The notes under the pieces: generated by a model
The model's input: only the letters and a program-made list of their open reading frames with translations
Database searches by the model: none
Told to the model about the DNA's origin: nothing
Shown: piece by piece, positions 1 through 64,000 of the stretch
How positions within the stretch are numbered: the first letter of the stretch is position 1
How the letters are laid out: every line of letters begins with the position of its first letter
Assembly (NCBI GenBank): GCA_963701665.1
Contig: OY969622.1
Span: 96,001 to 160,000, forward strand
Source of the DNA: Candidatus Babeliales bacterium
GTDB lineage: Bacteria; Babelota; Babeliae; Babelales; JANWKD01
Direction of reading: 5' to 3'
DNA length: 64,000 nucleotides
Program-made: the position numbers and the translations under genes

Positions 1-1
1 T

Positions 2-868
2 GCCGCAATAGAAGAATACAAAAACATTGAGTCATTCTCAGGGAAAGGAAAGACAGCCTATCAAGATTTGACTAAAAAAAATGCAAATGCAAACATTGTC
101 GATCCAACAGTATTAGAAAAAACTGAGACTTCTATTGGTGAAGATAAACAAAAAATTGAGGCCCTATTAGAAAATATAACCTCTGATAAAAATGCTCCTA
201 GTACGCTCGATACACTAGCAACCTCATTAGATAAAAAAGTTGAAGACTTGCTTATAAAAATTTCACAAGCAGATCCTTCAGAGCGATCTTTAGAATCTCT
301 AAATAGGCTTGCTAATGCTTTAGATAATTTGAGTAACCAAGTTGTTGCTGTCTATCAAACGTCAGCTCTTTCGCAAGAGGCAAAAATTGCCCTGTTGAAA
401 ACATATCTCGAATTGGATGGCAGATTTAAACTAATTTCATCGCAAATTATACGAGATAAAAGTGCTTTATCAACGTTAATCCCTACTCTTGAAGGTGGCG
501 TTGCGCTCGTCCAATTACCACAGGTCGTAAGGGCAAATGTAAAACAGTTACAAACAAAACCTACGATAGAAGCACCACAGCAAACATTTGATCGTAAAAC
601 CGGAAAGCCTACACAAAACCCTATCAGGCAAAATGCTACAATGACTTTACAAAATGCAGACAATTTATGGTCGGAGGGAAACAGCATTAAGGCTATAACA
701 GCAGGTACACCAGCAAATAAATACCTAGCTGGCGTCAGAGACGCAAACATTAAAGCGCCTGAAACGAATGAGTGGATAAAACTTACCGCAGAGGCACTTC
801 TTGAGAAAGCTTCCCCTAAACAGGGTGATACCAATCAACCGACTGAAGGGACTGGTTATGGTGATTAG
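2..868 (+). CDS. Hypothetical helical protein, 5'-partial; paralogue of the C-terminus of 23613..25808
   Basis: Frame is open from position 2 (AAIEEYKNIESF...). Shares KISQADPSERSLESL / EISKADPSQRELESL and LPQVVRANVKQLQ / LPQVIRSNVKEIQ with the 731-aa ORF. Confidence 0.8.
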   Translation, partial: AAIEEYKNIESFSGKGKTAYQDLTKKNANANIVDPTVLEKTETSIGEDKQKIEALLENITSDKNAPSTLDTLATSLDKKVEDLLIKISQADPSERSLESLNRLANALDNLSNQVVAVYQTSALSQEAKIALLKTYLELDGRFKLISSQIIRDKSALSTLIPTLEGGVALVQLPQVVRANVKQLQTKPTIEAPQQTFDRKTGKPTQNPIRQNATMTLQNADNLWSEGNSIKAITAGTPANKYLAGVRDANIKAPETNEWIKLTAEALLEKASPKQGDTNQPTEGTGYGD

Positions 869-1079
869 GCGAAGAAATTTTAGCAATAGCCCAAAATCTA
901 GCATTTTTTAGTTGCTTTTTATCAAGTTTTGATGCCGACTTTGGTCGGCATCTACATGAGTTGTGCCCATTTTTTTGATTTCTTGCTAGTCTTATCCGCT
1001 TGCTCATGAAAGCATGCTATGGTACCATGAGAAATGAGACAAAGCGGATTCATTGTAAATTATACAATGAACACAAGAG

Positions 1080-1189
1080 TGTCTTCCCGAGGAGCAAAGC
1101 TCCGTGGGGATCCAGAACTTTAATAAATTCCTTTATGGACTAATTTTATTATCTGGGTTGCCGCGCCACATACGTGGCTCGCAATGACA
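1080..1189 (+). repeat. Palindromic intergenic repeat (REP/RPE-like), copy 1
   Basis: tgtcttcccgagg...cgtggggatccagaactttaataaattcc...ctgggttgccgcg...ctcgcaatgaca; related copies recur across the window. Confidence 0.85.
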
Positions 1190-1252
1190 ATTTGTTTTCA
1201 ATATATCCGTCTTAAGGACAAAATTTTATCTATCAAAATGGGCGTATTAAAT

Positions 1253-2122
1253 ATGTCAAAATTACTCTCTTCAATGCTATGTCTACTTTTAATGGTACTT
1301 GCCGGATGCACGCACCGCTCAGAAATACAGCAAAAGGCAAAGAAAAATACGCGCGCGTCGGAAAAAAAGATCGAAGTCGCTCAAGATTTGGTTGCACCGC
1401 CTGAAATGAAAAAAATGCTAAAAAATATGACTATCCCTGAGCTAGAAAGGGCAAAGAATTATTGCGTTGCCACAGGCAATAAAGCTCAAGCTATTATATA
1501 TCTTGAACAAATAATCATCTTAGCCACCGATCAAAATATGCTCAAAGATGTACGCTTGGAATTAGCAGATCTTTATTTCGATCAAGGAAGTATCAGCAAA
1601 GCGAGCAAAATGTACGCCTCGTATTTAGGGCTTTATCCAGGCAGTGAAGACCGTGCGTACGTTCATTATCGAGCAATTTTATGCAGATTTTATGAAACGT
1701 ACAGTTCTGACCGTGATCAAACTCCCACCGAAGAAGCCTTAATTTTAACGCAAGAATATCTTAACCGCGTCATTTCGGATAAAGAACTGTATGCTGCTTA
1801 TAGCACCGATGTTGAAGTTATCCAAAAACAATGCTGCAAAAAATTATTTGATCATGATAAAGGCATCCTCGATTTTTACTATAAAAAGGGCAACTTCAAA
1901 GCTGCACAATTACATTTATTACATATGAAAAAAATGTATGCAAAATTATATAAAGAATCGGAACCCGAGTTATTAACCTGCGAATGCGATATTGCCTACA
2001 AAACACACGACACCGCTTTATTATTGGCAAAACAAGCTGAACTCAAAGCAAAATATCCTGAGTTCCATACAACAGTAATCGCTCAGCAGGAAGCTAAGAA
2101 AAATTATGGAAATCGCTTCTAA
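1253..2122 (+). CDS. bamD: Outer membrane protein assembly lipoprotein BamD
   Basis: Lipobox LAGC, TPR-like helices, YP.S...YV.Y and DRDQT.T..A motifs; start reassigned to MSKLL. Confidence 0.8.
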   Translation: MSKLLSSMLCLLLMVLAGCTHRSEIQQKAKKNTRASEKKIEVAQDLVAPPEMKKMLKNMTIPELERAKNYCVATGNKAQAIIYLEQIIILATDQNMLKDVRLELADLYFDQGSISKASKMYASYLGLYPGSEDRAYVHYRAILCRFYETYSSDRDQTPTEEALILTQEYLNRVISDKELYAAYSTDVEVIQKQCCKKLFDHDKGILDFYYKKGNFKAAQLHLLHMKKMYAKLYKESEPELLTCECDIAYKTHDTALLLAKQAELKAKYPEFHTTVIAQQEAKKNYGNRF

Positions 2123-2504
2123 AACCGGCAAACAAACGCGTGCTGCACTTGGCAAACAAGGCGAAGAATTTACCCAGCAATGGTTAAAAAAGAATAATTA
2201 TACTATTCTTGCCACAAATTATCGCACAAAGCAGGGTGAAATCGATATCATTGCGCGCCAAAAAAATGTCATTGCTTTTATTGAAGTAAAATTACGATCA
2301 CACGATTATTTTCAACTTTCACAAGTAATCACACCATCAAAGCAGAAAAAGATTATTGCATGCGCACTCGATTATAGTATGCGCCACACTATAACTTCAT
2401 GCGTTTTGCGTTTTGATATTGCACTTTTGCACTGTAATGACAACGGTTTTTCACTTGAATATATTCCTAATGCGTTTACTAAACGCGAAGGAGATGTCTC
2501 GTGA
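2106..2504 (+). CDS. yraN: YraN/UPF0102 family putative endonuclease
   Basis: G..GE, NYR...GEIDII, FIEVK.R and RFDI motifs. Confidence 0.9.
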   Translation: MEIASKTGKQTRAALGKQGEEFTQQWLKKNNYTILATNYRTKQGEIDIIARQKNVIAFIEVKLRSHDYFQLSQVITPSKQKKIIACALDYSMRHTITSCVLRFDIALLHCNDNGFSLEYIPNAFTKREGDVS

Positions 2505-3169
2505 ATACTGTTTTTAAACAAGAGCTTATACAGCGAAGCATTACTGCCTTTGTACTTATTTTTGCCGGTCTCTACATTTTTTTTGCATTACCGCCATGGT
2601 GTTTTTCTTTAGTTATTTTTTTGATTGCTCTCTATACTGCAGCTATTGAAATGCCACATTTACTACCCTATAAAGGGCTCAAGTTTTGGTTATTAGTCAG
2701 TATATATCCTTTATTACCCTTTCTTTTAATCATACTGCTTAATCAAAATATTCATTATAGAATGCTCGTTTTTCTAGCTTTTGTTGTTGCAAGCAGCAAT
2801 GATATCGGCGCTTATTTTACTGGAAAACTCTTAGGCAAAAACAAAATGTTGCCTTCAATAAGCCCCAAAAAAACGTGGGAAGGTTTTGCGGGCGGTTTTT
2901 TATTAACGGCACTCGCCTTATGGTATATTGCGCATTTCCATAATAAACCAACATCACTCGCATGGTTTTTTGTATTCGCATTGGCTTTTGCCATTATTGG
3001 CACCGCGGGGGATTTTTTTGAATCATGGCTGAAAAGACGAGCAAACATAAAAGATAGTGGTTCGCTTTTACCGGGACATGGCGGCACATTAGATAGATTT
3101 GATAGTGTGCTTTTTATTATACTATTCATATATTTTTGCAAGGGCCCATTGTTACATTTATTTTTCTAA
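2501..3169 (+). CDS. cdsA: Phosphatidate cytidylyltransferase
   Basis: D.GAYF.G, SPKKTWEG and GD.FES.LKR...IKDSG.LLPGHGG.LDRFDS signature. Confidence 0.95.
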   Translation: MNTVFKQELIQRSITAFVLIFAGLYIFFALPPWCFSLVIFLIALYTAAIEMPHLLPYKGLKFWLLVSIYPLLPFLLIILLNQNIHYRMLVFLAFVVASSNDIGAYFTGKLLGKNKMLPSISPKKTWEGFAGGFLLTALALWYIAHFHNKPTSLAWFFVFALAFAIIGTAGDFFESWLKRRANIKDSGSLLPGHGGTLDRFDSVLFIILFIYFCKGPLLHLFF

Positions 3170-3187
3170 AAAATAAAAGTTGGCAGT

Positions 3188-4123
3188 ATGTATGTGTTAC
3201 TCTTTTGTTTTATCTTTTTGGTAGAATGTTTTGCACAAGATGCGGTGTCCAAATTTTCTCAACACAAAAGAGCTATTCCCTCGTTACAAACTATCATAGA
3301 ATATAATCTGCTCCATTATCATTGTGAATTAGAAGCTGAGGGCGAAAAAGCTGATGAGACTTTTGAAAACTATATAAAATTATGCGAACAACACGAAGTA
3401 GCCCCTCGCATAAAAACGTTACTCGCTCGATGTTTGATCACATCACATAATGTTGAAGCAATTAACACCTTCAATAAAAATGCCCCTACACACAAATATC
3501 CTCAACTAGCTTATGATGTTTTTTTAAATCAAAAACTAAGTTCCGAGAATAAAAAAGCTATTATTATTTTTATGCGTAACTATCCAGAAGAAAAATTGGT
3601 AGGAAAACCGTATCAAATCCTCGATGCCTTAATTAAATATTACACACCTATTACCCATTATTTTAATAATCGGCTTTTGTTTGCATGCCAAAATTCTATT
3701 GAGCCTTGCATCTTTAACTTTCTTTTAAAAAAAGGCGATCAACCTTTCGAGCTTGTTATTTGGCATTTGATTGGCAATCAGAAACCAGTTCCTGAAATTC
3801 ATGAAAACATGCTTGGAAAATTAGAATATTTAACAGGTTGTACCGTTAATATATCGCCAACCCCACCTAATCCATTTATACCCTCAACAAATTTAAAACC
3901 ATTAGAATATGCAGAATCAATGCTTGCATGCTGGTCTGATCAGGAATGGACTCGAGGGTTCTATGAAAAAAGATTTGAACAATTTAAAAATTTTTCACTT
4001 ATTCTCAATGAAATCATCTCCCCAGAAACGATAGAAAAATACATTAACTTCTATACGCGCGTTGTGGAGCTATTGAAAAATAGTAAAAACATAATGCCCG
4101 GTACGGAATTGCAAACTCAATAA
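3188..4123 (+). CDS. Hypothetical secreted protein
   Basis: 311-aa ORF with hydrophobic N-terminus ending ECFA; no family recognised. Confidence 0.65.
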   Translation: MYVLLFCFIFLVECFAQDAVSKFSQHKRAIPSLQTIIEYNLLHYHCELEAEGEKADETFENYIKLCEQHEVAPRIKTLLARCLITSHNVEAINTFNKNAPTHKYPQLAYDVFLNQKLSSENKKAIIIFMRNYPEEKLVGKPYQILDALIKYYTPITHYFNNRLLFACQNSIEPCIFNFLLKKGDQPFELVIWHLIGNQKPVPEIHENMLGKLEYLTGCTVNISPTPPNPFIPSTNLKPLEYAESMLACWSDQEWTRGFYEKRFEQFKNFSLILNEIISPETIEKYINFYTRVVELLKNSKNIMPGTELQTQ

Positions 4124-4182
4124 ATTCTTGTATCTTTATAGCTGAAAGCTACATTTGTTACACATTTTTATAAAAAGATACT

Positions 4183-4365
4183 ATGAAATCATATCTTCTT
4201 TTAGCATTATGTATTTTATCAAGCATCTCTCTTAATGGCATGGACTGGTATTATATCAAACAATCAATACATTATGGTCAAAGCAACACCACATGTATTC
4301 CGCAAAATAAACCGGAAAGCATTACAGCACAAAAGATTCTGAATAAAGACACCAAGTCAAAGTAA
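4183..4365 (+). CDS. Small signal-peptide protein, possibly a truncated remnant
   Basis: MKSYLLLALCILSSISLNGMD signal peptide; only 60 aa. Confidence 0.45.
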   Translation: MKSYLLLALCILSSISLNGMDWYYIKQSIHYGQSNTTCIPQNKPESITAQKILNKDTKSK

Positions 4366-4367
4366 CG

Positions 4368-4943
4368 TTATTTTGCAAATAATCCTTCAAATAGTATCTC
4401 ATTGAGAGGTTTGCGATCGTTGGGAAAATCAACATCCTGTAATTTTTTAGGAAGTTGTTCAACGTTACCATAGACACCAACGGCGACCATAGCTTCAACG
4501 GTGTATGTATCTGGAATCTTGAGCACTTGGGATGCTTTGTCGTAATTGAAGCCTTCCATACCATGCACAACAAGACCAAGTATTGAACCTTGTAATGCTA
4601 AGTTTTCCCACGCAGCTCCAGCATCAAACGAGTGAGTACGGGAAGGCCTGCCATCATAATCAAACACCTTATGGGAAACAATCACCATCAAAACAGCCGC
4701 GTTCTTTGCCCATGCTTGGTTTGCAGGTTCTAGCAAATCAAGAAATGTTTGCCAATAAGAAGAATTTCTTTTGGCATAGATAAAACGCCATGGTTGATTA
4801 TTGAAGGAGGATGGCGCCCACCGTGCCGCTTCAAAAAGCATCATTAATGTTTCGTTAGAAATTTCTTCACCCGTCATTGCACGGGATGACCAACGATTTA
4901 AAATGATGGGGCTAATTGGATAGTTCGATTTTCTTTGCTTCAT
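4368..4943 (-). CDS. Nitroreductase family protein
   Basis: RWSSRAM, EAARWAPSSFNNQPWRF and FDAGAAW.NL.LQ motifs; start likely MKQRK, overlapping the VKOR stop. Confidence 0.92.
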   Translation of the reverse strand: MKQRKSNYPISPIILNRWSSRAMTGEEISNETLMMLFEAARWAPSSFNNQPWRFIYAKRNSSYWQTFLDLLEPANQAWAKNAAVLMVIVSHKVFDYDGRPSRTHSFDAGAAWENLALQGSILGLVVHGMEGFNYDKASQVLKIPDTYTVEAMVAVGVYGNVEQLPKKLQDVDFPNDRKPLNEILFEGLFAK

Positions 4944-5338
4944 ATGATCCCATTTATTTTCATACATGTAACAAGCAATAATACATTAATTACATACATA
5001 GAAGTACACAAAATGCATAATGCTTTAATTTTGAAGTACAAAAGATACGCAAAATAACATGACATGAGGCAACCAATAATTACGGTGATTAATAAGAATG
5101 TTTGTTGATGCAATGCAGCAAAGACAAAGACTAAAACATAAAAAGCAAATGCCAGCCACGCATTTGAAATATAAAAAATTGATGCGTATTTACTTTTCAT
5201 TGGTTTTGTACAGGAAATAGTATCAGAGAGATCGCACACCGGTTTATACGATGGCGTTTTTTTTATTTTCTGTTCCAAAACATTGGTATATAAAGAAATG
5301 ATCATACCAAGAAGAGCTAAAACCATAATTATTATCAT
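4940..5338 (-). CDS. Vitamin K epoxide reductase (VKOR) family protein
   Basis: Loop cysteines CDLSDTISC, active-site CILC, four hydrophobic segments. Confidence 0.9.
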   Translation of the reverse strand: MIIIMVLALLGMIISLYTNVLEQKIKKTPSYKPVCDLSDTISCTKPMKSKYASIFYISNAWLAFAFYVLVFVFAALHQQTFLLITVIIGCLMSCYFAYLLYFKIKALCILCTSMYVINVLLLVTCMKINGII

Positions 5339-5374
5339 TGAACCCTCTCTTTTTTAAGATAAATAAAACACTCC

Positions 5375-5527
5375 CGTCATTCCGAGGCGAAGCCGTGGGG
5401 ATCCAGAACTTTAATAATTCCTTTAAAGGAACTAATTTTATTATCTGGATTCTACTTCGTTAAAACTTCGTAGAACAAGTTGCCAACTCCTTCGGAGCTC
5501 ATAGAGCGAAGTAGGATCGCAATGACG
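5375..5527 (+). repeat. Palindromic repeat copy 2, with nested extra hairpins
   Basis: cgtcattccgagg...gatccagaactttaataa...ctggatt+insert...tcgcaatgacg. Confidence 0.85.
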
Positions 5528-5532
5528 TTCCT

Positions 5533-6957
5533 TTATGACAATCTTTGCAAAATTTCTGCTTCATTAAAATATAATTTTTGTCCTTTCACCAGCTGATAAT
5601 GATCTGGGCCTTTACCTAATAGCGCTATAATACTTGTCGAGCGCGAACATTCATACGCTCGTTTTATAGCACACTCGCGATCAAGTTCGATATAAATTTT
5701 TGAACGAAATGAATCTTGAACGCCCGCAAGCATATTATCTACAATCACAGCAGCATCTTCAGAGCGCGGATTATCGGTGGTAAAAAACACGACGTCTGCA
5801 TACTCTGCCGCTAGGGCGCCCATAATGGGACGTTTTCCGGCATCACGATCGCCACCCGCGCCGCATACGACAATTAAATGGTCAGTGAATTCACGAAGCG
5901 TTTTAAGTACCGAGGAAAATGAAGAAGGGTTGTGCGCATAATCGATAAATGCGCGTGCACCATTTGGCATACAATATAATTCTAATCGACCGGGCACCGT
6001 GTGAAAGGTCGTTAACGAGTGCGCTAATTTTTTAAGCGAGGGTTCATAGGCATGACACGCAGCGAGTGCACCAAGAATATTAGCTGCGTTAAATTCGCCA
6101 ATGAGCGGCGAGGTTAACGCCACAACATTTCCGTTGTGATGCACCTGTGCTTTGATACCAAGCAGTGAATATGAAAGATCACTCATATAATACTCTGCAT
6201 GAGTATCAGTGCAACTATATGATGAAAAATGTGGATTTTTTTCTAGCAACTGTGCGCACCATGCATTATCGCGATTTAAAAGAATCTTTGTATCAGGCTT
6301 TTTGTGCCCAAAAATTTTACATTTCGCTGAAAAATAGTCTTGCATTGATTCATAAAATTCACCATGTTCTTGATCGAAATTAGTGAACAAAATAGTATCA
6401 AACGCAATGTTATGCACACGTTCAAGGGATAATGCTTGTGCTGCAACTTCCATGATGACAACATCAACCGCATAAAGCACACATTGCTGCAAAAAAGCTT
6501 GCAAATAATCTGGCTGTTGCGTCGTTAATTGCGTCGGTAAGATGGTAGTTAAAATTTTATTATGCACTGAACTGAGCATTGCTGTTTTAATGCCTTGCGA
6601 ACGCAGCAAATATTCAATTAAGAATACTGATGTCGTTTTACCTTTTGTTCCCGTCACGCCAATAATTTTTAATTTTTTTGCAGGATATCCATAAGCGAGT
6701 GCGCTCAATTCTGCTAACGCGCGCCGAATATTTGGCACGCGCATGAGAGAAGCATTTTTTTGTGCAATAAGTTCTTGATGCTCATCGCTCAAATACTCGT
6801 TTTCTTGAATAACGATCGTTGTCGCCCCTCGTTCAATGGCCTCGGGAATAAATTTTTTGCCGTCCAAACGCGTGCCTTGTATAGCAATAAACGTTGAACC
6901 GTGAGTAACAAAATCCGTGTGCGCAGTAACAAGAAAGTGACGCGGAAACTCAACCAT
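5533..6957 (-). CDS. murE: UDP-MurNAc-L-Ala-D-Glu:meso-DAP ligase
   Basis: GVTGTKGKTT P-loop, VPGRLE, IDYAHNP, DNPR (meso-DAP specificity) and GKG motifs. Confidence 0.95.
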   Translation of the reverse strand: MVEFPRHFLVTAHTDFVTHGSTFIAIQGTRLDGKKFIPEAIERGATTIVIQENEYLSDEHQELIAQKNASLMRVPNIRRALAELSALAYGYPAKKLKIIGVTGTKGKTTSVFLIEYLLRSQGIKTAMLSSVHNKILTTILPTQLTTQQPDYLQAFLQQCVLYAVDVVIMEVAAQALSLERVHNIAFDTILFTNFDQEHGEFYESMQDYFSAKCKIFGHKKPDTKILLNRDNAWCAQLLEKNPHFSSYSCTDTHAEYYMSDLSYSLLGIKAQVHHNGNVVALTSPLIGEFNAANILGALAACHAYEPSLKKLAHSLTTFHTVPGRLELYCMPNGARAFIDYAHNPSSFSSVLKTLREFTDHLIVVCGAGGDRDAGKRPIMGALAAEYADVVFFTTDNPRSEDAAVIVDNMLAGVQDSFRSKIYIELDRECAIKRAYECSRSTSIIALLGKGPDHYQLVKGQKLYFNEAEILQRLS

Positions 6958-6963
6958 AGATTT

Positions 6964-8316
6964 TTACCGGTTTTTACGCGCGGATTTTTGATACGCCGCT
7001 AATCCTTTTTTGAGCTGCGGCAACAGCCAGATAATTGCAAAAATATTGATACTCAATAAGCACGCGCTAATAATATCGGCCAAATTCCACACTAAATCCA
7101 CTTTTGCTAAAGCGCCTAAAAAAGTTAAGAAGCAGAAAAGCAAATTACCGACAACTAGATAGGAACCTCGTGTCAAAAACAGCCAGCAGTTGCGTGCAAT
7201 ATAAGCGTAGGCAACTAACACGCCTAAGCCAAAACTCATTGAAAGGAAGGTAACTATCCACCCGCCAGCGACGCCAAATACTGTTTCATAAGCGCTGATC
7301 GTTAAATCTAAACTTGTTTTTCCATTATCCCAAACACCACTTGCAACAAGCATGAGAGCAATAACAAAGCAAACAAGATTTGCGCTGATAAAGGTGCCTA
7401 ACATTGACATGATGCCATCTTTTGCTGGCTCCGTGCTTCCCGATCCGCCAAAAATTACTGCTGCCGTTCCCAATCCCGCCTCAGTTGCATTGAGTGTGCG
7501 TGATGTGCCAAACCTAATTGCTTGTTGGAGCGTATAGCCAAGAACGCCACCTGTTAATGCTTGAACGGAAAATCCGGCTTTAAGAATAAGTTTAAGTGCA
7601 GGCAGCAATGCCGCATAATGATAGCAAACAACAATGATTGCTGAGACAAAAAAAACACCCACTTTGACAGGAATAATTGCATCAGAAACTTTAACAATTC
7701 TTTGTGCGCCGCCAAAAACAACATAGAGCATAAAGACCAATAAAATGATTGCTATTAAAAGAGGTTGCACACCAAAAATATGCACACAGCCAAGTTGAAT
7801 AGTATTTGCTTGCATTGCATTACCGGTAATAAGAGCATATGCAAAACAAAAAGCTGCATACACATAAGGAAGAAATTTTCTACCCGGCACTTTGCTTAAA
7901 TATACCATGGGTCCACCAACAAGACCTCCACCAAGATGTTGCACGCCAAATACGGTACTTAAATATACTTCAGCATAACGAATTGACATGCTCATCAGAC
8001 CAAATATGAACATCCATACTGCCGCACCAGGGCCGCCAGAATATACAGCTGTCGCCATCCCACCAATACTGCCATTACCAAGGCTCGCACTGAGTGCATT
8101 TATAAATGCTTGAAAGGGCGTCATATCACCTTTGCTGCCTTCTTTAACCGATCCGGGTGTTACCAAAAGCTCCCATGCTCTAAGGAAATAACGAATTTGT
8201 ACAAAGTGAAGTGCAGCGGTAATTACACACGCTGTTACAAAAAAAAGAATAATGAGTGGCCAGTTCCATAAAAAGTCATTTATTGCCATGGCAAACTCAT
8301 TAACACCTGCTAACAT
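6964..8316 (-). CDS. Alanine/glycine:cation symporter (AGCS family)
   Basis: TPFQA...L...LG.G.I.G.ATA...GGPGA.WM, GGPM.Y and EAGLGT motifs; many TM helices. Confidence 0.92.
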   Translation of the reverse strand: MLAGVNEFAMAINDFLWNWPLIILFFVTACVITAALHFVQIRYFLRAWELLVTPGSVKEGSKGDMTPFQAFINALSASLGNGSIGGMATAVYSGGPGAAVWMFIFGLMSMSIRYAEVYLSTVFGVQHLGGGLVGGPMVYLSKVPGRKFLPYVYAAFCFAYALITGNAMQANTIQLGCVHIFGVQPLLIAIILLVFMLYVVFGGAQRIVKVSDAIIPVKVGVFFVSAIIVVCYHYAALLPALKLILKAGFSVQALTGGVLGYTLQQAIRFGTSRTLNATEAGLGTAAVIFGGSGSTEPAKDGIMSMLGTFISANLVCFVIALMLVASGVWDNGKTSLDLTISAYETVFGVAGGWIVTFLSMSFGLGVLVAYAYIARNCWLFLTRGSYLVVGNLLFCFLTFLGALAKVDLVWNLADIISACLLSINIFAIIWLLPQLKKGLAAYQKSARKNR

Positions 8317-8438
8317 GATAAATATTCCTTTCAAAAACTTCATTATAAAACGTAATAAAGTGAGAAAATAATTTTTTATTCAATAGGAATGAGTATACTA
8401 AAAAATAGGTATTGACACTACTTTCCATAAGGTACGCC

Positions 8439-8855
8439 ATGAAAATTTTAGCCTTAGATTTAGGCGATGCGCACGTCGGATCTGCCCTTAGTGATTCTCT
8501 CTTGTTTTTTGCAAAGCCATATAAAACAATAAAAACGAGAGACCTCACTGCTTTTTTGAATGAGCTTTTCTCCCATGAGCAGGTTAACACTATTGTTATT
8601 GGCTATCCAAAAACAATGAAAGGAACTGAAAGCGAGCAGACAAAAAAGATTGTTGCCACAAAAGAAACACTCGAGGTTAAATTCCCTGATAAAAAATGGA
8701 TTTTATGGGACGAGCGTTTGAGCAGCAAACGAGCGGATACCCTTAAAAAAGCAACGTCAAAAGAAGAAAAATTGCACTCGCATTCGATTGCAGCGGCATT
8801 TATTCTTGAATCGTATCTCTCGTATTTAAAAATAATGCAATCTAACGAACAGTAA
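8439..8855 (+). CDS. ruvX: Holliday junction resolvase-like / pre-16S rRNA nuclease YqgF
   Basis: ILALDLG...G.A.SD, IVIGYP..M.G, WDERLSS and AA.FILE motifs. Confidence 0.92.
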   Translation: MKILALDLGDAHVGSALSDSLLFFAKPYKTIKTRDLTAFLNELFSHEQVNTIVIGYPKTMKGTESEQTKKIVATKETLEVKFPDKKWILWDERLSSKRADTLKKATSKEEKLHSHSIAAAFILESYLSYLKIMQSNEQ

Positions 8856-8881
8856 TCCCCCCTATATCAAAGTAGGGGGGA
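8856..8881. terminator. Hairpin between convergent genes
   Basis: tcccccctatatcaaagtagggggga. Confidence 0.7.
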
Positions 8882-8894
8882 ACTAATTATACGT

Positions 8895-11396
8895 TTAGCT
8901 TTCAATGTTTTGGCCGATAGTTGTTGGCCCAGCAACGCCGAAACCGCCGAAATTAGGGAAATTAATTTGATCTGTACCATTATTTGTGGCAACACAGTTA
9001 ACCGGGAAAAGAAAAAAAGTGGGTGATGGAGCATTGAAACCAATATTATTAAGCGTTGCGTTACAATCCGTAAAACTATAATTTTGACCGCTTATTATAC
9101 CAAAACCAGTACCACCATTCTGGCTCGCACTACAACCAATAAAAGTCTGTGAATTACCTACAAGATCAAAGCCATCTGTAACATTATATAATGCCGAACT
9201 ATATTGACCAGTAAACTCACCATTTTGTATGCTAAAACCTACTTCATTATGAGATGCAATACAATTTTCACAGGCAGTTTTCGTACCTTGTACTAAAAAT
9301 CCAGTTCCATTTGAATTTGTTGCACTACAATTAGCTAATAAAGTATCAGTAACACCGGTAAATATCGCAAAGCTGCTGCTATCATTGATAACACTTCCAT
9401 TACATTGGTCTGCTACACAATTGTATAGGGATACATTATCAGCGTCCACTACGTATCCATACGCAAAATTACCAATCTCATCTGCTGTTTGCAAAATTTG
9501 AATTGCTTGACAATCAATGAAAATATTATCATTTGCAGTTGTTTCAAAGCCAACTGCATTGCCGGCATCGTCTCCCGTTGGTGATACAGATATATTAGAT
9601 GCCACACAATTTTTAAATAGATTATCGACCCCGCTAGAAATAAAACCTACTGCATTTGTTAATCTACTTGATAAGCCTAACGCTTGACAATTTTGAACTA
9701 CGGAGCCCATGCAGGCTAACTGAAATCCTGCAGTATTTGTCCCAGCACCATTTGATGCAGCTAAGCAAGAATCAAATAAACAGTTCTGACCTGCGTCTAC
9801 GCGGAAGCAAACAAAAGCATTGCCATCGCAATCTTGAACGTCACATGATATAAATCTAAAGGTTATTGCATCGGTTGCATAAATACCTGCAAGGGTCCCT
9901 CCTGTTATCATATTGCTAACGGATATATTAACAAGATCCATACCAAATTGTTGTCCACCTTCTGCATTTAAGTAGACACCATAAACACTAGCATCGGTAA
10001 TACTGACATTAGAAATTTCTGTATATAAACATCCTCCTGCTAATTCCATACCAAAGGAGCCTGTGTTTGCAATATATACATTTTTGATGGTTGAATCGAT
10101 TAAAAAGCTAAACAGCATACCTATGCCCGTTGTATTTGCTACCGTTACACCATCCATGAGCAAATAATTGTCCCCATCACTGAAGAAACCTTGCGCAACA
10201 GTATCAATATAAATATTGAAGAATCTATTACCATTACCTGTTGAACTTATTGCGGTCAAACCTGGCGATTCAGTGATACTTATATCTTCAATTGTTGAAT
10301 TCGTTGTGTTATTAAGAACAATCCCCACCGATGAATTTGTTATTGTGCCATTTTTTATGGTAGTCCCTACGATTCCTGATCCTACTGTAACACCACCAGT
10401 CGTAATCGTGTGAGCGTTCAGATCGAGAGTGACATCATTTGCAGTTATCACAAATGAACCGCTAACATCATTTGCAAGACAATAATAACCACTTTGTGTT
10501 ATGGTTACTGGAGCTGTGAGGGATGTTGCAAAACATGCGGTAATAGCATTGAGTTCGGTAAATACGAAAGACAAATCGATACTTGCAATCGCGCTAAACG
10601 TTCCATCAAACCCATCTGCTAAGATGGTCCATGTTTGTTGAAATTCTGATGTAATATTGTTACAGCATGCGTTAAGTGCGGTAAATGTCCCATCAAACCC
10701 GTCTGCTAAAATGGTCCATGTTTGTTGAAATTCGCTCGTGATATTTTGACAACACGCGTTGAGCGCGGTAAATGTCCCTTGAAAATTCTCCTCAATAACA
10801 ACTGTCAATGTATCAACGAGCTCAGTCAAAATAGATACTGTAGAAATAAACGTACTTACCGTTTCTATTAAGATTTCACTTGAAAATATTGAAATGGTTA
10901 ACAGAACATCATTAAGTATTGAAAACGTTGTTATAAAATTATTTTCAATCTGCTGGCAACACTGATTCAAATTCGTCAGTATTACATTCAATAAATTTCT
11001 GATAGATGAAAGGTCACAAGCTCCAGGCCCAACAATAAATGGCCGCTGTTCTTCTCGCGGCGCTTTCAACGTATCATCATTTGGCAATTCATTAACTAAT
11101 ACTTGATATCGCGCAAGTAATAAAGGATATGCTAGTATTAAATCTTGTAACGGTAATGAATTAGCATTATGTTCAAGTCTTTGGCAACATCTCATTAATG
11201 CTTCAACAGCAGATTCATGATGTATGTAATCATCAAGAGTCAAATTTTCACATAAACCTTTAATAAAAGTTTTAATCGTTTCATCGACGGTAATTTCATT
11301 CTGCAATTCACTACTCGTTGGATCTGGCATGTTAGCGGCAATCACTACGCTAAAACTAAACATGATCATCAAAAACAAACTCGATAAAGACTTCAT
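8895..11396 (-). CDS. Secreted protein: pro-domain + Cys-Cys repeat stalk + right-handed parallel beta-helix
   Basis: RBS aaggag before MKSLSSLF; GPGACDLS; CC repeats; ITQSGYYCLANDV...DVTLDLNAHTI followed by many NC.A..N..GF beta-helix coils. Confidence 0.8.
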   Translation of the reverse strand: MKSLSSLFLMIMFSFSVVIAANMPDPTSSELQNEITVDETIKTFIKGLCENLTLDDYIHHESAVEALMRCCQRLEHNANSLPLQDLILAYPLLLARYQVLVNELPNDDTLKAPREEQRPFIVGPGACDLSSIRNLLNVILTNLNQCCQQIENNFITTFSILNDVLLTISIFSSEILIETVSTFISTVSILTELVDTLTVVIEENFQGTFTALNACCQNITSEFQQTWTILADGFDGTFTALNACCNNITSEFQQTWTILADGFDGTFSAIASIDLSFVFTELNAITACFATSLTAPVTITQSGYYCLANDVSGSFVITANDVTLDLNAHTITTGGVTVGSGIVGTTIKNGTITNSSVGIVLNNTTNSTIEDISITESPGLTAISSTGNGNRFFNIYIDTVAQGFFSDGDNYLLMDGVTVANTTGIGMLFSFLIDSTIKNVYIANTGSFGMELAGGCLYTEISNVSITDASVYGVYLNAEGGQQFGMDLVNISVSNMITGGTLAGIYATDAITFRFISCDVQDCDGNAFVCFRVDAGQNCLFDSCLAASNGAGTNTAGFQLACMGSVVQNCQALGLSSRLTNAVGFISSGVDNLFKNCVASNISVSPTGDDAGNAVGFETTANDNIFIDCQAIQILQTADEIGNFAYGYVVDADNVSLYNCVADQCNGSVINDSSSFAIFTGVTDTLLANCSATNSNGTGFLVQGTKTACENCIASHNEVGFSIQNGEFTGQYSSALYNVTDGFDLVGNSQTFIGCSASQNGGTGFGIISGQNYSFTDCNATLNNIGFNAPSPTFFLFPVNCVATNNGTDQINFPNFGGFGVAGPTTIGQNIES
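10596..10783 (-). repeat. Intragenic 87-bp (29-aa) tandem repeat
   Basis: GTFTALNACC.NITSEFQQTWTILADGFD occurs twice; nucleotide differences are mostly synonymous. Confidence 0.85.
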
Positions 11397-11510
11397 ATCA
11401 GGCTCCTTTTTAAAAACGACTCTTCTCAATTGTACCTACGTTACCGCACTCTAATCCGGGATTTCAATAAAATAAAAACGAAATATAGATAGCCCAAAAA
11501 GGTTATTCCA

Positions 11511-11535
11511 TTACCAGTTAAAATCTTTTTCATAG
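11511..11535 (-). pseudogene. Last codons (YEKDFNW*) of a deleted sulfotransferase copy
   Basis: ttaccagttaaaatctttttcatag matches the 3' end of 12096..12914 in the same flanking context. Confidence 0.75.
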
Positions 11536-11689
11536 ATCATGCCATTTCAAAAATCCAAAAATAAACCCAGAATTACGCAAAAAAGATCCAATACGGTGGG
11601 TTGTTGAAGGAACATTTTCTTGGATGAATCAATTCAGATGTGTTTTTATTCGTATTGTTTCCAGAAAAGTTTAGTTTGCAGACAAGCTC
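11536..11689 (+). mobile_element. IS5-family (IS1031/IS427-like) remnant: transposase C-terminus and one terminal inverted repeat
   Basis: Encodes RWVVEGTFSWMNQFRCVFIR, resembling the IS5 RWVVERTFSW..RFRRL motif; ends tttgcagacaagctc followed by ttaa. Confidence 0.75.
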
Positions 11690-11981
11690 TTAATTCTTGA
11701 TATCGCGCAAGTAATAAAGGATATGCTTGTATCAGATCTTGTAACGGTAATGAATTAGCATTATTTTCAATATGCTGGCAACATCTCTTTAATGCCTCAA
11801 CACCAGATTTATGATGTATGTAATCATCATGAGTTAAATTTTCACACAAGTCTTTAATAAAAGTTTTGATCGTTTCATCGACAGTAATTTCAGGTTCAGT
11901 AGTTGGATCTGGTAAGTTCCCGGCAATCACGGTGCTGAAACTAAACATTATCATCAAAAACAAACTCGATAAAGGCCTCAT
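11690..11981 (-). pseudogene. Truncated duplicate of the 5' end of the 8895..11396 gene
   Basis: Near-identical signal peptide and pro-domain; homology stops at ARYQEL, where the IS end (LRACLQT) begins. Confidence 0.85.
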
Positions 11982-12095
11982 ATCAGACTCCTTTTTAAAA
12001 AATAACCCCTTAATTGTGCCCACGTTGCCTTACTCTAATCTGGGATTTCAAGAAAGTAAAAACAAAAATATAGATAGCTCAAAAAGGTTATTCCG

Positions 12096-12914
12096 TTACC
12101 AATTAAAATCTTTTTCATAGCCAAGATCTATAAGCAATTGCCCAGCAACTTTTTTAAAAGCAGCTTTATGTCTTTCTAAGAAATGTTCTTTCCATGAGCC
12201 AATTTTGCCTTCACGAAACGTCGTCGTTCCGCCAAATAAGACTGACGAGATTTTTTTTGCTTCTTCTCTCGTAATAACATGGCCAAGGAAACTTGCTATT
12301 GCAATAATCTCATGTATCTGTGTTTCTTCATCGCCCCCACCTTCTTTACCTACTAATTTTTCAAATGTCGTCGCGTATACATTAGGTTCAAATCGCCATG
12401 GTAAATAGAGGTTATAAAATGATGCTACATCTTTTACATGAATCCATGGATTTTGTGCAAGAAATATTGTTGACCATAGCATACTTCCATCTGTTATCAA
12501 TGCATCAATAAGCTCATCTAAACTCCATTCATGCTGAGGAGCCCTCTCTATAGTTTTTATCCAAAAAGCTGCCGAAACAATTTGATCGCGTGGATCTCTA
12601 TAAATAAAAACTTTTTTAATACGTACATCGTTCAATTTTTTTATATTTTTTTCAACATAAATCGCATGAGCTATAAGAATAAAAAGCGGACTCGTCATAA
12701 GTATTTTAACCGCTTGATCATCGATCAAAAAGAATCTCTTACGCGGAATAGCCAACTGTGCATAGCAAATTTCTGTCAGCATCTTTAATAATAAATTAGT
12801 GCCACATTTGGGGATAGTGATTGCTGTTACACGATACATATCCTCAGAGCATTGTCCACCTAGTAATCCAACGTAAAGTATAACGATTCCCAGTATATTT
12901 TTTCTCATATTCAT
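12096..12914 (-). CDS. PAPS-dependent sulfotransferase with hydrophobic N-terminus (copy A)
   Basis: 5'-PSB TIPKCGT, 3'-PB YRDPRDQIVS, C-terminal FREGKIGSWKEHF. Confidence 0.88.
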   Translation of the reverse strand: MNMRKNILGIVILYVGLLGGQCSEDMYRVTAITIPKCGTNLLLKMLTEICYAQLAIPRKRFFLIDDQAVKILMTSPLFILIAHAIYVEKNIKKLNDVRIKKVFIYRDPRDQIVSAAFWIKTIERAPQHEWSLDELIDALITDGSMLWSTIFLAQNPWIHVKDVASFYNLYLPWRFEPNVYATTFEKLVGKEGGGDEETQIHEIIAIASFLGHVITREEAKKISSVLFGGTTTFREGKIGSWKEHFLERHKAAFKKVAGQLLIDLGYEKDFNW

Positions 12915-13009
12915 TATCTCCTTCTGATTAAACTGAGGACCGACAGCTCAAATCAAAGGCTATACTGATGGGAAAAAAATACAACCATAGTTAAAAGATT
13001 AATAAAATA

Positions 13010-13240
13010 ACGCGAATTCGATAAAAAAAATTATCAACTTATCACAAAAATATCTCGAAATGTCATCACGAGGAACGTAGTGACGTGGTGACCCAGAACT
13101 TTAATAAATTCCTTTTAATGAATTAATTTTATTATCTGGGTTGCCAACTCCGCTAAAAGCTGCATAGATTCGCAATGACAATTCTGTTTTTATATTATTT
13201 TCTTAGGCTAAATTTATGTTTTTATACATCGAATTCGCGT
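13010..13240. mobile_element. MITE with IS982-like ends carrying palindromic repeat copy 3 (13061..13180)
   Basis: Perfect TIR acgcgaattcgat / atcgaattcgcgt; 7-bp flanking direct repeat taaaata (13003..13009 and 13241..13247). Confidence 0.75.
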
Positions 13241-13417
13241 TAAAATAATAAGGTATTACAGGGAAACGAAGGGTGCGCAAACCAAAAAATTGTGAGTACT
13301 AAAGAAATGCTCGAGACTACGTTCCCTGATAAAAATGGGTATTATGGGATGAACGATTAAGCATTAAACGTGCTGATGTTCTTAAATATGATTAATGCTA
13401 ATGACACTTATTAATGA

Positions 13418-13444
13418 AGGTTCTCCTAATACCTAGGAGAACCT
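13418..13444. terminator. Hairpin downstream of CC-repeat gene
   Basis: aggttctccta-atacc-taggagaacct. Confidence 0.65.
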
Positions 13445-13466
13445 CATCATTTTGTGCCTATGAATG

Positions 13467-14384
13467 CTAACAGGTGCCAACATATGAATCAAGTATACAT
13501 GCACTATTACCTGCAAGATTGTTCAACCTCGTACCATCTGAAACAATAGAGCCATTTGTAGCCATAAGACCAGTAATCAAAGTACTAACTTCAAAGCAAC
13601 AAATAGAAAATGTTACTCTAAGGGTGTTAAAACAACCGGAAATGTCAGTTAATAACGTATTAAGCTCATTTAAATCAGTAGTCAAATCGAAAAATATAGT
13701 ATCAAAATTATTAGTAAGAATGCTGTAGGTGGAGTTAAACCCAAAAGCAATTACCGAATACGTACCTTGAAAATCATTGGCTACTTCTTCACAACAGGTA
13801 GTAAGATCATTTTGATTATGAGCTAAAACAGTAAAAGTCCCAGCAAAATCGTTCGTAATAGTTTCACAACAGACATTCAATATATTTTCTATAGCAGCTA
13901 ATACGGTAAGCGTTCCACTAAAATCAATAGAATTATTTGCACAACATTGCGTAAGCAACGGATATATTTCTTGACTAAGATAATTATATACACCAGCAAG
14001 ATCACATTGCAAAGGGCCGAAAAGCACACCGGGACTATAACGGGATTCTTCTGGAATCATTTCTAATATATGCATTATGTCAGAGAATGCTTCTTGAAGA
14101 GTATTTTCATCACATTCAGTTTTATTTTGCGTCAACTGTTCATAGCATCTCAATAAGCTCTCAGGGAGGCATTCTTCCTTTCGCTGTGCTATCTTATTTT
14201 CAACTATCGTAATTATAAGAGATTTAAGGTAAGAATCATCGGCAAGAACAGTTTTTTTTGTGGCATTGTTATTCTGTTGCACTAGTATTGATGCGCTATC
14301 ATCAGAGGTACTTTCAGCATGATACAAGATACCAATAATAATTAAAAATAATAAAAACAATCTAAAATTATTTTTATTTTTCAT
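13467..14384 (-). CDS. Secreted Cys-Cys repeat protein (paralogue 2)
   Basis: Signal peptide, pro-domain LLRCYEQL, GPLQCDL, CC every 25 aa, terminal Cys. Confidence 0.85.
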   Translation of the reverse strand: MKNKNNFRLFLLFLIIIGILYHAESTSDDSASILVQQNNNATKKTVLADDSYLKSLIITIVENKIAQRKEECLPESLLRCYEQLTQNKTECDENTLQEAFSDIMHILEMIPEESRYSPGVLFGPLQCDLAGVYNYLSQEIYPLLTQCCANNSIDFSGTLTVLAAIENILNVCCETITNDFAGTFTVLAHNQNDLTTCCEEVANDFQGTYSVIAFGFNSTYSILTNNFDTIFFDLTTDLNELNTLLTDISGCFNTLRVTFSICCFEVSTLITGLMATNGSIVSDGTRLNNLAGNSACILDSYVGTC

Positions 14385-14421
14385 GGAATTACTCCTTTTT
14401 TAAGATGCACTACCATTTTGT

Positions 14422-14452
14422 ATACTAAAAAGAAGAATAAATAGAATGCAAG
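14422..14452 (-). promoter_or_regulatory. Putative sigma70-like promoter shared with 17600..17630
   Basis: TTGCAT-18 nt-TAGTAT on the minus strand, upstream of the RBS. Confidence 0.55.
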
Positions 14453-14494
14453 ACATAGTAGAAGATAGAAAAAAATCCTTTTGCGATAAATAGA

Positions 14495-14516
14495 AAGGGG
14501 CACTTGTGTGCCCCTT
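14495..14516. terminator. Hairpin terminator
   Basis: aaggggcac-ttgt-gtgcccctt. Confidence 0.7.
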
Positions 14517-14541
14517 AAAACATTCTACTTACCGTGTTAAT

Positions 14542-15447
14542 TTAACAAGTATTAAACTCGAAAGCGGTGTTTAAGGTACAGTTAGTAAGATCTTCATAGC
14601 TAGAAATAATGTTATTAATAGTCTCATATGTAGTAATAAAATTATTATTAGCCTCGTTTAATAAATTTATCAGATCGTCGCAGCAATTAGCTATTTGGAA
14701 TTCTAAACTGGTGCAACAGGCGTCAAAAGTACCATTCATCTCTCCTACAACAGTATCTAACTCATTTACTAAAGGTATAATAACCCCAAATCCTGCATCT
14801 AATACACTATAAGTACTGTTAAATGCATATGCTAATGCCGAAAATGTGCCGCTGAATTCTGTAAATATCTCTGCACAACATTGGGTAAGAGTAGAATCTA
14901 ATTCGTAGAGCGCGCTAAATGTACCATTGAAGTCATTAGCAATAGTTGCGCAACACTGCGTAAGCGTATTCTCAAATTCACTCAATACGGTAAAGGTGCC
15001 ATTGAAATCAGTAGTCTCGTTATTACAACAAACAACAAGTGCGTCATAGAACTTTCTTAATAATTGATAAATTCCGGACAAATTACATGTTGGTGGTCCT
15101 GCTAAAACATTGGGCACATGTTCGCGAGGGGATTTGTCTGTCATAGATTGTAATTTAATTATTAGTTCGGGTAGAACATTTTTTAATGTTTCTGGCGCAC
15201 AAGTATTGTTTTCATAAAGCTCTTGGTAGCATGCCAATAACTCAGGAGAAATATTTCTCTCAGAATCCTCTAAAGCGTGCTCAACAAAAAAGGTTACCAA
15301 TGTTTTTACTATTTCATGCTCAACTATTATAGTATAACACGGGTCCAAACTGCTTTTCGTATCTGCACCTTGTAAACTTACTACACAATTTTGCGTTAAT
15401 AATAGTATAAGAAAAAGTTTTAAAAAATTTCTCACACGCATAAACAT
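14542..15447 (-). CDS. Secreted Cys-Cys repeat protein (paralogue 3)
   Basis: Signal peptide, LLACYQEL, GPPTCNLS, LTQCC...DFNGTF repeats, terminal Cys. Confidence 0.85.
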   Translation of the reverse strand: MFMRVRNFLKLFLILLLTQNCVVSLQGADTKSSLDPCYTIIVEHEIVKTLVTFFVEHALEDSERNISPELLACYQELYENNTCAPETLKNVLPELIIKLQSMTDKSPREHVPNVLAGPPTCNLSGIYQLLRKFYDALVVCCNNETTDFNGTFTVLSEFENTLTQCCATIANDFNGTFSALYELDSTLTQCCAEIFTEFSGTFSALAYAFNSTYSVLDAGFGVIIPLVNELDTVVGEMNGTFDACCTSLEFQIANCCDDLINLLNEANNNFITTYETINNIISSYEDLTNCTLNTAFEFNTC

Positions 15448-15524
15448 GATACCCCTCTTTTTAGAAAATTGTCTCTTTCATAGTCTCAATCCCTTATGCT
15501 CAAAAATTATGTATGCCACATCTA

Positions 15525-16562
15525 TTAGCCACATGTATGGGCTGTTGGACAGAAAGGATCCGGTACAAGGTGTGTACTTGCTACGCAAAAGTTGTTACAT
15601 TCATGACCTAAGAATGATGCAACAATACTCACAGCGTTTGCTACCTGACTACCCAGCGCAAGCAAAGATTCAAACAATGATGCACAACAATTATCGATTT
15701 GAGTTTCAAAGTTAGTGCAATTTGATGTTAGTGTGGTTAGAACATCATTCAACACTATTGTTATAGCATCGAGCAGTGTAACTGTCCCATTAAAATCTGC
15801 CGTAATTATTGTTTCAGTGCTATTAAATCCATAGTTTAAAGCACTATATGTGCCGCTAAGATCATAGAATTCTACCGCGCAACAATTTGTTAATGTAGTC
15901 TCAAATTCCGCTAAGGCAGAAAATGTACCGTTAAAATCATTAGTAATATTCTCACAGCATATTGTTAAAGTATTTTGAATATAGGCTAAGTCAGAAAAAA
16001 TCATGCCAAAATCTATCGTGTTATTATTACAGCATTGCGTCAGTAAGCTTTCTATGGTCATAAGCAGGTCAATAACTATGGAAGTATTACATAACAATGG
16101 CCCAACGATGGGATGTATTTTTGGATGCAATACCTTTGTATTCGTATCTGCCAAAACATCCAGACTTACTTTTATCACATTACGTAGATCTTCTATTAAA
16201 AAATCGTTTTTATTATTTGATATCTGCTCATAGCATTGCAAGAATCCGTGGGGAAGAGCATTTGTCAAACCTTGCTCTAGAGCATTTTCAACAATAGATG
16301 TTATATAGGATTTGAAAATAGGGTCTTCAACTTTTACATAGATTACATCAGAATTAATTGTTTCCAAAAATTGTATATTTAGTTCATCACCGAGCTTAGA
16401 ATATTCGGCCATGAAATTATCTTTATATGCTTCATCAAATTCCTTAGAGGCTTCTACGAGGAATTCACGACCATCATTTTGCATCATGCCTTGTATTGGC
16501 CACGGATAATGTTGCAGTATTAAAATTGTAAAAAAGAGATTTATACACTTTCCATATTCCAT
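15525..16562 (-). CDS. Secreted Cys-Cys repeat protein (paralogue 4)
   Basis: Signal peptide, FLQCYEQI, GPLLCNTS, CC repeats, Cys-rich tail. Confidence 0.85.
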   Translation of the reverse strand: MEYGKCINLFFTILILQHYPWPIQGMMQNDGREFLVEASKEFDEAYKDNFMAEYSKLGDELNIQFLETINSDVIYVKVEDPIFKSYITSIVENALEQGLTNALPHGFLQCYEQISNNKNDFLIEDLRNVIKVSLDVLADTNTKVLHPKIHPIVGPLLCNTSIVIDLLMTIESLLTQCCNNNTIDFGMIFSDLAYIQNTLTICCENITNDFNGTFSALAEFETTLTNCCAVEFYDLSGTYSALNYGFNSTETIITADFNGTVTLLDAITIVLNDVLTTLTSNCTNFETQIDNCCASLFESLLALGSQVANAVSIVASFLGHECNNFCVASTHLVPDPFCPTAHTCG

Positions 16563-16620
16563 CTAATTTTACTCCTTTTTTCCCTATTTTTACTTGCATC
16601 ATAAAAACAATTTTATCAAT

Positions 16621-17565
16621 CTAGGGTGTACCCCCACAAATTACGCAAGATATGTCGAAGTTTCCACAAACTATGCAACTCGTTGCCGCTGCAAGTTCTT
16701 GGGCATAATCTGTATTCTCCATCATAGTAATTGATTCACTTAAGATAGCACTTGCACTCGATATTAATTCATTACAACAATTAGTAAGCTGGCTTTCAAG
16801 GCTACCACAGCAAGCAATTATTTGGTCAAGAACGGTATTTGCTAGACTTATGTCTGTATCTAACAAAACTTCTACCGTATTAAAATCTGAAGCTAAACGA
16901 GGGAACAATGTATTGATTCCATTGGCAATAACCGTAAATGTACCGATAAAAGCATTATTAAAATCTATACAACATGTAGAAAGCGTATTTTGTATAGCGT
17001 TTATCACGGTAAAAGTACCCTCAAAGTCTGCTGTTGCATTTGCACAACATTGCGTCAAGGTGCCTTGCAAATCATTGAGCTCCGCAAAAATTGCATCAAA
17101 CGAGATGGTAGCCGCATTACAACACTGCGTAAGAAGTCTATAGAGATGGTTAAGCAGACCAATAATCTCAGAAAGATCACATCCTGCAGGCCCTGCAAGA
17201 GGACGTTGCGTTTGGGGGCGAGATGCTTTTACCATTCGATTTAATCCAGCCGTTAAATCAGGAAAAACATCAATAAGATCTTTTACTAAAAACTCTTTCT
17301 CATCTTTACAGACTTGTTCATAGCAGTTTAGCAAACCATTTGAAAGTTGCTCCTGCGCATTATCTTGTAATGCATTTTCAACTAAACTAATCACATAGGA
17401 TTTAAAATGAGGATTATCAACAACGATGCTCTCCTGCACAATGTCACCATGTTGCAGCGCAGCTATTGCAAGATTATCGAATATTATTTCACTTTTCACA
17501 CAGAAAGAAATATGTGGTATTATAAAAAATATAGATAAAAACCATGATTTATTCTTTAATCTCAT
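16621..17565 (-). CDS. Secreted Cys-Cys repeat protein (paralogue 5)
   Basis: Signal peptide, LLNCYEQV, GPAGCDLS, CC repeats, tail CIVC...CVIC. Confidence 0.85.
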   Translation of the reverse strand: MRLKNKSWFLSIFFIIPHISFCVKSEIIFDNLAIAALQHGDIVQESIVVDNPHFKSYVISLVENALQDNAQEQLSNGLLNCYEQVCKDEKEFLVKDLIDVFPDLTAGLNRMVKASRPQTQRPLAGPAGCDLSEIIGLLNHLYRLLTQCCNAATISFDAIFAELNDLQGTLTQCCANATADFEGTFTVINAIQNTLSTCCIDFNNAFIGTFTVIANGINTLFPRLASDFNTVEVLLDTDISLANTVLDQIIACCGSLESQLTNCCNELISSASAILSESITMMENTDYAQELAAATSCIVCGNFDISCVICGGTP

Positions 17566-17599
17566 AAAATTCTCCCCTTTAAAATATACTGTTGTTTTA

Positions 17600-17630
17600 A
17601 TACTAAAAAGAAGAGTAAATATAATGCAAG
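17600..17630 (-). promoter_or_regulatory. Putative sigma70-like promoter shared with 14422..14452
   Basis: atactaaaaagaagagtaaatataatgcaag on +, i.e. TTGCAT-18 nt-TAGTAT on -. Confidence 0.55.
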
Positions 17631-17672
17631 AATTTTTAAGATTACTTCATGACAACGACCAAAAATTTGCCT

Positions 17673-18491
17673 TTACCAACCGAAGTCTTTTTCATAACCA
17701 AGATCTATAAGCAGTTGCCCTGCAACTTCTTTAAAAGCAATTTTATGTCTTTCTAAGAAATGTTCTTTCCATGAACCAATCTTCCCTTCACGAAATGTCG
17801 ATGTACCCCCAAATAATTCGTCGGCAATTTTTTTTGCTTGTTCCCAAGTAAGAGGTTTACCTAAGTGATTTCCTATTGCGATAATTTCTTTTATTTGTTC
17901 ATCCTCACTACCACCTCCTTGTTTTCCGATTAATTTTTCAAACGTTGTGGTATATACATCTGGCTCAAATCGCCATGGTAAATATATATTATAAAATGAA
18001 GCTATATCCGTTATTTGAAGCCAGGGATCGTCAGACAAAAATACTTTGGACCATAAGAACCCGGTGTTCATTATCAATGAATCAATAAGAACATCTAAAT
18101 CCCATGTTTTTTCCTCTATCCTTTCTATAGTCTTTAGCCAAAAAGCTGCAGAGACCACTTGATCACGAGGATCTCGAAATATAAAAACTTTTTTTATTCG
18201 CTCATTACTCATTTTTTTAATATTATCATTAACATAAATTGCATGTCCTACGAGCAACCACCTTGGATCCATCATCAGCATTTTTATGGCATTGGCATCA
18301 ATTAAAAAAAATCTTCTACGAGGAATAGCTACCTTCGCATGAGACATCATTAAAAGCATTTTCGCTAATAGCATGGTACCACATTTAGGGATAGTTATTT
18401 CTGCGACACGATATAAATCAGGATATTGCTGAGCGCATAATCCAACATTAATTATGAATAATGCTATTTTTACTACGTTTTTTATACTCAT
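17673..18491 (-). CDS. PAPS-dependent sulfotransferase (copy B)
   Basis: TIPKCGT, FRDPRDQVVS and FREGKIGSWKEHF motifs; hydrophobic N-terminus. Confidence 0.88.
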   Translation of the reverse strand: MSIKNVVKIALFIINVGLCAQQYPDLYRVAEITIPKCGTMLLAKMLLMMSHAKVAIPRRRFFLIDANAIKMLMMDPRWLLVGHAIYVNDNIKKMSNERIKKVFIFRDPRDQVVSAAFWLKTIERIEEKTWDLDVLIDSLIMNTGFLWSKVFLSDDPWLQITDIASFYNIYLPWRFEPDVYTTTFEKLIGKQGGGSEDEQIKEIIAIGNHLGKPLTWEQAKKIADELFGGTSTFREGKIGSWKEHFLERHKIAFKEVAGQLLIDLGYEKDFGW

Positions 18492-18611
18492 GCCTTCTTA
18501 CCCTTCATTGTAGCTACATATTCTTTTTTAATTTTAGTTTTATGAAAAAAAACGTAGATGAAGCAAGAAAAAAGCTCTAATTTCATGAAGGTCGATGATA
18601 AAGCTTATTCA

Positions 18612-19424
18612 TTACCAGTTAAAATCCTTTTCGTAACCGAGATCTATAAGTAGTTGCCCTGCAACCGCTTTAAAAGCAATTTTATGTCTTTCTAAGAAAT
18701 GTTCTTTCCATGATCCAATCTTTCCTTCACGAAATGTCAATGTACCCCCAAATAATTTGTCGGCGATTTTTTTTGCTTCTTCCCAGGTAAGGGATTTACC
18801 TAGGTGATTTGCTATTGCAATAATTTCTTTTATTTGTTCATCCTCGCTACCGCCTCCTTGTTTTCCGACTAACTTTTCAAATGTTGTGGTATATACATCC
18901 GGTTCAAATCGCCATGGTAAATATATGGTATAAAATGAAGTTATATCAGTTATTTGAAGCCATGGATCATCTGAGCAAAGTACTTCAGACCATAAGGGCC
19001 CAGTATTCATGATCAGTAGATCAATAAGCACATCTAAATCCCATGTGCTTTCTGGCATCCTATCTATAGTTTTTATCCAAAAAGCTGCAGAGACCACTTG
19101 ATCACGCGGATCTCGAATTATAAAAACTTTTTTTATTTGTTCGTTACTTATTTTTTTAATATTATCATCAACATAGATTGCATGTGCTATGAGCAACCAC
19201 ACTTTACTTTCCATAAACATTTGCATGGCATCATCATCAATTAAAAAAAAACTTCTACGAGGAATAGGTAATTTTGCATGAGTCATCATTAAAAGCATTT
19301 TCAGTAGCATGTTGGAACCACATTTAGGAATAGATATTCCTACAACACGATATAAATCACCGTTCGCACATAATCCAAAATGAATTATGAATAATGCTAT
19401 TTTTACTATGTTTTTTATACTCAT
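18612..19424 (-). CDS. PAPS-dependent sulfotransferase (copy C)
   Basis: SIPKCGS, IRDPRDQVVS and FREGKIGSWKEHF motifs; close paralogue of copy B. Confidence 0.88.
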   Translation of the reverse strand: MSIKNIVKIALFIIHFGLCANGDLYRVVGISIPKCGSNMLLKMLLMMTHAKLPIPRRSFFLIDDDAMQMFMESKVWLLIAHAIYVDDNIKKISNEQIKKVFIIRDPRDQVVSAAFWIKTIDRMPESTWDLDVLIDLLIMNTGPLWSEVLCSDDPWLQITDITSFYTIYLPWRFEPDVYTTTFEKLVGKQGGGSEDEQIKEIIAIANHLGKSLTWEEAKKIADKLFGGTLTFREGKIGSWKEHFLERHKIAFKAVAGQLLIDLGYEKDFNW

Positions 19425-19645
19425 TACCTTCTTGCCTTCATTTTTCAGAGCCTTGACATCTCTCTAACCATTTTAATAATGTTGCCACAAGTTTTGTAAT
19501 ATACTACTTGACTCATTCAAAATAATACCAGTTAAATGCTGCACATTAATAATTATTATTTTTACGAAGTAACGGAGGTGAAATAGCATAAAAGGTGATG
19601 TGTGTAATAATATCATTTAATTATTTTAAAAAGGACAGATAAAAA

Positions 19646-20203
19646 ATGAAGAAAAAATGGTCTAATTGTTTTAAACAAATTTTTTCGATGGTATTGCTAT
19701 TTGGTCTTATTTCAACTATAGGCGCTCAGCCATCAACTACGACGGTGAATTGGCACTGGTTAAGTGACGAATCGTGCGATAATACAAATAGTGGTATAAC
19801 ATCTGGTGTTGTCGATGCTAATATTGATATTATTGGTCATAATTCACTTTTTGGTATTGTTAGTGTTAAGGCATTAACATCCGATATTTTAGTTACGGTA
19901 ACTAATGGTGATGCTACTATTACTGGATCAGCGAACCGATGTGATGGCGGGCCAACTTATCCAGCGCGAGTATTTTTTTATGCTGCAGAAGATTGTAACA
20001 TAACATTTCAATTAGCAAATAGCCTTGATTTTTACGGTACGAGCAGCGGGAGTAGGCTTCTTGATTTTTTAGTCACCGTTTCTGGCCCTGGAACTTTTAA
20101 TTTCTTGATGGAAAACGGTAGTAATCTTAATTTTAATCCCCGAACAGAAGAAAGTGGTGGTGTATCATTCTTCTTGGCGTATGGTAGTTTTTCGGGAATA
20201 TGA
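19646..20203 (+). CDS. Secreted beta-rich protein, probably truncated
   Basis: RBS, signal peptide, Ser/Thr/Gly/Asn-rich beta-strand character; ends just before an IS-like end. Confidence 0.6.
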   Translation: MKKKWSNCFKQIFSMVLLFGLISTIGAQPSTTTVNWHWLSDESCDNTNSGITSGVVDANIDIIGHNSLFGIVSVKALTSDILVTVTNGDATITGSANRCDGGPTYPARVFFYAAEDCNITFQLANSLDFYGTSSGSRLLDFLVTVSGPGTFNFLMENGSNLNFNPRTEESGGVSFFLAYGSFSGI

Positions 20204-20213
20204 TAGTCACCTA

Positions 20214-20232
20214 AGTTAAAACACGCTCTTAA
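20214..20232 (-). mobile_element. Solo IS5-like terminal inverted repeat (putative)
   Basis: Minus strand reads ttaa-gagcgtgttttaact, the same ttaagagc.tgt start as the 11689 IS end. Confidence 0.45.
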
Positions 20233-20265
20233 CACCTCTATAATAGAAGATGGACCGTTAAAACA

Positions 20266-20302
20266 AAAAAGAGGCGTTTACAATAAGTAAACGCCTCTTT
20301 TT
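20266..20302. terminator. Bidirectional intrinsic terminator
   Basis: aaaaagaggcgtttac-aataa-gtaaacgcctcttttt. Confidence 0.85.
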
Positions 20303-20326
20303 AAATTTCAGAATTAAGATAATAGA

Positions 20327-20680
20327 TTAAAATCTATTTCTTGGAGGACGAGAAGAACCCCAACCACCGCTGCCGCCATTACCGCGATTACCGCCGCGAT
20401 CACCGCCAAAACGATTATCACTTCGAGGGCCGCGAGCTTCAGGGGCACGTGCTTCATTTACTCGTAGGGCTTGTTTTTCCAACTCGTAACCATTCAATTC
20501 GGCTATTGCTTGCTGAGCTTCAGCTGTAATAGGCATATCAACAAAAGCAAATCCACGGGTATCACCAGTAAATTTGTCTTTGATAATTTTAACTGAGGAG
20601 ACTTCGCCTTTTCCAGCAAATAACTGTCTTAGCATGTCTTCTGTCACTGTACGTGCAACATTGCCAACATATATGTTCAT
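20327..20680 (-). CDS. RRM RNA-binding protein with Gly/Arg-rich tail
   Basis: RNP2 IYVGNV, RNP1 RGFAFVDM, LRVNEA. Confidence 0.95.
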   Translation of the reverse strand: MNIYVGNVARTVTEDMLRQLFAGKGEVSSVKIIKDKFTGDTRGFAFVDMPITAEAQQAIAELNGYELEKQALRVNEARAPEARGPRSDNRFGGDRGGNRGNGGSGGWGSSRPPRNRF

Positions 20681-21073
20681 AGGTATATAAACTCACAAAA
20701 AAAAAATTAAAAAATGAAACTCAACAAATAGTATTAACCCTACTTTTAATTAACCAGCCTTTCGTCGGAATTAATATGATTATATAGTAAGTATAGCAGC
20801 ATAACCCAATAAAGCAAAAAAACTCTGTTTACAACCAAAAAACAGGATCCATTACCCCTATTATTTCATATTGCGAATTATTTTTGCCCTATACTGGCTC
20901 AAAGACCATTAAAAGACCATTAATTGAGTAGCCCTAGCAATTCTGATATACTCTCCTGTATCTCTTGTCTAGTCCCTTGCCAAAAGAATAATGTGCCTGC
21001 TTTACTAGATACTATATCTTTAGAGAAATTAGATTTTCAAGCATTACACATAAAGATCATTGGAGACTGTTAT

Positions 21074-23611
21074 ATGATCGCACAGATATTAGCAAAGATT
21101 GTGGGTACTGCCAATGTACGCCAATTAAGAAAACTCAGGCCCATTGTTGATCATATTAATAGCTTGGAGCCTAAAATAAGCGCTCTCACTGACGAGCAAT
21201 TGGGTGCAAAAACTAATGAATTCCGAGAACAGTTAAGCAAAGGCAAAACCCTCGATGATATTTTGCCCGAAGCGTTCGCCGTTGTACGCGAAACCGCCAA
21301 ACGAGAGTTAGGGCAACGCCACTTTGATGTCCAACTTATTGGTGGCATCGTATTGCATCAAGGTAAAATCGCCGAAATGAAAACGGGGGAAGGTAAAACC
21401 CTCACAGCAACCTTGCCTTTATACCTTAATGCCTTGAGCGGCAAAGGTGCTCACTTAGTCACGGTGAATGATTACTTGGCAAGACGTGATGGCACCTGGA
21501 TGGCGCCTGTATTCAATCGCCTAGGGCTCAACGTGGGCATTTTACAAAATCATATGGGCGATAAAGAACGCAAAGAAGTGTATAACGCTGATATCGTCTA
21601 TGCAACTAACAACGAACTCGGTTTTGATTATTTACGCGATAATATGAAATTCAGGCTTGAAGATTACGTTCAGCGAGAACTTCATTATGCCATCGTTGAT
21701 GAAGTTGACTCAATCTTGATTGATGAAGCGCGAACGCCACTCATCATTTCAGGTTCTTCAGATAAAAGCAGTAACCTCTATGCGCAAGCAAATGCCGTAA
21801 TCCCTCGTTTGAAAAAAACTGAAGATTATGAGGTCGATGAAAAAGCACGCTCGGTACAATTAACTGAATCCGGCGTTGATAAAGTTGAGGCTGCATTTCA
21901 TATTGATAACTTATATGCAATTGAACATCTCACGCTGCTGCATCATATTAATCAGGCATTGCGCGCTCATGCATTGTTCAAAAAAGATGTTGATTACGTT
22001 GTCAAAGATGATGAAGTACTTATCGTTGATGAATTTACCGGCCGAATTTTTTCAGGTAGACGCTATAGTGATGGATTGCATCAAGCAATAGAAGCAAAAG
22101 AAGGAGTAAAAATCGAGCGTGAAAGCCAAACACTCGCTTCTATTACACTCCAAAATTTCTTCCGTTTATATAAACGTTTAGCGGGTATGACAGGAACTGC
22201 GCTCACCGAAGCTGAAGAATTTCATAAAATTTACGGACTTGATGTTATTTCAATTCCAACGAATCAACCTATGATTCGTATCGATAAGCCAGATCTAATA
22301 TTCTTAACAAAAGAAGCAAAATATAAAGCAATTGCACAAGATGTAAAAGAACGGTATGTAAAAAAGCAGCCAGTTCTTATCGGTACTATTGCTATTGAAA
22401 CTTCAGAACTTTTAAGCAGTATTCTCCACGCACATGGCGTCCCCCATGAAGTGCTCAATGCTAAACAGCATGAGCGAGAAGCAGAAATTGTTGCTCATGC
22501 GGGCGAACCGGCACATGTAACCATCGCCACCAACATGGCAGGCCGCGGTACTGATATTAAATTAACACCAGAATCTATCGCAGCAGGCGGTTTATATATT
22601 CTTGGTACCGAGCGTCATGAAAGTAGACGTATTGATAATCAGCTGCGAGGGCGATCGGGACGTCAAGGCGATCCTGGAGAGTCTCGTTTTTACATTGCAC
22701 TCAACGATGATCTCATTCGCATATTTTCAGGCGATCTCATTGAAAAAAATATGCGCCGCGTCGGTATGCAAGAAGATGAAACGATCGAATCGCGGTTTAT
22801 TTCTAAATCGATTGAAAACTCTCAAGAAAAAGTTGAAAAAAGAAATTTTGATATCCGTAAACATCTCCTTGAATATGATGATGTGTTAAACCAACAACGG
22901 ATTGTGGTATATGCTTATCGCCGTTCTATTTTAGAAGGCGCCGATGAAATTTACGGCTTTGTCCGTGAGCTCATTCGTGAATCCGTGCATGACATGATCA
23001 AGGAATTTTCTCCAGCACGCACGGTTTCACCCGAGGCTTTTGAAAATATCCTTAAACCGTTAAGCACCATGACAGGTATTCCCGTTGATGACTTACATAA
23101 AGAAGGATTTTCTACTTCAAGTTCTGAAAACCTTGAAACAGATATCGTAAATTTCTTGCTCATGAAATATGATCTCTATCGCAATCAACAGCCATCTGAA
23201 AGAGTTCAAGAAGCTGAGCGTTGGCTCATGCTTGAAACTCTCGACAATGCCTGGAAACAGCACATGCTCAATCTAGGACATTTAAAAGAAGGTATTGATT
23301 TGCGAAGCTGGGGTCAAAAGAATCCTTTGATTGAATATAAACGCGAAGCATTCGCTATGTTCCAGGAAATGATGCAACAAGTTCGTTGGGAAATTGTTCA
23401 TCATGTATTCCATCTCAATCTTGAACATTTCAACAAAGCAGAACTTGAAACAAAACGTCAACGTGAGCTTGATCAACTCAATTTAATATCAGCAGAAATG
23501 GGCGATAACGAAACCCCAAAAACAGTTGTCAATAAAGAAGAGAAAGTTGGCAGGAACGATCCATGCCCATGCGGTTCGGGCAAAAAATATAAAAAATGCC
23601 ATGGATCTTAA
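21074..23611 (+). CDS. secA: Protein translocase subunit SecA
   Basis: [41 protein letters not shown] and [23 protein letters not shown]; start moved to MIAQIL after ggag. Confidence 0.98.
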
Positions 23612-23612
23612 A

Positions 23613-25808
23613 TTAAATATCCCAACCGGCAGATTCTGTAGCTCCCCCTGCTGGCTGAGAAGCTGAAGCTTCTAATGACTGCGCATATGTTTCGATTAAT
23701 TTTGCACCTTCAGTGACAGGTGAACTAGTTTTTGCAAGAGGTACTTGATCAATTTGATCGATAAGAACATTTTGTTCATCGATATTTTTTTGAGAAACAT
23801 TTGCTCCGGCATCCCATATATTTTTTGCAAGCTCAATTGTGGATTTGTTTGGTAGTGATCCTGTCGTAGGGATTTTCTGTATCTCCTTAACATTTGATCT
23901 TATTACCTGCGGCAACGTTACAACATTATTACCAATAACGGCTGTTAATGCGCCTTGTACTCGAGATGCTTCACTTGCTAATTGATCGAATCTAATATTC
24001 ATTCTCAAATATGCTTTTGCTAATACTCGTGCAACTTCTGAAGAAAGATCACCTTTTAACATAGAACCATTAACTTCTCCCATTAAATCACTCAGGGCAT
24101 TCAAAATTCGTTGTAGAGACTCTAGTTCCCTCTGTGAAGGATCAGCTTTTGAAATTTCTTCATAAATTTTCTTTATGTTTGCATCAAAATTTTTGAGTAA
24201 GGCATCTATTTTTGCGTCATTTTCAGGCGCCAATGTTTTTAAGGCATCCTGAATAACAATTTTATCATTGCCTAAGGCAGTTTCTATTTTTTCCAACCTC
24301 TGAGGATTAATTATTGTAGCATTTTTGTTCTTGGCAATTAAAGCTTCATACGTTTTAACCTCCTGAGAGTTAAACTTATTTCTTAACTCAATGTCTTTCA
24401 TGATATTTGCATGCTCAATTTCAAATCTTTTTGCCTGTGAACCAAAATAGTTGAATCTTTTTTGTATCACTTGTTGTTTATCTTTTGGAAGCTTTTTAAA
24501 TGCATCACTACGAATAAAATTACCATATGTATCTTGAATTTTTTGATAAGATTGCATTAAGACATTAGTTATCTTCTCACCAGTTCTTGGATCAGATAAT
24601 AATGAGTACTTCACTTTTGCTAAATCATCTAAATAGAACATCATGGAAGAAAAATCTTTTTCGTTTTTTCCATAGCCTGTCATATTGCGATCCAAAAATG
24701 CAGTAAGATTTTCAAGATTGTTCTTACTTAACAACGAATTTGCTCGTTTCTGTGTTGCTTCAGCTAGTTGTTCTAATTCACTCTTTACTGGTCCCGGCCC
24801 AACTGATTGCAAATCCATTTGTTTTATAAGACTTTCAACATCACTGCTCAATATAGCTAATTCTTTTTTAAGAGCTTCTTCCGATATGCCAACACTTTTA
24901 GCAAATTCTGCAGTATTTATTCTTGCTATCTCATTACGCAACTCTAAAACATTCAATGCTATATCTTTAATGGCATTTTTACTGAATGCCTTTTCTCTTG
25001 CTACTTGCGCATCTCGTTTTATCTTTTCTGTATCGGCTTTTGATGTACTCTTTTTCAGCTTTTCAGTCTCAATACGATTAATTGCATCCAATTTTGCTAT
25101 ATAGCCTTCCAAAGCATACATTGAATCCTGAATGGCTAAGGTAACACCGTGCATTTTATATCTCAAACGATCAGCCGCTAAAAGATTTTCAGTTTGTTGT
25201 AAGGGTTTATTAAGCTCTCCATATAAATCTGCAAGTTCCTTATAGCCATTCATAGCCCCATTGTAATCACCGAAAGCCTCAAAAACCTTAGTCAATTTTG
25301 ATGTAACCCATATTTCAAAATTCTTACCAATTCGTTGACCTAACGTAAGCTCGGCTTCAGATATTTTTGAAGGTTCAGTCGTTGTTGATGTTCCTTCTGA
25401 TGCTAATGTGCTCTGAAGTTTTTTGATTTGTATTTCAATATTTACTTTTTCCTTGGCAGCTAATTCTTTTTCAACTTTCAAAGTTACCGAATCTTTAGGC
25501 TTAAAATTTAATACTTCAGCCACTGCCTTTATTTTAGCTTCTAAAGACGTCTGTAATTCCTCATTAAGTTTAATAAGGTCTTCTTGTGCTATTTTTTCAC
25601 TAGCTTCGTCACCGCTTTTTCTTTTTTGTTCAATCTCTTGTTCTTTTCTTATGATCTCTTCTTGCTTAGCAGAAACCTCTTTAGTTTTCATGCTTAATTC
25701 TTCACGGGCTTCACTAACATCTCTAACTCGACCTTCATGAGAAGCAGAAAATATAGAAAAAGGAAGCAACAAAAACCAAACATACATCATGAAAAAACTA
25801 AGCTTCAT
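23613..25808 (-). CDS. Secreted coiled-coil/helical hypothetical protein (effector-like)
   Basis: Signal peptide, charged heptads; C-terminus paralogous to 2..868. Confidence 0.8.
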   Translation of the reverse strand: MKLSFFMMYVWFLLLPFSIFSASHEGRVRDVSEAREELSMKTKEVSAKQEEIIRKEQEIEQKRKSGDEASEKIAQEDLIKLNEELQTSLEAKIKAVAEVLNFKPKDSVTLKVEKELAAKEKVNIEIQIKKLQSTLASEGTSTTTEPSKISEAELTLGQRIGKNFEIWVTSKLTKVFEAFGDYNGAMNGYKELADLYGELNKPLQQTENLLAADRLRYKMHGVTLAIQDSMYALEGYIAKLDAINRIETEKLKKSTSKADTEKIKRDAQVAREKAFSKNAIKDIALNVLELRNEIARINTAEFAKSVGISEEALKKELAILSSDVESLIKQMDLQSVGPGPVKSELEQLAEATQKRANSLLSKNNLENLTAFLDRNMTGYGKNEKDFSSMMFYLDDLAKVKYSLLSDPRTGEKITNVLMQSYQKIQDTYGNFIRSDAFKKLPKDKQQVIQKRFNYFGSQAKRFEIEHANIMKDIELRNKFNSQEVKTYEALIAKNKNATIINPQRLEKIETALGNDKIVIQDALKTLAPENDAKIDALLKNFDANIKKIYEEISKADPSQRELESLQRILNALSDLMGEVNGSMLKGDLSSEVARVLAKAYLRMNIRFDQLASEASRVQGALTAVIGNNVVTLPQVIRSNVKEIQKIPTTGSLPNKSTIELAKNIWDAGANVSQKNIDEQNVLIDQIDQVPLAKTSSPVTEGAKLIETYAQSLEASASQPAGGATESAGWDI

Positions 25809-25875
25809 TTTTATCCTTTATTGATTTACTTTTTCTTTTATTAATAAAGGATTTTTATTTTAAAAAGCAATAAAC

Positions 25876-26085
25876 CATATCTTCCGTCTCAATCTTGAAC
25901 ATTTCAATAAAGCAGAACTTGAGACCAAGCGGCAGCGTGAACTTGATCAACTCAACTTGATATCGGCAGAAATGGGTGACAATGAAGCACCAAAAACGGT
26001 CGTCAATAAAGAAGAAAAAGTTGGCAGAAATGATCCATGCCCATGTGGTTCGGGTAAAAAATATAAAAAATGCCATGGATCTTAA
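25876..26085 (+). pseudogene. secA: Second, diverged copy of the last 70 codons of secA
   Basis: Gap-free 210-bp match to 23402..23611, encoding [14 protein letters not shown]...[15 protein letters not shown]. Confidence 0.92.
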
Positions 26086-26152
26086 ATTAAATTTGATATG
26101 GAAATCATGTGGTATTCACATGATTTCTATGCACATCTAGTTAGAAAAAAAT

Positions 26153-26341
26153 TTAATTTGATGAGTTATTTTTCTTTTTTTTATCAGGAGTAGTGATCTT
26201 TATGGGTTTTAACTTTTCAGGTTGCTTACCCTTATATTCATCATAGTTGAGCTTACACTCAGATTTTTTTTCATAATCTTGCATTGCAAAACAAAAAGCG
26301 CTCGCTAAACACAGACAACAACCTAGTAATATTTTTTTCAT
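26153..26341 (-). CDS. Small secreted basic protein
   Basis: RBS ggag; MKKILLGCCLCLASAFCFAMQD signal peptide. Confidence 0.55.
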   Translation of the reverse strand: MKKILLGCCLCLASAFCFAMQDYEKKSECKLNYDEYKGKQPEKLKPIKITTPDKKKKNNSSN

Positions 26342-26357
26342 GTAATTCTCCCGAGGT

Positions 26358-27332
26358 CTAAGATATACATTCATTCTGCTTAGATATACTATGGCTTTGG
26401 TAATTTTGTATAGACATTTTATACCACTCAAGCGTTCTTTGCATACCTTCTTCCAGAGAGATTTTCGCCTTCCATCCAAGCGCGTGAATTTTATCAACAT
26501 TCAGCAATTTGCGCGGTGTACCATCAGGTTTTGTGGTATCAAACACAAGTTCACCCCGAAATCCAACGATGTCTTTAATAAGATTAGCAAGATCTGCGAT
26601 GGAACAATCGTACCCAACGCCAACGTTAATTGGTTCTGATGCATTGTACTGCTGCATTAAAAAAAGAGAAGCATCGGCAAGATCATCAACGTATAAAAAT
26701 TCACGAAACGCGCGACCAGTGCCCCAAATTGGCACAGAACGCGCGTTTGTACTATAGGCATTATAAATTTTTGCAATCAGCGCGGGTACCACATGCGAGG
26801 TTTCAAGATTAAAATTATCTCCCGGGCCATATAAATTGGTTGGCATGCATGAAATAAAGTTAGTGCCGTGTTGTCTGTTATATGATTGGCAAAGATTAAT
26901 GCCAGCAATTTTTGCAATCGCATACGGTTCATTTGTTTTTTCAAGTGTGCCCGTTAATAAATATTCTTCACTAATAGGCTGAGGGCACAGGCGCGGGTAA
27001 ATGCAGGAAGAGCCCAAGAATAATAATTTTTTTACGCCGTGTTGATAGGCCGCGTGAATAACATTCGCTGCTATCATGATGTTGTCGTAAATAAAATCTG
27101 CAGGAAAATCATTATTTGCTTTTATACCGCCAACGCGCGCAGCAGCAAGGAAAACGTACGCCGGTTTTTCTTGCGCAAAAAACTCGTTAGTCGCGCGTTG
27201 ATCGCACAAGTCGAGCGTTTGCACTGTTCTGTATATCAAATTTTTGTAGCCTTGCGCGTGCAATGCTCGCATCAATGCTGAACCTACCAATCCGGTGTGG
27301 CCGGCGACATAAATTTTTTCATGTTTATTCAT
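26358..27332 (-). CDS. fcl: GDP-L-fucose synthase
   Basis: [31 protein letters not shown] and MPTNLYGP motifs. Confidence 0.97.
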
Positions 27333-28438
27333 AAACTATCCACGGAATATGGTGATGTGCCACGAGGCTGTTGAAACAAATTTTCTTGGTTTTCTTGAGG
27401 CGGCTTAACAAGCTTACAATCATGATCAACCATAAGCGTCACTAATCCATCAAAATCCATTTTGGGATACCAGCCCAATGTACGTTGTGCTTTGCGTGAA
27501 TCACCAATGAGAAGATCAACTTCTGTTGGTCTGAAATAATGTTCATCAATACGCACTAATGATTTTTTTGTTTTTGTATCGATACCGCACTCGTCTATGC
27601 CAGTTCCTTGCCATATAAGATTGATATCAACATGAGCAAATGCTTTTTCTATGAACTCGCGCACGGAATGTGTTTTGCCGGTGGCAATAACAAAATCTTC
27701 AGGAACATTTTGTTGCAGCATGAGCCACATCGCTTCGACATAATCTTTTGCATATCCCCAATCACGTTTTGCATTGAGATTGCCAACATATAAACATTCC
27801 TGAAGTCCATATTTTATGCGCGCAACAGCTCGAGTAACTTTTCGTGTCAAAAATGTTTCACCACGCAAGGGCGATTCATGATTAAAAAGAATTCCGTTGC
27901 AGGCATACATAGAATACGCTTCACGATAATTTACGGTAATCCAATAGGCGTACAATTTAGCAGCTGCATACGGTGATCGAGGGCAAAAGGGTGTTGTTTC
28001 TGATTGAGGGACTTCAAAACTGTTACCATATAATTCACTCGTTGATGCTTGATAAAACCTCGTTTTTGAAGTCAAACCGAGCAGCCGTATCGCTTCTAAG
28101 ATGCGTAAGGTACCTAATCCATCAGCATTGGCGGTATACTCAGGCGTTTCAAAAGAAACATGCACATGACTTTGTGCCGCTAAATTATACACTTCATCCG
28201 GTTGAATTTCCTGAATAAGTCTGATTATATTTGTCGAATCAGTAACATCACCATAATGTAAAATAAAATTTGCTGTGTCATACTCATGCGCATCTTGATA
28301 AATATGATCAATACGCGATGTGTTAAATGAAGAGGAGCGGCGTTTTAGCCCATGAACTTGATAACCTTTTTGCAGCAAAAATTCCGATAAATAGGCGCCA
28401 TCTTGGCCTGTAACACCCGTTATTAAAGCTTTCTTCAT
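27329..28438 (-). CDS. gmd: GDP-mannose 4,6-dehydratase
   Basis: [34 protein letters not shown] and LFNHESP motifs. Confidence 0.98.
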
Positions 28439-28455
28439 ACTCTACTTCTTTCTAT

Positions 28456-29496
28456 TTATAGATAACGTTCCAGGCCCTTTTTCTTGAGTTCTGCAACAAT
28501 TTGTTTTACGTTCTCAGCTTCAGAACGTTTCATGATAAGAAGTGCATCTGGCGTATCAACAATACAAAGATCATCAACACCCAAGAGTGCAACTAATTTT
28601 TTCGAATCTGCCGTTATTAGATTATTATGCGCTTTAATCTCAATACGGTTGTGCACATCGTTGCGCGAATATTTTTGCTGTAATGATAAAAACGTTTCTA
28701 AATTGCCGACATCTGACCATGAAAAATCAACGGGCATAACGACAATGTCTTTCGTTTTTTCCATGACAGCATAATCTATCGAAATCGACGGCAATGCTTC
28801 GTATAGTGCTTGATTAGGTGAACGCACATACTGTTGTAATGATGTGTACATATCAGGAACGTGTTTTTGGAATTGCTGTAAAAATACCGATATTTTTCCA
28901 CAAAATATGCCTATATTCCATAACATGGACGGCATAGAGGCATATTTCTCTGCTATTTCACGCGATGGTTTTTCATGAAATTTTATGATCGAGCCCACCT
29001 GATCATGCGCTTCTTTGAACTCGATATAGCCATATCCTGTTGCCGGAAATGTTGGTTTAACCCCAAAAAGCACGATTTTTTCATGGTGTTTACCATACTC
29101 AAAGGCATGCGCAATGCTTTGAACAAATTTTTGTGTATCAGGAATATAAGGATCAGCGGGCAAAAATATCACGAGTGCTTCTGGATCCTGACGCGCTAAT
29201 AATAAGCAACTAAGTAAAATCGCCGGTGCAGTATTACGCGAGGCAGGCTCGATTAACAAACTATTAATATTATTTTTGCAATGCTGTTCGATTATATTTT
29301 TTTGTTGTTCCGTTGTTACAACAAATCGATCTTTTTCAGGAACAATCGTAGCAAGACGATTCAAGGTATCTTCTAATAAAGAATGATCATTAACAAACGG
29401 CAATATTTGTTTTGGACGTTTCTCACGACTTAACGGCCATAAGCGCTCGCCTTTTCCCCCTGCTAAAATAACGGCATAATGTGTCATTGAACGCAC
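28456..29496 (-). CDS. manC: Mannose-1-phosphate guanylyltransferase
   Basis: LAGG.G.RLWPLSR...PKQ, EP..RNTAPA, TGYGYI, FHEKP and WSDVG motifs. Confidence 0.93.
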   Translation of the reverse strand: MRSMTHYAVILAGGKGERLWPLSREKRPKQILPFVNDHSLLEDTLNRLATIVPEKDRFVVTTEQQKNIIEQHCKNNINSLLIEPASRNTAPAILLSCLLLARQDPEALVIFLPADPYIPDTQKFVQSIAHAFEYGKHHEKIVLFGVKPTFPATGYGYIEFKEAHDQVGSIIKFHEKPSREIAEKYASMPSMLWNIGIFCGKISVFLQQFQKHVPDMYTSLQQYVRSPNQALYEALPSISIDYAVMEKTKDIVVMPVDFSWSDVGNLETFLSLQQKYSRNDVHNRIEIKAHNNLITADSKKLVALLGVDDLCIVDTPDALLIMKRSEAENVKQIVAELKKKGLERYL

Positions 29497-29512
29497 TCAA
29501 CTAAAGTAATTA

Positions 29513-30244
29513 TTAATTTTTACATTTTGTATTGTGTGCACAAAACAAACGATCAGTCAAAAGAATAAAATATTGTTTTGCAGTTTCCCGCATAATTTTT
29601 GTGGATAACTTTGATTCACCTCTATCGCGATTACGAGCTTCAATGGGCACTTCATAGACCGTTGCGCCACGTTGTAAGAATCGGTAGAGTGATTCGAGAT
29701 TGAAAGAAAAACCTTCAGACTTCAGATTTTTGATTGATGCTTCATTCAAGAGTGCAACATTATACAAACGGAAGGCCCCCATGCAATCATAGGGCATACC
29801 AAGTCCATATTTGATCATATTGCGCCAGAAATTAGTGAAAAATAATCGTATTTTTCCCCAACCATACATGGTACCTTTTCCAGCCCAGCGTGATCCGATA
29901 ACAATGTCATATTTATCTTTTTTATCAAGCATTAAGGGGATATATTTCGGATCATGCGTACCGTCTGCATCCATAGTAATCAAATAATTATAATGATTTT
30001 TATGAGCATAGCGAAAAGCTTCTAAGTGTGCGGTGCCTAATCCCAATTTGGCCGGACGATGTATAACGCGCACCGTGTGATCGTGCTCTGCCAATTCATC
30101 AAGTATTTTACCAGTATTATCCGGTGAATTATCATCACAGAACAAAATATCAATGGGTAGACCAAGGTTTTTCAGTTGGATATATAAACGGTCAACGTTG
30201 GCCCGTTCATTATAGGTCGGAATAAAAACTAAAATCTTATTCAT
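29513..30244 (-). CDS. GT2 polyprenol-phosphate mannose synthase-like glycosyltransferase
   Basis: PTYNE, DDNSPD.TG, KLGLGTA, MDAD..H, GSR and R..GESKL motifs (Dpm1/Ppm1-like). Confidence 0.88.
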   Translation of the reverse strand: MNKILVFIPTYNERANVDRLYIQLKNLGLPIDILFCDDNSPDNTGKILDELAEHDHTVRVIHRPAKLGLGTAHLEAFRYAHKNHYNYLITMDADGTHDPKYIPLMLDKKDKYDIVIGSRWAGKGTMYGWGKIRLFFTNFWRNMIKYGLGMPYDCMGAFRLYNVALLNEASIKNLKSEGFSFNLESLYRFLQRGATVYEVPIEARNRDRGESKLSTKIMRETAKQYFILLTDRLFCAHNTKCKN

Positions 30245-30336
30245 TAATATATTTCTTTCAGAGTTTATTAAAAAGTGCGGGTGCACAAATAAATAGATTA
30301 ACAGTTCTTATCTTTTTTCCTAGTTTTATACGTAGT

Positions 30337-32499
30337 TTATAACGTTTTTTCGCCGCCGCCCCTGCGCGCCAATGCATCACTCACGAGGGTAAGGTGCGCG
30401 ACATCGATCAAACGCTCGCGGCTAATTGGCATTGGTAACGCTCGTTCTTGTAAAGAGGCAAAAAACTGACGTAACAGCGGTTCATGACCTTTATCCACTG
30501 CAGAAGCTTTTTCATTAAATGAAGCTGGCAGCCCAAATCCTTGCAATGATACATAATCATCCATCACCATTGCTTTGCCATCAAAAAAGAGCTCCATACG
30601 TTCTTTGCCAAGTCCTGGATGACCTAAGGCCGTATACAACAGTGTGCACACTGAACCATCAACAAAACGTATCTGCACAGAAACATTATCCGTTGCAAGT
30701 AGATTTTCATGAGGGGGATTGAGGGATTCAACAGAAATAGAAACTGGTTTTGCACCGACTAAATAATAAAATAAATCAAAAATATGGCATGCTTCACCAA
30801 TAATTCTGCCAGCGCCAATTTCTTTTTGAACCCAGTGTTCTTTAGGAATATAGCCCGCGTTCATACGATAATGAATCATTATCGGAGAACTTCGGTGAGC
30901 AAGAACATTTTTTATTTTAGTAATGAAAGGTGCAAATGATCGGTTGTAATCAACGCATAACGGCAAAGTATCATTTTTTTCTAGAAACGTCGCTAAACGC
31001 TCAAGTTGCTCAAATGAAGTAACCATCGGCTTTTCTGCAAAAACTGCTTTTCCTTTACTTAGTGCCGTTATAATTTGATCACCATGTAATGCATGCGGTG
31101 TTGCAATTACTACAACATCAACTAAATCTTTATCGAATAATTCTTTATCATCAACCAATGCAGTGGCACAGCCATATAAACGAGAAACATTAATTGAATT
31201 AGCAACATCGGCATCCACAATAGCTTCAATTTTTGCCTGTTTTATTTTTGCCACAATCGGCATCAATTTCACTTTTGCAAAACCACCTGCCCCAATAAAT
31301 CCTACGCGCAACCGCGTTGTGCAAGCCGGTTTAAAGATAATGTCCTGTGCCGCCTCTTCATTTTTTTGTTCTTCAGGTACGGCATTATCTTTTTGATCAT
31401 ATGATAAAATAATACCGAGACATTGTTTTTCTTTCAGGCGCTCGTATGCTTGCTCTGCTTGTTCGAGTGGCACTGATTGAGAAACGAGTGCATCAATATT
31501 AATCTGATTTTTTTCTACGAGAGCAAGAAACGCTTGCATGTTTCTATTTTCAGTCCAACGAACGTACGCATAGGGATAATCGTTACCTTCTTGCTCATAC
31601 AACGAATCATAGCGCCCAGGGCCGTAGGAACATGAAACAAGAAAATCAATTTCTTTTTGATAAAATGGCGCGCGTTCAAGACCAAGGCCAACATCACCGA
31701 CAAGAATAACTTTTCCTTTTTTGCGCGTGATTTCCATCGCTTGCTGAACGAGGGCGTTGCTTGATGAAGCCGCGGTTATAATCGTGCAATCGGCACCATA
31801 ATTTTGTGTAAAAAACGCAACATCTTTTTGCAACGAGGGCGATACTGCATTAAACACTCGGTCAGCACCCAATTGTGTAGCGAGTGCAAGACGCTCATCA
31901 AGAATATCAATACCAATAACTGAACAGCCCGCGCGTTTTGCAAGTTGCACCGTAATTTGGCCAAGTAATCCTAAACCTAAGACAGCGACCGTTTCGCCAA
32001 GTTGCAATTGCGCGCGTCGTATTCCTTGTAAGGCGATCGCTCCGATTGTTGTGACACTCGCTTTTTTTAAATGCGCGCGTTCAGAAACTTTCACGACTAA
32101 ATTTTCAGGCACACACACAAATTCTGCATGGTTTGCGTATCCGGAACCAGCGCACGCAACTAGATCGCCAGCGCGAATACTTTTTACTTTACTGCCAACA
32201 GCAACAACCGTTCCAGAGCAAGAATAGCCAAGTGATTGCACCGTTCCGCTTAAACGACCCTTTACTAATGCTTGCGTTCCTTCAAAACCATTGGCTGCGA
32301 GCGATTCTAATACTTTTTTTATTTTTTGCGGAATATTAGTAAAAAAAACATTTTTTGAAGCGTTTGAAATAGTTGCCGATTCAGTGCCAGAACTAATAAA
32401 AGAATAGTTTACACTCACCAGCACTAAATTTTCATCTAATAGCGGTTCACACACTTCTTTGATGGCAATATGATTCTTTTCAATAAAAAGTTGACGCAT
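30337..32499 (-). CDS. Bi-domain oxidoreductase (MDR + Gfo/Idh/MocA)
   Basis: ISSGTE, LGYSCSG, GLGLLG, SYGPGRYD, then IGAGGF, EKPM and GEACH. Confidence 0.9.
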   Translation of the reverse strand: MRQLFIEKNHIAIKEVCEPLLDENLVLVSVNYSFISSGTESATISNASKNVFFTNIPQKIKKVLESLAANGFEGTQALVKGRLSGTVQSLGYSCSGTVVAVGSKVKSIRAGDLVACAGSGYANHAEFVCVPENLVVKVSERAHLKKASVTTIGAIALQGIRRAQLQLGETVAVLGLGLLGQITVQLAKRAGCSVIGIDILDERLALATQLGADRVFNAVSPSLQKDVAFFTQNYGADCTIITAASSSNALVQQAMEITRKKGKVILVGDVGLGLERAPFYQKEIDFLVSCSYGPGRYDSLYEQEGNDYPYAYVRWTENRNMQAFLALVEKNQINIDALVSQSVPLEQAEQAYERLKEKQCLGIILSYDQKDNAVPEEQKNEEAAQDIIFKPACTTRLRVGFIGAGGFAKVKLMPIVAKIKQAKIEAIVDADVANSINVSRLYGCATALVDDKELFDKDLVDVVVIATPHALHGDQIITALSKGKAVFAEKPMVTSFEQLERLATFLEKNDTLPLCVDYNRSFAPFITKIKNVLAHRSSPIMIHYRMNAGYIPKEHWVQKEIGAGRIIGEACHIFDLFYYLVGAKPVSISVESLNPPHENLLATDNVSVQIRFVDGSVCTLLYTALGHPGLGKERMELFFDGKAMVMDDYVSLQGFGLPASFNEKASAVDKGHEPLLRQFFASLQERALPMPISRERLIDVAHLTLVSDALARRGGGEKTL

Positions 32500-33854
32500 T
32501 ATTGATACTCCTTGTCAAACAATGTCGTTGATGGCGAGCTAAAATAGGCAGGTTCAAAAGGCGTCATGGTCTCAACACTATTTGCAGGCCAGAAGAGCAC
32601 TTCTTGCGCAGATGAATCAGCGTGCGGTTTATATAATAACCCACAAAAATCGAGAACTTTTTTATGCGTGCTCATATGGCGGTCAATATTTTTAAATTGA
32701 CGGTGTGGCACTAAACAAACAACTATATCCGCACGATCTATACCTTCTTGCAATGATACAACCGCATTATTGAATAACGATTCAAGGGCTGTTTGTGCAA
32801 CATTAGGCTCTGTTACTAAAAGCTGGCAGTCTGCATACTTTTGCAAAGTACGTGCAATCATTAAAGCAGGGGATTCGCGCATATCATCAACATCAGCTTT
32901 GTAGGTTAATCCTAAGATAAGTACGGTAGGATTTCCTTCATGGTTCTTCTGCCACTCCTGAACCCACGATCGTGTTAACGAGATAACTTGTAAGGGCTTT
33001 GCGTCGTTAACGGCACGCGCGGTGTGCAATAAATGTGATTGCTGTGGGAAGGTCTCAATAAGAAACCAAGGATCAACGGCAATGCAATGACCGCCAACGC
33101 CACACGAGGGATTAAGAATATTCACACGCGGATGTTTGTTGGCGAGTGCAATAACTTCAAATGGATCTAACCCTGTTGCGTACGCCATGGCAGCGACTTG
33201 ATTAGCAAATGCAATGGCAACATCGCGCGAACTATTTTCAACGAGCTTGACCATTTCAGCAGTTGTTGCATTCGTTAAATACAATTGTCCCTTAACAAAT
33301 TGCTTATAAAAAACTTTAGCGCGATCGACAGAGTCATGGTTAATCCCGCCAATAATGCGCGCGTTATATATGAGTTCATAAAAAATTTTTCCTGGTAATA
33401 CGCGTTCAGGGCAATGCGCAACAAAAAAATCATGCCCGGCTCGCAAACCAGTCTTTTTTTCTAGAACGCGTGCACATTGATCAGTGACGCCAACCGGCAC
33501 GGTGGATTCGATAATCACAACATCATTACGTTTGAGCAGCGGAGCAAGTTGATCAATGGCCATCATGACGTAGGAAATATCAGCTTTCTTATCTTCTTTG
33601 AACGGCGTTGGCACTGCAACTATAAAACAATCTGCCTGTTCTAAAACTGTTGTGGCGCGAAAAATGCCTGATCTAATTAATGGTTGTAGCCGCTCAATAC
33701 TTTCTGGTTCTTGAATGACAGGATCATAGTTATTTATTCGATCGACACGCTGCGCATCGATATCAAACCCCACAACTTCAAAACCATGCTCTGCAGCAAC
33801 AATTGCGGTTGGCAATCCAATATAACCAAGCCCCATTATACAAATCTTTTTCAT
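32499..33854 (-). CDS. wecC: UDP-N-acetyl-D-mannosamine dehydrogenase
   Basis: GLGYIGLPTA, ESTVPVG, HCPERVLPG, GVGGHCIAVDPWF and YKADVDD.RESP motifs. Confidence 0.9.
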   Translation of the reverse strand: MKKICIMGLGYIGLPTAIVAAEHGFEVVGFDIDAQRVDRINNYDPVIQEPESIERLQPLIRSGIFRATTVLEQADCFIVAVPTPFKEDKKADISYVMMAIDQLAPLLKRNDVVIIESTVPVGVTDQCARVLEKKTGLRAGHDFFVAHCPERVLPGKIFYELIYNARIIGGINHDSVDRAKVFYKQFVKGQLYLTNATTAEMVKLVENSSRDVAIAFANQVAAMAYATGLDPFEVIALANKHPRVNILNPSCGVGGHCIAVDPWFLIETFPQQSHLLHTARAVNDAKPLQVISLTRSWVQEWQKNHEGNPTVLILGLTYKADVDDMRESPALMIARTLQKYADCQLLVTEPNVAQTALESLFNNAVVSLQEGIDRADIVVCLVPHRQFKNIDRHMSTHKKVLDFCGLLYKPHADSSAQEVLFWPANSVETMTPFEPAYFSSPSTTLFDKEYQ

Positions 33855-33883
33855 GGGAGATTCCTTTTTTTGCAATCTTTTTT

Positions 33884-35062
33884 TTAGAGACTTGCCGTGT
33901 GAAATTTTTGCACTGAATCAAAATGAGGAGCATGATTGCGCTTGGTTTGGACAATATGAGCAATCATATCGGCAGCATGTCCAGTACCATAAATTGATGT
34001 TGATTGTGCTTGCACGCTCGGCGCATCATGCGATAACGTATGCATTGCTTTTTGGATTGTTTCAGGATTTGTGCCCACTAATGTTGCAAGCCCAGTCCAT
34101 AAACCTTCAACGCGCTCAGTTTTTTCACGTAATACAAGTACCGGTTTTCCTAAACTGATCGCTTCTTCTTGAATACCACCAGAATCAGTCGCAATCCAAT
34201 CAGCATTAAGTAATAGATATACTATTTCTTTATAGAGCAAAGGCCGGGTTAAGTATAAATTTGGAACTTTCGCTATACCAACTGTATCAACTGCTTCAAG
34301 TACATGTGGATTTGGGTGATAGGGATAAAAGAAAAAAGTATCAGGATTATTTGCTGCAAATTCTTTTATTGCAGTTAAGATTCGTACGATACCACCATTA
34401 AATGATTCTCGGCGATGCACCGTCAAAAGTACAATTTTTTTTCCGAGCAATTTGCATTCTTGGACTTTTTGCGTAATTTTTTCATCAATTATAAGTTCAT
34501 TGAGCGCGATTTTTTCTTTTATAATACGCAACGTATCAACAACAGTATTTCCGGTACAATAAATTGCTTCGCGCGAAACACCTTCAGCAAGCAAATTACC
34601 AACGTTGAGTGGCGTTGGTGCAAAATGGTATTGTGTCACCATCGAAATAAAACGACGATTCATTTCTTCAGGAAATGGGCTCTTAATATCATTGGTACGT
34701 AAGCCAGCTTCAACGTGCCCAATAGGAATATTTAAATAAAAAGCAGCCATCGCCGCAGCCATACTTGAAGTTGTATCACCTTGCACTAACACTAAGCATG
34801 GATTTACTTTGTTATAAAATATTTTTAATTTTTGCAAAGCAGTTTCAGTAATATGAAAAAGATCTTGATTTGGTTGCATGATATCAAGTTGATAATCAGG
34901 AACTATACCAAAAAGATCGTAGACTTCTTGTAATAGATAGGAATGTTGATCAGTTGAGCAGAGTACAATCGAAATTTGCATTTTTTTGAATGCAAGATAC
35001 AGAGGAATCATTTTGATGCCTTCTGGTCGTGTACCAACTATGAGAACAATAGGACTTGTCAT
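33884..35062 (-). CDS. wecB: UDP-GlcNAc 2-epimerase (non-hydrolysing)
   Basis: GTRPE.IK, VQGDT, HVEAGLRT, PFPEE.NR and TDSGGIQEEA motifs. Confidence 0.95.
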   Translation of the reverse strand: MTSPIVLIVGTRPEGIKMIPLYLAFKKMQISIVLCSTDQHSYLLQEVYDLFGIVPDYQLDIMQPNQDLFHITETALQKLKIFYNKVNPCLVLVQGDTTSSMAAAMAAFYLNIPIGHVEAGLRTNDIKSPFPEEMNRRFISMVTQYHFAPTPLNVGNLLAEGVSREAIYCTGNTVVDTLRIIKEKIALNELIIDEKITQKVQECKLLGKKIVLLTVHRRESFNGGIVRILTAIKEFAANNPDTFFFYPYHPNPHVLEAVDTVGIAKVPNLYLTRPLLYKEIVYLLLNADWIATDSGGIQEEAISLGKPVLVLREKTERVEGLWTGLATLVGTNPETIQKAMHTLSHDAPSVQAQSTSIYGTGHAADMIAHIVQTKRNHAPHFDSVQKFHTASL

Positions 35063-35158
35063 AACACTCTCTCCGTATCATGAGGATCATAGATAGTTAT
35101 GGTCCAAGATATCATAGTGAGCATAATTGAACAAGAGGGGGAAATGTGAGCGATGTAA

Positions 35159-35575
35159 TTATTTTGCTGGAATACAACGTTGCATTATATCATGCATAAT
35201 TTGATAATATTTGTTAGCACGTTCGCTAATTTCTTGTGCGAGAGCCTCATTGTACGTATGAGAAGTTAGATTGCGATCATCAACCATCCCTAGTAGTGTT
35301 TCAAATTGCTCAGCAGAAATTATTTTTGCATTAAGAGATTCTCTAAAAATTGCTTTAGGACTACTAATTATAATGTTAATTTTATGTTCAGATCCTAAAT
35401 ATTCCTTTAGATATTTCCAAAAAGTATCCATAGAATATTCAAATCGTTTAATGACTGAATCTCGCAATTCATTATGCAATTCTTTATACTTAGGGTTTCT
35501 AATAACTTCTAAAGATTCATGTAATGTCTTTAATGTTTGCATTACAACTTGATATTTGGTTTCTAAGCTTTCCAT
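35159..35575 (-). CDS. HEPN (HI0074-like) toxin/RNase
   Basis: RDS.IKRFEY and RNLTSHTY (Rx4H) motifs. Confidence 0.9.
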   Translation of the reverse strand: MESLETKYQVVMQTLKTLHESLEVIRNPKYKELHNELRDSVIKRFEYSMDTFWKYLKEYLGSEHKINIIISSPKAIFRESLNAKIISAEQFETLLGMVDDRNLTSHTYNEALAQEISERANKYYQIMHDIMQRCIPAK

Positions 35576-35865
35576 ACCACTTTATCTTTCATAATTGCTT
35601 TTTGCATTGCGTCAGTAATGTTATGGAAATCCACAATATCAACTTTGTAGGGAATATTTGTTGCAACCATGATGTCTCTAAGCTCTCCCACCGTTAATCG
35701 TGGTAATTTTTTACCTGTATCAAGTGCCAAATCAATATCAGACCATTCAGCATTTGTGCCTCGGGCGCGTGAACCATAAAGATAAATCTTTGCTTCAGGC
35801 ACTAAGGCACTAATAATTGCGATAATTTTATTTTTACTCTCTTCTTTTACTTCAAATTTTTTCAT
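35563..35865 (-). CDS. Minimal nucleotidyltransferase (MNT) antitoxin
   Basis: LYGSRARG....SDIDL...VDIVD; overlaps the HEPN gene. Confidence 0.9.
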   Translation of the reverse strand: MKKFEVKEESKNKIIAIISALVPEAKIYLYGSRARGTNAEWSDIDLALDTGKKLPRLTVGELRDIMVATNIPYKVDIVDFHNITDAMQKAIMKDKVVWKA

Positions 35866-35945
35866 TTTTTTATTTTCTTGAGTCTATTTTTATTTATTCC
35901 TGAGTCGCATTTAGTATGATCGTAATTCTTGTTGTATGTAAAGAA

Positions 35946-37556
35946 TCAAAATAATTCTTTGATCGTAGCATCAACTTGCTTAGAAGTAAGCGTAGTCGCC
36001 ATAGCACGATAAAACTGTTCATCGTATTCGCGCGTTTGCACCACCACCGGCATAGCAACCGCGTGGCCAAGTAATAATGCTTGTTTTTTTGTGTCGAGTG
36101 AAGCAAGAATAATGCGCAAGCTGGTTGCATTAGTGACACCCGTCAGCACCGCTTGAATATCTTTTTCATCATTAAGTTGCGCGACTATTTTTGTACCAAT
36201 TTGGGAAATAATTTCTTGATCAATACCCGATGGGCGTTGATCGACAATTAAGAGCGATACATAATATTTGCGCATTTCACGCGCAATAATACCAAAAATG
36301 GTTTGGCGCGCGGCAGTTGGATTTAAAAATTTGTGCGCTTCTTCAATACAGATCATTAACTTTGTTGGCTCATCTTCAATGCGTTGTGAACCCAAAAACT
36401 TTTCTGTTTTATCAACATATTCTTGGTGAATGCGTCGCGTTATAATGTTGGCAACAAGTAAATAACAAAAAGTGGAAGTAAAATTGCCAAATTCAATGAT
36501 AATTGATGTACCTTTACTTATATATTCCATCATTTGATCAATAACAGAATTGTCTTTATAAGCGCCCGCTTGAGATGGTTTAAAAAATGGCAATCGTTCA
36601 ATACGTTTTAACTTGCGATATAGCGCCGCCACCGATTCAGGATGTGCACCTAATTCTGTTGCAAACTCTTTAAGTGTATCACCTTGAGAAAGTAGTACTT
36701 GCAACCAATCTCTTTTATATTTTGCTGCAATCAAATAGGCGCATTCAACGGCCGTTGCATGCAAATTCAGTTCATCCTGAAGGGAAAGAATGTCTTCAAC
36801 ATTCACACTTTGATAAGAAAGACTGACTTCAACATCAGCCATGCCGCCACGTCGGCGCGTTGATTCCGGATCTAAAGAGAAAATCACAATTTTACCGGGA
36901 AATAATGTTTTTAAGCCTTTGACAAACGCGTGCGATTTTCCTTCGGTGCGCGCCTGAAGGCCATATTCACTGTGCATATCAAAAATGATGGTAACTGCTT
37001 TTTCTTGTTTGATAAGCCCTGCTAACACTAAACGCGTCAAAAAAGTTTTACCCGTTCCCGTTTTTCCAAAAATCCCATTACTGCGCTCGGTTAATCGTTC
37101 AAGATCCAAACATACCGGCGTTTGCATATCGAGGGGACAGCCAACATTGAAATAACGCTGTGAAACATCATCTTCATTGCCAAAAATTGCCGCAACATCA
37201 TGCTTATCGGCTTCATGCACGGCAGAAAAATGAGCGGGGATAGTTTTAACCGGCATTTTTTCTAGGCGTTTAGTGAGCATCAGCATTGGCTTGAGTTGTG
37301 CCGTTGCATAGACATCTTTTTTGCGCAACATAGAACGCAAAAACGTTTCTTGTTCTGTGGGTGGAAATAATAAAATATCAGGATGGCTTACTGCCAACGT
37401 AAGATCGGTGATGAGTGAAAAGAAAGTATATTCACCACCAACGATAGAAACAAACTTGCCTGTTTTTATCTCTTCCAAGTTGGTGTCAGGATTAATGCGC
37501 ATCACTAACCCTTCAGTTAGTGAGCCAGAAAGAATATGTCCTAAGATTTTTTTCAT
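35946..37556 (-). CDS. HerA/FtsK-family ATPase (DUF87)
   Basis: N-terminal barrel-like region, GKTGTGKT, FDMHSEYG, IEEAHKF, AREMRKY and QRPS motifs. Confidence 0.88.
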   Translation of the reverse strand: MKKILGHILSGSLTEGLVMRINPDTNLEEIKTGKFVSIVGGEYTFFSLITDLTLAVSHPDILLFPPTEQETFLRSMLRKKDVYATAQLKPMLMLTKRLEKMPVKTIPAHFSAVHEADKHDVAAIFGNEDDVSQRYFNVGCPLDMQTPVCLDLERLTERSNGIFGKTGTGKTFLTRLVLAGLIKQEKAVTIIFDMHSEYGLQARTEGKSHAFVKGLKTLFPGKIVIFSLDPESTRRRGGMADVEVSLSYQSVNVEDILSLQDELNLHATAVECAYLIAAKYKRDWLQVLLSQGDTLKEFATELGAHPESVAALYRKLKRIERLPFFKPSQAGAYKDNSVIDQMMEYISKGTSIIIEFGNFTSTFCYLLVANIITRRIHQEYVDKTEKFLGSQRIEDEPTKLMICIEEAHKFLNPTAARQTIFGIIAREMRKYYVSLLIVDQRPSGIDQEIISQIGTKIVAQLNDEKDIQAVLTGVTNATSLRIILASLDTKKQALLLGHAVAMPVVVQTREYDEQFYRAMATTLTSKQVDATIKELF

Positions 37557-37574
37557 AGAATGATTACACAGAAT

Positions 37575-38078
37575 TTAATTCCGCTTATTAATAAAATTTC
37601 GAAGATCACGAATTTCATCTTCTTCCCCATCCCTATACCATGCAAATCGTGCTTCATTATTTTTGATTGCTTCATATATTTTTGCAATTTCTTCGGTAGT
37701 TACCAATCTAACGGATAGATTATGCCCAGAAAGTTTATCATTGATCAAAGCACGAAAGCGATAAAACCTATTTTTTAATATTAAAGGATATAAATTATAA
37801 CCTTCTTGAAAACCTTCTCTATCATTGCCCCATTGCCAGGGAAATGTAGAGACCAATCCTACCTTCATCAAACCTTCTCTTCCATGGATGTGATAACTAT
37901 TTTTGCCAAAATACAATGAATCTGTTTGATAAGCAATTATACGACCCTCGAATGGCACCATCTTCCTCCAATGACCAATTTTGGTCATTGAAGTTTCCTC
38001 AACCTTTTTTTCTGAATCTTCCATTCCAAAACCAACATTAACAATTAAAAGCGATAGCAAAAAAAGTTTAATATTCAT
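37575..38078 (-). CDS. Secreted hypothetical protein
   Basis: RBS ggag; MNIKLFLLSLLIVNVGFGMED signal peptide. Confidence 0.65.
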   Translation of the reverse strand: MNIKLFLLSLLIVNVGFGMEDSEKKVEETSMTKIGHWRKMVPFEGRIIAYQTDSLYFGKNSYHIHGREGLMKVGLVSTFPWQWGNDREGFQEGYNLYPLILKNRFYRFRALINDKLSGHNLSVRLVTTEEIAKIYEAIKNNEARFAWYRDGEEDEIRDLRNFINKRN

Positions 38079-38091
38079 CTTGATCTCCTGC

Positions 38092-40692
38092 TTATTTTTG
38101 ATGTTGCACAACCCACTTCTTTAATGAATCTTCAAAATCTAAGCCAACGAGCGGGCCACCACCTTGCAACGTAAGGCCTTTGCCACCACAACGCAATCCT
38201 TTTTGCTCCAGCCACGCAGAAAGATCTTTCAATGAAAAATGAGTTTCATATTCAGGTGATAACGCTGCATATAATGAACTGCGATGCGCATCACCGGTAA
38301 GTAAGAAATAAAAACCAGGTTTTTTCTGTTGCAACAATGTTGCTAAGTCTTTCATTTCTTCATTAGAAAGTTCGGGCATTGATACATACAAGAACGGAAT
38401 TTTGCCAACGAGGGTAATTTTTTCAAGTAACGAGGGAACTTCACCTTTTATCGCTGCAGATTTTAATTTTTTTATCTGAGATTGCGCGTGTTTGAGGTGC
38501 TCACGTTGTTTTGCGAGCGTTGTTAACAGTTCATCCGCGCGCACTTTATATTCTTGTGCGAGGTTTTTAACAATGGAAAAACTTTGTTGGAAAAGTTCAA
38601 CCGCTTTGGGTCCTGTTACTGCCACTAAGCGACGCTGCCCAGCTGAAAGGGCGGTAACCTCAGTGATTTTAAAGCAGCCGATATCACCCGTTGCACGCAC
38701 ATGCGTTCCGCCGCACAATTCTGCAGAAAACCCTGGCACAGTAACCACACGCACCTTATCAGGATTATATTTTTCGCCAAAGAATGCTATGACGCCAGCA
38801 TTCACCGCATCTTTATATGTGGTTTCTTTAGTTGATACGGGAATATTTTCTTGAATCTTTTTGTTAACCACATCTTCAACGCGCTTAATTTGCTCAGGGG
38901 TTAAATTTTCATGGTAGGTAAAATCAAAGCGCAAATAATCGGGCACTACCAATGAACCAGCTTGTTTGACTTGTTTTCCTAATAATTCAATAAGCGCCGC
39001 TTGAAGCAAGTGCGTTGCGGTATGATTCTTCATTGTATCCAAGCGCACTTCTTTATTGACAACCTGTTTCACTGAATCGCCAACTGAAATTGCAATAGGG
39101 GTTTCAAGCTCAATAGCGATCGCGCCATCAATTTTTTTAAGCCCATCAATCGACACGCTATATTCATTACCGAAAATAACCTTACCTTGATCGCTCACTT
39201 GCCCTCCGCACTCGACATAAAAAGGCGAGGTTTGGGTAATGATCCAACACTTTTTGCGTGCGCCAACTGAGTTTACTAATTTATTTTCATGAATGATGGC
39301 AGTGATCGGCGATACTGTTTCTAATTCTTGGTAACCAGTAAAAGTGGTTTTGACCGATACTGGCAGGGTGATTTCTTTTTCTTCATGCACAACTTTTTTG
39401 CCTGATTGTTCACGTTGTTTTTCCATGTGCTCATTAAATGATTGCACATCAACAGCAAAACCTTTTTCCTGAGCAATGAGTTGCGTCAACTCAAGGGGAA
39501 AGCCATACGTATCATATAATTTGAATGCTTGCTCACCCGAAACAATTTTGTTTTTATCCTTGGCGAAATATTCTTCAAGTATATGTTGCCCGTGCACTAA
39601 ATTGGTTGCAAATTTTTCTACTTCGCTCTTGAGCAAACTAATAATTGCTTGTCTATTTTCTTTCAACTCCGGATAAATTGATGACATGTGATCAATTACC
39701 ACATTAGCAAGTTCTGGGAAAATCTGTTTTTCTGTTAATTTTTTTGAAAATAATGCCGCGCGGCGAATAATTTTACGCAGCACATACCCTCGCCCTTCAT
39801 TAGATGGCGAGCAACCATCAGCAATCAAAAACGAAGACGCGCGAATATGGTCGGCAAGCACGTGAAATGCAGCTTTTAGCGCAGGGGATTGATTTTTGTA
39901 TACTAGCCCAGTTAATTTTTCAATACCAGCTATGATTGGTGCAAAAAGATCTGTTTCAAAGACTGAATCTTTATCTTGCACAATGACACACAAACGCTCG
40001 AGTCCCATACCCGTATCAACGCCCACGCGTTTGAGCGGGTTATCTTGGCCATTTGGTTGACGATCAAATTGCATAAATACCAAATTCCAAACTTCTAGGA
40101 AACGATCGCATGAACATCCCGGTGCACACGTTTTTTTTCCACACCCTCGATCTGCGCCACGATCAACGAGCAATTCTGAGCAGGGGCCACATGGGCCTGT
40201 ATCACCCATTTGCCAAAAATTATCAGCCTCGCCAAGACGGTGAACTTGCGATTCAGGAAGTCCAATTTCTTTGTGCCAAATATCATACGCTTCATCATCT
40301 TTTTTGTAGACGGTGGCATGCAATGTTTCGGGGTTAAAGCCCATCTCTTTAATAAGAAAATCCCAGGCAAATTTAATAGCATCTTTCTTGAAATAATCCC
40401 CAAAGGAAAAGTTGCCCATCATTTCAAAAAAGGTAAGATGGCGCTTGGTAAAACCAACATTATCAAGATCGTTATGCTTACCGCCAGCGCGCATGCATTT
40501 TTGAATGCTCACCGCACGCGTATAACTGCGCGTCTCTTTGCCTAAAAAAAGATCTTTGAACTGATTCATACCAGCATTGGTAAATAAAATTGTAGGATCT
40601 TGGGCAGGGATTAAGGATGAACTTGGAACTTTGGTATGCTGACGTTTTTCAAAGAAATCAAAAAACTTTTTGCGGATTTCTAGGGAATTCAT
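38092..40692 (-). CDS. alaS: Alanine--tRNA ligase
   Basis: FTNAGMNQFK, HLTFFEMMGNFSFGDYFK, DTGMGLER, HTATHLL and ELCGGTH motifs. Confidence 0.98.
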   Translation of the reverse strand: MNSLEIRKKFFDFFEKRQHTKVPSSSLIPAQDPTILFTNAGMNQFKDLFLGKETRSYTRAVSIQKCMRAGGKHNDLDNVGFTKRHLTFFEMMGNFSFGDYFKKDAIKFAWDFLIKEMGFNPETLHATVYKKDDEAYDIWHKEIGLPESQVHRLGEADNFWQMGDTGPCGPCSELLVDRGADRGCGKKTCAPGCSCDRFLEVWNLVFMQFDRQPNGQDNPLKRVGVDTGMGLERLCVIVQDKDSVFETDLFAPIIAGIEKLTGLVYKNQSPALKAAFHVLADHIRASSFLIADGCSPSNEGRGYVLRKIIRRAALFSKKLTEKQIFPELANVVIDHMSSIYPELKENRQAIISLLKSEVEKFATNLVHGQHILEEYFAKDKNKIVSGEQAFKLYDTYGFPLELTQLIAQEKGFAVDVQSFNEHMEKQREQSGKKVVHEEKEITLPVSVKTTFTGYQELETVSPITAIIHENKLVNSVGARKKCWIITQTSPFYVECGGQVSDQGKVIFGNEYSVSIDGLKKIDGAIAIELETPIAISVGDSVKQVVNKEVRLDTMKNHTATHLLQAALIELLGKQVKQAGSLVVPDYLRFDFTYHENLTPEQIKRVEDVVNKKIQENIPVSTKETTYKDAVNAGVIAFFGEKYNPDKVRVVTVPGFSAELCGGTHVRATGDIGCFKITEVTALSAGQRRLVAVTGPKAVELFQQSFSIVKNLAQEYKVRADELLTTLAKQREHLKHAQSQIKKLKSAAIKGEVPSLLEKITLVGKIPFLYVSMPELSNEEMKDLATLLQQKKPGFYFLLTGDAHRSSLYAALSPEYETHFSLKDLSAWLEQKGLRCGGKGLTLQGGGPLVGLDFEDSLKKWVVQHQK

Positions 40693-40751
40693 ATAATCTT
40701 TCTAACGTGGTACTGATAACTTTAATCTTTGTAATATAATATTATTCTAAA

Positions 40752-41282
40752 TCAGCTTTTTTGGAAGTTCGTTACCCGTTTAAAGTGAACCCTTTTAGGA
40801 TCTTCTTTGCAATCTCGAGCAAATTCCCTCAAATGATTGGAGCTATTGTGCATAAATCTTTTTGCTCGTTTTTTTTGATGATATTTCAATACGTTTTTAA
40901 GATTTTTTAGAAACTCTCGTTCAAGCATATGTTTATCAGATCCCGATTCAACATGCTTCTCAAGAACTTCAAAATATTCTTTAACTTTAACCGCCTGCTC
41001 ATCTTGTTCAAGCTCATCTTTGAACACTTTTAAATAATCATTCACCCGTTGAGCCAAACGCTCCATCGACTTTTTTTCTTGTTTCGTTAATTTTGAATTT
41101 TCAATTTTATTACAAATCCTATTCCAATGATTAAGAGCGCGAACATAGTTTCTCACAAGAATAAGGCTGACAAAATTATCAATTGTCTTTAACGGTGCAA
41201 ACCATTCTGGATTGATCATTACATCATGAGCAAGACATTGAATAACCGACGCTAAAACTATCCCTAAATATAATTTTTTCAT
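40752..41282 (-). CDS. Secreted helical hypothetical protein
   Basis: Signal peptide MKKLYLGIVLASVIQCLA; charged helices. Confidence 0.65.
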   Translation of the reverse strand: MKKLYLGIVLASVIQCLAHDVMINPEWFAPLKTIDNFVSLILVRNYVRALNHWNRICNKIENSKLTKQEKKSMERLAQRVNDYLKVFKDELEQDEQAVKVKEYFEVLEKHVESGSDKHMLEREFLKNLKNVLKYHQKKRAKRFMHNSSNHLREFARDCKEDPKRVHFKRVTNFQKS

Positions 41283-41307
41283 GACGTCCTAGAAGCAATG
41301 AATTTTT

Positions 41308-41868
41308 CTATAACCTTGTGTTGATTATAGCCTGAGCACCCTCTAAAAATTCATGCATATAAGCATCTAATGTAGCGAATTTATCTTGGGTTATAGTACA
41401 AATATTTTCGGCATTATCGGTATCCATAATTTTTGATAAACCAGTAATATCAGAAAAAGCATCAAAATATTTTTCAACCGTACGCCTTAATGGATGATTA
41501 AATGCATCGATAAAGTATTGCTGTAATGATTCAAATTGGCCAATGACATTTTTTTCTTTGTCAGTAAGCCCTTCATGTGGCAAATCCTGAGAATTAAGAT
41601 AAATCTTCTTATAAATATCTTTATTTTCAACTACTAAATGCACAAGTGAGCAATAATTTTGTATTAAATTTAAAATAAATTTTTGTTCTTCGATGCTTAG
41701 TTTGCTAAAATCTTGTAACCACATATTCTTATAAAAATGAGCGATATTGTTGTCTTCCTGCGTTAAATTTAGCTCATTAATATCGGACAATTTTGATATA
41801 CTAGATTCGTTAGCATACATTAATGAAAATGCAAAGCACAAATAAGCTTTTAATAATTGTTTAACCAT
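41308..41868 (-). CDS. Secreted hypothetical protein, paralogue of 41918..42442
   Basis: Shares NY.SL.H...EN...Y.KI, LT..E.N and NIC motifs with its neighbour. Confidence 0.7.
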   Translation of the reverse strand: MVKQLLKAYLCFAFSLMYANESSISKLSDINELNLTQEDNNIAHFYKNMWLQDFSKLSIEEQKFILNLIQNYCSLVHLVVENKDIYKKIYLNSQDLPHEGLTDKEKNVIGQFESLQQYFIDAFNHPLRRTVEKYFDAFSDITGLSKIMDTDNAENICTITQDKFATLDAYMHEFLEGAQAIINTRL

Positions 41869-41917
41869 ACTGTTATCCCTAACTAATTAACCCTAATAGT
41901 TTTTTTATTTTTACAAT

Positions 41918-42442
41918 TTACTGAGGATTATCCTCAACATATATTTTCACTGCTTCGAAAAATGTCTCCATATTATTTAATATTTCTGCACACTCTTCAT
42001 CAGTCGCATCACAAATATTAAATAACTTGTAGCGATTATCAGGATCTTCCTCAATTTTCATATAGCCAGAGATCAATAGAAAATTTTTCATGAGCTGATT
42101 CATTTCTTCGCTTGGTGCAAAATCACGATTTTGAGTTTCACTCAGATATCTTCTTAAGGCTTCCAAATGCGTATAATGATTTCTTTCTTGTTCGGTCAAA
42201 TCTGCATATAAATATTTTTTGGCGTTCATATTACCAATAATCTTTCTATACGTAGTAGGATTTTCGGCAAGACAATGAATAAGGGAATAATAGTTACCTA
42301 TCTCAGAAAACAGAATTTCCTGATCTTTCTTATTCTGCTGATGAAAAATATTAAACCATTCATCCTTAGTTAAAAATGTCTCCTGAGCATAAGAAACTAA
42401 TGTCATCAAACACAAAAAGCTCATTACTAATTTTTTTACCAT
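41918..42442 (-). CDS. Secreted hypothetical protein, paralogue of 41308..41868
   Basis: Signal peptide MVKKLV...SYA; motifs shared with neighbour. Confidence 0.7.
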   Translation of the reverse strand: MVKKLVMSFLCLMTLVSYAQETFLTKDEWFNIFHQQNKKDQEILFSEIGNYYSLIHCLAENPTTYRKIIGNMNAKKYLYADLTEQERNHYTHLEALRRYLSETQNRDFAPSEEMNQLMKNFLLISGYMKIEEDPDNRYKLFNICDATDEECAEILNNMETFFEAVKIYVEDNPQ

Positions 42443-42445
42443 TAT

Positions 42446-42766
42446 TTATCCTAACAATTGTTTGATTTTGCTATGAAGATCTTCTTTACTCATATACCCT
42501 GTTTCTTTGCCCACAACAGCCCCGTTCTTTATAAACACAAAAGTGGGAATCGAGGTTACCCCATATTTGATAGCCAATTCTCGGGATTCATCGACATTTA
42601 ATTTCAAAAATTTATGAGTTTTTGCTAGCTCTTTTGATAGTTCCTCGACAATTGGCATCATTTGCAAGCAGGGACCGCACCAGGTTGCATAGACATCTAA
42701 CACAATAGGCATAGAGGAATTAGTCACTTCTTTATCGAAATTTTCTTTTGTTAACGGAATCGGCAT
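42446..42766 (-). CDS. trxA: Thioredoxin
   Basis: WCGPC active site, cis-Pro motif SIPT. Confidence 0.95.
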   Translation of the reverse strand: MPIPLTKENFDKEVTNSSMPIVLDVYATWCGPCLQMMPIVEELSKELAKTHKFLKLNVDESRELAIKYGVTSIPTFVFIKNGAVVGKETGYMSKEDLHSKIKQLLG

Positions 42767-42830
42767 AAGGCATCCTTTTTATCTTTCAAAATTTACCTGA
42801 TATTTATTAATCTTATCGTACTTTACCATG

Positions 42831-43532
42831 CTATGCAAACCAGCTTTTAAAGGTACTTTTTAACTCTTCAAGACCCCGCATAATCTTTTTCTGAAGGGCC
42901 GATTCTTCAGGGTTCTCTTGCTGCAACCTTTTGGCTGAATCCTCGAGCTCATTAATAAGCGCTTTTGTTTTGGTAATCATCATATCAGTTACCATGTGCT
43001 TATCTGACATTTGACCTTTGTATTCAGAGATAGCCTCTTGGCGCGAGCGCGCGTTTTCAATGACCATGCTTTTGACCGCTAAAAACGATAACTCTTTTTG
43101 AATTGGGCCGGCTTCATTAATCTCATCACATTGCAAACGCTTAATACGATCAATGATATAACTATTTTTTGTTCTGCGTGAATCATTTGAAATTACTTCA
43201 ATTTCAAGATAGTCCCTATTATTAAATTTCAGAACCTCGGGCGAGGCCAAGCGGATTTCATGAATTTCGCGCAAATCAAGCTTAGTGGTATTTATATCGG
43301 GATTCACATCAGGAGTTTTTGGTATTTGATACACGGGAATATCAGTATAGCGCCCTCCGATAGTAACATTTTCAACGGAATACTGCTGATCTGAAGTATC
43401 AATCAAAGTCCCTGAGACATTTATGGCAGGTTTTTCGCAGGTTGACGTGGAAGAATTCTGCCCGCCAAAATGGGCAAAGAAAAGCAGTGCACTACAACAA
43501 AAAAAAATTTTCTTCAAAAGGTAATGCTTCAT
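42831..43532 (-). CDS. Hypothetical exported protein
   Basis: RBS, hydrophobic N-terminus, beta-rich domain and coiled-coil tail. Confidence 0.65.
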   Translation of the reverse strand: MKHYLLKKIFFCCSALLFFAHFGGQNSSTSTCEKPAINVSGTLIDTSDQQYSVENVTIGGRYTDIPVYQIPKTPDVNPDINTTKLDLREIHEIRLASPEVLKFNNRDYLEIEVISNDSRRTKNSYIIDRIKRLQCDEINEAGPIQKELSFLAVKSMVIENARSRQEAISEYKGQMSDKHMVTDMMITKTKALINELEDSAKRLQQENPEESALQKKIMRGLEELKSTFKSWFA

Positions 43533-43704
43533 AAAAACTCCTTTTTTATCGATAATAGATAGGTATTGCGTTTGTATAGATTTACTACAACAGCTCTTTC
43601 AAGCGCAAGTAGTTATCTGTTTTTTGCAAAACCCTTGAGTTGAATTCCGAAGAAAATTTATTATCAATAATGCAACTCGATGAAACCTACAATAAAAACA
43701 AGAA

Positions 43705-43801
43705 TGTCATCCCGAGGCATTAGCCGTGGGGATCCAAACAATTAATTCCTTAAAGGAACTAATTTTATAATTGGATTGCCACGCATTCGCTCGCAATGAC
43801 A
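43705..43801 (+). repeat. Palindromic repeat copy 4, possibly inside a degenerate MITE (43670..43852)
   Basis: tgtcatcccgagg...gatcc...ggattgccacgcattcgctcgcaatgaca; outer atgcaactcgatg / catcaaacttgcgt. Confidence 0.8.
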
Positions 43802-43884
43802 ATTTTGTTTTCAATACGCATTATCTGTGGCATAGTAACATCAAACTTGCGTTAAATATGGTATAAGAAAAGAGGATTTCTGGC

Positions 43885-44577
43885 ATGAATGAAATATATT
43901 TACAATCACACCGCACCATAAGCTCGATGCTCTATAAAGTTTTTGGCTGGATGATGGTCGCCCTTGTGCTCAGCGCAGGGACAGCATATTATGTGGCAAC
44001 AAACCCTGTTATTATTGAAACGCTGTATAAAAATTCTTTTCTTTTATTTTTCATTTTCTTACTACAGTTACTGCTTGTTGTTGTATTATCTGCATTCATT
44101 ATGAAAATTAACTTTCTTACGGCATTAGTATGCTTTATAAGTTACGCCTTGCTCACTGGCCTAACCTTATCATCTATTTTTCTTGTCTATACACAGCAAT
44201 CAATATTTATAACTTTTATAGTCGCGGCAGGTATGTTCGGCTGCATGGCGATCTTCGGGTATTTTACCAAAGCCGATCTAAGCAGTATGGGTTCCATAGC
44301 CTTCATGGGATTAATAGGACTCATTATAGGCTTTTTGATTAACTTATTTTTAAAAAGTGGAACGTTTGATTATATTCTGTCTCTTATTGGCATCGCAATA
44401 TTTACGGTACTTACTGCCTATGATATGCAAAAGATTAAAAATATGGCGGCAACTATGTCATCGCAAGGCGATATTGGCAACAAAATTAGCTTAACGTGTG
44501 CGCTCGCTCTTTACCTTGATTTTATTAACCTTTTCTTGATGCTGTTGCGCATTTTTGGCAGACGAAACAACGATTGA
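43885..44577 (+). CDS. Bax inhibitor-1/YccA (YbhL-like) membrane protein
   Basis: Seven TM segments; LTAYD.QKIK and AL.LYLDFINLF motifs. Confidence 0.93.
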   Translation: MNEIYLQSHRTISSMLYKVFGWMMVALVLSAGTAYYVATNPVIIETLYKNSFLLFFIFLLQLLLVVVLSAFIMKINFLTALVCFISYALLTGLTLSSIFLVYTQQSIFITFIVAAGMFGCMAIFGYFTKADLSSMGSIAFMGLIGLIIGFLINLFLKSGTFDYILSLIGIAIFTVLTAYDMQKIKNMAATMSSQGDIGNKISLTCALALYLDFINLFLMLLRIFGRRNND

Positions 44578-45273
44578 AGATCGTAGCTCTTTAATTTCTT
44601 TTTCAGTTAGAAATCGCCAGCGGCCAACGGGCAAACCTCTTTTTGATAAGCTTCCGTATACAATGCGATCGAGTTTGATCACATTATACCCCATATGCTC
44701 AAATATTCTTCGTATGATACGGTTTTTGCCACTGTGAAGGATAATGTTCACACGCGTTCGTGATTGATTAAGTACGCGCACGCCATCAACCTTAATAAAA
44801 CCATCTTTGAGCATAAAACCTTGGATAAGCGCTCGTTCATGGTCACGCGCTAAAGGCTTATCGAGGGTGACACAATATACTTTATTCACCCCATAACGAG
44901 GGTGTGATATATGTTGTGTGAGCGCACCATCATTGGTAAGAAGTAAGAGGCCAGTACTATCGCGGTCTAAACGCCCGACAGGAAACACACGTTGGGTAAC
45001 CTTTTTATCTTCTACAAGATCCATTACCGTTTTTCTATCTTGTTCATCGCTCGTTGTGGTGACATACCCTTTAGGCTTATTCAAAAGGAGATAGACATGT
45101 TTTTGGAGCTCGATGACTTTGCGTTGTACGCGCACAACATCAGTATCCTTAACAACATGAGAAGGTTGCTTGATACAAGCATTATTAATGGAAACTTTGC
45201 CTTCTTGAATTAGTACTACTGCCATACGACGCGAACAAACGCCGGCATGTGCAAGATATTTGGTAAGATACAT
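44491..45273 (-). CDS. rRNA pseudouridine synthase (RsuA/RluB family)
   Basis: S4 domain (GVCSRR), LNKPKGY, VGRLDRDSTGLLLLTNDG and GKNR.IRR motifs. Confidence 0.93.
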   Translation of the reverse strand: MYLTKYLAHAGVCSRRMAVVLIQEGKVSINNACIKQPSHVVKDTDVVRVQRKVIELQKHVYLLLNKPKGYVTTTSDEQDRKTVMDLVEDKKVTQRVFPVGRLDRDSTGLLLLTNDGALTQHISHPRYGVNKVYCVTLDKPLARDHERALIQGFMLKDGFIKVDGVRVLNQSRTRVNIILHSGKNRIIRRIFEHMGYNVIKLDRIVYGSLSKRGLPVGRWRFLTEKEIKELRSSIVVSSAKNAQQHQEKVNKIKVKSERTR

Positions 45274-45331
45274 AGAAATCCCTAAAAATAAGTTAACTCA
45301 CTCCATTTCAAATAAACATAAGATCCAACAT

Positions 45332-45487
45332 CGTCATCCTGAGGAGCGCAGCGACGTGAGGATCCAGAATTTTATACATTCCTTTAAGGAATTTACTTTA
45401 TGATCTGGATTCTACTCCGCTAAAGCTTCGTAGAACATGTTGCCAACTCCTTCGAAGCTCGTAGAGCGAAGTAGGATCGCAATGACA
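45332..45487 (+). repeat. Palindromic repeat copy 5, with the same nested insert as copy 2
   Basis: cgtcatcctgaggagcgcagcgacgtgaggatccag...gcgaagtaggatcgcaatgaca. Confidence 0.85.
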
Positions 45488-45503
45488 GTCATTTTTACTC
45501 TGT

Positions 45504-46073
45504 TTACCCAGCAGGGATGAAAAAATTTTTACGATAATACGCTAATTCTTCAATGGATTCACGTATATCAGGTAAGGCACGGTGCGTATCCTGCTTTTTG
45601 AACTCAATACGAGGATCTTTTGGATACCATCGTAAAATAACTTCCTTTATAGAGCTTACATCAATTATCTTATAGTGTAAAAGAGCGTCTAGTTCAGGCA
45701 TATGTGCCCGGATAAAAGCCTTATCCTGCCACACTGAATTGCCACAGAGAACCCCCTGCCCTAGGGAAATATAAGGTTTCAAGAAATCGATCAAACGAGC
45801 TTGTGCCTGCTCGAGCGTTATTGTCGAATCTTTTACCGCTTGGGTAAGGCCGGAAAGCCCATGCTGCTTTTTGCACCAATCATTCATGTTGTCCAGGACC
45901 TCATCAGGGTAATGGATCACCAATAAAGGTCCTTCAGCAAGAACATCCAACTGATTATTAGTAATGATAACAGCAGCCTCTAAAATAACATCTTGAGGCA
46001 GTTCTAACCCGCTCATCTCAAGATCAATCCAAATAAGATAGTCTTTATGGCGTGTTATTTTTTCTGGTGTCAT
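45504..46073 (-). CDS. orn: Oligoribonuclease
   Basis: WIDLEMSGL, GNSV..D..F, IDVSSIKE and HRAL.DI.ESI.EL motifs. Confidence 0.95.
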   Translation of the reverse strand: MTPEKITRHKDYLIWIDLEMSGLELPQDVILEAAVIITNNQLDVLAEGPLLVIHYPDEVLDNMNDWCKKQHGLSGLTQAVKDSTITLEQAQARLIDFLKPYISLGQGVLCGNSVWQDKAFIRAHMPELDALLHYKIIDVSSIKEVILRWYPKDPRIEFKKQDTHRALPDIRESIEELAYYRKNFFIPAG

Positions 46074-46075
46074 GT

Positions 46076-46792
46076 TTAATTATCTTCCAATTGAATATTG
46101 GTATCACAACAAGCGTCGCTTAAATCATTAACTTCTAATTCTTGAATAAAAGGATTGATATTCTTTTTATTTTTTCGATTAATTCTAAAACGATTGCCAT
46201 GTGGCGACGCAGGAATTTGTATGCTTCCTATTACGTATTCGATTGGCTCTTCGGTTATCTCTTCTTCCTTTTTTTCACAGCTTTTACTATCAATAGTTGG
46301 TTTTTTAAAATCAAAATTATCTTGGCTTTCTATCAAAAGGGATAATGCGCTTTTACTTTTTAATTCTAAGGGTTTTGGCGCTTTCTCCGATTGCTTGACG
46401 CTTGCTTCGGGTTGTGGCGTATCATTTACAGAAAAAAGACATTTCTTACCCATGCTTTTTATCTTCGCTAATAAATCGTTTCGTGAAAGTGATGATTTTG
46501 ATTGCGACTTATCGAGCTTAAAATCTTTTGAACTTTTACCCATCTCTATACAAATATTGCCAATAATCTCATGTCTCTTATAAAAAGGATAGGGCTCTAT
46601 CTCTTTTTTCGCCAACAACTCATCAATAAAACTCAGTACATCTAATGCATCAGTCGAAACAATTTCACTATCATTGAGAGGCAAATCCCATTCTGATAAA
46701 CATCTACGTGCTGATTGTTCTTGCTCCATTGCATATGATGAGATAGCCATTAAAAGAAACACAAAAAAAACTGAAGTTCGTATCTTAATCAT
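46076..46792 (-). CDS. Secreted hypothetical protein, low complexity
   Basis: Signal peptide ending SYA-MEQ. Confidence 0.65.
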   Translation of the reverse strand: MIKIRTSVFFVFLLMAISSYAMEQEQSARRCLSEWDLPLNDSEIVSTDALDVLSFIDELLAKKEIEPYPFYKRHEIIGNICIEMGKSSKDFKLDKSQSKSSLSRNDLLAKIKSMGKKCLFSVNDTPQPEASVKQSEKAPKPLELKSKSALSLLIESQDNFDFKKPTIDSKSCEKKEEEITEEPIEYVIGSIQIPASPHGNRFRINRKNKKNINPFIQELEVNDLSDACCDTNIQLEDN

Positions 46793-46896
46793 CCTAAACC
46801 TTGATATAAGAATGTCTTACAAGCTGATTATTCACTTGCTAAGATACTAAAATTTTTTTGTTGCTTCGAGTTTTTTTTAATCTAATTAAATTTTGA

Positions 46897-47187
46897 TTAT
46901 TCTTCTGATTGCTTGACGGGAATTATTTTAATATTTTCGTTAGAACAAACTTTGACGCGGATTCTCTTTTTCTCTTTTCTTTTTTTTTGGACTTCTCTAA
47001 AAACTTTCAAGCTAAAAAAAAAATTTTCGACATCTGCATCCTCTTTAGCTTGAGAAATAGGAGAAAAATCAAAAATGCTGGTTTTGTTATCAAAGCCCAT
47101 AACGGATGGAAATTCATCCATTGCTTCACTATTAAGAATGCATAACACAATGAGAAGAGAACTTGAAATGCTACTATATATTTTCAT
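46897..47187 (-). CDS. Small secreted hypothetical protein with basic cluster
   Basis: Signal peptide ending SEA-MDE; KKRKEKKRIR. Confidence 0.55.
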   Translation of the reverse strand: MKIYSSISSSLLIVLCILNSEAMDEFPSVMGFDNKTSIFDFSPISQAKEDADVENFFFSLKVFREVQKKRKEKKRIRVKVCSNENIKIIPVKQSEE

Positions 47188-47331
47188 GAAAACTCTCCAT
47201 TAATTTTCATAGTAGTATAGACTAAGCATACATATATGCGCTGGCGTAAAGCCATAATTTATTCATAACATTAATTTTTTGCGCAACATATGCATAAAAA
47301 AATTATTTTGAAAACCAAGGAACCGTGCAGT

Positions 47332-48450
47332 ATGCAACAAATAAGAGTAGGCGTTTTGATGGGAGGTAAATCTATTGAACGAGAAGTCTCGTTTAACTCA
47401 GGACGCACGGTATGCGATCATCTTGATGCACATCGCTATGATATAGTTCCTCTGTTTCAAGATAGCCATGGAAAGCTTTTTATTTTACCATGGCGTTTTT
47501 TGCACCGCGGCAAAATTAGTGATTTTGAACATCGCCTCAATACAGAAGCAGAGCAGATCACGTGGGATTCTTTAAAAGAAAGAGTTGATTTTATCTATAA
47601 TGCTATGAACGGTCGTTATGGCGAAGATGGATCCTTACAAGGACTTCTTGAAATTTTGGGAATTCCCTATCTTGGTTCGAAGGTGTACGCGAGTGCACTC
47701 GGTATGGATAAATTTTTGCAAAAAGATTTTTTGCGCATGCATAACATTACTGTTCCGCGCGACGTTCGCATTAAACAGAGTGACATTGCTTTATCGCATG
47801 ATCTTACTCAGCATTGTGTTGAGCTTTTAGGCAATGCAGATATTTCCTTTCCTTGCATCATTAAACCGCGTCATGAAGGATCGAGCCTTGGCGTTACGGT
47901 GGTAAAAAGGAAAGAAGAATTAGCTGAAGCAATAAAGAAAGCAGCGCACATTGATCCCCATAAAACACAAGATGTTTTGATCGAAGAACTCATTGAAGGT
48001 ATGGAATTTACCTGCATTCTTTACACCGATCAAAATGGGCAAGCAGTTGCGATGCCACCAACAGAAATTATAAAAGATCAGGGCGCTGATGTATTTGATT
48101 ATACTCAGAAATATATGCCCGGACGCGCGACAAAATTTACACCCGCGCGTTGTGATGCGCACGCGACTAATCTTATTCAACAAACGTGCGTTCAAGTTAT
48201 GCATGCACTCGACATGCAAACACTCGTTCGCATCGACGGGTTTCTCACGCGCAATGCTAACGTTGTTATTATTGATCCTAATTCACTCTGCGGTATGGCA
48301 CCTTCCTCCTTCGTTTTTTGCCAAGCTGCACAAATCGGCATGAATCATGCCAATTTAATCAATCATGTTATTGAATCAGAATTAAGGCAGTATAAAACAT
48401 GTACCGTTTTTTCATCGTTACAACAGAAAGAATACACATGGACTCATTAA
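47332..48450 (+). CDS. ddl: D-alanine--D-alanine ligase-like ATP-grasp protein 1
   Basis: GG.S.EREVS, G.YGEDG, KP..EGSS.G, FDY..KY and RIDG motifs; divergent IIDPNSLCGM. Confidence 0.85.
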   Translation: MQQIRVGVLMGGKSIEREVSFNSGRTVCDHLDAHRYDIVPLFQDSHGKLFILPWRFLHRGKISDFEHRLNTEAEQITWDSLKERVDFIYNAMNGRYGEDGSLQGLLEILGIPYLGSKVYASALGMDKFLQKDFLRMHNITVPRDVRIKQSDIALSHDLTQHCVELLGNADISFPCIIKPRHEGSSLGVTVVKRKEELAEAIKKAAHIDPHKTQDVLIEELIEGMEFTCILYTDQNGQAVAMPPTEIIKDQGADVFDYTQKYMPGRATKFTPARCDAHATNLIQQTCVQVMHALDMQTLVRIDGFLTRNANVVIIDPNSLCGMAPSSFVFCQAAQIGMNHANLINHVIESELRQYKTCTVFSSLQQKEYTWTH

Positions 48451-49562
48451 AAAAAATTCGCGTCGCCGTTCTTCTTGGCGGTAGATCAAATGAAAAAGAA
48501 ATTTCTCTTGAATCTGGCAGAAATGTTGTTTACAAATTATCGCCGCAAAAATATACCGCGTTGCCTCTGTTTGTGAACACTGCTATGCATCTTTATCATA
48601 TTACCAATCAACAACTTGTTTTAAATTCCACAAAAGAAATAGAAAAATCATTGGTTCCAGAACAAAAAATCCTATGGCACACGCTTTCGGAAATTGCGGA
48701 TTTTGTTTTCATTGCCTTACATGGCGGCGAGGGCGAAAATGGCTGCGTGCAAGGTGCATTACAAATGCTTGATATGCCGTATAATGGAGCAGGCGTATTC
48801 ACCAGTGCTCTGTGCATGGATAAATACCGCACGAATGCATTATTAGCTGCTAAAGGATTTCACGTACCGCGTTCGTTATTTATTGCCAAAGAAACATGGC
48901 ATGAACGCAGAGAAGAAACGCTAGCAAACATTCAAAAAACATTTACATTACCCTGCATAATCAAACCACATGATGATGGCTGCAGTGTTTTTGTTTCAAA
49001 AATTACAAATTATAATGATCTTTCAGAATCTATTGATGCCTTTTTTACAACAGGAAAAACGCACGCATTGGTTGAAGAATTTATTCAAGGAATGGAGTTG
49101 ACCGTGGGCGTCGTTGGCAATGAAATGCCGCACGCGCTTACACCGAGCCAAGCAATAGCTGCGCACGGAATTTTATCGATCGAAGAAAAATTTTTGCCGG
49201 GAGCTGGAGAAAATCAAACACCCGCACCGTTGCCATCTGCAACGCTCGAGTTTGTAAAAAAAACAATGGAAAACGTTTATGCAGCAATCGATTGCAAGGG
49301 ATACGCGCGCATTGATTGTTTTTATCAAACTGCAGAACAAAGTACAGCGCAAAAAGAACGTGTCGTAATTTTGGAAATCAATACACTTCCAGGGTTAACG
49401 CCGGCCACCTGCATTTTTCATCAAGCAGCTGAAGAAGACATTAGGCCCATGGATTTTATTGATATGATTGTAACCCTTGGTTTTGAGTATCACCAAAAGC
49501 AGATGGGCACCATTTTCCCACAAGAAAAAACTGCTGCGCGAGAGAAACACAAACATTTATAA
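48438..49562 (+). CDS. ddl: D-alanine--D-alanine ligase-like ATP-grasp protein 2
   Basis: GG.SNEKEIS, LHGGEGENG, YARID and LEINTLPGLT motifs. Confidence 0.88.
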   Translation: MDSLKKIRVAVLLGGRSNEKEISLESGRNVVYKLSPQKYTALPLFVNTAMHLYHITNQQLVLNSTKEIEKSLVPEQKILWHTLSEIADFVFIALHGGEGENGCVQGALQMLDMPYNGAGVFTSALCMDKYRTNALLAAKGFHVPRSLFIAKETWHERREETLANIQKTFTLPCIIKPHDDGCSVFVSKITNYNDLSESIDAFFTTGKTHALVEEFIQGMELTVGVVGNEMPHALTPSQAIAAHGILSIEEKFLPGAGENQTPAPLPSATLEFVKKTMENVYAAIDCKGYARIDCFYQTAEQSTAQKERVVILEINTLPGLTPATCIFHQAAEEDIRPMDFIDMIVTLGFEYHQKQMGTIFPQEKTAAREKHKHL

Positions 49563-49613
49563 ACTTCCATTTACAGTGGTTGATGATTGAGAAAAGAGTA
49601 TTGCATGTATAGA

Positions 49614-49805
49614 CGTCATTGCGAGCGTATGCGTGGCAACCCAGCTTATAAAATTAATTCATTAAAGGAATTTATTAAAGTTCTGGATCTCCACGTTCCG
49701 TCTTCGCTTATCCATGTCTTCCGACTTGGCAAGCTACGTCGGACAGGCGCTTCATCGCGGATCCTGCGAAGCCTTGGCGAAGTAGGACGGCTCCTCGGGA
49801 AGACA
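49614..49805 (-). repeat. Palindromic repeat copy 6 (inverted), with multiple nested hairpins
   Basis: cgtcattgcgagcg...gcaacccag...ttctggatctccacg...gtaggacggctcctcgggaagaca. Confidence 0.85.
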
Positions 49806-49812
49806 TCCGCGA

Positions 49813-50607
49813 TTAATTTAGCTTAATTCCTGCGTCAGTAAGAATTTTTTCAACGTTCACAACATCATTGGTACTCATGTCTTTGATATATGATATATTG
49901 TTATTAAATAAGACATTCGCATCCCATTTCTTCGGATCCATTTTGTCCGTATTACCAATACGAGCAACTAACCATTGAGTTGGTGCAGCAGTCCCATTTT
50001 TAAAATATATTTGTATATCTAGCGCTCTTATACCCTGTGACATTAAAAAATTTTGTGCATTTGGTGGACCATCAAAGTTTGTCTCTTCTGTATAAAATTC
50101 AAATCCAATTTCCCATAAATCAGATGAATTTTTTGTCGCATTCTTATACCAGTCAGTTTTTTGCATAAAATTTTCAAATGCAAGAATGTCAAAGGTAAGT
50201 TTGGTGCCGTAACGATTCGTATTATAAATATAAATAGTTATAAAATCATTTTCTCGATCAATAACAACATAGGGCACCGTACTTAATAGCAATTTTGCTT
50301 CATCAGCCGTCCAATTATTCGTACTTGCCGCTAATTGTGGTATTAAAATAAGCTTAGTTCCATTTCCAAGAGCGACATTAGGCCATCGATCGCCAATGAG
50401 CATCCCTAAATTTAAAAGTTGATTTGGCGGCAAATCAAGATTGGGAATAGTATTAATAGAATAATATAAATCATTATTAGTCGTGTGAAATGCAAATGGC
50501 CCCATTAACATATAGCTTTGAGAAACATAATCAGTGTTAAATCTACCTGCATATATACACTGCATAGCTAATATCATACAGAGAAGAAGTCCCATTCTCT
50601 TGAACAT
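49813..50607 (-). CDS. Secreted hypothetical protein, paralogue of 50869..51774
   Basis: Shares NGTK.IL.P.L.A, PYVVI....DFIT.Y.Y, GTKL.F.ILAFE.FM and VEK.LTDAGI. Confidence 0.8.
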   Translation of the reverse strand: MFKRMGLLLCMILAMQCIYAGRFNTDYVSQSYMLMGPFAFHTTNNDLYYSINTIPNLDLPPNQLLNLGMLIGDRWPNVALGNGTKLILIPQLAASTNNWTADEAKLLLSTVPYVVIDRENDFITIYIYNTNRYGTKLTFDILAFENFMQKTDWYKNATKNSSDLWEIGFEFYTEETNFDGPPNAQNFLMSQGIRALDIQIYFKNGTAAPTQWLVARIGNTDKMDPKKWDANVLFNNNISYIKDMSTNDVVNVEKILTDAGIKLN

Positions 50608-50615
50608 AATCTCTC

Positions 50616-50852
50616 CTATTTTTTGCGCATCATAGCTTCATTTTTTTGCTTCAACTGCAGCGCTTTTGCATATTCTAATGTAAGTTTACGTTTTTCTAAG
50701 CTACCATTTTTTGTATTCAGTAATGCTTGACGTTTTTTCTCAGTATCCTCATGCAATTTTTTTTGTGCTGTGGTGAGATTTTTTTGCTCTGCATATAAAC
50801 TACCCAAGCTCATGAAGCACATAATCGCCACGAAACATACTTGACGGCCCAT
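50616..50852 (-). CDS. Small secreted basic helical protein
   Basis: RBS, signal peptide ending LYA; positional paralogue of 51785..52039. Confidence 0.6.
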   Translation of the reverse strand: MGRQVCFVAIMCFMSLGSLYAEQKNLTTAQKKLHEDTEKKRQALLNTKNGSLEKRKLTLEYAKALQLKQKNEAMMRKK

Positions 50853-50868
50853 TACTACGCTCCTTTTT

Positions 50869-51774
50869 TTAACTTGCGCTCAACGTAATACCAGCGTCCG
50901 TCAATACTTTTTCTACATGGGTAACATCATCATCGCTTAAATCTCTTGTATACGTGATGTTATTTTGGGAAAAAACATCCGGATTCCATTTACTTTTATC
51001 AAAATCACTACCATTCAGAGCAATAAAATATTGCGCTGGTAAATAAGGCTCGAGTTCTTTAAATGGGCTTGGGACCCTGTCATACCACTGGAATGCGGAT
51101 TTGAAAAATCCTGATTTAGCCTTTTCATATTCATACTGATCAAAAACCAAATCTATAAAAAATGGATGTATACCTTGTTGGTTTGAAAAGAGTGTTGGTT
51201 GCTTTGGAAAGGGAAAGAGTGCTGGATTTATATTAAAATCCGCATTTGCCGTATTAAATTCAAAACCAATATGCCACCCAGTACTAGGCGCAGCTGTCTT
51301 TGCCAACTGGGTTTTCATCATAAAATCTTCAAACGCCAAAATATTAAAAATTAACTTTGTTCCGATTTTAGCACTATAAAGGTACACGTACACGGTAATA
51401 AAATCATCCGCACCTTCTATAACAACATAAGGCAGCGTATCATAAGTACTTTTTTTCTCTTCTTTTGTTTTACCAGCTGCAACTAAGTCAGGTTGCAAAA
51501 TTATTTTAGTTCCATTGCTAATCTTCATTTGATCAATATGACTTCCCAAAAGAGTTGCTAATCTCATGGGATTGTTTGCAGGTAAACTAAAATTAGAGAT
51601 TGAGCTTATCGTATAATTATATTGTGTATCATTTGATACAAAAGGCGCTTGAAAGCCAAACTCTCCTGCTAAATAATAATTTTGATAATTAGCGGCGGAA
51701 CCCGGAAACCTTTGGTATGCCATAACAGGTGTTATAATGAAGCTCAATACCACCAATAATTTTTTTATATTCAT
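50869..51774 (-). CDS. Secreted hypothetical protein, paralogue of 49813..50607
   Basis: Signal peptide; motifs shared with 49813..50607. Confidence 0.8.
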   Translation of the reverse strand: MNIKKLLVVLSFIITPVMAYQRFPGSAANYQNYYLAGEFGFQAPFVSNDTQYNYTISSISNFSLPANNPMRLATLLGSHIDQMKISNGTKIILQPDLVAAGKTKEEKKSTYDTLPYVVIEGADDFITVYVYLYSAKIGTKLIFNILAFEDFMMKTQLAKTAAPSTGWHIGFEFNTANADFNINPALFPFPKQPTLFSNQQGIHPFFIDLVFDQYEYEKAKSGFFKSAFQWYDRVPSPFKELEPYLPAQYFIALNGSDFDKSKWNPDVFSQNNITYTRDLSDDDVTHVEKVLTDAGITLSAS

Positions 51775-51784
51775 AACTTTCCTC

Positions 51785-52039
51785 TTATAATCTTCCTTTT
51801 AATGTACCTATAATTTTGTTTCGTTCGTTATATTTCTTTGCTAAAGCATCGTTAGCTTCAAAAGTCTTGGTTTGTGCTGCTACCTTTGCTGCTGCAGGTA
51901 TTTCTTGCTTATTCAGAATATATAATCGTTTTTCGAAATCCGCTTTTTCCGTAGTAGTAAGGACCTTAGCATGAACATTCACATTAGCAAGCAATAAAAG
52001 GGCGGCTACACCGTATTTGAACATATTATTTTTTGTCAT
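51785..52039 (-). CDS. Small secreted basic helical protein
   Basis: Signal peptide ending VHA; LTT.E/QK similarity to 50616..50852. Confidence 0.6.
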   Translation of the reverse strand: MTKNNMFKYGVAALLLLANVNVHAKVLTTTEKADFEKRLYILNKQEIPAAAKVAAQTKTFEANDALAKKYNERNKIIGTLKGRL

Positions 52040-52161
52040 AATTCCACCTTTTTTACAGAATTATATAAAATAGTTTAATTTTCTATTATTAATTTTAACC
52101 TATACAAGATATAGATTTCAATAATTAAGTAATTTAAACTGTTTTATAGGGAAAAAAGGCT

Positions 52162-53439
52162 TTATTTGCTATGGTTTTTCGCTGAAGCACCTAAGTAGGC
52201 AGCAACATCAACCTGTTTCATACGTTCTTCATGCCCGGTAATCATGTTTTTTACCGTAACTTCACGCGATTGTTGTTCATCAGGGCCAATTAATAAGCAA
52301 TGTTGAGCGCCCATTTTATGAGCCTTGCGCATCATACTTTTAATTGATTCTTGTTCAAGCAGAATATCAACACAGAAATTTTGGGCATATAAGGTATCGG
52401 CAAGTAAAAGGGCCAAACCATGTTGCTCGGGAGAAAATGGTACAATTACTTGTAAGGCTGGAGGTTGGGCGATTGGCAATTTATCTTTAATCGGTTCTAA
52501 TAAAAGAAGCACGCGTTCAATACCCATCGCGGCACCGATCGAGGGAACATCATGCTTGGCGCCGAGTGCCGTTGCAAGCCGGCTATATCGCCCGCCACCA
52601 CAAAATGCATTTTGTGAACCCAAATCAGTACTCATAAATTCAAAGACTGTTTTATCGTAATAATCAAGCCCGCGTACTAAATTGGGATTTATGGTATAAG
52701 AAATTGAGAGCAGCTGTAAATTAATTTGCAATCGCTGCCATTCATCTTTGCACGTTGCGCATAAATAATCGGTAATATGAGGAGCTTTTTTATACACTTC
52801 CTTGCACGTTTCAACTTTACAATCAAAAATGCGTAAAATATTGTGCTCTTTGCGCACAAGACAATCTTTGCATAATTCTTTTTCATGCTCGTTCAAAAAC
52901 GCGTGCAACACTTCTTTAAAACGCGCGCGATCGTCAGCACATCCGAGGAAATTTATTTGTAATGCGTACGCATCGAGTGATAAGCGCTCTTGAAAAAGGC
53001 GATCGAGCATTGCAATGAACTGCACATCTTGATCTATTGAGGTGCAGCCGATATTTTCAATATTCACTTGATGAAATTGTCGGAATCTTCCTTTTTGTGG
53101 CCGCTCGTAACGGAACATAGGGCCATAGGAATAGACTTTCCAAGGCGTACTGAAAGTTCCATCCTGCAAAAACGCGCGCATGGTTGATGCGGTCGCCTCA
53201 GGACGTAAACACAGCGATGCTTCCTCTTCAGATTTATGTCCATGCACAATGAACATCTCTTTACTTACCACATCGGTTTCTAACCCAAGCGAGCGTTTAA
53301 AAAGGTCAGTGTGCTCAATAATTGGAGTAGCAATCTCGGTAAAATTATACAACGCACAATGCTTCTGCACCGATTGCACAAGGAAATTAAAAAGCCGCAA
53401 ATCCAAAAAATCATGAGTACCTTTAACACGAGAAAGCAT
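52162..53439 (-). CDS. hisS: Histidine--tRNA ligase
   Basis: LRPEATA, FRYERPQKGRFRQFHQ, LVRGLDYY and GGGRY motifs. Confidence 0.98.
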   Translation of the reverse strand: MLSRVKGTHDFLDLRLFNFLVQSVQKHCALYNFTEIATPIIEHTDLFKRSLGLETDVVSKEMFIVHGHKSEEEASLCLRPEATASTMRAFLQDGTFSTPWKVYSYGPMFRYERPQKGRFRQFHQVNIENIGCTSIDQDVQFIAMLDRLFQERLSLDAYALQINFLGCADDRARFKEVLHAFLNEHEKELCKDCLVRKEHNILRIFDCKVETCKEVYKKAPHITDYLCATCKDEWQRLQINLQLLSISYTINPNLVRGLDYYDKTVFEFMSTDLGSQNAFCGGGRYSRLATALGAKHDVPSIGAAMGIERVLLLLEPIKDKLPIAQPPALQVIVPFSPEQHGLALLLADTLYAQNFCVDILLEQESIKSMMRKAHKMGAQHCLLIGPDEQQSREVTVKNMITGHEERMKQVDVAAYLGASAKNHSK

Positions 53440-53777
53440 AGAGAAGAATCCTTTAAAAAAAGCATAAAATTGCTTATTATTATTTTTTATTCTAACACAT
53501 AATAAAAAAATTTACCTATTTTTTAAAAAAGAGTTGACTTTTCTCAGGATAAACTGTTACAACACATGCAACACTAAAAATGTATTTGCAAAAGGAGCTG
53601 CCTATGAAATAAAACATCAAGCTCTTTGCATCAAATTCAAGACTGAATTTATAAAAAAAATAATTTTTTTTATTTAAATGATTGACATTATCGTTATGAT
53701 CTTGCTAAAAAACAAGTGAAGTTAAAAAAATGTGTCGTAGATGTACTGTTCTAACACTTCTAAAAAAGGAGTTTTTC

Positions 53778-55355
53778 ATGAAAAAACTACGTAACCTGTC
53801 GCTGCTGATGCTTGTAAGCATCGTAGGCATCGCCTATGGCAGCAGCACACCACAATCACTCAAGGGCGGCGATGCAACGGGCCAAACATTCTTCTATGCT
53901 CGTCCTCAATTCCAAGATGCAATGCCAGAAAAAATCTCTTTATTCCGTAATGACAGAGCTTTAGCTCGTGAATGCGGTTGGGGTGGGGCATTCCAAGCAG
54001 TTGTTTTTGGTGGACAAAGTAATAATAGCAAAGGCTTAGCTCGCTACTTCATGTTTGAAGAAAAAGATCAATTGATTGTTGCAAGCGATACTGTTAGTGA
54101 TGTTGATCCAAGTCAAGGCATTAACCGTGATGTAAATGCAGCAAACTTTAATATTGGTTACATACTTCCTGGACCAACTTTAGCAGCATACAGTAGCACA
54201 TTAATTTTCAAACCTCGCCAATCAGTTATTGGTGCTGGTTTTGATTATATTCAATATTTTGGATGTGGTGATTGCCCTAAATGGTGGGGAGAAATCTCAT
54301 TTCCAGTATTGCGCGTTCGCAATGATATGCGTTTAACTGAAACAAATGTTACCATTGCAGCTGGCGCAACATTAGTGGCAGGCGCAGCGCCAAATATGGT
54401 TGCAGCATTTACAGGAGCATTTCCAATAGGTGGCGTAGCAACTAATGCATGGGAATTTGGTATTATTAACGGCAAACAACAAAAAACTGGTGTTGCCGAT
54501 GTTGAAATTAAATTTGGGTATGAGTATTTACGCGATGAATGTTCATATCTCTATGGATACATTGGTGTTTTAGCGCCTACGGGCACAACGCCAAAAGCAA
54601 AATATGTCTTTGAACCTCTATTAGGTGAAAATGGCCATGTTGGCTTCCTCTCAGGCGGTTCTGGCGGTTTTGAAATTTGGCAAGGATGTGGTAAATCAGT
54701 GTTCTTTGATTGCGATGTAGCATGGCGCTATTTATTCAACAGATCAGAAATTCGATCATTCGATCTTTATGATCGTCAATGGAGCCGCTATATGCCGGTC
54801 TTTTTAACACCAGCTGCTGCAGCTGCAGATACTGTAACCCCTGGCATCAATGTATTTACTCAAAAAATGAAGGTTCAGCCAGGATTACAATTTGATGTTA
54901 ACTGGGGATTAGTATTAAACACAGAATGTGGCTTCCTAGCAGAGGTTGGTTATAACTTCTGGGCAAGAACAGCTGAACGCATAAAATTAGCAACACCTTG
55001 GGTAGTTGGTCCTTCTATTCCAAACATTGCAGGTAGCGTAACTACTGCGAATGAAATTAATAGAATTTCTAATATTGGTGCTGATTTCAATGGCGTAGAG
55101 GTTACGCTTACAGCACTTCCTACCCCACCAGGATTATCAGCTACTGCATATCTCATTCAGCCAGGCGACATTAACTTAAATTCAGCAACTGCACCTGGTT
55201 GCACAAGTCAACTTATATATGGCACCTTAGGATATAGTTCAGATTGTTGGTGCTGGCCAGTTATGTTTGCTGCTGGCGGATCGTATGAATGGTCAAAAGT
55301 TAATACCGCTTTAACTCGTTGGACAGCTTGGGGTAAAATTGGCATATCAATTTAA
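53778..55355 (+). CDS. Cysteine-containing putative outer-membrane beta-barrel protein
   Basis: Strong RBS, signal peptide, alternating aromatic beta-strands, C-terminal strand WTAWGKIGISI. Confidence 0.7.
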   Translation: MKKLRNLSLLMLVSIVGIAYGSSTPQSLKGGDATGQTFFYARPQFQDAMPEKISLFRNDRALARECGWGGAFQAVVFGGQSNNSKGLARYFMFEEKDQLIVASDTVSDVDPSQGINRDVNAANFNIGYILPGPTLAAYSSTLIFKPRQSVIGAGFDYIQYFGCGDCPKWWGEISFPVLRVRNDMRLTETNVTIAAGATLVAGAAPNMVAAFTGAFPIGGVATNAWEFGIINGKQQKTGVADVEIKFGYEYLRDECSYLYGYIGVLAPTGTTPKAKYVFEPLLGENGHVGFLSGGSGGFEIWQGCGKSVFFDCDVAWRYLFNRSEIRSFDLYDRQWSRYMPVFLTPAAAAADTVTPGINVFTQKMKVQPGLQFDVNWGLVLNTECGFLAEVGYNFWARTAERIKLATPWVVGPSIPNIAGSVTTANEINRISNIGADFNGVEVTLTALPTPPGLSATAYLIQPGDINLNSATAPGCTSQLIYGTLGYSSDCWCWPVMFAAGGSYEWSKVNTALTRWTAWGKIGISI

Positions 55356-55388
55356 CGTAAGCATCATAAGATTAAAAAAGGTTTAAAT

Positions 55389-55841
55389 ATGAATAAGAAA
55401 ATCATAGTTGTATGTGGCATAATTTGTATCATGCTCCATTCACAAGTGTTTGCTCTAAGAGGACTTAAAAAACCTACTGCACAACCAGTTCCTGTACCAG
55501 CTCCTGCGCCAGCTCCTGCACCAAAACCGGCGCCCGCACCAGCGCCAAAGCCAGCTCCTAAGCCAGCACCAGCAAATATTGGTGCACTTCAAGCAGAACT
55601 TGCTCAGACCCAGCAAGATCTTACTAGAGCACAACGAGAACTTGTTGCAGCACAGCGAGAACTTGCTACTGCTCAAGCAGCAGGCACAATGCCTACTGGT
55701 TCAGTTGAACAATTATTAAATCAGATTCTTGATTTGAGGACACAAATAGCAACTGATGTCAGCAAAAAACCTGACCTTATCGAGGCTCGCTTAGGAAGAG
55801 TCTTCGACGATGCTATTGTAGCGCCTGTTGTGGTGATATAG
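55389..55841 (+). CDS. Secreted Pro/Ala-rich plus coiled-coil protein
   Basis: Signal peptide, (PA/PK)n linker at ~55485..55574, AQRELxx heptads. Confidence 0.75.
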   Translation: MNKKIIVVCGIICIMLHSQVFALRGLKKPTAQPVPVPAPAPAPAPKPAPAPAPKPAPKPAPANIGALQAELAQTQQDLTRAQRELVAAQRELATAQAAGTMPTGSVEQLLNQILDLRTQIATDVSKKPDLIEARLGRVFDDAIVAPVVVI

Positions 55842-55852
55842 CTGTATATTAT

Positions 55853-55890
55853 AAAGAAAGCCCGGTAATTTTTTTATCGGGCTTTCTTTT
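55853..55890 (+). terminator. Intrinsic terminator
   Basis: aaagaaagcccggt...atcgggctttctttt. Confidence 0.75.
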
Positions 55891-55932
55891 GTGCTACAAT
55901 GTAACTCTGAAAAATTATAGGAGTTACATTGT

Positions 55933-56940
55933 ATGAAAACAGTTCTTATTACCGGTGGCGCTGGCTATATTGGATCTGCAATTGCTCACGTTCTCACCCA
56001 AAACAACTATCATTGCATCATTCTTGATACATTTGTTCATAATCAACATTTTAATCAACCGCACACAACGCTCATTCGTGCAGATTTTGGGGACAATGAA
56101 ATTCTTAATTCTATTTTTTCTCGTCATACCATTGACGCTGTCATTCATTGTGCCGCTAACATTGAAGTTGGATTATCAGTAAAAAATCCCGCGTCATTCT
56201 ATGAAAATAATGTTGCCAAAACAATTTCACTTTTACATGCAATGGTTAAGCACAACGTTAAAAAAATAATTTTTTCATCATCCTGTGCGGTGTATGGCAA
56301 TCCACAATTTTTGCCACTTGCAGAACACCACCCAAAAAATCCGATAAGCCCTTATGGTAAAACAAAATTAATGGTTGAAATTATATTAGAAGATTTTTGC
56401 GCTGCTTATGCACTGCAGTTTATTGCGCTACGCTATTTCAATGCTGCCGGTGGCATTCCAGATATTAATCATAGTGAACACCATAATCCCGAAACACATC
56501 TTATACCATTGCTTTTAAACGCCGCATTAGAAGAAAAGCCTTTTACGATATATGGAAACGACTATGCAACGCAAGATGGCACCGCCATACGTGATTATAT
56601 TCATATTCTTGATATTGCACATCTTCATGCAGCAGCACTAGATTATTTAGCAATTGGTGGAAAATCAGATTATTTTAACGCCGGCCGTGGTAAAGGAACA
56701 TCAATAGCACAGATGACTGCCTTGATAGAAAACATTACACAAAAAAAATTAAAAATTCAGTATGGACCACGCAGAGAAGGTGATCCAGCACAATTGATTG
56801 CCAGTATTTCCCATGTTCAAAAAGTTCTGCTATGGCAACCACAGTATTCAGATAACGCAATAATTATACAATCTACTTTTGATGCTCAGAGAAGTAGTAC
56901 CAAAAATGAGTTAATAAACAAAGAGGAGGAATGCACTTAA
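55933..56940 (+). CDS. galE: UDP-glucose 4-epimerase
   Basis: GGAGYIGS, FSSSCAVYG, SPYGKTK, LRYFNAAG and DGTAIRDYIH motifs. Confidence 0.95.
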   Translation: MKTVLITGGAGYIGSAIAHVLTQNNYHCIILDTFVHNQHFNQPHTTLIRADFGDNEILNSIFSRHTIDAVIHCAANIEVGLSVKNPASFYENNVAKTISLLHAMVKHNVKKIIFSSSCAVYGNPQFLPLAEHHPKNPISPYGKTKLMVEIILEDFCAAYALQFIALRYFNAAGGIPDINHSEHHNPETHLIPLLLNAALEEKPFTIYGNDYATQDGTAIRDYIHILDIAHLHAAALDYLAIGGKSDYFNAGRGKGTSIAQMTALIENITQKKLKIQYGPRREGDPAQLIASISHVQKVLLWQPQYSDNAIIIQSTFDAQRSSTKNELINKEEECT

Positions 56941-56953
56941 GCATTCCTCCTCT
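56922..56953. terminator. Hairpin overlapping the galE stop, between convergent genes
   Basis: agaggaggaatgc-acttaa-gcattcctcctct. Confidence 0.75.
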
Positions 56954-56990
56954 GAAATTGGCCAGAATTGTCAATTTACTATTTTATAGA

Positions 56991-59045
56991 TTAAGCAAAG
57001 ATAATTTCAACACCGCACGCTTGTGCAAGAGCTTCAATTGCATTTTTACTTAAGTTAACTCTATTATAATAAGCTGGGGTTGCTACACGACCTGAGTTAG
57101 TATAACCCTTGATTGTTCTTGCAATGTTTGATTGCATAAACCCATCAATTGCATTTAAAATATTTGCATCGTTGTTAGCAAGTGCTTTTGCCTGTACAAG
57201 CTCATCAGCATTACCTTTCAATGCAGCAAGTAATTTTGCAGGTATTGATGATTTGCCAACGTTATTACCTTCTACAGCTATGTTAACCCCTCGAACAGTT
57301 GTATATTTAAATTCAGGAGTAACAATAACTTTCGCTTGTTGTTGTTGTACTATTGGAGCTACTGCTGGCTTTCTCAAGTAATTTACTGCATATGGAGCAC
57401 CAGCTAAAAGTCCAGCACCTGCAGCAACTGCTCCTGTGCCAATTACCCATTTATTCGTTAGAATAGGAGCAACTTTAGCTGAAGCTTTTGATGCTAATGA
57501 AGCACCTTGTTGTGCAACCCATGAAAGACCTTTAACAGTTTTATCTTGAACTGATGCTAAATCTAAGTAGCCTAATCTGTTAGCACCATAAACACCTAAG
57601 CCAGCTAATGCTACTGTAGCACCTGTACCAAGAGTCCATTTATTGAACACAACTGGTTTTACTGCGCTTGCAACATTTCCAGCAAATGTTTTTGCTTTTG
57701 AGAACATTGAAGGCTGTGCTTCTTGAGGAGCAACAGGAGCTTGATTTTGCTGTGCATTTAGTTCTGCTTTTTTGTTTGCAATATAGTTCTTAGCACCATC
57801 AACATAGTTAATCATCTGGATAGTAGGTTGCATATTTAATGCTTCGAAATTTCTTACAAGTTTTTCTAAACCTGCAACGTCATTTACATTAGCATTAATA
57901 TTAGCTTCAATGTCTTCTCTGAATTTTGTGAAGAATGCTTGAGCTTTTTCTGGTGAAAGTGTACAGAATTTGTTGATCGCTAAGTAGCTAAGACCACCAA
58001 GAGCGGTTATACCACCAACTGTTCCTAAAGCTAATGCAGCAGTAGGATAATCTTGTGCTAATTGTGAAGCTTGTCCTGCAACCCATGAAGCTCCGTTATA
58101 AGCAAGGCCTTTTGCCTTTTCTAAATAACCTAATTCATGTGCTACACTTAAGCCACCAATTGCACCTGCTGTTGTTAAACCAGCACCAGCTTGAGCCAAT
58201 CTATTTTCAAATTTTGAACCGACATAAACACCACCCGCTGTAGCTGCAAAAGCAGTAGCTGTGTAAGGGTTTGTTGCACCAGCAAGTGTTGCTTGAGCAA
58301 CTTTCTTCATCATGTCAGGAGCAAAATATGTTGCAACCCCACCAGTTGTTAAAAGACCAGCCGCTGTTAATGATGTTATTTTCCAGTGTTCTCTAACTTT
58401 AACTAAAGCACCTGATTTATGTAATAAATAGGCACCTGAAGTTAAGGTAACAAGACCACAGAATCCTTGTTTTAAGAATTCTCTGTCAGTTGCTTTTTCA
58501 ACAACAAGTTCTTTAAATGTTTTAGACTTTGTTAATTCTTCAACTGTTGTACCCAATTCTTTAGGGTCAGTTACATTACCAGTTTGAAACTCTTCTGTAG
58601 CTTCTTGTGCTATCTTTTGAGCTTCAGAAACGTTAGATAATGCATTAGAATCTTGTGATGTTTCTGGTGTTGAAACTGCAGTTAAAGGTTGCTCAACTGG
58701 TTGTTCTTGAGGTACAACGTTTTCTGTAGCAACGTTTTGAACTTCTTCAGGAAGATTTTGCTCTACCTGAGGAGCAACTGAAGGTGCTTGCTCAGCGTTT
58801 TGAGCTATCACTTCAGTTGAAATATTTTGATCTTGAACGTCAGTATTTTCTGCTTGTGCAGATTGAGATGCAAACTTTGTTGCACCAGCGGCAGCGGCAA
58901 CACTTGGACCACCAACTGCTACGCCATTTCCTAATCCTCGAAGTAATCGAGGGTTAGCTGCAAGCCGAGTCATTGGTAAAGTTTGCGCACATGCTGAAAG
59001 CATGATAACCCATAACACGGGTTTAGTGAATTTAGAAATGTTCAT
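56991..59045 (-). CDS. Large Ala/Gly-rich exported membrane-associated protein with internal repeats
   Basis: RBS ggagga, signal peptide, acidic disordered region, several Gly/Ala hydrophobic segments. Confidence 0.8.
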   Translation of the reverse strand: MNISKFTKPVLWVIMLSACAQTLPMTRLAANPRLLRGLGNGVAVGGPSVAAAAGATKFASQSAQAENTDVQDQNISTEVIAQNAEQAPSVAPQVEQNLPEEVQNVATENVVPQEQPVEQPLTAVSTPETSQDSNALSNVSEAQKIAQEATEEFQTGNVTDPKELGTTVEELTKSKTFKELVVEKATDREFLKQGFCGLVTLTSGAYLLHKSGALVKVREHWKITSLTAAGLLTTGGVATYFAPDMMKKVAQATLAGATNPYTATAFAATAGGVYVGSKFENRLAQAGAGLTTAGAIGGLSVAHELGYLEKAKGLAYNGASWVAGQASQLAQDYPTAALALGTVGGITALGGLSYLAINKFCTLSPEKAQAFFTKFREDIEANINANVNDVAGLEKLVRNFEALNMQPTIQMINYVDGAKNYIANKKAELNAQQNQAPVAPQEAQPSMFSKAKTFAGNVASAVKPVVFNKWTLGTGATVALAGLGVYGANRLGYLDLASVQDKTVKGLSWVAQQGASLASKASAKVAPILTNKWVIGTGAVAAGAGLLAGAPYAVNYLRKPAVAPIVQQQQAKVIVTPEFKYTTVRGVNIAVEGNNVGKSSIPAKLLAALKGNADELVQAKALANNDANILNAIDGFMQSNIARTIKGYTNSGRVATPAYYNRVNLSKNAIEALAQACGVEIIFA

Positions 59046-59155
59046 ATGAACTTCCTCCATTTAGTTTAGATATGAGATCTTTTTAACTAGCCATTCACTA
59101 ACCTATTTTATAGAAAATAAAGAGTTTGTCAACAGAAGGGAAAGAGATTGGGGTT

Positions 59156-59608
59156 TTATTTCAGTTTTTTAATTTCTCTCTGGGTTTCACGTTTAATATC
59201 ACGTTCTTTGATAAGCTCCTTTTTATTGACAGCTTTCTTATGCTTGCCAATACCGAGCTCTACCTTGATAAGACTTCGTTCATTTAAGTAGATTTTCAGG
59301 GGTAAAACCGTAATGCCCTTGCGAGAGATATCCCCCACCAACCTGGTAAGCTCTTTTGTGTGAACCAGGAGCTTGCGAGTTCTCAAGGCAGCATCATCCA
59401 CCTTTTGATAGGCTTTAGAATAGGGGGTAATATTACAATTTATCAAAAAAAGCTCACCATCTTTGATATGGGCAAAGGAGCCTGTCAGGGAAATATTGCC
59501 TGCTTTTACTGATTTAACCTCGTCCCCGGTAAGTACCAGGCCAGCTTCAAGGCGATCAATAATCTCATAATCAAAAAAGGCTTTCTTATTTTGGGTAACG
59601 ATTTTCAT
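59156..59608 (-). CDS. smpB: SsrA-binding protein
   Basis: NKKA.FDY, EAGLVLTG.EVKS and RTRKLL.H motifs. Confidence 0.97.
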   Translation of the reverse strand: MKIVTQNKKAFFDYEIIDRLEAGLVLTGDEVKSVKAGNISLTGSFAHIKDGELFLINCNITPYSKAYQKVDDAALRTRKLLVHTKELTRLVGDISRKGITVLPLKIYLNERSLIKVELGIGKHKKAVNKKELIKERDIKRETQREIKKLK

Positions 59609-60090
59609 TAAAGAGTCCCTGATTCAATGCGTTTGCAGTGGGCAAATATCGATTTAGTTAAAGGATAAAGAAGAAAAGCCATGAGAACCCCTAAAACATT
59701 ACCTCCTATTAAAAATGACCAAAAACAGGGCAATGGGAAGCCTAATTTTTGCTCAAAATAGGCACTACAGGTTTGCATCCAGGCAGGGTTAAGCTGGGTA
59801 ATATCAAAATCAGCTACTTTATACAATAACCAATACCCTACCCCATAATCTGCGGCATACACTGGCACCAAGGTTAATGGGTTATTAATGGCATACGCTG
59901 AGGCAAAGGTTACCGTCAAATTAAGGCCAAAAAGGATCGTAAAAAGAAAAATCATAATGGTATGAAGACCAGGAAAAGGGGAAAAGGCTATATACGTTCC
60001 CACCGAGAAAGAAAGTGCCAAAATATGGGGGGATTTTTCTTGGGATGCTAATTTTTTAAAATATTCTAACCAGGCATGTATCATTTTCAT
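59608..60090 (-). CDS. DUF2062 family membrane protein
   Basis: SPH.LALSF.VG..IAF.P..G.H and NNP.T..P motifs. Confidence 0.85.
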   Translation of the reverse strand: MKMIHAWLEYFKKLASQEKSPHILALSFSVGTYIAFSPFPGLHTIMIFLFTILFGLNLTVTFASAYAINNPLTLVPVYAADYGVGYWLLYKVADFDITQLNPAWMQTCSAYFEQKLGFPLPCFWSFLIGGNVLGVLMAFLLYPLTKSIFAHCKRIESGTL

Positions 60091-60252
60091 AATTGTGCCT
60101 ACCTCATTTACATTATTGCTTCAAAATTGGATATATTTTCAGAACTGCTCTAATTTTTGATCTTATAGGAAAAAATTATTGTTTTTGCACATCTTAGTAT
60201 ACTACAGTTATTGCGCTTCTACTATTAGGCAACATATTAAAAGGATATAGTA

Positions 60253-60681
60253 ATGAAGAAAATGATACTATTTAGTTGGCTTATTATGATACTGATATCT
60301 CCATTTAATGCTTATGCATCAAAAGCACCTTTATATTCCCTGAGTCGAGGGCTTGCGAGAACGGTCGAACAAGAACCGCTATTGCTTGCCTTAGCAGGTT
60401 ACACTCTCGCGTGTAAACCCGAGTGGCTACACGAGCATCCTTATATTACCGCTGGCTGTGCTGCATGTTTATTGGGGTCATGTATTCGTAATACCTTTGC
60501 ACAAGGCGTTGAATTTACCAAAAATAGTTTAATCAAAACGGCCATCCAATGCCCGTTTTCTGTCGGATTGGCCACCTATGCACTTTGTTTCAATCGTGAA
60601 CTTATTTCACAACATCCAGTATTAAGCGCTCTTTTTGGCGTATGGTTGGCAATGCAATGGGCACAGAATGTTGAAGATTAG
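60253..60681 (+). CDS. Hypothetical membrane protein with a two-fold internal repeat
   Basis: LA.Y.L....E....HP...A occurs twice. Confidence 0.65.
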   Translation: MKKMILFSWLIMILISPFNAYASKAPLYSLSRGLARTVEQEPLLLALAGYTLACKPEWLHEHPYITAGCAACLLGSCIRNTFAQGVEFTKNSLIKTAIQCPFSVGLATYALCFNRELISQHPVLSALFGVWLAMQWAQNVED

Positions 60682-60738
60682 CCTCGAGCGGCCGGCACGA
60701 ATAACTTAAGATATTTTACAGGGCATTAATAACACAAA

Positions 60739-60829
60739 TGTCATTCCGAGGCGAAGCCGTGGGAACCCAGAACTTTAATAACTCCTTAGCAAATGTCATT
60801 CTGAGGAGCACAGCGACGTAGGAATCCAG
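60739..60829 (+). repeat. Two tandem left-half palindromic repeat units
   Basis: tgtcattccgaggcgaagccgtgggaacccagaactttaataa and tgtcattctgaggagcacagcgacgtaggaatccag. Confidence 0.8.
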
Positions 60830-60865
60830 TCTTTTTATTTGAATCCTTTAGAAAAATTCTTTTAT

Positions 60866-61047
60866 TGTAACTTGCGCAGTTATGCGGGCCTCATGTCGGC
60901 CAGACACAAGATATTTTGCTTCTCCAAAATATCTTGAACAAAAGGAGCCCAACGTTCCGTTGGATTGTTCTCCCGCGCGAGATGCGCACTCAAAAACAAT
61001 GATGCTGCGCATCATGATTTTGAGCTTGTCGCGCTGCAGGACTTACA
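60866..61047. other. Multi-hairpin non-coding element (candidate structured RNA or composite palindrome)
   Basis: Stems caagatattttg/caaaatatcttg, ccaacg/cgttgg, atgatgc/gcatcat, ctcaaaa/ttttgag and gcgcga/tcgcgc. Confidence 0.5.
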
Positions 61048-61096
61048 TTTAATAGATTTATTCTCGAACATTGCAACGTAACATTGTAATCACAGT

Positions 61097-61156
61097 TGTC
61101 ATTGCGAGCCCTGTTAAGGGCGTGGCAACCCAGATTATAAGATTAGTTCATTAAAA
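61097..61156 (-). repeat. Right-half palindromic repeat unit
   Basis: Reverse complement ttttaatgaactaatcttataatctgggttgccacg...ctcgcaatgaca. Confidence 0.8.
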
Positions 61157-61690
61157 ATAAGGTTTTATTATGATAGGTAGAATTTCATGGGTATCTTTTT
61201 GAGTCAGTTGTCTTTCTATATTCTCTTTTGATAAAGAAAAATCAATGCCAGGCATGAATTTTATATCTTTGATTGCATTCTTTAATTTTTCATGTATTGT
61301 TGCTTCTTTGAAAACATTTTCAAGTATAAGCATTACATCGTTAGCACTTTTTGGCATAAGATGAATTTTATACTCTTGTACCGCTCGTTCTTTAAATCTT
61401 CTTACTTGATCAGAATATTCTTTTGCTAGATCCTCAGCATGTGGGCCATTAAATCCATTAGATCCCGTAGCTCCAATAGAGATATAGCCATTTTGATAAT
61501 ACCCCACGGCATTTATATTTAAGGCCTTACTTAATGGCATTAATGTTGCGATGTAATCTCCGATACGACCACTTTTCTTAAAACTCTCATAAGAAATATT
61601 AGTTAATCGTTTGGGCAATTGTTGTTCTTCCATGCTTATCAACGAAAACGTGAAAAGAAATAAGACACTAAATATTAAAATCTTTTTCAT
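61151..61690 (-). CDS. Secreted hypothetical protein, possibly truncated by the repeat
   Basis: Signal peptide ending LIS-MEE; stop codon lies within the repeat unit. Confidence 0.6.
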   Translation of the reverse strand: MKKILIFSVLFLFTFSLISMEEQQLPKRLTNISYESFKKSGRIGDYIATLMPLSKALNINAVGYYQNGYISIGATGSNGFNGPHAEDLAKEYSDQVRRFKERAVQEYKIHLMPKSANDVMLILENVFKEATIHEKLKNAIKDIKFMPGIDFSLSKENIERQLTQKDTHEILPIIIKPYF

Positions 61691-61776
61691 AACAATACCT
61701 CTTTTTTAATGGGTATATCTCAAAGAGATTTTACCTAATTATAGAAAAGAATAGCAATAATTTTAATTCAGATATG

Positions 61777-61813
61777 AAAAAAGCCCGAGAGGATATTTCA
61801 TCCTCTCGGGCTT
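61777..61813 (-). terminator. Intrinsic terminator
   Basis: aagcccgagaggat-atttc-atcctctcgggctt with a T-run on the minus strand. Confidence 0.85.
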
Positions 61814-61839
61814 AGTGAATGTCTAGTTTGATTGAATAG

Positions 61840-62868
61840 TTATTTTAAAAGAGGTGCAACTTTGTTGTCATACTGAAAGAATTTTTGTAATTCTGCATTT
61901 GATAGTATGTAAGATTTAGCAGCATCTTTTTGTTCCGGTGTTGCGCCTCTAAGAAGATTTGCTATTGTATCACACGTTATTGATTCATAATATTGCGTAG
62001 TATCTGGTTCCAAGAAGCTATGCGGACTCACACAATTTGGTTGTTCACAGTGAACAATAATTGTTCCGTCTTCACGTGTTGCATACTTATTGTTCCATAA
62101 ATGACCAGCTTGTACGACTTTGATGATTTGTACAAAAATTTTGGGCGCTAATTCTCTTAATTCTGCTGAATTCATTTCTTTGTAATCGGGGATTAATTCC
62201 TCAAGAGCAAAATGAGTTTCATCTGTTGGAACTGTTGCATTTTTTTGACCTTTGAAAGGCTCAAGATATACTTTTGGCGTTTTAATTGCATTGAGTTGTA
62301 ATCGCTCTATTTCATCTGCAAGCATTTTGCCATTTGCAGCCCAACTTATGTCTTGATAAGTTGGAATTCTATTACTTAAATATTGCTCAAATTGTTCATC
62401 ATGAAACTTTCTAAGTTCTAACATTTCTTGTGCATATTGTGGATTTTGCGGATTAAGAGAGCATATACAAGATATTCTTCTATTACTTTCATCCATTGCG
62501 CCTTGTGCTTGGATAATACTTTGACGTTTGTTAGCTGGACCTGCAATCTTAGCGAGTAATTCTGCTTTAGGAACTATAACCGTGTAATTGCCTGTTTTTG
62601 ATTTATTTTCTAAGCCTTGTTCTTTTAACGTAGCATTGTTCGCATCTCTGATCATTCGCCAATCGTTAAATGATGTTAAAGCATTTAATCCGGCTAGTAA
62701 TCCTGCATGCTCTTGTTTCCATTCAGTTACAATTTCTTGTTGGTGTGATTCCAATTGTGGAACAAGTGATAATAATGTTTCTTTGGTGACGCTGCGTTGC
62801 TCCATCGCTTGGGCTGAAAATACTATACCAGCTGCCATTAGTAAGGCTAGGTTTCTTAATTTTAACAT
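61840..62868 (-). CDS. Secreted protein with degenerate protein-kinase-like motifs
   Basis: Signal peptide ending AQA-MEQ; LLAKIAG, KTPKVYL, ALEELI and DGTIIVHCEQP. Confidence 0.65.
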   Translation of the reverse strand: MLKLRNLALLMAAGIVFSAQAMEQRSVTKETLLSLVPQLESHQQEIVTEWKQEHAGLLAGLNALTSFNDWRMIRDANNATLKEQGLENKSKTGNYTVIVPKAELLAKIAGPANKRQSIIQAQGAMDESNRRISCICSLNPQNPQYAQEMLELRKFHDEQFEQYLSNRIPTYQDISWAANGKMLADEIERLQLNAIKTPKVYLEPFKGQKNATVPTDETHFALEELIPDYKEMNSAELRELAPKIFVQIIKVVQAGHLWNNKYATREDGTIIVHCEQPNCVSPHSFLEPDTTQYYESITCDTIANLLRGATPEQKDAAKSYILSNAELQKFFQYDNKVAPLLK

Positions 62869-62947
62869 AATACTCCTTTTAGGTATGTTATAGGATAACT
62901 TACTCTATTTAGTCTATTCTATTTGTAATTAATGTCAAGGGGAAGAG

Positions 62948-63343
62948 CTATGGCTTAGGGACCTCTTGAACCAGGTTAAAAAGGGTGCCATAAAGGTCCT
63001 TAAAAACAGCATTAATGCCCCAAGGCTGCTTGGTTGGCTTCTGCACGAATTCTATCCCCTTTTGGGCCAATTCTTCATAGGTTTTTTGACAATTATCAGT
63101 AGTGAAAGAGGCTAAAGGCATGGTGTTTCCCTGTTGGCCTACCAGGGAGGTTTCAAACTCATTAGCTGCCGGCATGAGTATTATTTCAAAATCTGGCTGT
63201 TTTGCCAAGCATACCGTAAGCCAACGGCCTTCACTAAACATGGCATCGGTATGGAGTTTAAACCCCAATTTTTGGGTATAAAATTGGAGGGCTTCCTCCT
63301 GATTATGAACAAAAATAGTAAGATGGGTAATTTTATTAAGCAT
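62948..63343 (-). CDS. VOC/glyoxalase/bleomycin-resistance family protein
   Basis: H.TI.V..QEEAL.FY...LGF, RWLTV and PWG..A.FKDLYG motifs. Confidence 0.92.
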   Translation of the reverse strand: MLNKITHLTIFVHNQEEALQFYTQKLGFKLHTDAMFSEGRWLTVCLAKQPDFEIILMPAANEFETSLVGQQGNTMPLASFTTDNCQKTYEELAQKGIEFVQKPTKQPWGINAVFKDLYGTLFNLVQEVPKP

Positions 63344-63358
63344 TTTTTTTTCCTTTTT

Positions 63359-64000
63359 TTAGGCGTTCATTAATAGAAGAGATCTGAGGACACCTGTGGC
63401 AAGTATTGCAGCTTGGGGTGCCCTTAATATAGTTGGGGTTAGTTTTACAGCCTTAAAATTGGCTTCTTTAACGTATTTTTTTTCTTCTGGCGTAAGATCA
63501 CCTTCAGGTCCGGCGAGCACAATATAGCCATTATTCGACCCTAAAATAGGTGTTGATACTAGAGAGCTTCCTGCGGCATCCAAAAAAAGCCTATTAAGAT
63601 CTTGTTGGTTATAGGCTTTTAAGACTTCTTTAAGGGGTAAAGGAGGGTTAATATGCCCGAAAGAATAATATTTTGCTTGTTCGGCTGCGGCAATCATTAT
63701 TTTTTGTAGTTTTTCCAGCTCTTTTTGCCCTTGCCATGAAACGTGCATTTTTGCTGTCGTTATAAGCTGAATGGTTGTGCACCCAACTTCGGTCAGCCCG
63801 TATACTGCCTCGTGCAATGCCTCTCGTTTGAGTAACGGTAATAAAAATGTAATCGAGGGTGCAATAGGCGTGTTGCGCGCGCAAGCTAGAACGCGTGCAC
63901 TAGAGTATTTTTTTGTTACTTCTTCAAAACGTACGTTGCAGTGCATAGTGCGATCAAAAAAAATAGATTCATCCTGTTGTGTTAATCGTAACACCGTATG
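63359..64000 (-). CDS. rsmE: 16S rRNA m3U1498 methyltransferase, 5'-partial
   Basis: VLRL, AAEQ, GPEGDLT..E and L.PTILRA..A SPOUT motifs. Confidence 0.9.
   Translation of the reverse strand, partial: HTVLRLTQQDESIFFDRTMHCNVRFEEVTKKYSSARVLACARNTPIAPSITFLLPLLKREALHEAVYGLTEVGCTTIQLITTAKMHVSWQGQKELEKLQKIMIAAAEQAKYYSFGHINPPLPLKEVLKAYNQQDLNRLFLDAAGSSLVSTPILGSNNGYIVLAGPEGDLTPEEKKYVKEANFKAVKLTPTILRAPQAAILATGVLRSLLLMNA

Follow-up and report, generated by a model that had tools for sequence, protein, structure and literature searches.

Three sulfotransferase genes in a Babeliales genome

The analyzed window, a 64-kb stretch from the 93.6% complete genome of a likely parasitic Babeliales bacterium (Dependentiae), carries three genes for SULT-fold sulfotransferases with a leader, termed ST1, ST2 and ST3, together with a sulfotransferase relic and a group of Cys-Cys repeat genes (Table 1). 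A preliminary description of this DNA had claimed three PAPS-type sulfotransferases, and our analysis bears this out: all three genes are intact, their products exceed the curated Pfam cut-off of PF00685 (22 bits) while matching no other Pfam family, and they combine the SULT fold with PAPS-site and catalytic residues. For ST1, the ribosome binding site is better spaced for a start at Met3. ST3 is the younger duplicate of ST2 (81% amino acid identity, dS 0.40), and dN/dS values of 0.19–0.27 for ST1–ST3 indicate purifying selection. The relic lies within a 440-bp tandem duplication (11097–11535 versus 11691–12120, 85% match), and a fourth PF00685 paralogue (48.7 bits) is encoded elsewhere in the same genome.

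Table 1. Position of the sulfotransferase genes, their sequence features and the associated genes in the window
Feature	Position	Strand	Description
Relic sulfotransferase 3′ end	11511..11534	−	Last seven codons and stop
ST1, SULT-fold sulfotransferase with leader	12096..12914	−	272 aa, 270 aa from Met3; PF00685 31.7 bits
ST1 PSB loop	12798..12812	−	PKCGT (Lys36)
ST1 predicted signal peptide	12846..12914	−	Residues 1–23, MNMRKN-ILGIVILYVGLLGGQCS; heuristic rule only
Four short Cys-Cys repeat proteins	13467..17565	−	305, 301, 345 and 314 aa; between ST2 and ST1
ST2, SULT-fold sulfotransferase with leader	17673..18491	−	272 aa; PF00685 25.7 bits
ST2 PSB loop	18375..18389	−	PKCGT
ST2 predicted signal peptide	18432..18491	−	Residues 1–20, ending GLCA; heuristic rule only
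ST3, SULT-fold sulfotransferase with leader	18612..19424	−	270 aa; PF00685 25.3 bits
ST3 PSB loop	19314..19328	−	PKCGS
ST3 predicted signal peptide	19365..19424	−	Residues 1–20, ending GLCA; heuristic rule only

Fold and active site

The predicted model of ST2 (pLDDT 93.7) retrieved SULT2A1 as best Foldseek match (E 3e-8, TM 0.64) and superimposed on SULT7A1 with a VIA Z of 17.5 (rmsd 3.0, 215 aligned residues), the structural matches beginning near residue 24–25. Matches to the folds of Golgi enzymes were found at Z 11–13, with TPST at Z 13.2 versus 17.5 for the SULT, and the Sulfotransfer_3 family (PF13469) was not found in the genome. The active site of ST2 comprises K36, H83, R106, S114 and the stretch REGKIGSWK at residues 234–242. 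The 5′-PSB lysine, the catalytic histidine, the 3′-PB arginine and serine and the GxxGxxK motif of PF00685 enzymes are found in ST1–ST3, and K36, H83, R106, S114 and G236/G239/K242 are shared by 105–113 of the 113 family members compared (K36 in 112, G38 in 113, H83 in 113, R106 in 112, S114 in 111, G236 in 113 and W241 in 111). These conserved residues align with the corresponding residues of SULTs, whose adenine-stacking tryptophan of the PSB loop is replaced by leucine here. The cap-loop stretch consists of five residues in 84 of 113 members and of about 25, as counted by eye, in SULT2A1; a short loop of this kind suits a large acceptor. With a predicted leader and a short cap loop, ST1–ST3 do not fit the eukaryotic cytosolic small-molecule SULT subfamily, whose members have no leader and a long cap loop above the acceptor.

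The last 39 aligned codons are 92–95% identical among ST1–ST3, while identity amounts to 43–78% in the middle (columns 125–170) and to 55–64% in columns 55–100. The near-invariant C-termini and divergent middles that had been described are thus real, but the C-terminal conservation is unremarkable: PAPS is bound at this end of the protein, and the mean column conservation is 0.69–0.84 from residue 221 on throughout the family. The cysteine of the PKCG(T/S) motif is likewise present in all three PSB loops, but it does not constitute the special variant it had been taken for, as cysteine is the commonest residue at this variable position for small residues (C 58, S 37, A 11 and T 7 of 113). Taking sequence and model together, ST1–ST3 are likely PAPS-dependent sulfotransferases.

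Leader peptides

The N-termini of ST1–ST3 resemble signal peptides as previously described: a net charge of +2 is followed by 14–17 uncharged residues with a 10-residue hydropathy of 2.5–2.7 and by putative cleavage sites (GGQC-S in ST1, GLCA-Q and GLCA-N in ST2 and ST3). A basic n-region, an h-region and small residues ahead of a polar mature start, as expected for Sec export and cleavage by SPase I, are recognizable in each protein, albeit by our own rough heuristic rule (threshold 1.9). This rule also flags 4 of 45 hand-picked housekeeping proteins and missed a leader-bearing Gmd that scored 1.89. In the ST2 model, residues 3–18 are helical. Since neither ST2 nor ST3 offers a further ATG, GTG or TTG codon ahead of the PSB loop, their leaders must be translated. 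A leader alone is not rare in this genome, as the rule flags 572 of the 1199 called genes (proteins with leaders about 40%). Signal peptides on 44% of the coding sequences have been described for Chromulinavorax as part of the Sec/type II secretome of Dependentiae (PMC6561590, PMC4378268, PMC4776705), a phylum that ranks low in predicted extracellular proteins according to the part of a further source consulted (PMC11495043).

Across the family, the rule finds a leader in 110 of 120 members having the PSB motif, the net charge being +1.78 ahead of the h-region and +0.20 behind it. In 101 of the 110, positive charge lies in front of the h-region; it exceeds the following charge in 85, the reverse holding for 6, so that an N-in, domain-out topology is predicted even if the leader stays uncleaved. 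The preliminary description had left open membrane anchoring or export; export is supported, but an anchor with a cytoplasmic active site is disfavored by the charge distribution. The proteins do not fit lipoproteins processed by SPase II, given that 1 of the 110 leaders agrees with a lipobox and that the cysteine of ST1 is a proline in its closest homologue, P0003.

Leaders occur family-wide in Dependentiae and environmental Chlamydiae. Inspection by eye found them at 13/13 Babeliales and 26/28 chlamydial loci (of the two exceptions, L074 shows no leader and L076 was unparsed) and in 0/8 of the named free-living homologues. The latter, from cyanobacteria, Chloroflexi, Bacilli and archaea (L053, L065, L068, L071, L086, L095, L096 and L099), belong to the same family at 27–37% identity. 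Most of them sit among polysaccharide genes (by eye), and APS kinase is encoded in 8/8 of their genomes, leaderless in the seven inspected. They group apart in the tree, albeit weakly (SH-aLRT 83) and with one chlamydial long branch among them.

Origin of the PAPS donor

The earlier statement that the window contains no PAPS-synthesis gene holds for its 64 kb, and a search of the 93.6% complete genome for APS kinase and ATP sulfurylase (sat, cysD, cysC) and for CysH was also negative; tblastn with 12 proteins of Sat/CysC clusters returned P-loop scraps only. Since this genome is incomplete and many relatives are fragmented MAGs, such absences are to be read as 'not found', and the genome counts below include kin and are not independent. 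A search for nucleotide transporters revealed four TLC nucleotide translocases, which could in principle import PAPS, whereas the PF08449 transporter was not found in this genome.

The sulfotransferase family is present in 35 of 214 Dependentiae genomes, and APS kinase was not found in 24 of these 35; the other 11 encode a Sat-CysC fusion, the frame of which opens with a leader in 11/11 cases by the heuristic rule. Sat occurs in 12 of the 214 genomes, 11 of which carry the sulfotransferase family. Among Chlamydiae, APS kinase was found in 7/27 genomes, in six as a leader-bearing fusion; in G222, a chlamydial genome bearing the family, it is leaderless and a weaker match. The predicted export signals on the genes, the lack of detectable PAPS-making genes and the occurrence of APS kinase in relatives and free-living homologues make it likely that the enzymes work outside the cytoplasm with PAPS from the host, in support of the host-derived donor and export proposed previously.

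Genomic context and export machinery

Recurring neighbours of the family mostly bear leaders as well, namely FkbM methyltransferases (20/24), glycosyltransferases of the GT4 (24/29), GT32-type (12/13) and GT2 (9/10) families and Gmd/Fcl/RmlB-type enzymes (10/16). For Gmd overall, 12/32 frames open with a leader. This genome encodes two Gmd proteins, with position 1 of the model falling on residue 2 in one and on residue 33 in the other, which lies behind a leader and adjoins the fourth sulfotransferase. Further leader-bearing genes comprise two GT32, a GT10, an FkbM, a STELLO and an RXYLT1-like gene. Of the four paralogues, the fourth alone has glycosyltransferases as direct neighbours. For export, the genome provides SecA (in the window), two SPase I, two secretins, GspF/G and two Omp85 proteins. 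The type II system is conserved in Dependentiae and Babeliales are without most LPS genes; in the text examined, the same papers make no mention of sulfotransferases or exported glycan enzymes (PMC6561590, PMC4378268, PMC4776705). Our literature search found no report of export-tagged glycan pathways or of an export-tagged APS kinase.

The Cys-Cys family occurs in 20 of 214 Dependentiae genomes, four of which share the sulfotransferase family. With a presence in only 4 of 35 sulfotransferase-bearing genomes, the idea that these proteins are the acceptors of the family in general is not supported; the four proteins of the window are candidate local acceptors or carriers. That the three copies have diversified acceptors is plausible.

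A proposed model for sulfation outside the cytoplasm

Our best explanation, held with as much doubt as confidence, is that these SULT-fold enzymes, predicted to be exported by Sec, would use host-made PAPS outside the cytoplasm to sulfate a glycan, probably one built by glycosyltransferases with predicted export as well. It starts from intact genes under purifying selection, their fold and PAPS and catalytic residues, and a genome where PAPS synthesis was not found. The proteins are predicted to pass through Sec into the periplasm with cleavage by signal peptidase I, and the type II system may carry them onward into the vacuole or the host cytosol. The compartment reached would contain host ATP, PAPS, SAM and NDP-sugars, similar to the mitochondrial intermembrane space; this bacterium would take PAPS ready-made, while in some relatives a Sat-CysC with a leader would produce PAPS on the spot, using ATP and sulfate of the host. 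The acceptor would be a bacterial surface glycan, and the three copies may act on glycans of the adjacent Cys-Cys proteins or at distinct positions of the sugar. A wider proposal, which we regard as tentative and slightly easier to doubt than to accept, is that Dependentiae and environmental Chlamydiae have moved the entire pathway to a sulfated glycan, with its sulfotransferases, its glycosyl- and methyltransferases, its nucleotide-sugar enzymes and, in certain lineages, its PAPS synthase, into the periplasm or vacuole as a host-nucleotide-fed 'outside Golgi', of which this genome would represent the end state, PAPS itself being taken from the host. Points against the main reading are the closeness to small-molecule SULTs, the leucine in place of the PSB tryptophan and the position of ST1–ST3 away from glycosyltransferases. 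The false calls of the leader rule, the leaders hydrophobic enough to be anchors, the leaderless APS kinase of G222, the chlamydial member L074 with no leader, the four TLC translocases and the low rank of Dependentiae in predicted extracellular proteins also count against it.

The small-molecule cytosolic SULTs as nearest structures, the type II system and the divergent middles of three genes away from glycosyltransferases would also suit effectors that are exported by Sec and type II into the host cytosol and sulfate host sterols, phenolics, glycans or proteins with host PAPS, and in Babela, ankyrin proteins with leaders are believed to enter the cytoplasm of the amoeba (PMC4378268, as far as consulted). 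We consider this unlikely, since most family members and the free-living relatives sit among glycan-building genes, only a short stretch corresponds to the cap loop that closes over small acceptors, and a PAPS synthase with a leader would be of little use in a host cytosol that makes PAPS but fits a separate compartment. ST1–ST3 might instead be dedicated to the neighbouring Cys-Cys proteins, sulfating Tyr, Ser or Thr directly or via attached glycans. ST1–ST3 form one clade with the copy of G001 (SH-aLRT 97, quick tree), which at its locus L026 likewise lies beside four short Cys-Cys genes despite different flanks; NxS/T sequons are raised to 1.6–3.0 per 100 aa in three of the short Cys-Cys proteins and the beta-helix protein against a background of 0.74 (CC4, 0.6), and the TPST fold match points the same way. 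However, the linkage is confined to two genomes of this genus, 31/35 sulfotransferase-bearing genomes are without a Cys-Cys match and 16/20 Cys-Cys genomes without the sulfotransferase family, and in G003 and G004 the sulfotransferase is separated by 50 kb or more from the Cys-Cys matches listed, which renders such a dedication rather improbable.

A further alternative keeps the leader as an uncleaved anchor, with the catalytic domain in the cytoplasm and PAPS imported by a nucleotide translocase. The four TLC translocases, the altered substrate residues of some TM6 paralogues (PMC4776705, in part), the use of host CMP-Neu5Ac in the cytoplasm by gonococcal Lst (PMC8092323, in part) and the 32/110 leaders hydrophobic enough over 19 residues to span the membrane are compatible with it, yet the charge distribution around the h-region opposes it and cytoplasmic Sat-CysC and Gmd would need no leader at all, making it very unlikely. 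Lowest of all we rate proteins that no longer work as transferases and instead act as binders of sulfated ligands or of PAP/PAPS, or as hydrolases of host PAPS, to which the genomes without detectable donor synthesis and a G004 copy split by insertion elements might point: hardly any family member departs from the catalytic Lys, His, Arg and Ser, among them the serine that restrains PAPS hydrolysis in sulfotransferases according to the part of the source consulted (PMC13426309), and the family accompanies Sat in all but one of the Sat-bearing genomes.

If a PAPS-dependent family is exported, and occurs either with no PAPS synthesis or with a PAPS synthase bearing a leader, these parasites would carry out reactions driven by nucleotides beyond their cytoplasm with metabolites of the host, and PAPS would count among the host cofactors that they scavenge. 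This could give a function to the ATP sulfurylase of Babela, listed as unexplained (PMC4378268, in part), and suggests a way in which LPS-poor Babeliales might make a sulfated coat. The surprise lies more in the cross-genome pattern than in the three window genes themselves.

Comparison with known systems

In bacteria, sulfation from PAPS is regarded as a cytoplasmic process, and the periplasmic sulfotransferases known so far do without this donor. ST1–ST3 share with cytosolic SULTs (PF00685; SULT2A1, 4ifb/1efh; SULT7A1, 5x2b) the fold (Z 17.5, TM about 0.6), the PSB lysine, the catalytic histidine, the 3′-phosphate Arg/Ser and a C-terminal RxGxxGxWK, but differ in 15–21% structural identity, the leader, the short cap loop, the leucine for the PSB tryptophan and a bacterial genome with no PAPS synthesis found. 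Golgi sulfotransferases are type II anchored and supplied by SLC35B transporters. Like TPST (5wri), HS 3-OST (3bd9) and NDST (1nst), the window enzymes would act on macromolecules with PAPS across a membrane from its synthesis, whereas no PF08449 was found in their genome and the ST2 fold is closer to cytosolic SULTs. The donor-making enzymes of Chlamydia trachomatis are not known to be leader-tagged. Its GlgA and glycogen enzymes are bacterial enzymes working in the host-derived inclusion lumen on host UDP-glucose, but they depend on type III secretion and make a storage polymer, as opposed to Sec leaders and predicted sulfation of a surface glycan (PMC4829429, in part). Lst of Neisseria gonorrhoeae is likewise a transferase retained without its donor pathway and fed by the host, yet it was shown to be cytoplasmic with an imported donor, while ST1–ST3 are predicted to be exported (PMC8092323). 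The periplasmic ASST/AstA enzymes (PF05935) are sulfotransferases with a signal peptide as well, but form an unrelated, PAPS-independent family using aryl sulfate donors (PMC13426309); this identity does not fit ST1–ST3, which matched PF00685 only and whose genome yielded no PF05935.

A sulfotransferase family at home in Babeliales

The source genome is a single contig (C1) of 1,337,192 bases with 37% GC and a completeness of 93.6%, and it encodes four TLC nucleotide translocases, which would fit an intracellular parasite. The three sulfotransferases of the window, ST1, ST2 and ST3, are arranged around four genes for Cys-Cys repeat proteins, and the closest named loci of their family belong to Babeliales/Dependentiae. 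The pairwise dN/dS values of their mature parts amount to 0.20, 0.19 and 0.27.

Coordinates of the sulfotransferase genes and associated features (C, contigs; G, genomes, with G000 the source genome; L, loci cut from genomes; contigs are those of G000 unless stated)
Feature	Location	Strand	Remarks
ST1	window 12096-12914	minus	intact ORF, passes PF00685 cut-off
ST2	window 17673-18491	minus	intact ORF, passes PF00685 cut-off
ST3	window 18612-19424	minus	intact ORF, passes PF00685 cut-off
Fourth paralogue	C1:1121776-1122597		43-50% identical to window copies
Relic sulfotransferase 3' end	window 11511-11534		inside 440-bp duplication
440-bp tandem duplication	window 11097-11535 and 11691-12120		85% identity; carries sulfotransferase 3' end and beta-helix gene start
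125-aa ORF	window 11646-12023	minus	truncated copy of beta-helix gene N-terminus (76% over 111 aa)
Cys-Cys genes	window 8895-11429, 13467-17565; C1:824470-842000, 1293600-1298769
Split sulfotransferase, G004	L028:4651-6393		transposase insertion; second transposase just upstream
Eight tandem family members, G122	C16:19851-31006 of G122		adjoin Sat-CysC
Leader-bearing Sat-CysC	L094:3623-5335, L101-L111, L171, L174-L176, L178		Dependentiae and environmental Chlamydiae
Sat and CysC, G037	C1:966655-970113 of G037 (L020/L112)		separate ORFs; PUA part absent from Sat frame
Leaderless Gmd	window 27329-28438
Leader-bearing Gmd	C1:1122600-1123730 (L007:10601-11731)		between fourth paralogue and STELLO-like genes
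Three STELLO (PF03385)-like glycosyltransferase genes	L007:11736-14767		leader-like starts; adjoin fourth paralogue
FkbM, two DXD/GT32, GT2, GT10	C1:377344-382693 (L127:7345-12694)		operon, all leader-like, GT2 from internal start
Methyltransf_24, three RXYLT1-like	C1:1135054-1140693 (L129:4055-9694)		Methyltransf_24 leader-bearing; two RXYLT1-like with fused methyltransferase domain
Heparinase II/III-like	C1:927913-929811 (L128:9914-11812)		leaderless
D-Ala-D-Ala ligase genes	window 47290-49562		tandem pair

Modelled fold and active-site residues match PAPS-dependent sulfotransferases

An AlphaFold2 model of ST2, built on a 113-sequence alignment, reached a pLDDT of 93.7. Foldseek ranked cytosolic SULTs first (SULT2A1, E 3.4e-8, TM 0.64), and a wide structure search returned SULT7A1 with a Z score of 17.5, TPST with 13.2, heparan sulfotransferases with about 11.5 and kinases with at most 9.5. 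The residues K36, G38, H83, R106, S114, G236, G239, W241 and K242, conserved in 105-113 of the 113 family members, line up with the PAPS-binding (PSB) loop, catalytic histidine, 3'-PB and RKGxxGDWK elements of SULTs. By sequence, modelled fold and residues, we assign ST1-ST3 to the PF00685 sulfotransferases, with activity predicted. An ASST identity is ruled out, and neither ASST nor Sulfotransfer_3 was found in the source genome. They are also not typical cytosolic SULTs; the PSB tryptophan of the latter is a leucine here and the cap-loop stretch comprises five residues in 84 of 113 family members (10 unparsed), compared by eye with about 25 in SULT2A1. NCBIfam returned no name for them, and an ESM Atlas search with ST2 gave PF00685 or unnamed clusters only. 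A look-up of sequencing runs listed no RNA data set, and the DNA runs contained small shares only.

Two sequence features highlighted in the preliminary description proved less distinctive. The cysteine of PKCG(T/S), presented there as a variant, occupies a position that varies freely within the family (C 58, S 37, A 11, T 7) and is simply its commonest state. The near-invariant C-terminus is real but not special, as this PAPS-binding end is conserved family-wide. Gene conversion is therefore unnecessary to explain it; C-terminal dS is 0.48-0.93, lower than whole-gene dS in both ST1 pairs and higher in ST2-ST3 (39 codons only).

Predicted export leaders are widespread in the family

The signal-peptide-like N-termini previously noticed on all three proteins are borne out as predictions by a heuristic charge and hydropathy rule (charge +2, hydropathy 2.5-2.7). 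In ST2 and ST3 the first ATG is followed by no further start codon before the PSB loop, and both genes are preceded by purine-rich stretches resembling ribosome-binding sites. A protein search extended this to 123 sequences, namely the best 120 of 592 relatives and the three window proteins (one relative, P0002, duplicates ST1): 120 contain the PSB motif, 110 of these carry a leader, and a positive charge precedes the h-region in 101 of the 110. A lipoprotein reading was rejected, the lipobox fitting one of the 110 leaders. Inspected by eye, 75 named loci gave leaders in 13/13 Babeliales-titled and 26/28 chlamydial cases (L074 has none, L076 is unparsed) and in none of eight from Cyanobacteria, Chloroflexi, Bacilli, Pseudomonadales and Thermoplasmata; the remaining 26, unnamed, ambiguously titled or unparsed, were left uncounted.

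Leader-like starts occur on 572 of 1199 called genes of the source genome, 464 of them without a further hydrophobic segment, which agrees with the 44% signal peptides reported in excerpts of a Chromulinavorax study (PMC6561590). Among 45 hand-picked housekeeping proteins the rule hit only four, all by eye on the first beta-strand. Within this lineage leaders are thus frequent overall, yet uncommon among ordinary cytoplasmic enzymes. The genome encodes SecA, two SPase I, two secretins, GspF/G and two Omp85 proteins; for Babeliales, excerpts of earlier reports describe most LPS genes as missing and the type II system as retained (PMC4776705, PMC4378268).

In Dependentiae, PAPS synthesis is either not found or leader-tagged

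No PAPS-synthesis gene had been noticed within the window, and none was found in the whole source genome: profile searches, in which control genomes scored, found no APS kinase, ATP sulfurylase or CysD/CysH, and tblastn with related Sat/CysC proteins yielded P-loop scraps only. CysQ/Inositol_P and UAA transporters were likewise not found there. At E<=0.001, weak APS-kinase matches turned up in 34 of the 61 relatives searched; confined to the P-loop (profile positions about 2-50, with two extending to 109-128), they were discounted, and a threshold of E<=1e-12 was applied in later searches.

In a set of 214 Dependentiae genomes, each at least 85% complete, 35 harbor the sulfotransferase family and 12 an ATP sulfurylase, 11 of the latter also carrying the family; these counts come from incomplete MAGs and related, non-independent genomes. 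The same 11 contain APS kinase, and all of their Sat-CysC (ATP sulfurylase-APS kinase) fusion frames open with a leader before the PUA domain. As no APS kinase was found in the other 24 of the 35, the family never occurs together with a leaderless PAPS synthase in the Dependentiae examined. Two of the 35 (G033, G159) have PF01507 matches, but since APS kinase was found in neither, these were not taken as evidence of PAPS synthesis. In the twelfth genome with ATP sulfurylase, G037, a different leader-bearing sulfotransferase-like gene adjoins Sat; its separate Sat and CysC frames are perhaps a broken or mis-assembled fusion. APS kinase was found in seven of 27 family-bearing chlamydial genomes: six encode it as a leader-bearing fusion, and G222 has a weak leaderless gene. 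One chlamydial fusion passes the equivalog NF004040, with the match starting at residue 33. By contrast, all eight free-living genomes possess APS kinase, leaderless in all seven inspected.

Most neighboring glycan enzymes carry predicted leaders

Clustering of 792 ORFs from 86 loci identified FkbM methyltransferases, GT4, NAD-dependent epimerases/dehydratases, Sat-CysC, DXD/GT32 and GT2 as recurring neighbors, most of them leader-bearing. Two GDP-mannose 4,6-dehydratase (Gmd) copies of the source genome serve as an internal control: they are 74% identical, one leaderless, the other with its domain beginning at residue 33 after a 31-residue leader. The best 30 Dependentiae Gmd loci contain 32 frames, of which 12 begin with a leader of this kind, and both forms stand side by side in two genomes. 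Further leader-bearing glycan enzymes of the source genome are two GT32, GT10, FkbM, Methyltransf_24 and three RXYLT1-like proteins. STELLO-like genes similarly flank the split sulfotransferase of G004.

Family tree and Cys-Cys proteins

In a quick tree, from which L040, L047, L076 and loci without a parsed PSB motif were left out, ST1-ST3 group with the G001 copy (SH-aLRT 97), which likewise follows four short Cys-Cys genes, with different flanks. The family is strongly expanded in two genomes: G122 has eight tandem members, and G067 shows ten matches. The Cys-Cys proteins bear leaders and share an N-terminal domain ending in GP(x)CD/N; the long forms either extend up to about 1550 aa or terminate in a beta-helix, and the proteins look like surface fibres. 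Neither Pfam nor the ESM Atlas supplied a name for the short ones, an Atlas search with a Cys-Cys protein yielding no usable match.

Possible function and comparison with known systems

The genes for ST1-ST3 are intact and under constraint, encode SULT-fold proteins that begin with a leader, and belong to a genome in which PAPS synthesis was not found. PAPS is similar in size to ATP. The enzymes are predicted to be exported via Sec and then cleaved. They would then work in a periplasm or vacuole exchanging small nucleotides with the host, taking PAPS from the host and sulfating a glycan on the bacterial surface, a combination to which we give roughly even chances.

A role as effectors directed at the host appears unlikely. 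The Cys-Cys proteins, suggested earlier as possible substrates, occur in 20 of 214 Dependentiae genomes and overlap with the sulfotransferase family in four only, which makes them at most a local partner; sulfotransferases dedicated to them seem distinctly improbable. An anchor facing the cytoplasm, combined with PAPS import, we regard as very improbable; 32 of the 110 leaders (best 120 of 592 relatives plus the window three) are hydrophobic enough over 19 residues for an anchor. That proteins with a conserved catalytic histidine and PAPS-binding elements transfer nothing is less probable still.

What the present analysis adds is a genome-wide count that links the family to genomes where PAPS synthesis either was not found or is leader-tagged, together with the free-living contrast. 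We found no literature on Dependentiae and sulfotransferases, nor on exported PAPS-dependent sulfotransferases in Dependentiae or environmental Chlamydiae, supplements and subscription papers lying outside the search. Functional analogues are chlamydial GlgA, which according to PMC4829429 uses host UDP-glucose in the inclusion, and gonococcal Lst, which according to excerpts of PMC8092323 uses host CMP-Neu5Ac in the cytoplasm.

What the first reader, a model, noticed from the sequence alone, without database searches (positions are those of the whole stretch)
13467..17565. Abrupt lysine desert after GPxxC, with a basic candidate cleavage site just upstream
Seen: after GPxxC the ~180-190-aa regions of paralogues 2, 4 and 5 contain no Lys and paralogue 3 has one, although the pro-domains and the rest of this AT-rich genome are Lys-rich. 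Just upstream lie KAPR, KSPR, KASR or ESR. Inferred: a cleaved chaperone-like pro-domain releases an acidic mature chain resistant to trypsin-like proteases or host ubiquitination. N-terminal GPxxC and C-terminal Cys could allow head-to-tail polymerisation.
Basis: partly seen in the sequence, partly recalled or inferred. Interest (0 to 1): 0.7.

Follow-up and report, generated by a model that had tools for sequence, protein, structure and literature searches.

The report
Protease-tagged, cysteine-stapled surface rods
Four neighbouring genes of an uncultured Babeliales bacterium, a group whose cultured members parasitise protists, encode exported proteins with long stretches almost free of lysine and arginine; they are predicted to form short three-stranded, disulfide-stapled surface rods that are likely trimmed at a conserved K/R-A-P-R-P tag, possibly by a clostripain-type protease found across the group.

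Summary
The lysine desert is real: 1 Lys in 730 residues after GPxxC against 7.4% genome-wide. But Arg and His are depleted too, the pro-domains are not Lys-rich, and the desert is shared by all 11 family members and by unrelated surface fibres, including ones with no pro-domain. The conserved landmark is [K/R]-A-P-R-P (83 of 116 homologues; 3.9% in shuffles), not GPxxC (23 of 116). The same tag heads an unrelated C1q-tipped fibre. The mature chain is predicted to be a parallel in-register trimer with every Cys-Cys pair in the core (score 0.59, best control 0.00), which argues against head-to-tail polymers. A signal-peptide clostripain (C11) with intact catalytic motifs occurs in 257 of 261 genomes of the phylum and is the best candidate processing enzyme; cleavage is inferred, not shown. 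The desert fits avoidance of basic-residue proteases, or an anionic coat, better than ubiquitin avoidance. This scan had already noted the long family members elsewhere (e1-9842162, e1-2078495); its index returned nothing on the tag-protease link. New variant of protease-matured trimeric fibres; interest 0.55.

The parts
13467..14384 (-). Short headless paralogue, 305 aa; no [KR][AS]xR motif (ESRY at 113-116); GPLQC 123-127; Lys-free from residue 89
14542..15447 (-). Short headless paralogue, 301 aa; the one modelled as monomer and trimer
15139..15315 (-). Three-helix pro-domain (residues 45-103), acidic, one nearly invariant Cys (C73)
   Evidence: pLDDT about 90-95 over residues 51-100; 84.7 alone; alignments; no clear fold match
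15124..15135 (-). KSPR, the [K/R]-A/S-x-R(-P) candidate processing tag (residues 105-108)
   Evidence: sequence; family consensus K/R-A-P-R-P-D-A; in low-confidence loop 107-123
15085..15099 (-). GPPTC; its Cys (C121) is the first residue of the predicted trimer interface
   Evidence: C121 invariant in 21 aligned sequences
14560..15087 (-). Predicted parallel trimeric coiled coil, residues 121-296 (about 26 nm, inferred from 1.5 A per residue), five Cys-Cys pairs in the core, 7+7+11 and 11-residue spacing
15525..16562 (-). Short headless paralogue, 345 aa; KVLHPK instead of the motif; no Lys or Arg after GPLLC
16621..17565 (-). Short headless paralogue, 314 aa; KASRP at 113-117; CxxC...CxxC tail
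17218..17229 (-). KASR tag of the 314-aa paralogue
8895..11396 (-). 833-aa family member: same signal peptide, pro-domain, KAPR (11055-11066), Cys-Cys stalk, then a right-handed beta-helix head that is also Lys/Arg-poor (4 K, 4 R in 538 aa)
   Evidence: (PF13229 E 3.7e-13)
11646..11981 (-). Truncated duplicate of the 833-aa gene (signal peptide plus pro-domain), followed by a sulfotransferase 3' remnant
   Evidence: 85% nucleotide identity over 440 nt
12096..12914 (-). Sulfotransferase with apparent signal peptide inside the cluster
   Evidence: PF00685 E 1.4e-7; a homologue flanks the four-gene array in G110
17673..19424 (-). Two further sulfotransferase paralogues upstream of the array

Best explanation
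The four genes are short, headless members of a Babeliales family of exported proteins whose Lys/Arg-poor part is predicted to form a parallel, disulfide-stapled three-chain rod, and whose acidic N-terminal pro-domain is likely cut off at the K/R-A-P-R-P tag, most likely by the bacterium's own clostripain-family (C11) protease. Shown: signal peptide-like N-termini, tag conservation, Lys+Arg+His depletion, Cys-Cys periodicity, presence of C11 and of a VKOR gene. Predicted: trimer and register. Inferred: Sec export, inter-chain disulfide rings, cleavage (after the first basic residue, giving an A-P-R N-terminus, or after the invariant Arg, before Pro), and surface display through a secretin or the linked putative outer-membrane barrel. 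The desert is best read as a property of this organism's surface fibres in general, selected so that long exposed chains lack sites for Arg/Lys-directed proteases (own C11, host food-vacuole enzymes); it is not a consequence of the cleavage.
For: Trimer: score 0.59, best of 3 controls 0.00; that mark was reached by 20 of 30 solved homo-pairs and 1 of 23 single chains (counts hold only roughly for three copies and my own alignment); runs agree in at least 65% of contacts, pLDDT at least 70; interface 121-296, all ten Cys-Cys residues and C121 among interface or best-contact residues, 1 K and 1 R among 106 non-interface residues. Tag: 83 of 116 N-terminally complete homologues (33 of 149 dropped as lacking an N-terminus), 90 of 116 with [KR]xxRP variants, 3.9% in shuffles; kept in homologues that lack the helical pro-domain; only 2 [KR][AS]xRP in 45,570 residues of other signal-peptide proteins; RAPR also in 6 of 20 N-terminally complete proteins sharing the N-terminus of an unrelated C1q-tipped 3216-aa fibre, and in 2 of them APR follows the apparent signal peptide directly. 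Protease: PF03415 in 257 of 261 genomes; own copy has a signal peptide, acidic pro-region, H208, D295, C297; His-Gly in 24 of 25 and DAC in 24 of 25 parsed orthologues, 5 of 30 loci not parsed. C11 fragipain cuts Arg-Ala sites in pro-proteins (PMC8406203, passages); C11 enzymes mature after Lys or Arg and were co-crystallised with VLTK (10.1101/522870, passages); clostripain cuts an Arg-Pro bond (PMC13709457, passages). Desert: K+R under 5.5% in 51 of 56 mature regions from 16 genomes, against 11.3% proteome-wide here.
Against: No cleavage or expression data. 2 of the 4 paralogues lack the tag and 33 of 116 homologues lack the strict pattern. C11 is near-universal while the family was found in 30 of 261 genomes, so co-occurrence carries no information, and the C11 gene is not next to the cluster. 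Periplasmic proteins that share a compartment with C11 are not depleted (BamA N-terminal part 9.0% K). Lys falls more (0.02x) than Arg (0.17x) in these four, and putative outer-membrane barrels are Lys-poor (3.1%) with normal Arg (4.1%), which a Lys-specific pressure such as ubiquitin would also give. Whether the site residue (K or R) predicts which residue is lost was weak per protein (p 0.045, non-independent) and absent per genome (rho -0.16, p 0.55). Only three copies were modelled; dimers or tetramers were not tested. Coiled coils may score well by likeness to solved ones.
Confidence: 0.55

Rival explanations
1. Same trimeric rods, but the tag is cut by a host enzyme (proprotein-convertase-like R-x-x-R or a lysosomal protease) after uptake, unmasking the rod inside the host.
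For: [KR]-x-x-R resembles the minimal convertase pattern (recalled); C. destructans passes through the food vacuole (PMC6561590, passages); BFT can be activated by host proteases without fragipain (PMC8406203).
Against: Pro follows the Arg in 57 of 83 motifs, which blocks trypsin-like and convertase cleavage (recalled); the tag is constant across distant genomes.
Confidence: 0.15
2. The tag is an export or anchoring signal, not a cut site: it is read by the outer-membrane machinery, and the pro-domain stays on as the base of the rod.
For: Shared by unrelated fibres that have no obvious anchor; conserved gene order 1400-aa Lys-poor protein, putative barrel, family gene, metG in G258, G259, G205 and G121 (barrel, family, metG in G211), and signal-peptide-plus-pro-domain genes at that place in G000 and G110; two secretins.
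Against: Composition changes at the tag, as expected if the upstream part is discarded; pro-region varies from 3 to about 170 aa; 14 of 20 C1q-type fibre N-termini lack the tag. The barrel label is my inference, no Pfam hit.
Confidence: 0.15
3. The desert avoids host ubiquitination of a bacterium that replicates in the host cytoplasm.
For: Lys is the most depleted residue; putative barrels lose Lys but not Arg in six genomes; C. destructans replicates in host cytoplasm; precedent in toxins is indirect (PMC13696103, passages).
Against: Arg and His also fall; G121, G211, G258, G259 keep 4.2-5.6% Lys with at most 0.8% Arg; 434 other signal-peptide proteins average 8.0% Lys and 6 ankyrin-like ones 7.9%.
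Confidence: 0.2
4. The desert serves charge or structure: an anionic, Asn/Thr/Ser-rich, perhaps sulfated non-stick coat, or simply the residue preference of these repeats.
For: All three cationic residues fall; non-interface positions are N, T, S, A, G, D, E; sulfotransferases flank the array here and in G110; 25 Lys/Arg-poor secreted non-family proteins listed, most without the tag.
Against: Three unrelated folds (coiled coil, beta-helix, C1q-tipped repeats) converge on it, so not one repeat's bias; the genome is 37% GC, which favours Lys. No non-Babelota control was obtained.
Confidence: 0.25
5. First reader's head-to-tail polymer: N-terminal GPxxC Cys links to C-terminal Cys of the next unit, giving a long filament.
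For: C121 has no evident partner inside a three-fold rod; the 301-aa chain has an odd number (13) of mature Cys; an exposed A-P-R-P end resembles the fibrin G-P-R-P knob (recalled).
Against: GPxxC in 23 of 116 homologues; long members end in beta-helix heads yet often keep the cap Cys; C290/C301-type pairs are conserved as a pair in the short members; pro-domain C73 is another possible partner (covariation test inconclusive).
Confidence: 0.1

Closest known systems
Bdellovibrio MAT fibres (PMC10769870; passages read)
   Same: Paralogous signal-peptide trimeric surface fibres with variable tips, some proteolytically matured
   Different: MAT processing is C-terminal S74 self-cleavage and all have a beta-rich domain after the signal peptide; here an N-terminal helical pro-domain, a basic tag and an alpha-helical Cys-Cys stalk
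Fragipain (C11) activation of Bacteroides pro-proteins BFT and Fab1 (PMC8406203; passages)
   Same: Secreted precursor, N-terminal pro-domain removed at Arg-Ala by an unlinked, conserved C11 protease
   Different: Substrates are toxins, not structural rods; here cleavage is untested
Type V pili of Porphyromonas, Mfa1/FimA (PMC5954841; passages)
   Same: Arg-directed clan CD protease removes an N-terminal leader from a surface filament subunit
   Different: Lipoprotein, beta-sandwich pilins that polymerise by strand exchange; here all-helical trimers, and no gingipain found (silent control)
Trimeric autotransporter adhesins (recalled; also named in e1-2078495)
   Same: Parallel trimeric coiled-coil stalks with mixed heptad/hendecad repeats and modular heads
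   Different: No C-terminal YadA-type anchor; disulfide-stapled core; N-terminal pro-domain
Lysine deserts of toxins and ubiquitin-system proteins (PMC13696103; passages)
   Same: Lys-free runs over 50% of the chain, in an AT-rich genome so not GC bias
   Different: Arg is not used in place of Lys; extracellular structural proteins

Membership tests
Lysine desert (descriptive) | Continuous Lys-free region of at least 50% of the chain | tested here: met
   217/305, 169/301, 197/345, 201/314 aa; threshold from PMC13696103 Fig. 4 legend
Ubiquitin-avoidance desert | Lys-specific loss with Arg retained | tested here: not met
   Arg 0.17x, His 0.27x in the four; mixed across 16 genomes
Ubiquitin-avoidance desert | Added Lys causes ubiquitin- or proteasome-dependent loss | not testable with these tools
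   needs a host system
C11 (clostripain) substrate | Exposed Arg/Lys site followed by a small residue between pro-domain and mature part | tested here: met
   83 of 116 homologues, 2 of these 4 paralogues; disordered loop
C11 (clostripain) substrate | Exported C11 with His/Cys dyad and neighbouring Asp in the same organism | tested here: met
   role of the Asp in binding P1 is recalled
C11 (clostripain) substrate | Cleavage by the enzyme | not testable with these tools
   no biochemical data
Trimeric autotransporter adhesin | Parallel trimeric coiled-coil stalk | tested here: met
   prediction only: 0.59 against control 0.00
Trimeric autotransporter adhesin | C-terminal YadA-type membrane anchor | tested here: not met
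   no such Pfam hit; chains end in helix plus Cys tail or beta-helix
Type V pilin | Beta-sandwich domains with donor strand | tested here: not met
   all-helical model
Type V pilin | Lipoprotein signal peptide | tested here: inconclusive
   by eye no canonical lipobox; no predictor run
Bdellovibrio MAT | Conserved beta-rich ~130-aa domain after the signal peptide | tested here: not met
   three-helix domain instead
Bdellovibrio MAT | C-terminal S74 chaperone/protease (13 of 21 members) | tested here: not met
   no S74 Pfam hit in the members scanned
PglB-type N-glycoprotein | STT3/PglB oligosaccharyltransferase in the genome | tested here: not met
   PF02516 absent from G000 (93.6% complete; control rang in 4 of 14) although long members carry 39-47 N-x-S/T in the stalk

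The most novel reading that the evidence does not exclude
Babelota use a core clostripain as a dedicated surface maturase: unrelated trimeric fibres carry a portable K/R-A-P-R-P tag, cleavage exposes an A-P-R-P knob that docks the rod on a linked outer-membrane barrel or on other rods, and the whole surface proteome has evolved free of basic residues around that private cut site. This would be an undescribed export-and-anchoring route for a bacterial phylum.
Probability: 0.25. Interest if true: 0.8.

Novelty: new variant of a known kind. Interest (0 to 1): 0.55.

Why it matters
Babelota are little-studied parasites of protists, and the two genome papers I searched gave no hit for 'adhesin' (PMC6561590, PMC4776705; passages). 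The finding supplies a concrete, testable enzyme-substrate pair (one phylum-wide C11 and a five-residue tag on two unrelated fibre classes), a candidate outer-membrane partner, and a warning that trypsin proteomics will largely miss these proteins. It also offers a natural test of whether a bacterial lysine desert answers ubiquitin or proteases. Short, acidic, disulfide-stapled trimer rods of tunable length could be useful scaffolds.

Tried and rejected
GPxxC as the functional boundary: rejected (23 of 116). N-glycosylation by PglB: no STT3. Gingipain: none found but the control was silent. Other proteases seen: one HtrA-like and one subtilisin-like; not excluded, Arg/Lys preference not evident. 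DsbA-type PF13462 not found. Site residue versus depleted residue: no genome-level link. C73-C121 covariation: inconclusive, noisy pattern matching. General enrichment of TR[SAG]-type sites in signal-peptide proteins: slight at most (31 in 45,570 against 20 in 42,840 residues) and none for the broader patterns. Fold searches: no match for the full model in PDB or for the pro-domain (best Z 5.1, rmsd 3.6, 70 aligned; no viral hit); ESM Atlas blank; absence shows no novelty. Pfam Baculo_PEP_C hits are below cut-off and treated as compositional. L144 pro-region versus the family: hhalign probability 52%, unresolved. Non-Babelota beta-helix control: no match in plasmids or phages, so composition of such folds in free-living AT-rich bacteria was not measured. 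Literature searches listed no paper on this family or on C11 in Dependentiae; I saw listings and abstract starts only, except the passages cited; supplements were not read and may list these genes.
Full report
Setting. The window is G000:C1:96001-160000 of a 1.34-Mb single-contig genome, 37% GC. The nearest records returned for a family member are titled 'Candidatus Babeliales bacterium', so this is Babelota/Dependentiae; the cultured member C. destructans is a parasite that passes through the food vacuole and replicates in the host cytoplasm (PMC6561590, passages).

The observation. The four ORFs exist as described. After GPxxC they contain 0, 1, 0 and 0 Lys in 178-187 residues, P about 1e-5 to 6e-7 each against 7.4%; their Lys-free runs rank within the top 18 of 1178 ORFs. 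The pro-domains are not Lys-rich (6.0%, 0.81x) and are acidic. Arg (0.17x) and His (0.27x) fall too. Only two of the four have a [KR][AS]xR site; KAPR belongs to the neighbouring 833-aa gene.

The family. The genome has 11 full-length members: these four, the 833-aa beta-helix gene, four of about 1550 aa and two of about 850 aa; they are 11 of the 18 longest Lys-free runs. Architecture: signal peptide, about 60-aa three-helix domain, tag, short linker with a cap Cys, Cys-Cys coiled coil, optional head. Relatives were found in 30 of 261 phylum genomes and 263 library proteins, 150 listed. The long members had been noted earlier by this scan (e1-9842162; e1-2078495); I confirmed the architecture of the former from sequence.

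The tag. Of 149 library homologues, 33 were dropped for lacking an N-terminus. Of 116, 83 carry [KR][AS]xR (consensus K/R-A-P-R-P-D-A), 90 if [KR]xxRP variants count, against 3.9% in shuffles; GPxxC is in 23. The tag persists where the helical domain is replaced by a short acidic peptide. It is rare elsewhere: 2 [KR][AS]xRP in 45,570 residues of 434 other signal-peptide proteins, one being an unrelated 3216-aa C1q-tipped fibre. Among 25 loci for that fibre's N-terminus, 3 gave no hit and 2 were open; of 20 complete, 6 carry RAPR, 2 begin with APR straight after the apparent signal peptide, and 14 lack the tag while remaining Lys-poor. So the tag is portable between folds, and the desert does not depend on it.

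Structure. AlphaFold2 gives a confident helical domain at 45-103, a disordered loop at 107-123 holding the tag's end, and a long helix. Three copies of residues 36-301 scored 0.59 against a best control of 0.00; the mark was reached by 20 of 30 solved pairs and 1 of 23 single chains, counts that hold only roughly for this job; contact agreement at least 65%, pLDDT at least 70. The interface runs in register from C121 to F296, includes all five Cys-Cys pairs, and lists no pro-domain residue; 106 non-interface positions hold one Lys and one Arg. Inter-chain disulfide rings and a length near 26 nm are inferred. Other oligomers were not modelled. No known fold matched.

The enzyme. The genome encodes one C11 clostripain with signal peptide, acidic pro-region, H208 and D295/C297 aligning to solved C11 enzymes. 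The family is in 257 of 261 genomes; an even draw gave 61 of 61; motifs are intact in 24 of 25 parsed orthologues, 5 of 30 loci not parsed. Fragipain removes pro-domains at Arg-Ala, C11 enzymes accept Lys or Arg, and clostripain can cut Arg-Pro, so either basic residue of the tag could be P1. Against: universality makes co-occurrence uninformative, the gene is unlinked, and one HtrA-like and one subtilisin-like protease also exist.

Why no lysine. In 56 mature regions from 16 genomes, Lys is under 2% in 39, Arg under 2% in 47, K+R under 5.5% in 51; four genomes keep 4.2-5.6% Lys with at most 0.8% Arg, one keeps 3.3% Arg with 1.0% Lys. In 78 library homologues median Lys is 1.2% and Arg 1.4%; their first helix after the cap still has about 4% of each. 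Beta-helix heads are equally poor. Other signal-peptide proteins average 8.0% Lys, only 7 of 434 under 2.5%, ankyrin-like ones 7.9%; BamA's N-terminal part has 9.0%, putative barrels 3.1% Lys with 4.1% Arg (2.5-4.4% Lys in five more genomes). The pressure therefore acts on the cell's outer surface and on basic residues together. That fits protease avoidance or an anionic coat; ubiquitin avoidance stays possible because Lys falls furthest and barrels lose only Lys. A link between site residue and lost residue did not hold per genome. I obtained no control from free-living bacteria.

Export. No anchor domain is present. Two secretins exist, as reported for the phylum (PMC4776705, passage). A conserved order of large Lys-poor protein, putative barrel, family gene and metG occurs in G258, G259, G205 and G121 (barrel, family, metG in G211); G000 and G110 hold only a signal-peptide-plus-pro-domain gene there. 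This is a lead, not a test.

Verdict. Real, partly as described. Works like fragipain-matured pro-proteins and MAT or autotransporter fibres, but fails membership in MAT, autotransporters and type V pili. Searches listed no paper on the family or on C11 in this phylum; supplements were not read. Best explanation 0.55 (trimeric rod about 0.8, cleavage about 0.7, own C11 given cleavage about 0.65; the rival scores address different sub-questions and do not sum to one). Interest 0.55; the most novel reading, a phylum-wide tag-and-maturase surface pathway, 0.25 probable and 0.8 if true.

Noticed in passing
window 11646-11981 (-): Truncated duplicate of the 833-aa gene's 5' end followed by a sulfotransferase 3' remnant; relic of a tandem duplication.
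   Followed up: yes
window 12096-12914, 17673-18491, 18612-19424 (-): Three Sulfotransfer_1 genes with apparent signal peptides around the array; linkage also in G110 (L035). Exported PAPS-type sulfotransferases would be unusual.
   Followed up: partly
window 4940-5338 (-): VKOR family gene (E 7e-27), a possible disulfide-forming partner.
   Followed up: partly
window 19646-20203 (+): 185-aa ORF 45% identical to the N-terminus of the 1448-aa Lys-poor protein at G000:C1:934233-938579; probably a truncated copy.
   Followed up: partly
G000:C1:931909-938579; L188, L189, L064-L066, L074: Conserved order 1400-aa Lys-poor protein, putative outer-membrane barrel (no Pfam hit), family gene, metG; in G000 and G110 the family gene is only signal peptide plus pro-domain.
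   Followed up: partly
G000:C1:1298867-1308517: 3216-aa repeat fibre with C1q tip and RAPRP tag; N-terminal relatives in 20 of 261 genomes.
   Followed up: yes
G000:C1:39712-41268: C11 clostripain as a near-universal gene of this small-genome phylum (257 of 261), often in several copies.
   Followed up: partly
window 26358-35062 (-): Cluster that reads by eye as GDP-fucose and UDP-ManNAc/ManNAcA surface-glycan synthesis genes; labels recalled, not scanned.
   Followed up: no
L064, L065, L074, P0003, P0084: A second short class of the family ends in a conserved 'I[IQ][EQ]WLK.IY'-like helix instead of a Cys tail.
   Followed up: no

Follow-up and report, generated by a model that had tools for sequence, protein, structure and literature searches.

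There is ample laboratory documentation of one-sided (homology-facilitated) recombination, which in nature has mostly been inferred at toxin loci. In homology-facilitated illegitimate recombination (de Vries & Wackernagel 2002, Prudhomme et al. 2002, as cited in PMC5361080 and PMC3240628), foreign DNA is placed by a conserved gene through one homologous anchor and one illegitimate joint; the events treated in the citing accounts are laboratory ones, mainly accompanied by deletion of recipient DNA. The displacement of T6SS effector-immunity genes in Vibrio cholerae, for which a conserved upstream anchor and an illegitimate downstream joint have been proposed, leaves orphans, although as outlined in PMC5361080 it concerns effector/immunity loci only and includes no duplicated housekeeping-gene end. 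Single crossovers with circular DNA, in the experimental plasmid system excerpted from PMC3240628, flank the insert with a direct duplication of 109-950 bp. In rhs C-terminal displacement (Jackson et al. 2009, PMC2935791) incoming DNA recombines with a gene's conserved portion, the former end is pushed downstream as a silent orphan with a partial repeat, and serial events build arrays; what changes there is a variable toxin tip accompanied by an immunity gene. Finally, the e14 prophage of Escherichia coli, according to the part of PMC13626634 that deals with it, supplies the 3' end of the housekeeping gene icd, beyond which lies the displaced 5'-truncated end (icdC) with mainly synonymous differences; this 15-kb element brings its own site-specific recombinase and uses a fixed att site.

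The locus described here lies in the window, i.e. the whole stretch of 64,000 nucleotides that was analysed (96-160 kb), of a genome (G000) that was compared with one from a sister species of the same genus (G001). Both belong to the Dependentiae, an obligate intracellular, protist-associated phylum. The features around secA, in window coordinates, are as follows.

20327..20680, minus strand: gene for an RNA-binding (RRM-type) protein, upstream neighbour of secA and left synteny anchor
21074..23611, plus strand: secA, intact, 845 aa, identified by its Pfam domains
23402..23618, plus strand: copy A, the last 69 codons of secA with stop codon and ATTAAAT; likely the incoming allele
23613..25808, minus strand: p731, a 731-aa gene convergent with secA; the cargo
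25809..25875, no strand: A+T-rich stretch of 67 bp upstream of p731
25876..26092, plus strand: copy B, an orphan, 5'-truncated secA end; likely the displaced resident allele
26097..26131, no strand: hairpin with a 15-bp stem, directly 3' of copy B, found by folding
26153..26341, minus strand: small secreted ORFan gene, 62 aa
26358..28438, minus strand: fcl (GDP-L-fucose synthase) and gmd (GDP-mannose 4,6-dehydratase), right synteny anchor

The 845-aa product is the SecA preprotein translocase ATPase: a single open frame encodes SecA_DEAD, SecA_PP_bind, P-loop_SecA, SecA_SW and SEC-C domains, each above the Pfam cut-off, and the protein is 87% identical to SecA of G001. The upstream neighbour (NCBIfam Rbp_regulator, 6.7e-26, below the family cut-off) has an 85% identical orthologue in the same place in G001, and gmd (NCBIfam, 604 bits, above cut-off) and fcl (483 bits, just below the 500-bit cut-off) are 85% and 76% identical to their G001 counterparts, which lie 1.9 kb downstream of secA. 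The synteny of the left anchor (u117) and secA with fcl and gmd is kept in G001, where the 1.9 kb between secA and fcl contains other small ORFs and neither a 731-aa gene nor an orphan secA end; judged from this comparison, the insert at secA is lineage-specific. It consists of a single gene with 67 bp upstream of it and nothing downstream. The first-pass annotation had described a lone secreted gene between the copies, and p731 is indeed the only long ORF there; its stop codon (23613-23615), together with its last sense codon, lies inside the shared ATTAAAT. The 67-bp stretch holds the p731 ribosome-binding site within a 13-bp inverted repeat (25813-25825 / 25840-25852), folds at -12.3 kcal/mol (z -2.66, plus strand) and likely ends at an illegitimate joint (25875/25876), providing the one junction lacking homology between insert and recipient that homology-facilitated illegitimate recombination requires. 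The hairpin beyond copy B (fold of 26080-26150, -21.6 kcal/mol, z -5.61, equalled by 0/200 shuffles) is likely the original secA terminator, common to the convergent small gene; no strong hairpin is found downstream of copy A (fold z -1.0).

As first noticed by eye, the two secA ends align without gaps, including the ATTAAAT after the TAA stop, with 192/217 bases identical (88%). Beyond them identity falls to chance level on both flanks (left of 25876 from 9-10/10 to 2-3/10 per 10-base block), and G000 contains no further copies of the secA end. The 69 codons in the secA frame differ by 20 synonymous and 3 non-synonymous changes (V/I, H/R, T/A), exactly matching the earlier hand count, and 21/23 base differences between 23408 and 23611 are at third codon positions. 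A bias towards synonymous sites, without which the first-pass annotation would have abandoned its reading, is clearly present: the Nei-Gojobori method gives Sd 22/42 sites and Nd 3/165 sites, corresponding to a dS of 0.90, a dN of 0.018 and a dN/dS of about 0.02. When 25 changes were placed randomly, a mean of 17.6 were non-synonymous, with five or fewer in 0/20,000 trials. Neutral drift of the orphan over the whole divergence would be expected to produce about 43 non-synonymous changes, against the 3 seen (P 2.5e-15). Polarised with G001, the changes private to copy B are 4 synonymous and 1 non-synonymous, and copy B retains an Ile common to relatives where copy A has Val. A run of 37 nt identical in both copies (23582-23618) could be an att core or merely conserved Lys-rich codons.

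Copy B was compared with P0238, the secA C-terminal piece of a conspecific 1,323,443-nt contig, which begins 47 residues before the repeat boundary. The two are identical at 68/69 residues, the only difference being His/Arg, and the candidate explanation of the orphan as a copy decayed in place was rejected because its match is to an end still attached to secA. Since copy B matches a conspecific secA end, two alleles from different lineages were joined; on the sequence evidence, copies A and B are such alleles at one locus, and the low dN/dS upholds the earlier proposal that both evolved as working secA ends. The Fcl and Gmd of the 1,323,443-nt contig are identical to those of the window at 323/324 and 367/369 residues, so that A is the outlier allele in an approximately 99% identical background. 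SecA pieces of three other assemblies (P0144, P0232, P0239) share the A-type tail (V,H,T), and at around SecA residue 733 the A-type strains have Gly, the P0238 and P0240 strains Asp. At the protein level, allele A differs from P0238 at V/I, at T/A and at this Gly/Asp position, 43 codons upstream of the repeat, which would fit a replaced tract extending upstream of the repeat. Overall, at least four protein-level tail types occur among assemblies with approximately 99% identical Fcl/Gmd or near-identical p731. The P0240 assembly (29,690-nt contig) has a third tail type and holds p731 at 99%, so that p731 accompanies two tail types and has no fixed link to allele A across the strains. Its absence from the 1,323,443-nt contig, judged solely by non-membership in the protein cluster, counts for little because an A-type 77,305-nt contig also has no cluster member.

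The p731 protein has a signal-peptide-like N-terminus and a structure model predicted to be all-alpha; no family was found for it in Pfam or NCBIfam, nor any match for the predicted all-helical model. These are the sole grounds for calling it effector-like, a label of the first-pass annotation that is not supported. The p731 family numbers 15 representatives out of 1.84 billion and occurs in 3/151 genomes of the order, G000 included. The DNA upstream of p731 has no other match in G000, and the search for a donor sequence for the region returned none. With SecA as target and a cargo of no known family, the locus does not present the variable tip and immunity gene of a polymorphic toxin. Variants of p731 and of the 62-aa gene share contig sizes, 6,313 nt and 29,690 nt.

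The footprint is not confined to secA. The 1190 ORFs of G000 were screened for genes whose final codons recur downstream, with the upstream direction as a control, and five further genes were found:

hpf: 46 codons copied, 3 synonymous and 3 non-synonymous differences
gatB: about 17 codons copied, 1 synonymous and 0 non-synonymous
gyrB: 12 codons copied, 4 synonymous and 0 non-synonymous
HAD hydrolase gene: 18 codons copied, 8 synonymous and 1 non-synonymous
class I aaRS (tRNA synthetase) gene: 12 codons copied, 6 synonymous and 2 non-synonymous

The control direction in G000 gave no orphan-type matches, its 14 hits being 13 tandem paralogues and one gyrB reciprocal. The p731 paralogue at 2..868, which the first-pass annotation had proposed to check, does not sit beside a duplicated gene end; other genes, such as these five, do carry the footprint. 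In G001, the screen of contig C6 (505 ORFs, 586 kb) found footprints at four genes (a TamB-like gene, aspS, a beta-lactamase-fold gene and murB), with three serial orphans behind the TamB-like gene and pooled differences of 27 synonymous to 3 non-synonymous. Pooling G000 and G001 gives 69 to 12 (P below 1e-16 against in-place decay, under which the expected synonymous share is 0.33-0.40); for hpf and gatB, where a synonymous bias is slight or absent, the event could have taken place in situ or between near kin. Mobility of the cargo is indicated by the YhcG-nuclease unit that lies between the two hpf copies: it matches DNA at another locus of G001 with 91% identity, compared with 77% for hpf itself. 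Repeat lengths range across loci from 36 to 217 bp. Those of gyrB and aaRS are 36 bp with 4-8 differing codons, and that of aspS in G001 is 36 bp (12 residues); 12-codon copies with 4-8 differing codons are too short and too mismatched for a crossover inside the repeat.

The reading we prefer, with a probability of roughly 0.55, is that p731 entered through one-sided recombination, homologous on the secA side and illegitimate at the far joint. In this scenario a related Babeliales lineage would have supplied DNA that paired with secA, so that the donor allele (copy A) took the place of the resident 3' end and p731 was carried along; the non-homologous far end of the donor DNA would then have undergone illegitimate joining at a point 69 codons short of the resident stop. 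What remained of the resident allele (copy B) would be silent and 5'-truncated, next to its old terminator hairpin. Because the illegitimate joint is free to fall anywhere, the range of repeat lengths would be explained. Uptake may have involved transformation-like machinery, the genome encoding RecA (434 bits), DprA (249 bits) and a ComEC-like protein (84 bits, a partial match), scores that speak to presence only. In the direction of events that we infer, copy A most likely arrived with p731 and the resident end was displaced. The interpretation given in the first-pass annotation survives in its allelic origin, lineage-specific insert and lack of a recombinase gene in the window, and finds no support for its effector label and mini-protein; the incoming copy and the mechanism we can only infer.

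The main rival is a Campbell-type single crossover, in which circular DNA carrying a secA 3' fragment and p731, maybe excised between such repeats in another strain, recombined with the resident end via RecA; the homologous 217 bp would be duplicated around the insert, and the incoming sequence would be either copy or a mosaic. For secA alone this is equally good: RecA is present, intact gene, insert and 5'-truncated copy have exactly the structure of an insertion-duplication with a direct repeat of the whole homologous segment, and the 37-nt identical run could hold the crossover. Precedents are found in E. coli conjugation, where 56/60 clones were such crossovers, with duplications of 109-950 bp, and true one-sided events were by far the minority (PMC3240628), and in the circular intermediates proposed for rhs tip displacement (PMC2935791). 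Overall we consider it rather unlikely. Neither the 12-codon repeats of gyrB and aaRS nor the 12-residue aspS repeat can arise in this way, so those loci would need a second mechanism. Moreover, the circle itself needs illegitimate closure at 25875/25876, and if copy B is from a conspecific, the 12% divergence of allele A needs a further, earlier import. An intact target gene followed by a displaced 5'-truncated end with mainly synonymous differences is also what would be left by a site-specific integrative element of the e14/icd kind, with a replacement secA end in its attP, as a remnant that later lost its integrase or as a product of an integrase elsewhere in the genome. According to PMC13626634, e14 lies between icd, the 3' end of which runs into the prophage, and the icdC C-terminal pseudogene, and its excision changes synonymous sites and two Asp/Glu residues. 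Three large serine recombinases (PF00239) are encoded in G000, at 227, 357 and 647 kb, but the window has no recombinase gene and no match to PF00589 or PF00239, bearing out the remark that no integrase was in view, and the genome's only PF00589 matches, at 730 and 809 kb, are both XerC/XerD-like. An insert this small, repeats of such varied length, and a spread over no fewer than ten target genes of the two genomes, each of which would need a specificity of its own, make this explanation improbable.

We give as little credence to two successive events, in which the resident secA end was duplicated in place when p731 was inserted, and a foreign allele later replaced the end on secA by ordinary homologous recombination. 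The polymorphism of the secA end in the species, and the occurrence of p731 with more than one tail type, are in its favour, but a double event would be needed at each locus with synonymous differences between gene copy and orphan (secA, gyrB, HAD and aaRS; TamB-like, aspS and murB in G001), and we know of no process that makes target duplications of 36-217 bp in place. Least probable of all is a chimeric assembly of two co-occurring strains. Several strains of the species are present in public assemblies, and among short contigs from public runs, those identical to the window extend over 25905-26237 (from within copy B into the downstream flank) and over parts of p731, none of those examined crossing 23611/23619 or 25875/25876. 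Against an artefact, there is no overlap between the p731 upstream DNA and secA codon 776 for an assembler to join, G000 is one 1.34-Mb contig, and a 333-nt contig from another run spans copy B into the flank with zero differences. Furthermore, a SecA C-terminal piece, p731 and the small gene occur together on both the 6,313-nt and the 29,690-nt contig, as judged from equal contig sizes, and the same footprint is seen in the independent genome G001.

Set against the described systems, the secA footprint represents known recombination routes in a variant that occurs naturally and repeatedly. It differs from e14 in having one gene, no recombinase in the window, many target genes and variable repeats. 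Phage 21 at icd of E. coli we take to be a comparable case. Like rhs, the TamB-like gene of G001 has an array of orphans; here, however, it is the conserved end of ordinary core genes that is duplicated, and the novelty is cargo behind the stop codon. Unlike the laboratory cases of one-sided recombination, these are natural, recurrent footprints in an intracellular parasite, with the joint upstream of the end of homology and therefore a short duplication, and the plasmid crossovers cannot explain 36-bp mismatched repeats. The 69-codon footprint is long enough for statistical proof that the displaced end was a working allele of another lineage, and its recurrence at ordinary core genes in two Dependentiae genomes makes it testable now by what means reduced intracellular genomes acquire secreted, ankyrin and WD40 genes specific to their lineage when they lack classic mobile-element machinery. 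The simple screen, which looks a few kb downstream of a gene for a repeat of its final codons, can date and order gene gains in any genome. A wider and doubtful extension is that core-gene ends serve as portable homology arms, with accessory genes travelling attached to them between co-infecting lineages, entering by RecA without an integrase and leaving as circles via the repeats; orphan arrays would then be a dated fossil record of gene gain by a main route to effector-like genes in the reduced intracellular genomes of Babeliales. If so, each event would leave the prior gene end, and arrays such as the three orphans behind the TamB-like gene would accumulate.

It was also suggested that the orphan might encode a SEC-C mini-protein. 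The in-frame ATG (25972, MGDNEAPK...) exists in copy B and would start a 37-aa peptide, but the stretch from 25809 to 25971 yielded no promoter-like site, the peptide is absent from the protein collection searched, and the synonymous bias is the same on both sides of the ATG (upstream Sd 11, Nd 2; downstream Sd 11, Nd 1).

The source assembly is a single contig of 1,337,192 bp (37% G+C), of which the window spans 96,001-160,000. It belongs to Dependentiae/Babeliales, judging from the named relatives of its SecA. Around secA it is laid out as follows (window positions).

21074-23611: secA, 845 aa, carrying every SecA Pfam domain, SEC-C among them
23613-25808, convergent with secA: p731 ORF, 731 aa, ending one base past the secA stop codon
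25876-26092: copy B, a second secA end, starting 67 bases upstream of the p731 start and also ending in TAA and ATTAAAT
26097-26131: strong hairpin after copy B (-21.6 kcal/mol, z -5.6)

The end of the intact gene (copy A, 23402-23618) and the orphan copy B align without gaps, with 192 of 217 bases identical and only chance-level identity on either side; no further copy is present in the whole genome. The heptamer ATTAAAT after the secA stop codon contains the stop and last codon of p731, a secreted-type ORFan. A fold test found no hairpin of comparable strength downstream of copy A, and no dispersed repeats were found near the island. On the + strand, a T-run follows a 13-bp inverted repeat (25813-25852) that overlaps the p731 ribosome-binding site and could act as a stop for secA read-through or as a gate on translation of the cargo.

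The differences between the two copies are strongly biased towards synonymous sites. The approximate hand count in the first-pass annotation proves exact, at 20 synonymous and 3 non-synonymous codon differences (V/I, H/R, T/A) in 69 codons, and third codon positions hold 21 of 23 base differences. The Nei-Gojobori method gives Sd 22 over 42 sites and Nd 3 over 165 sites (dS 0.90, dN 0.018), while random placement of 25 changes averages 17.6 non-synonymous and yields five or fewer in none of 20,000 trials. Had orphan B been duplicated in place and drifted neutrally since, approximately 43 non-synonymous differences would be expected rather than the 3 seen (P 2.5e-15), which rules out decay in place. 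Nor can selection on the SEC-C mini-protein suggested for the orphan's in-frame ATG account for the bias, as it is the same upstream (Sd 11, Nd 2) and downstream (Sd 11, Nd 1) of that codon.

When the differences are polarised with the congener genome G001, copy A carries 11 synonymous changes of its own, and copy B carries four together with one non-synonymous change (His to Arg); the Ile of all relatives is kept in B where A has Val. The copies are 88% identical to one another, as against 78-80% between either copy and G001. The direction of replacement is not revealed by divergence from G001, which does not differ significantly between A (0.70) and B (0.56) at synonymous sites that are saturated between the two genomes over the whole of secA (pS 0.70), nor by derived synonymous changes (11 in A, 4 in B, P 0.12). 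Base composition is likewise uninformative (GC of p731 34%, secA 41%, genome 37%).

Conspecific assemblies, where frameshift-like errors often break up genes, were found through exact look-ups in a protein collection.

SecA C-terminal pieces from conspecific assemblies, by tail type
Type A (V, H, T): P0144, P0232, P0239; contigs of 1,534, 77,305 and 6,313 nt
B-like type (I, H, A): P0238; contig of 1,323,443 nt
Third type: P0240; contig of 29,690 nt
Fourth type (I, H, S): P0236; contig of 69,598 nt

The 1,323,443-nt contig encodes Fcl and Gmd identical to those of the window at 323 of 324 and 367 of 369 residues. Its piece P0238 begins 47 residues ahead of the repeat boundary and is therefore part of an intact secA; it matches orphan B at 68 of 69 residues, the sole difference being B's Arg, and differs from A at V/I, T/A and a Gly/Asp site approximately 43 codons upstream of the repeat. 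Hence orphan B represents an allele that serves as the end of secA in another strain of the species, in agreement with the earlier proposal that both copies evolved as working ends in different lineages. The one amino-acid change private to B is compatible with its having become a relic recently, and allele A is the outlier against an approximately 99% identical background.

The 6,313- and 29,690-nt contigs each carry a SecA C-terminal piece, a p731 variant (99%) and a variant of a 62-aa gene, co-location being judged from the matching contig sizes of protein records; p731 is thus found with two tail types. No member of the p731 or 62-aa gene clusters is assigned to the 1,323,443-nt contig, which is weak evidence of absence because the A-type 77,305-nt contig also has no p731 member. 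Outside the species, SecA searches detected no donor carrying an A-type tail, the nearest full-length tails being G001-like (80-82%), and a metagenome scan with a degenerate 19-letter protein pattern returned 14 loci, all distant (SecA identity at most 68%), with no sister strain. Five public runs are listed as containing window sequence, a small share each and no RNA run among them; public-run contigs identical to the window measure only 151-333 nt, and none extends across either insert junction.

Orphan copies of a gene's last codons, lying downstream of the intact gene with cargo between, are also found elsewhere. All 1190 ORFs of at least 100 aa in G000, the genome containing the window, were screened for recurrence of their last 12 residues (at least 10 identical) before a stop codon no more than 8 kb downstream, tandem paralogues being set aside. 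This identified secA and five more genes; a seventh locus, behind a 171-aa secreted ORFan, is possible.

Footprints at other G000 genes (codons copied; synonymous : non-synonymous differences; cargo)
hpf: 46; 3 : 3; YhcG-type nuclease gene
gatB: approximately 17; 1 : 0; two ankyrin genes and a split IS200 transposase
gyrB: 12; 4 : 0; 299-aa ORF ending within the copy
HAD hydrolase: 18; 8 : 1; convergent 360-aa ORFan
Class I aaRS: 12; 6 : 2; 658-aa WD40 gene

A control screen upstream of G000 genes gave 14 matches, comprising 13 tandem paralogues and the gyrB reciprocal, with none of the orphan type. In G001, screening the whole of contig C6 (585,661 bp, 505 ORFs) revealed three serial orphans, each matching the final 18-32 codons of a TamB-like gene and parted by differing cargo genes (L056, G001:C6:76700-84101), and single orphans behind aspS, a beta-lactamase-fold gene and murB. 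Among the TamB-like orphans, the two farther copies diverge more from the gene's own end than the nearest does (3 and 6 synonymous differences in approximately 31-32 shared codons, then 5 synonymous and 1 non-synonymous in 18). Two small conserved genes separate the intact TamB-like gene from the first orphan. Within homologous parts, C6 totals 27 synonymous to 3 non-synonymous differences, and pooling G000 with G001 gives 69 to 12. Copies duplicated in place and decaying neutrally would be expected to have a synonymous share of just 0.33-0.40 (P <1e-16 pooled, <1e-11 without secA). A literature search on Babeliales and Dependentiae listed no paper describing such footprints, although this is no proof that they are unpublished. 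The IS200-type Y1 transposase gene split in the gatB island (53101-53495) is also present as three identical tandem copies at genome 1253001-1254528.

Every reading of the secA island requires DNA of a second lineage, and one-sided homologous recombination is the favoured origin. A related lineage would have supplied a linear fragment that paired with secA, the donor allele taking over the secA end as far as the last shared bases, ATTAAAT; the far, non-homologous fragment end, 67 bp past the p731 start, would then have been joined illegitimately within the resident secA end. One such event accounts for the intact secA, the tight insert, the 5'-truncated resident end beside its old terminator, repeats of any size from 36 to 217 bp, and a cargo ORF fused to the orphan, as at gyrB; a two-step history is considered less likely. 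RecA, DprA and a ComEC-like gene are encoded in the genome. Gene capture at secA, as put forward in the first-pass annotation, is partly supported, by the alleles of two lineages and by recurrence at other genes, while A's role as the incoming copy and the exact mechanism are inferred.

The main rival is a single crossover with a circular intermediate, such as has also been proposed for rhs (PMC2935791). This fits secA well, the 217-bp repeat including a 37-nt identical run, and in conjugation experiments with E. coli, PMC3240628 reports more single-crossover events than genuinely one-sided ones, but such a crossover cannot produce 36-bp mismatched repeats. A site-specific element comparable to e14 at icd (PMC13626634) is less likely, as at least 10 different targets would require equally many specificities and the genome encodes no tyrosine recombinases other than XerC/XerD-like ones; its three large serine recombinases map outside the window, which contains no recombinase gene, matching the earlier observation that no integrase was in view. 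A chimeric assembly is also a less likely explanation than one-sided recombination.

Gene order around the island (RNA-binding gene, secA, fcl, gmd) is conserved in G001, whose secA-fcl interval holds 1.9 kb of unrelated small ORFs, with neither p731 nor a second secA end. In the same-order genome G037, the only secA matches (G037:C1:1032823-1035356) are full of in-frame stops (12 TGA, 1 TAG and 4 TAA in the first piece), either because the gene is broken or because the assembly is rich in errors. The p731 family is found in 3 of 151 order genomes, G000 included, with 15 representatives among 1.84 billion proteins, and its loci differ between the two species. The G001 members form a tandem pair between genes that adjoin each other in G000, and the second G000 member (767 aa, ending at window 868) lies between genes that adjoin each other in G001; the suggestion that this paralogue might sit beside a duplicated gene end is not upheld. 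The p731 protein has a signal-peptide-like N-terminus, with no Pfam or NCBIfam family and no Atlas match; its AlphaFold model is all-alpha (pLDDT 70, pTM 0.42), for which a PDB search returned nothing at E ≤0.001. Window 1041-1237 (genome 97041-97237), immediately downstream of the 767-aa paralogue, is one copy of a dispersed-repeat family of approximately 110-180 bp, which has about 98 genome matches at 75-94% identity and is common in G001 too. The window also contains three minus-strand sulfotransferase-domain paralogues (12096-12914, 17673-18491 and 18612-19424), two of them in tandem, with 78-88% DNA identity across their 3' parts.

The hpf island (L059, genome 848341-850085) lies outside the window and places a YhcG/DUF1016 nuclease gene between the hpf 3' end and its orphan copy, which includes the terminator hairpin. 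Footprint cargo is mobile: the 1.22-kb YhcG unit flanked by the hpf copies has a 91% identical counterpart at a different locus in G001 (G001:C5:7955-9176), whereas hpf itself is 77% identical. No long direct repeat was seen to flank the G001 copy of the unit. Around the YhcG gene there (L061, G001:C5:6455-10676), 26-bp palindromes of the form AATTGTCC-ACAGCTG-GGACAATT recur, one of them inside the YhcG coding sequence.
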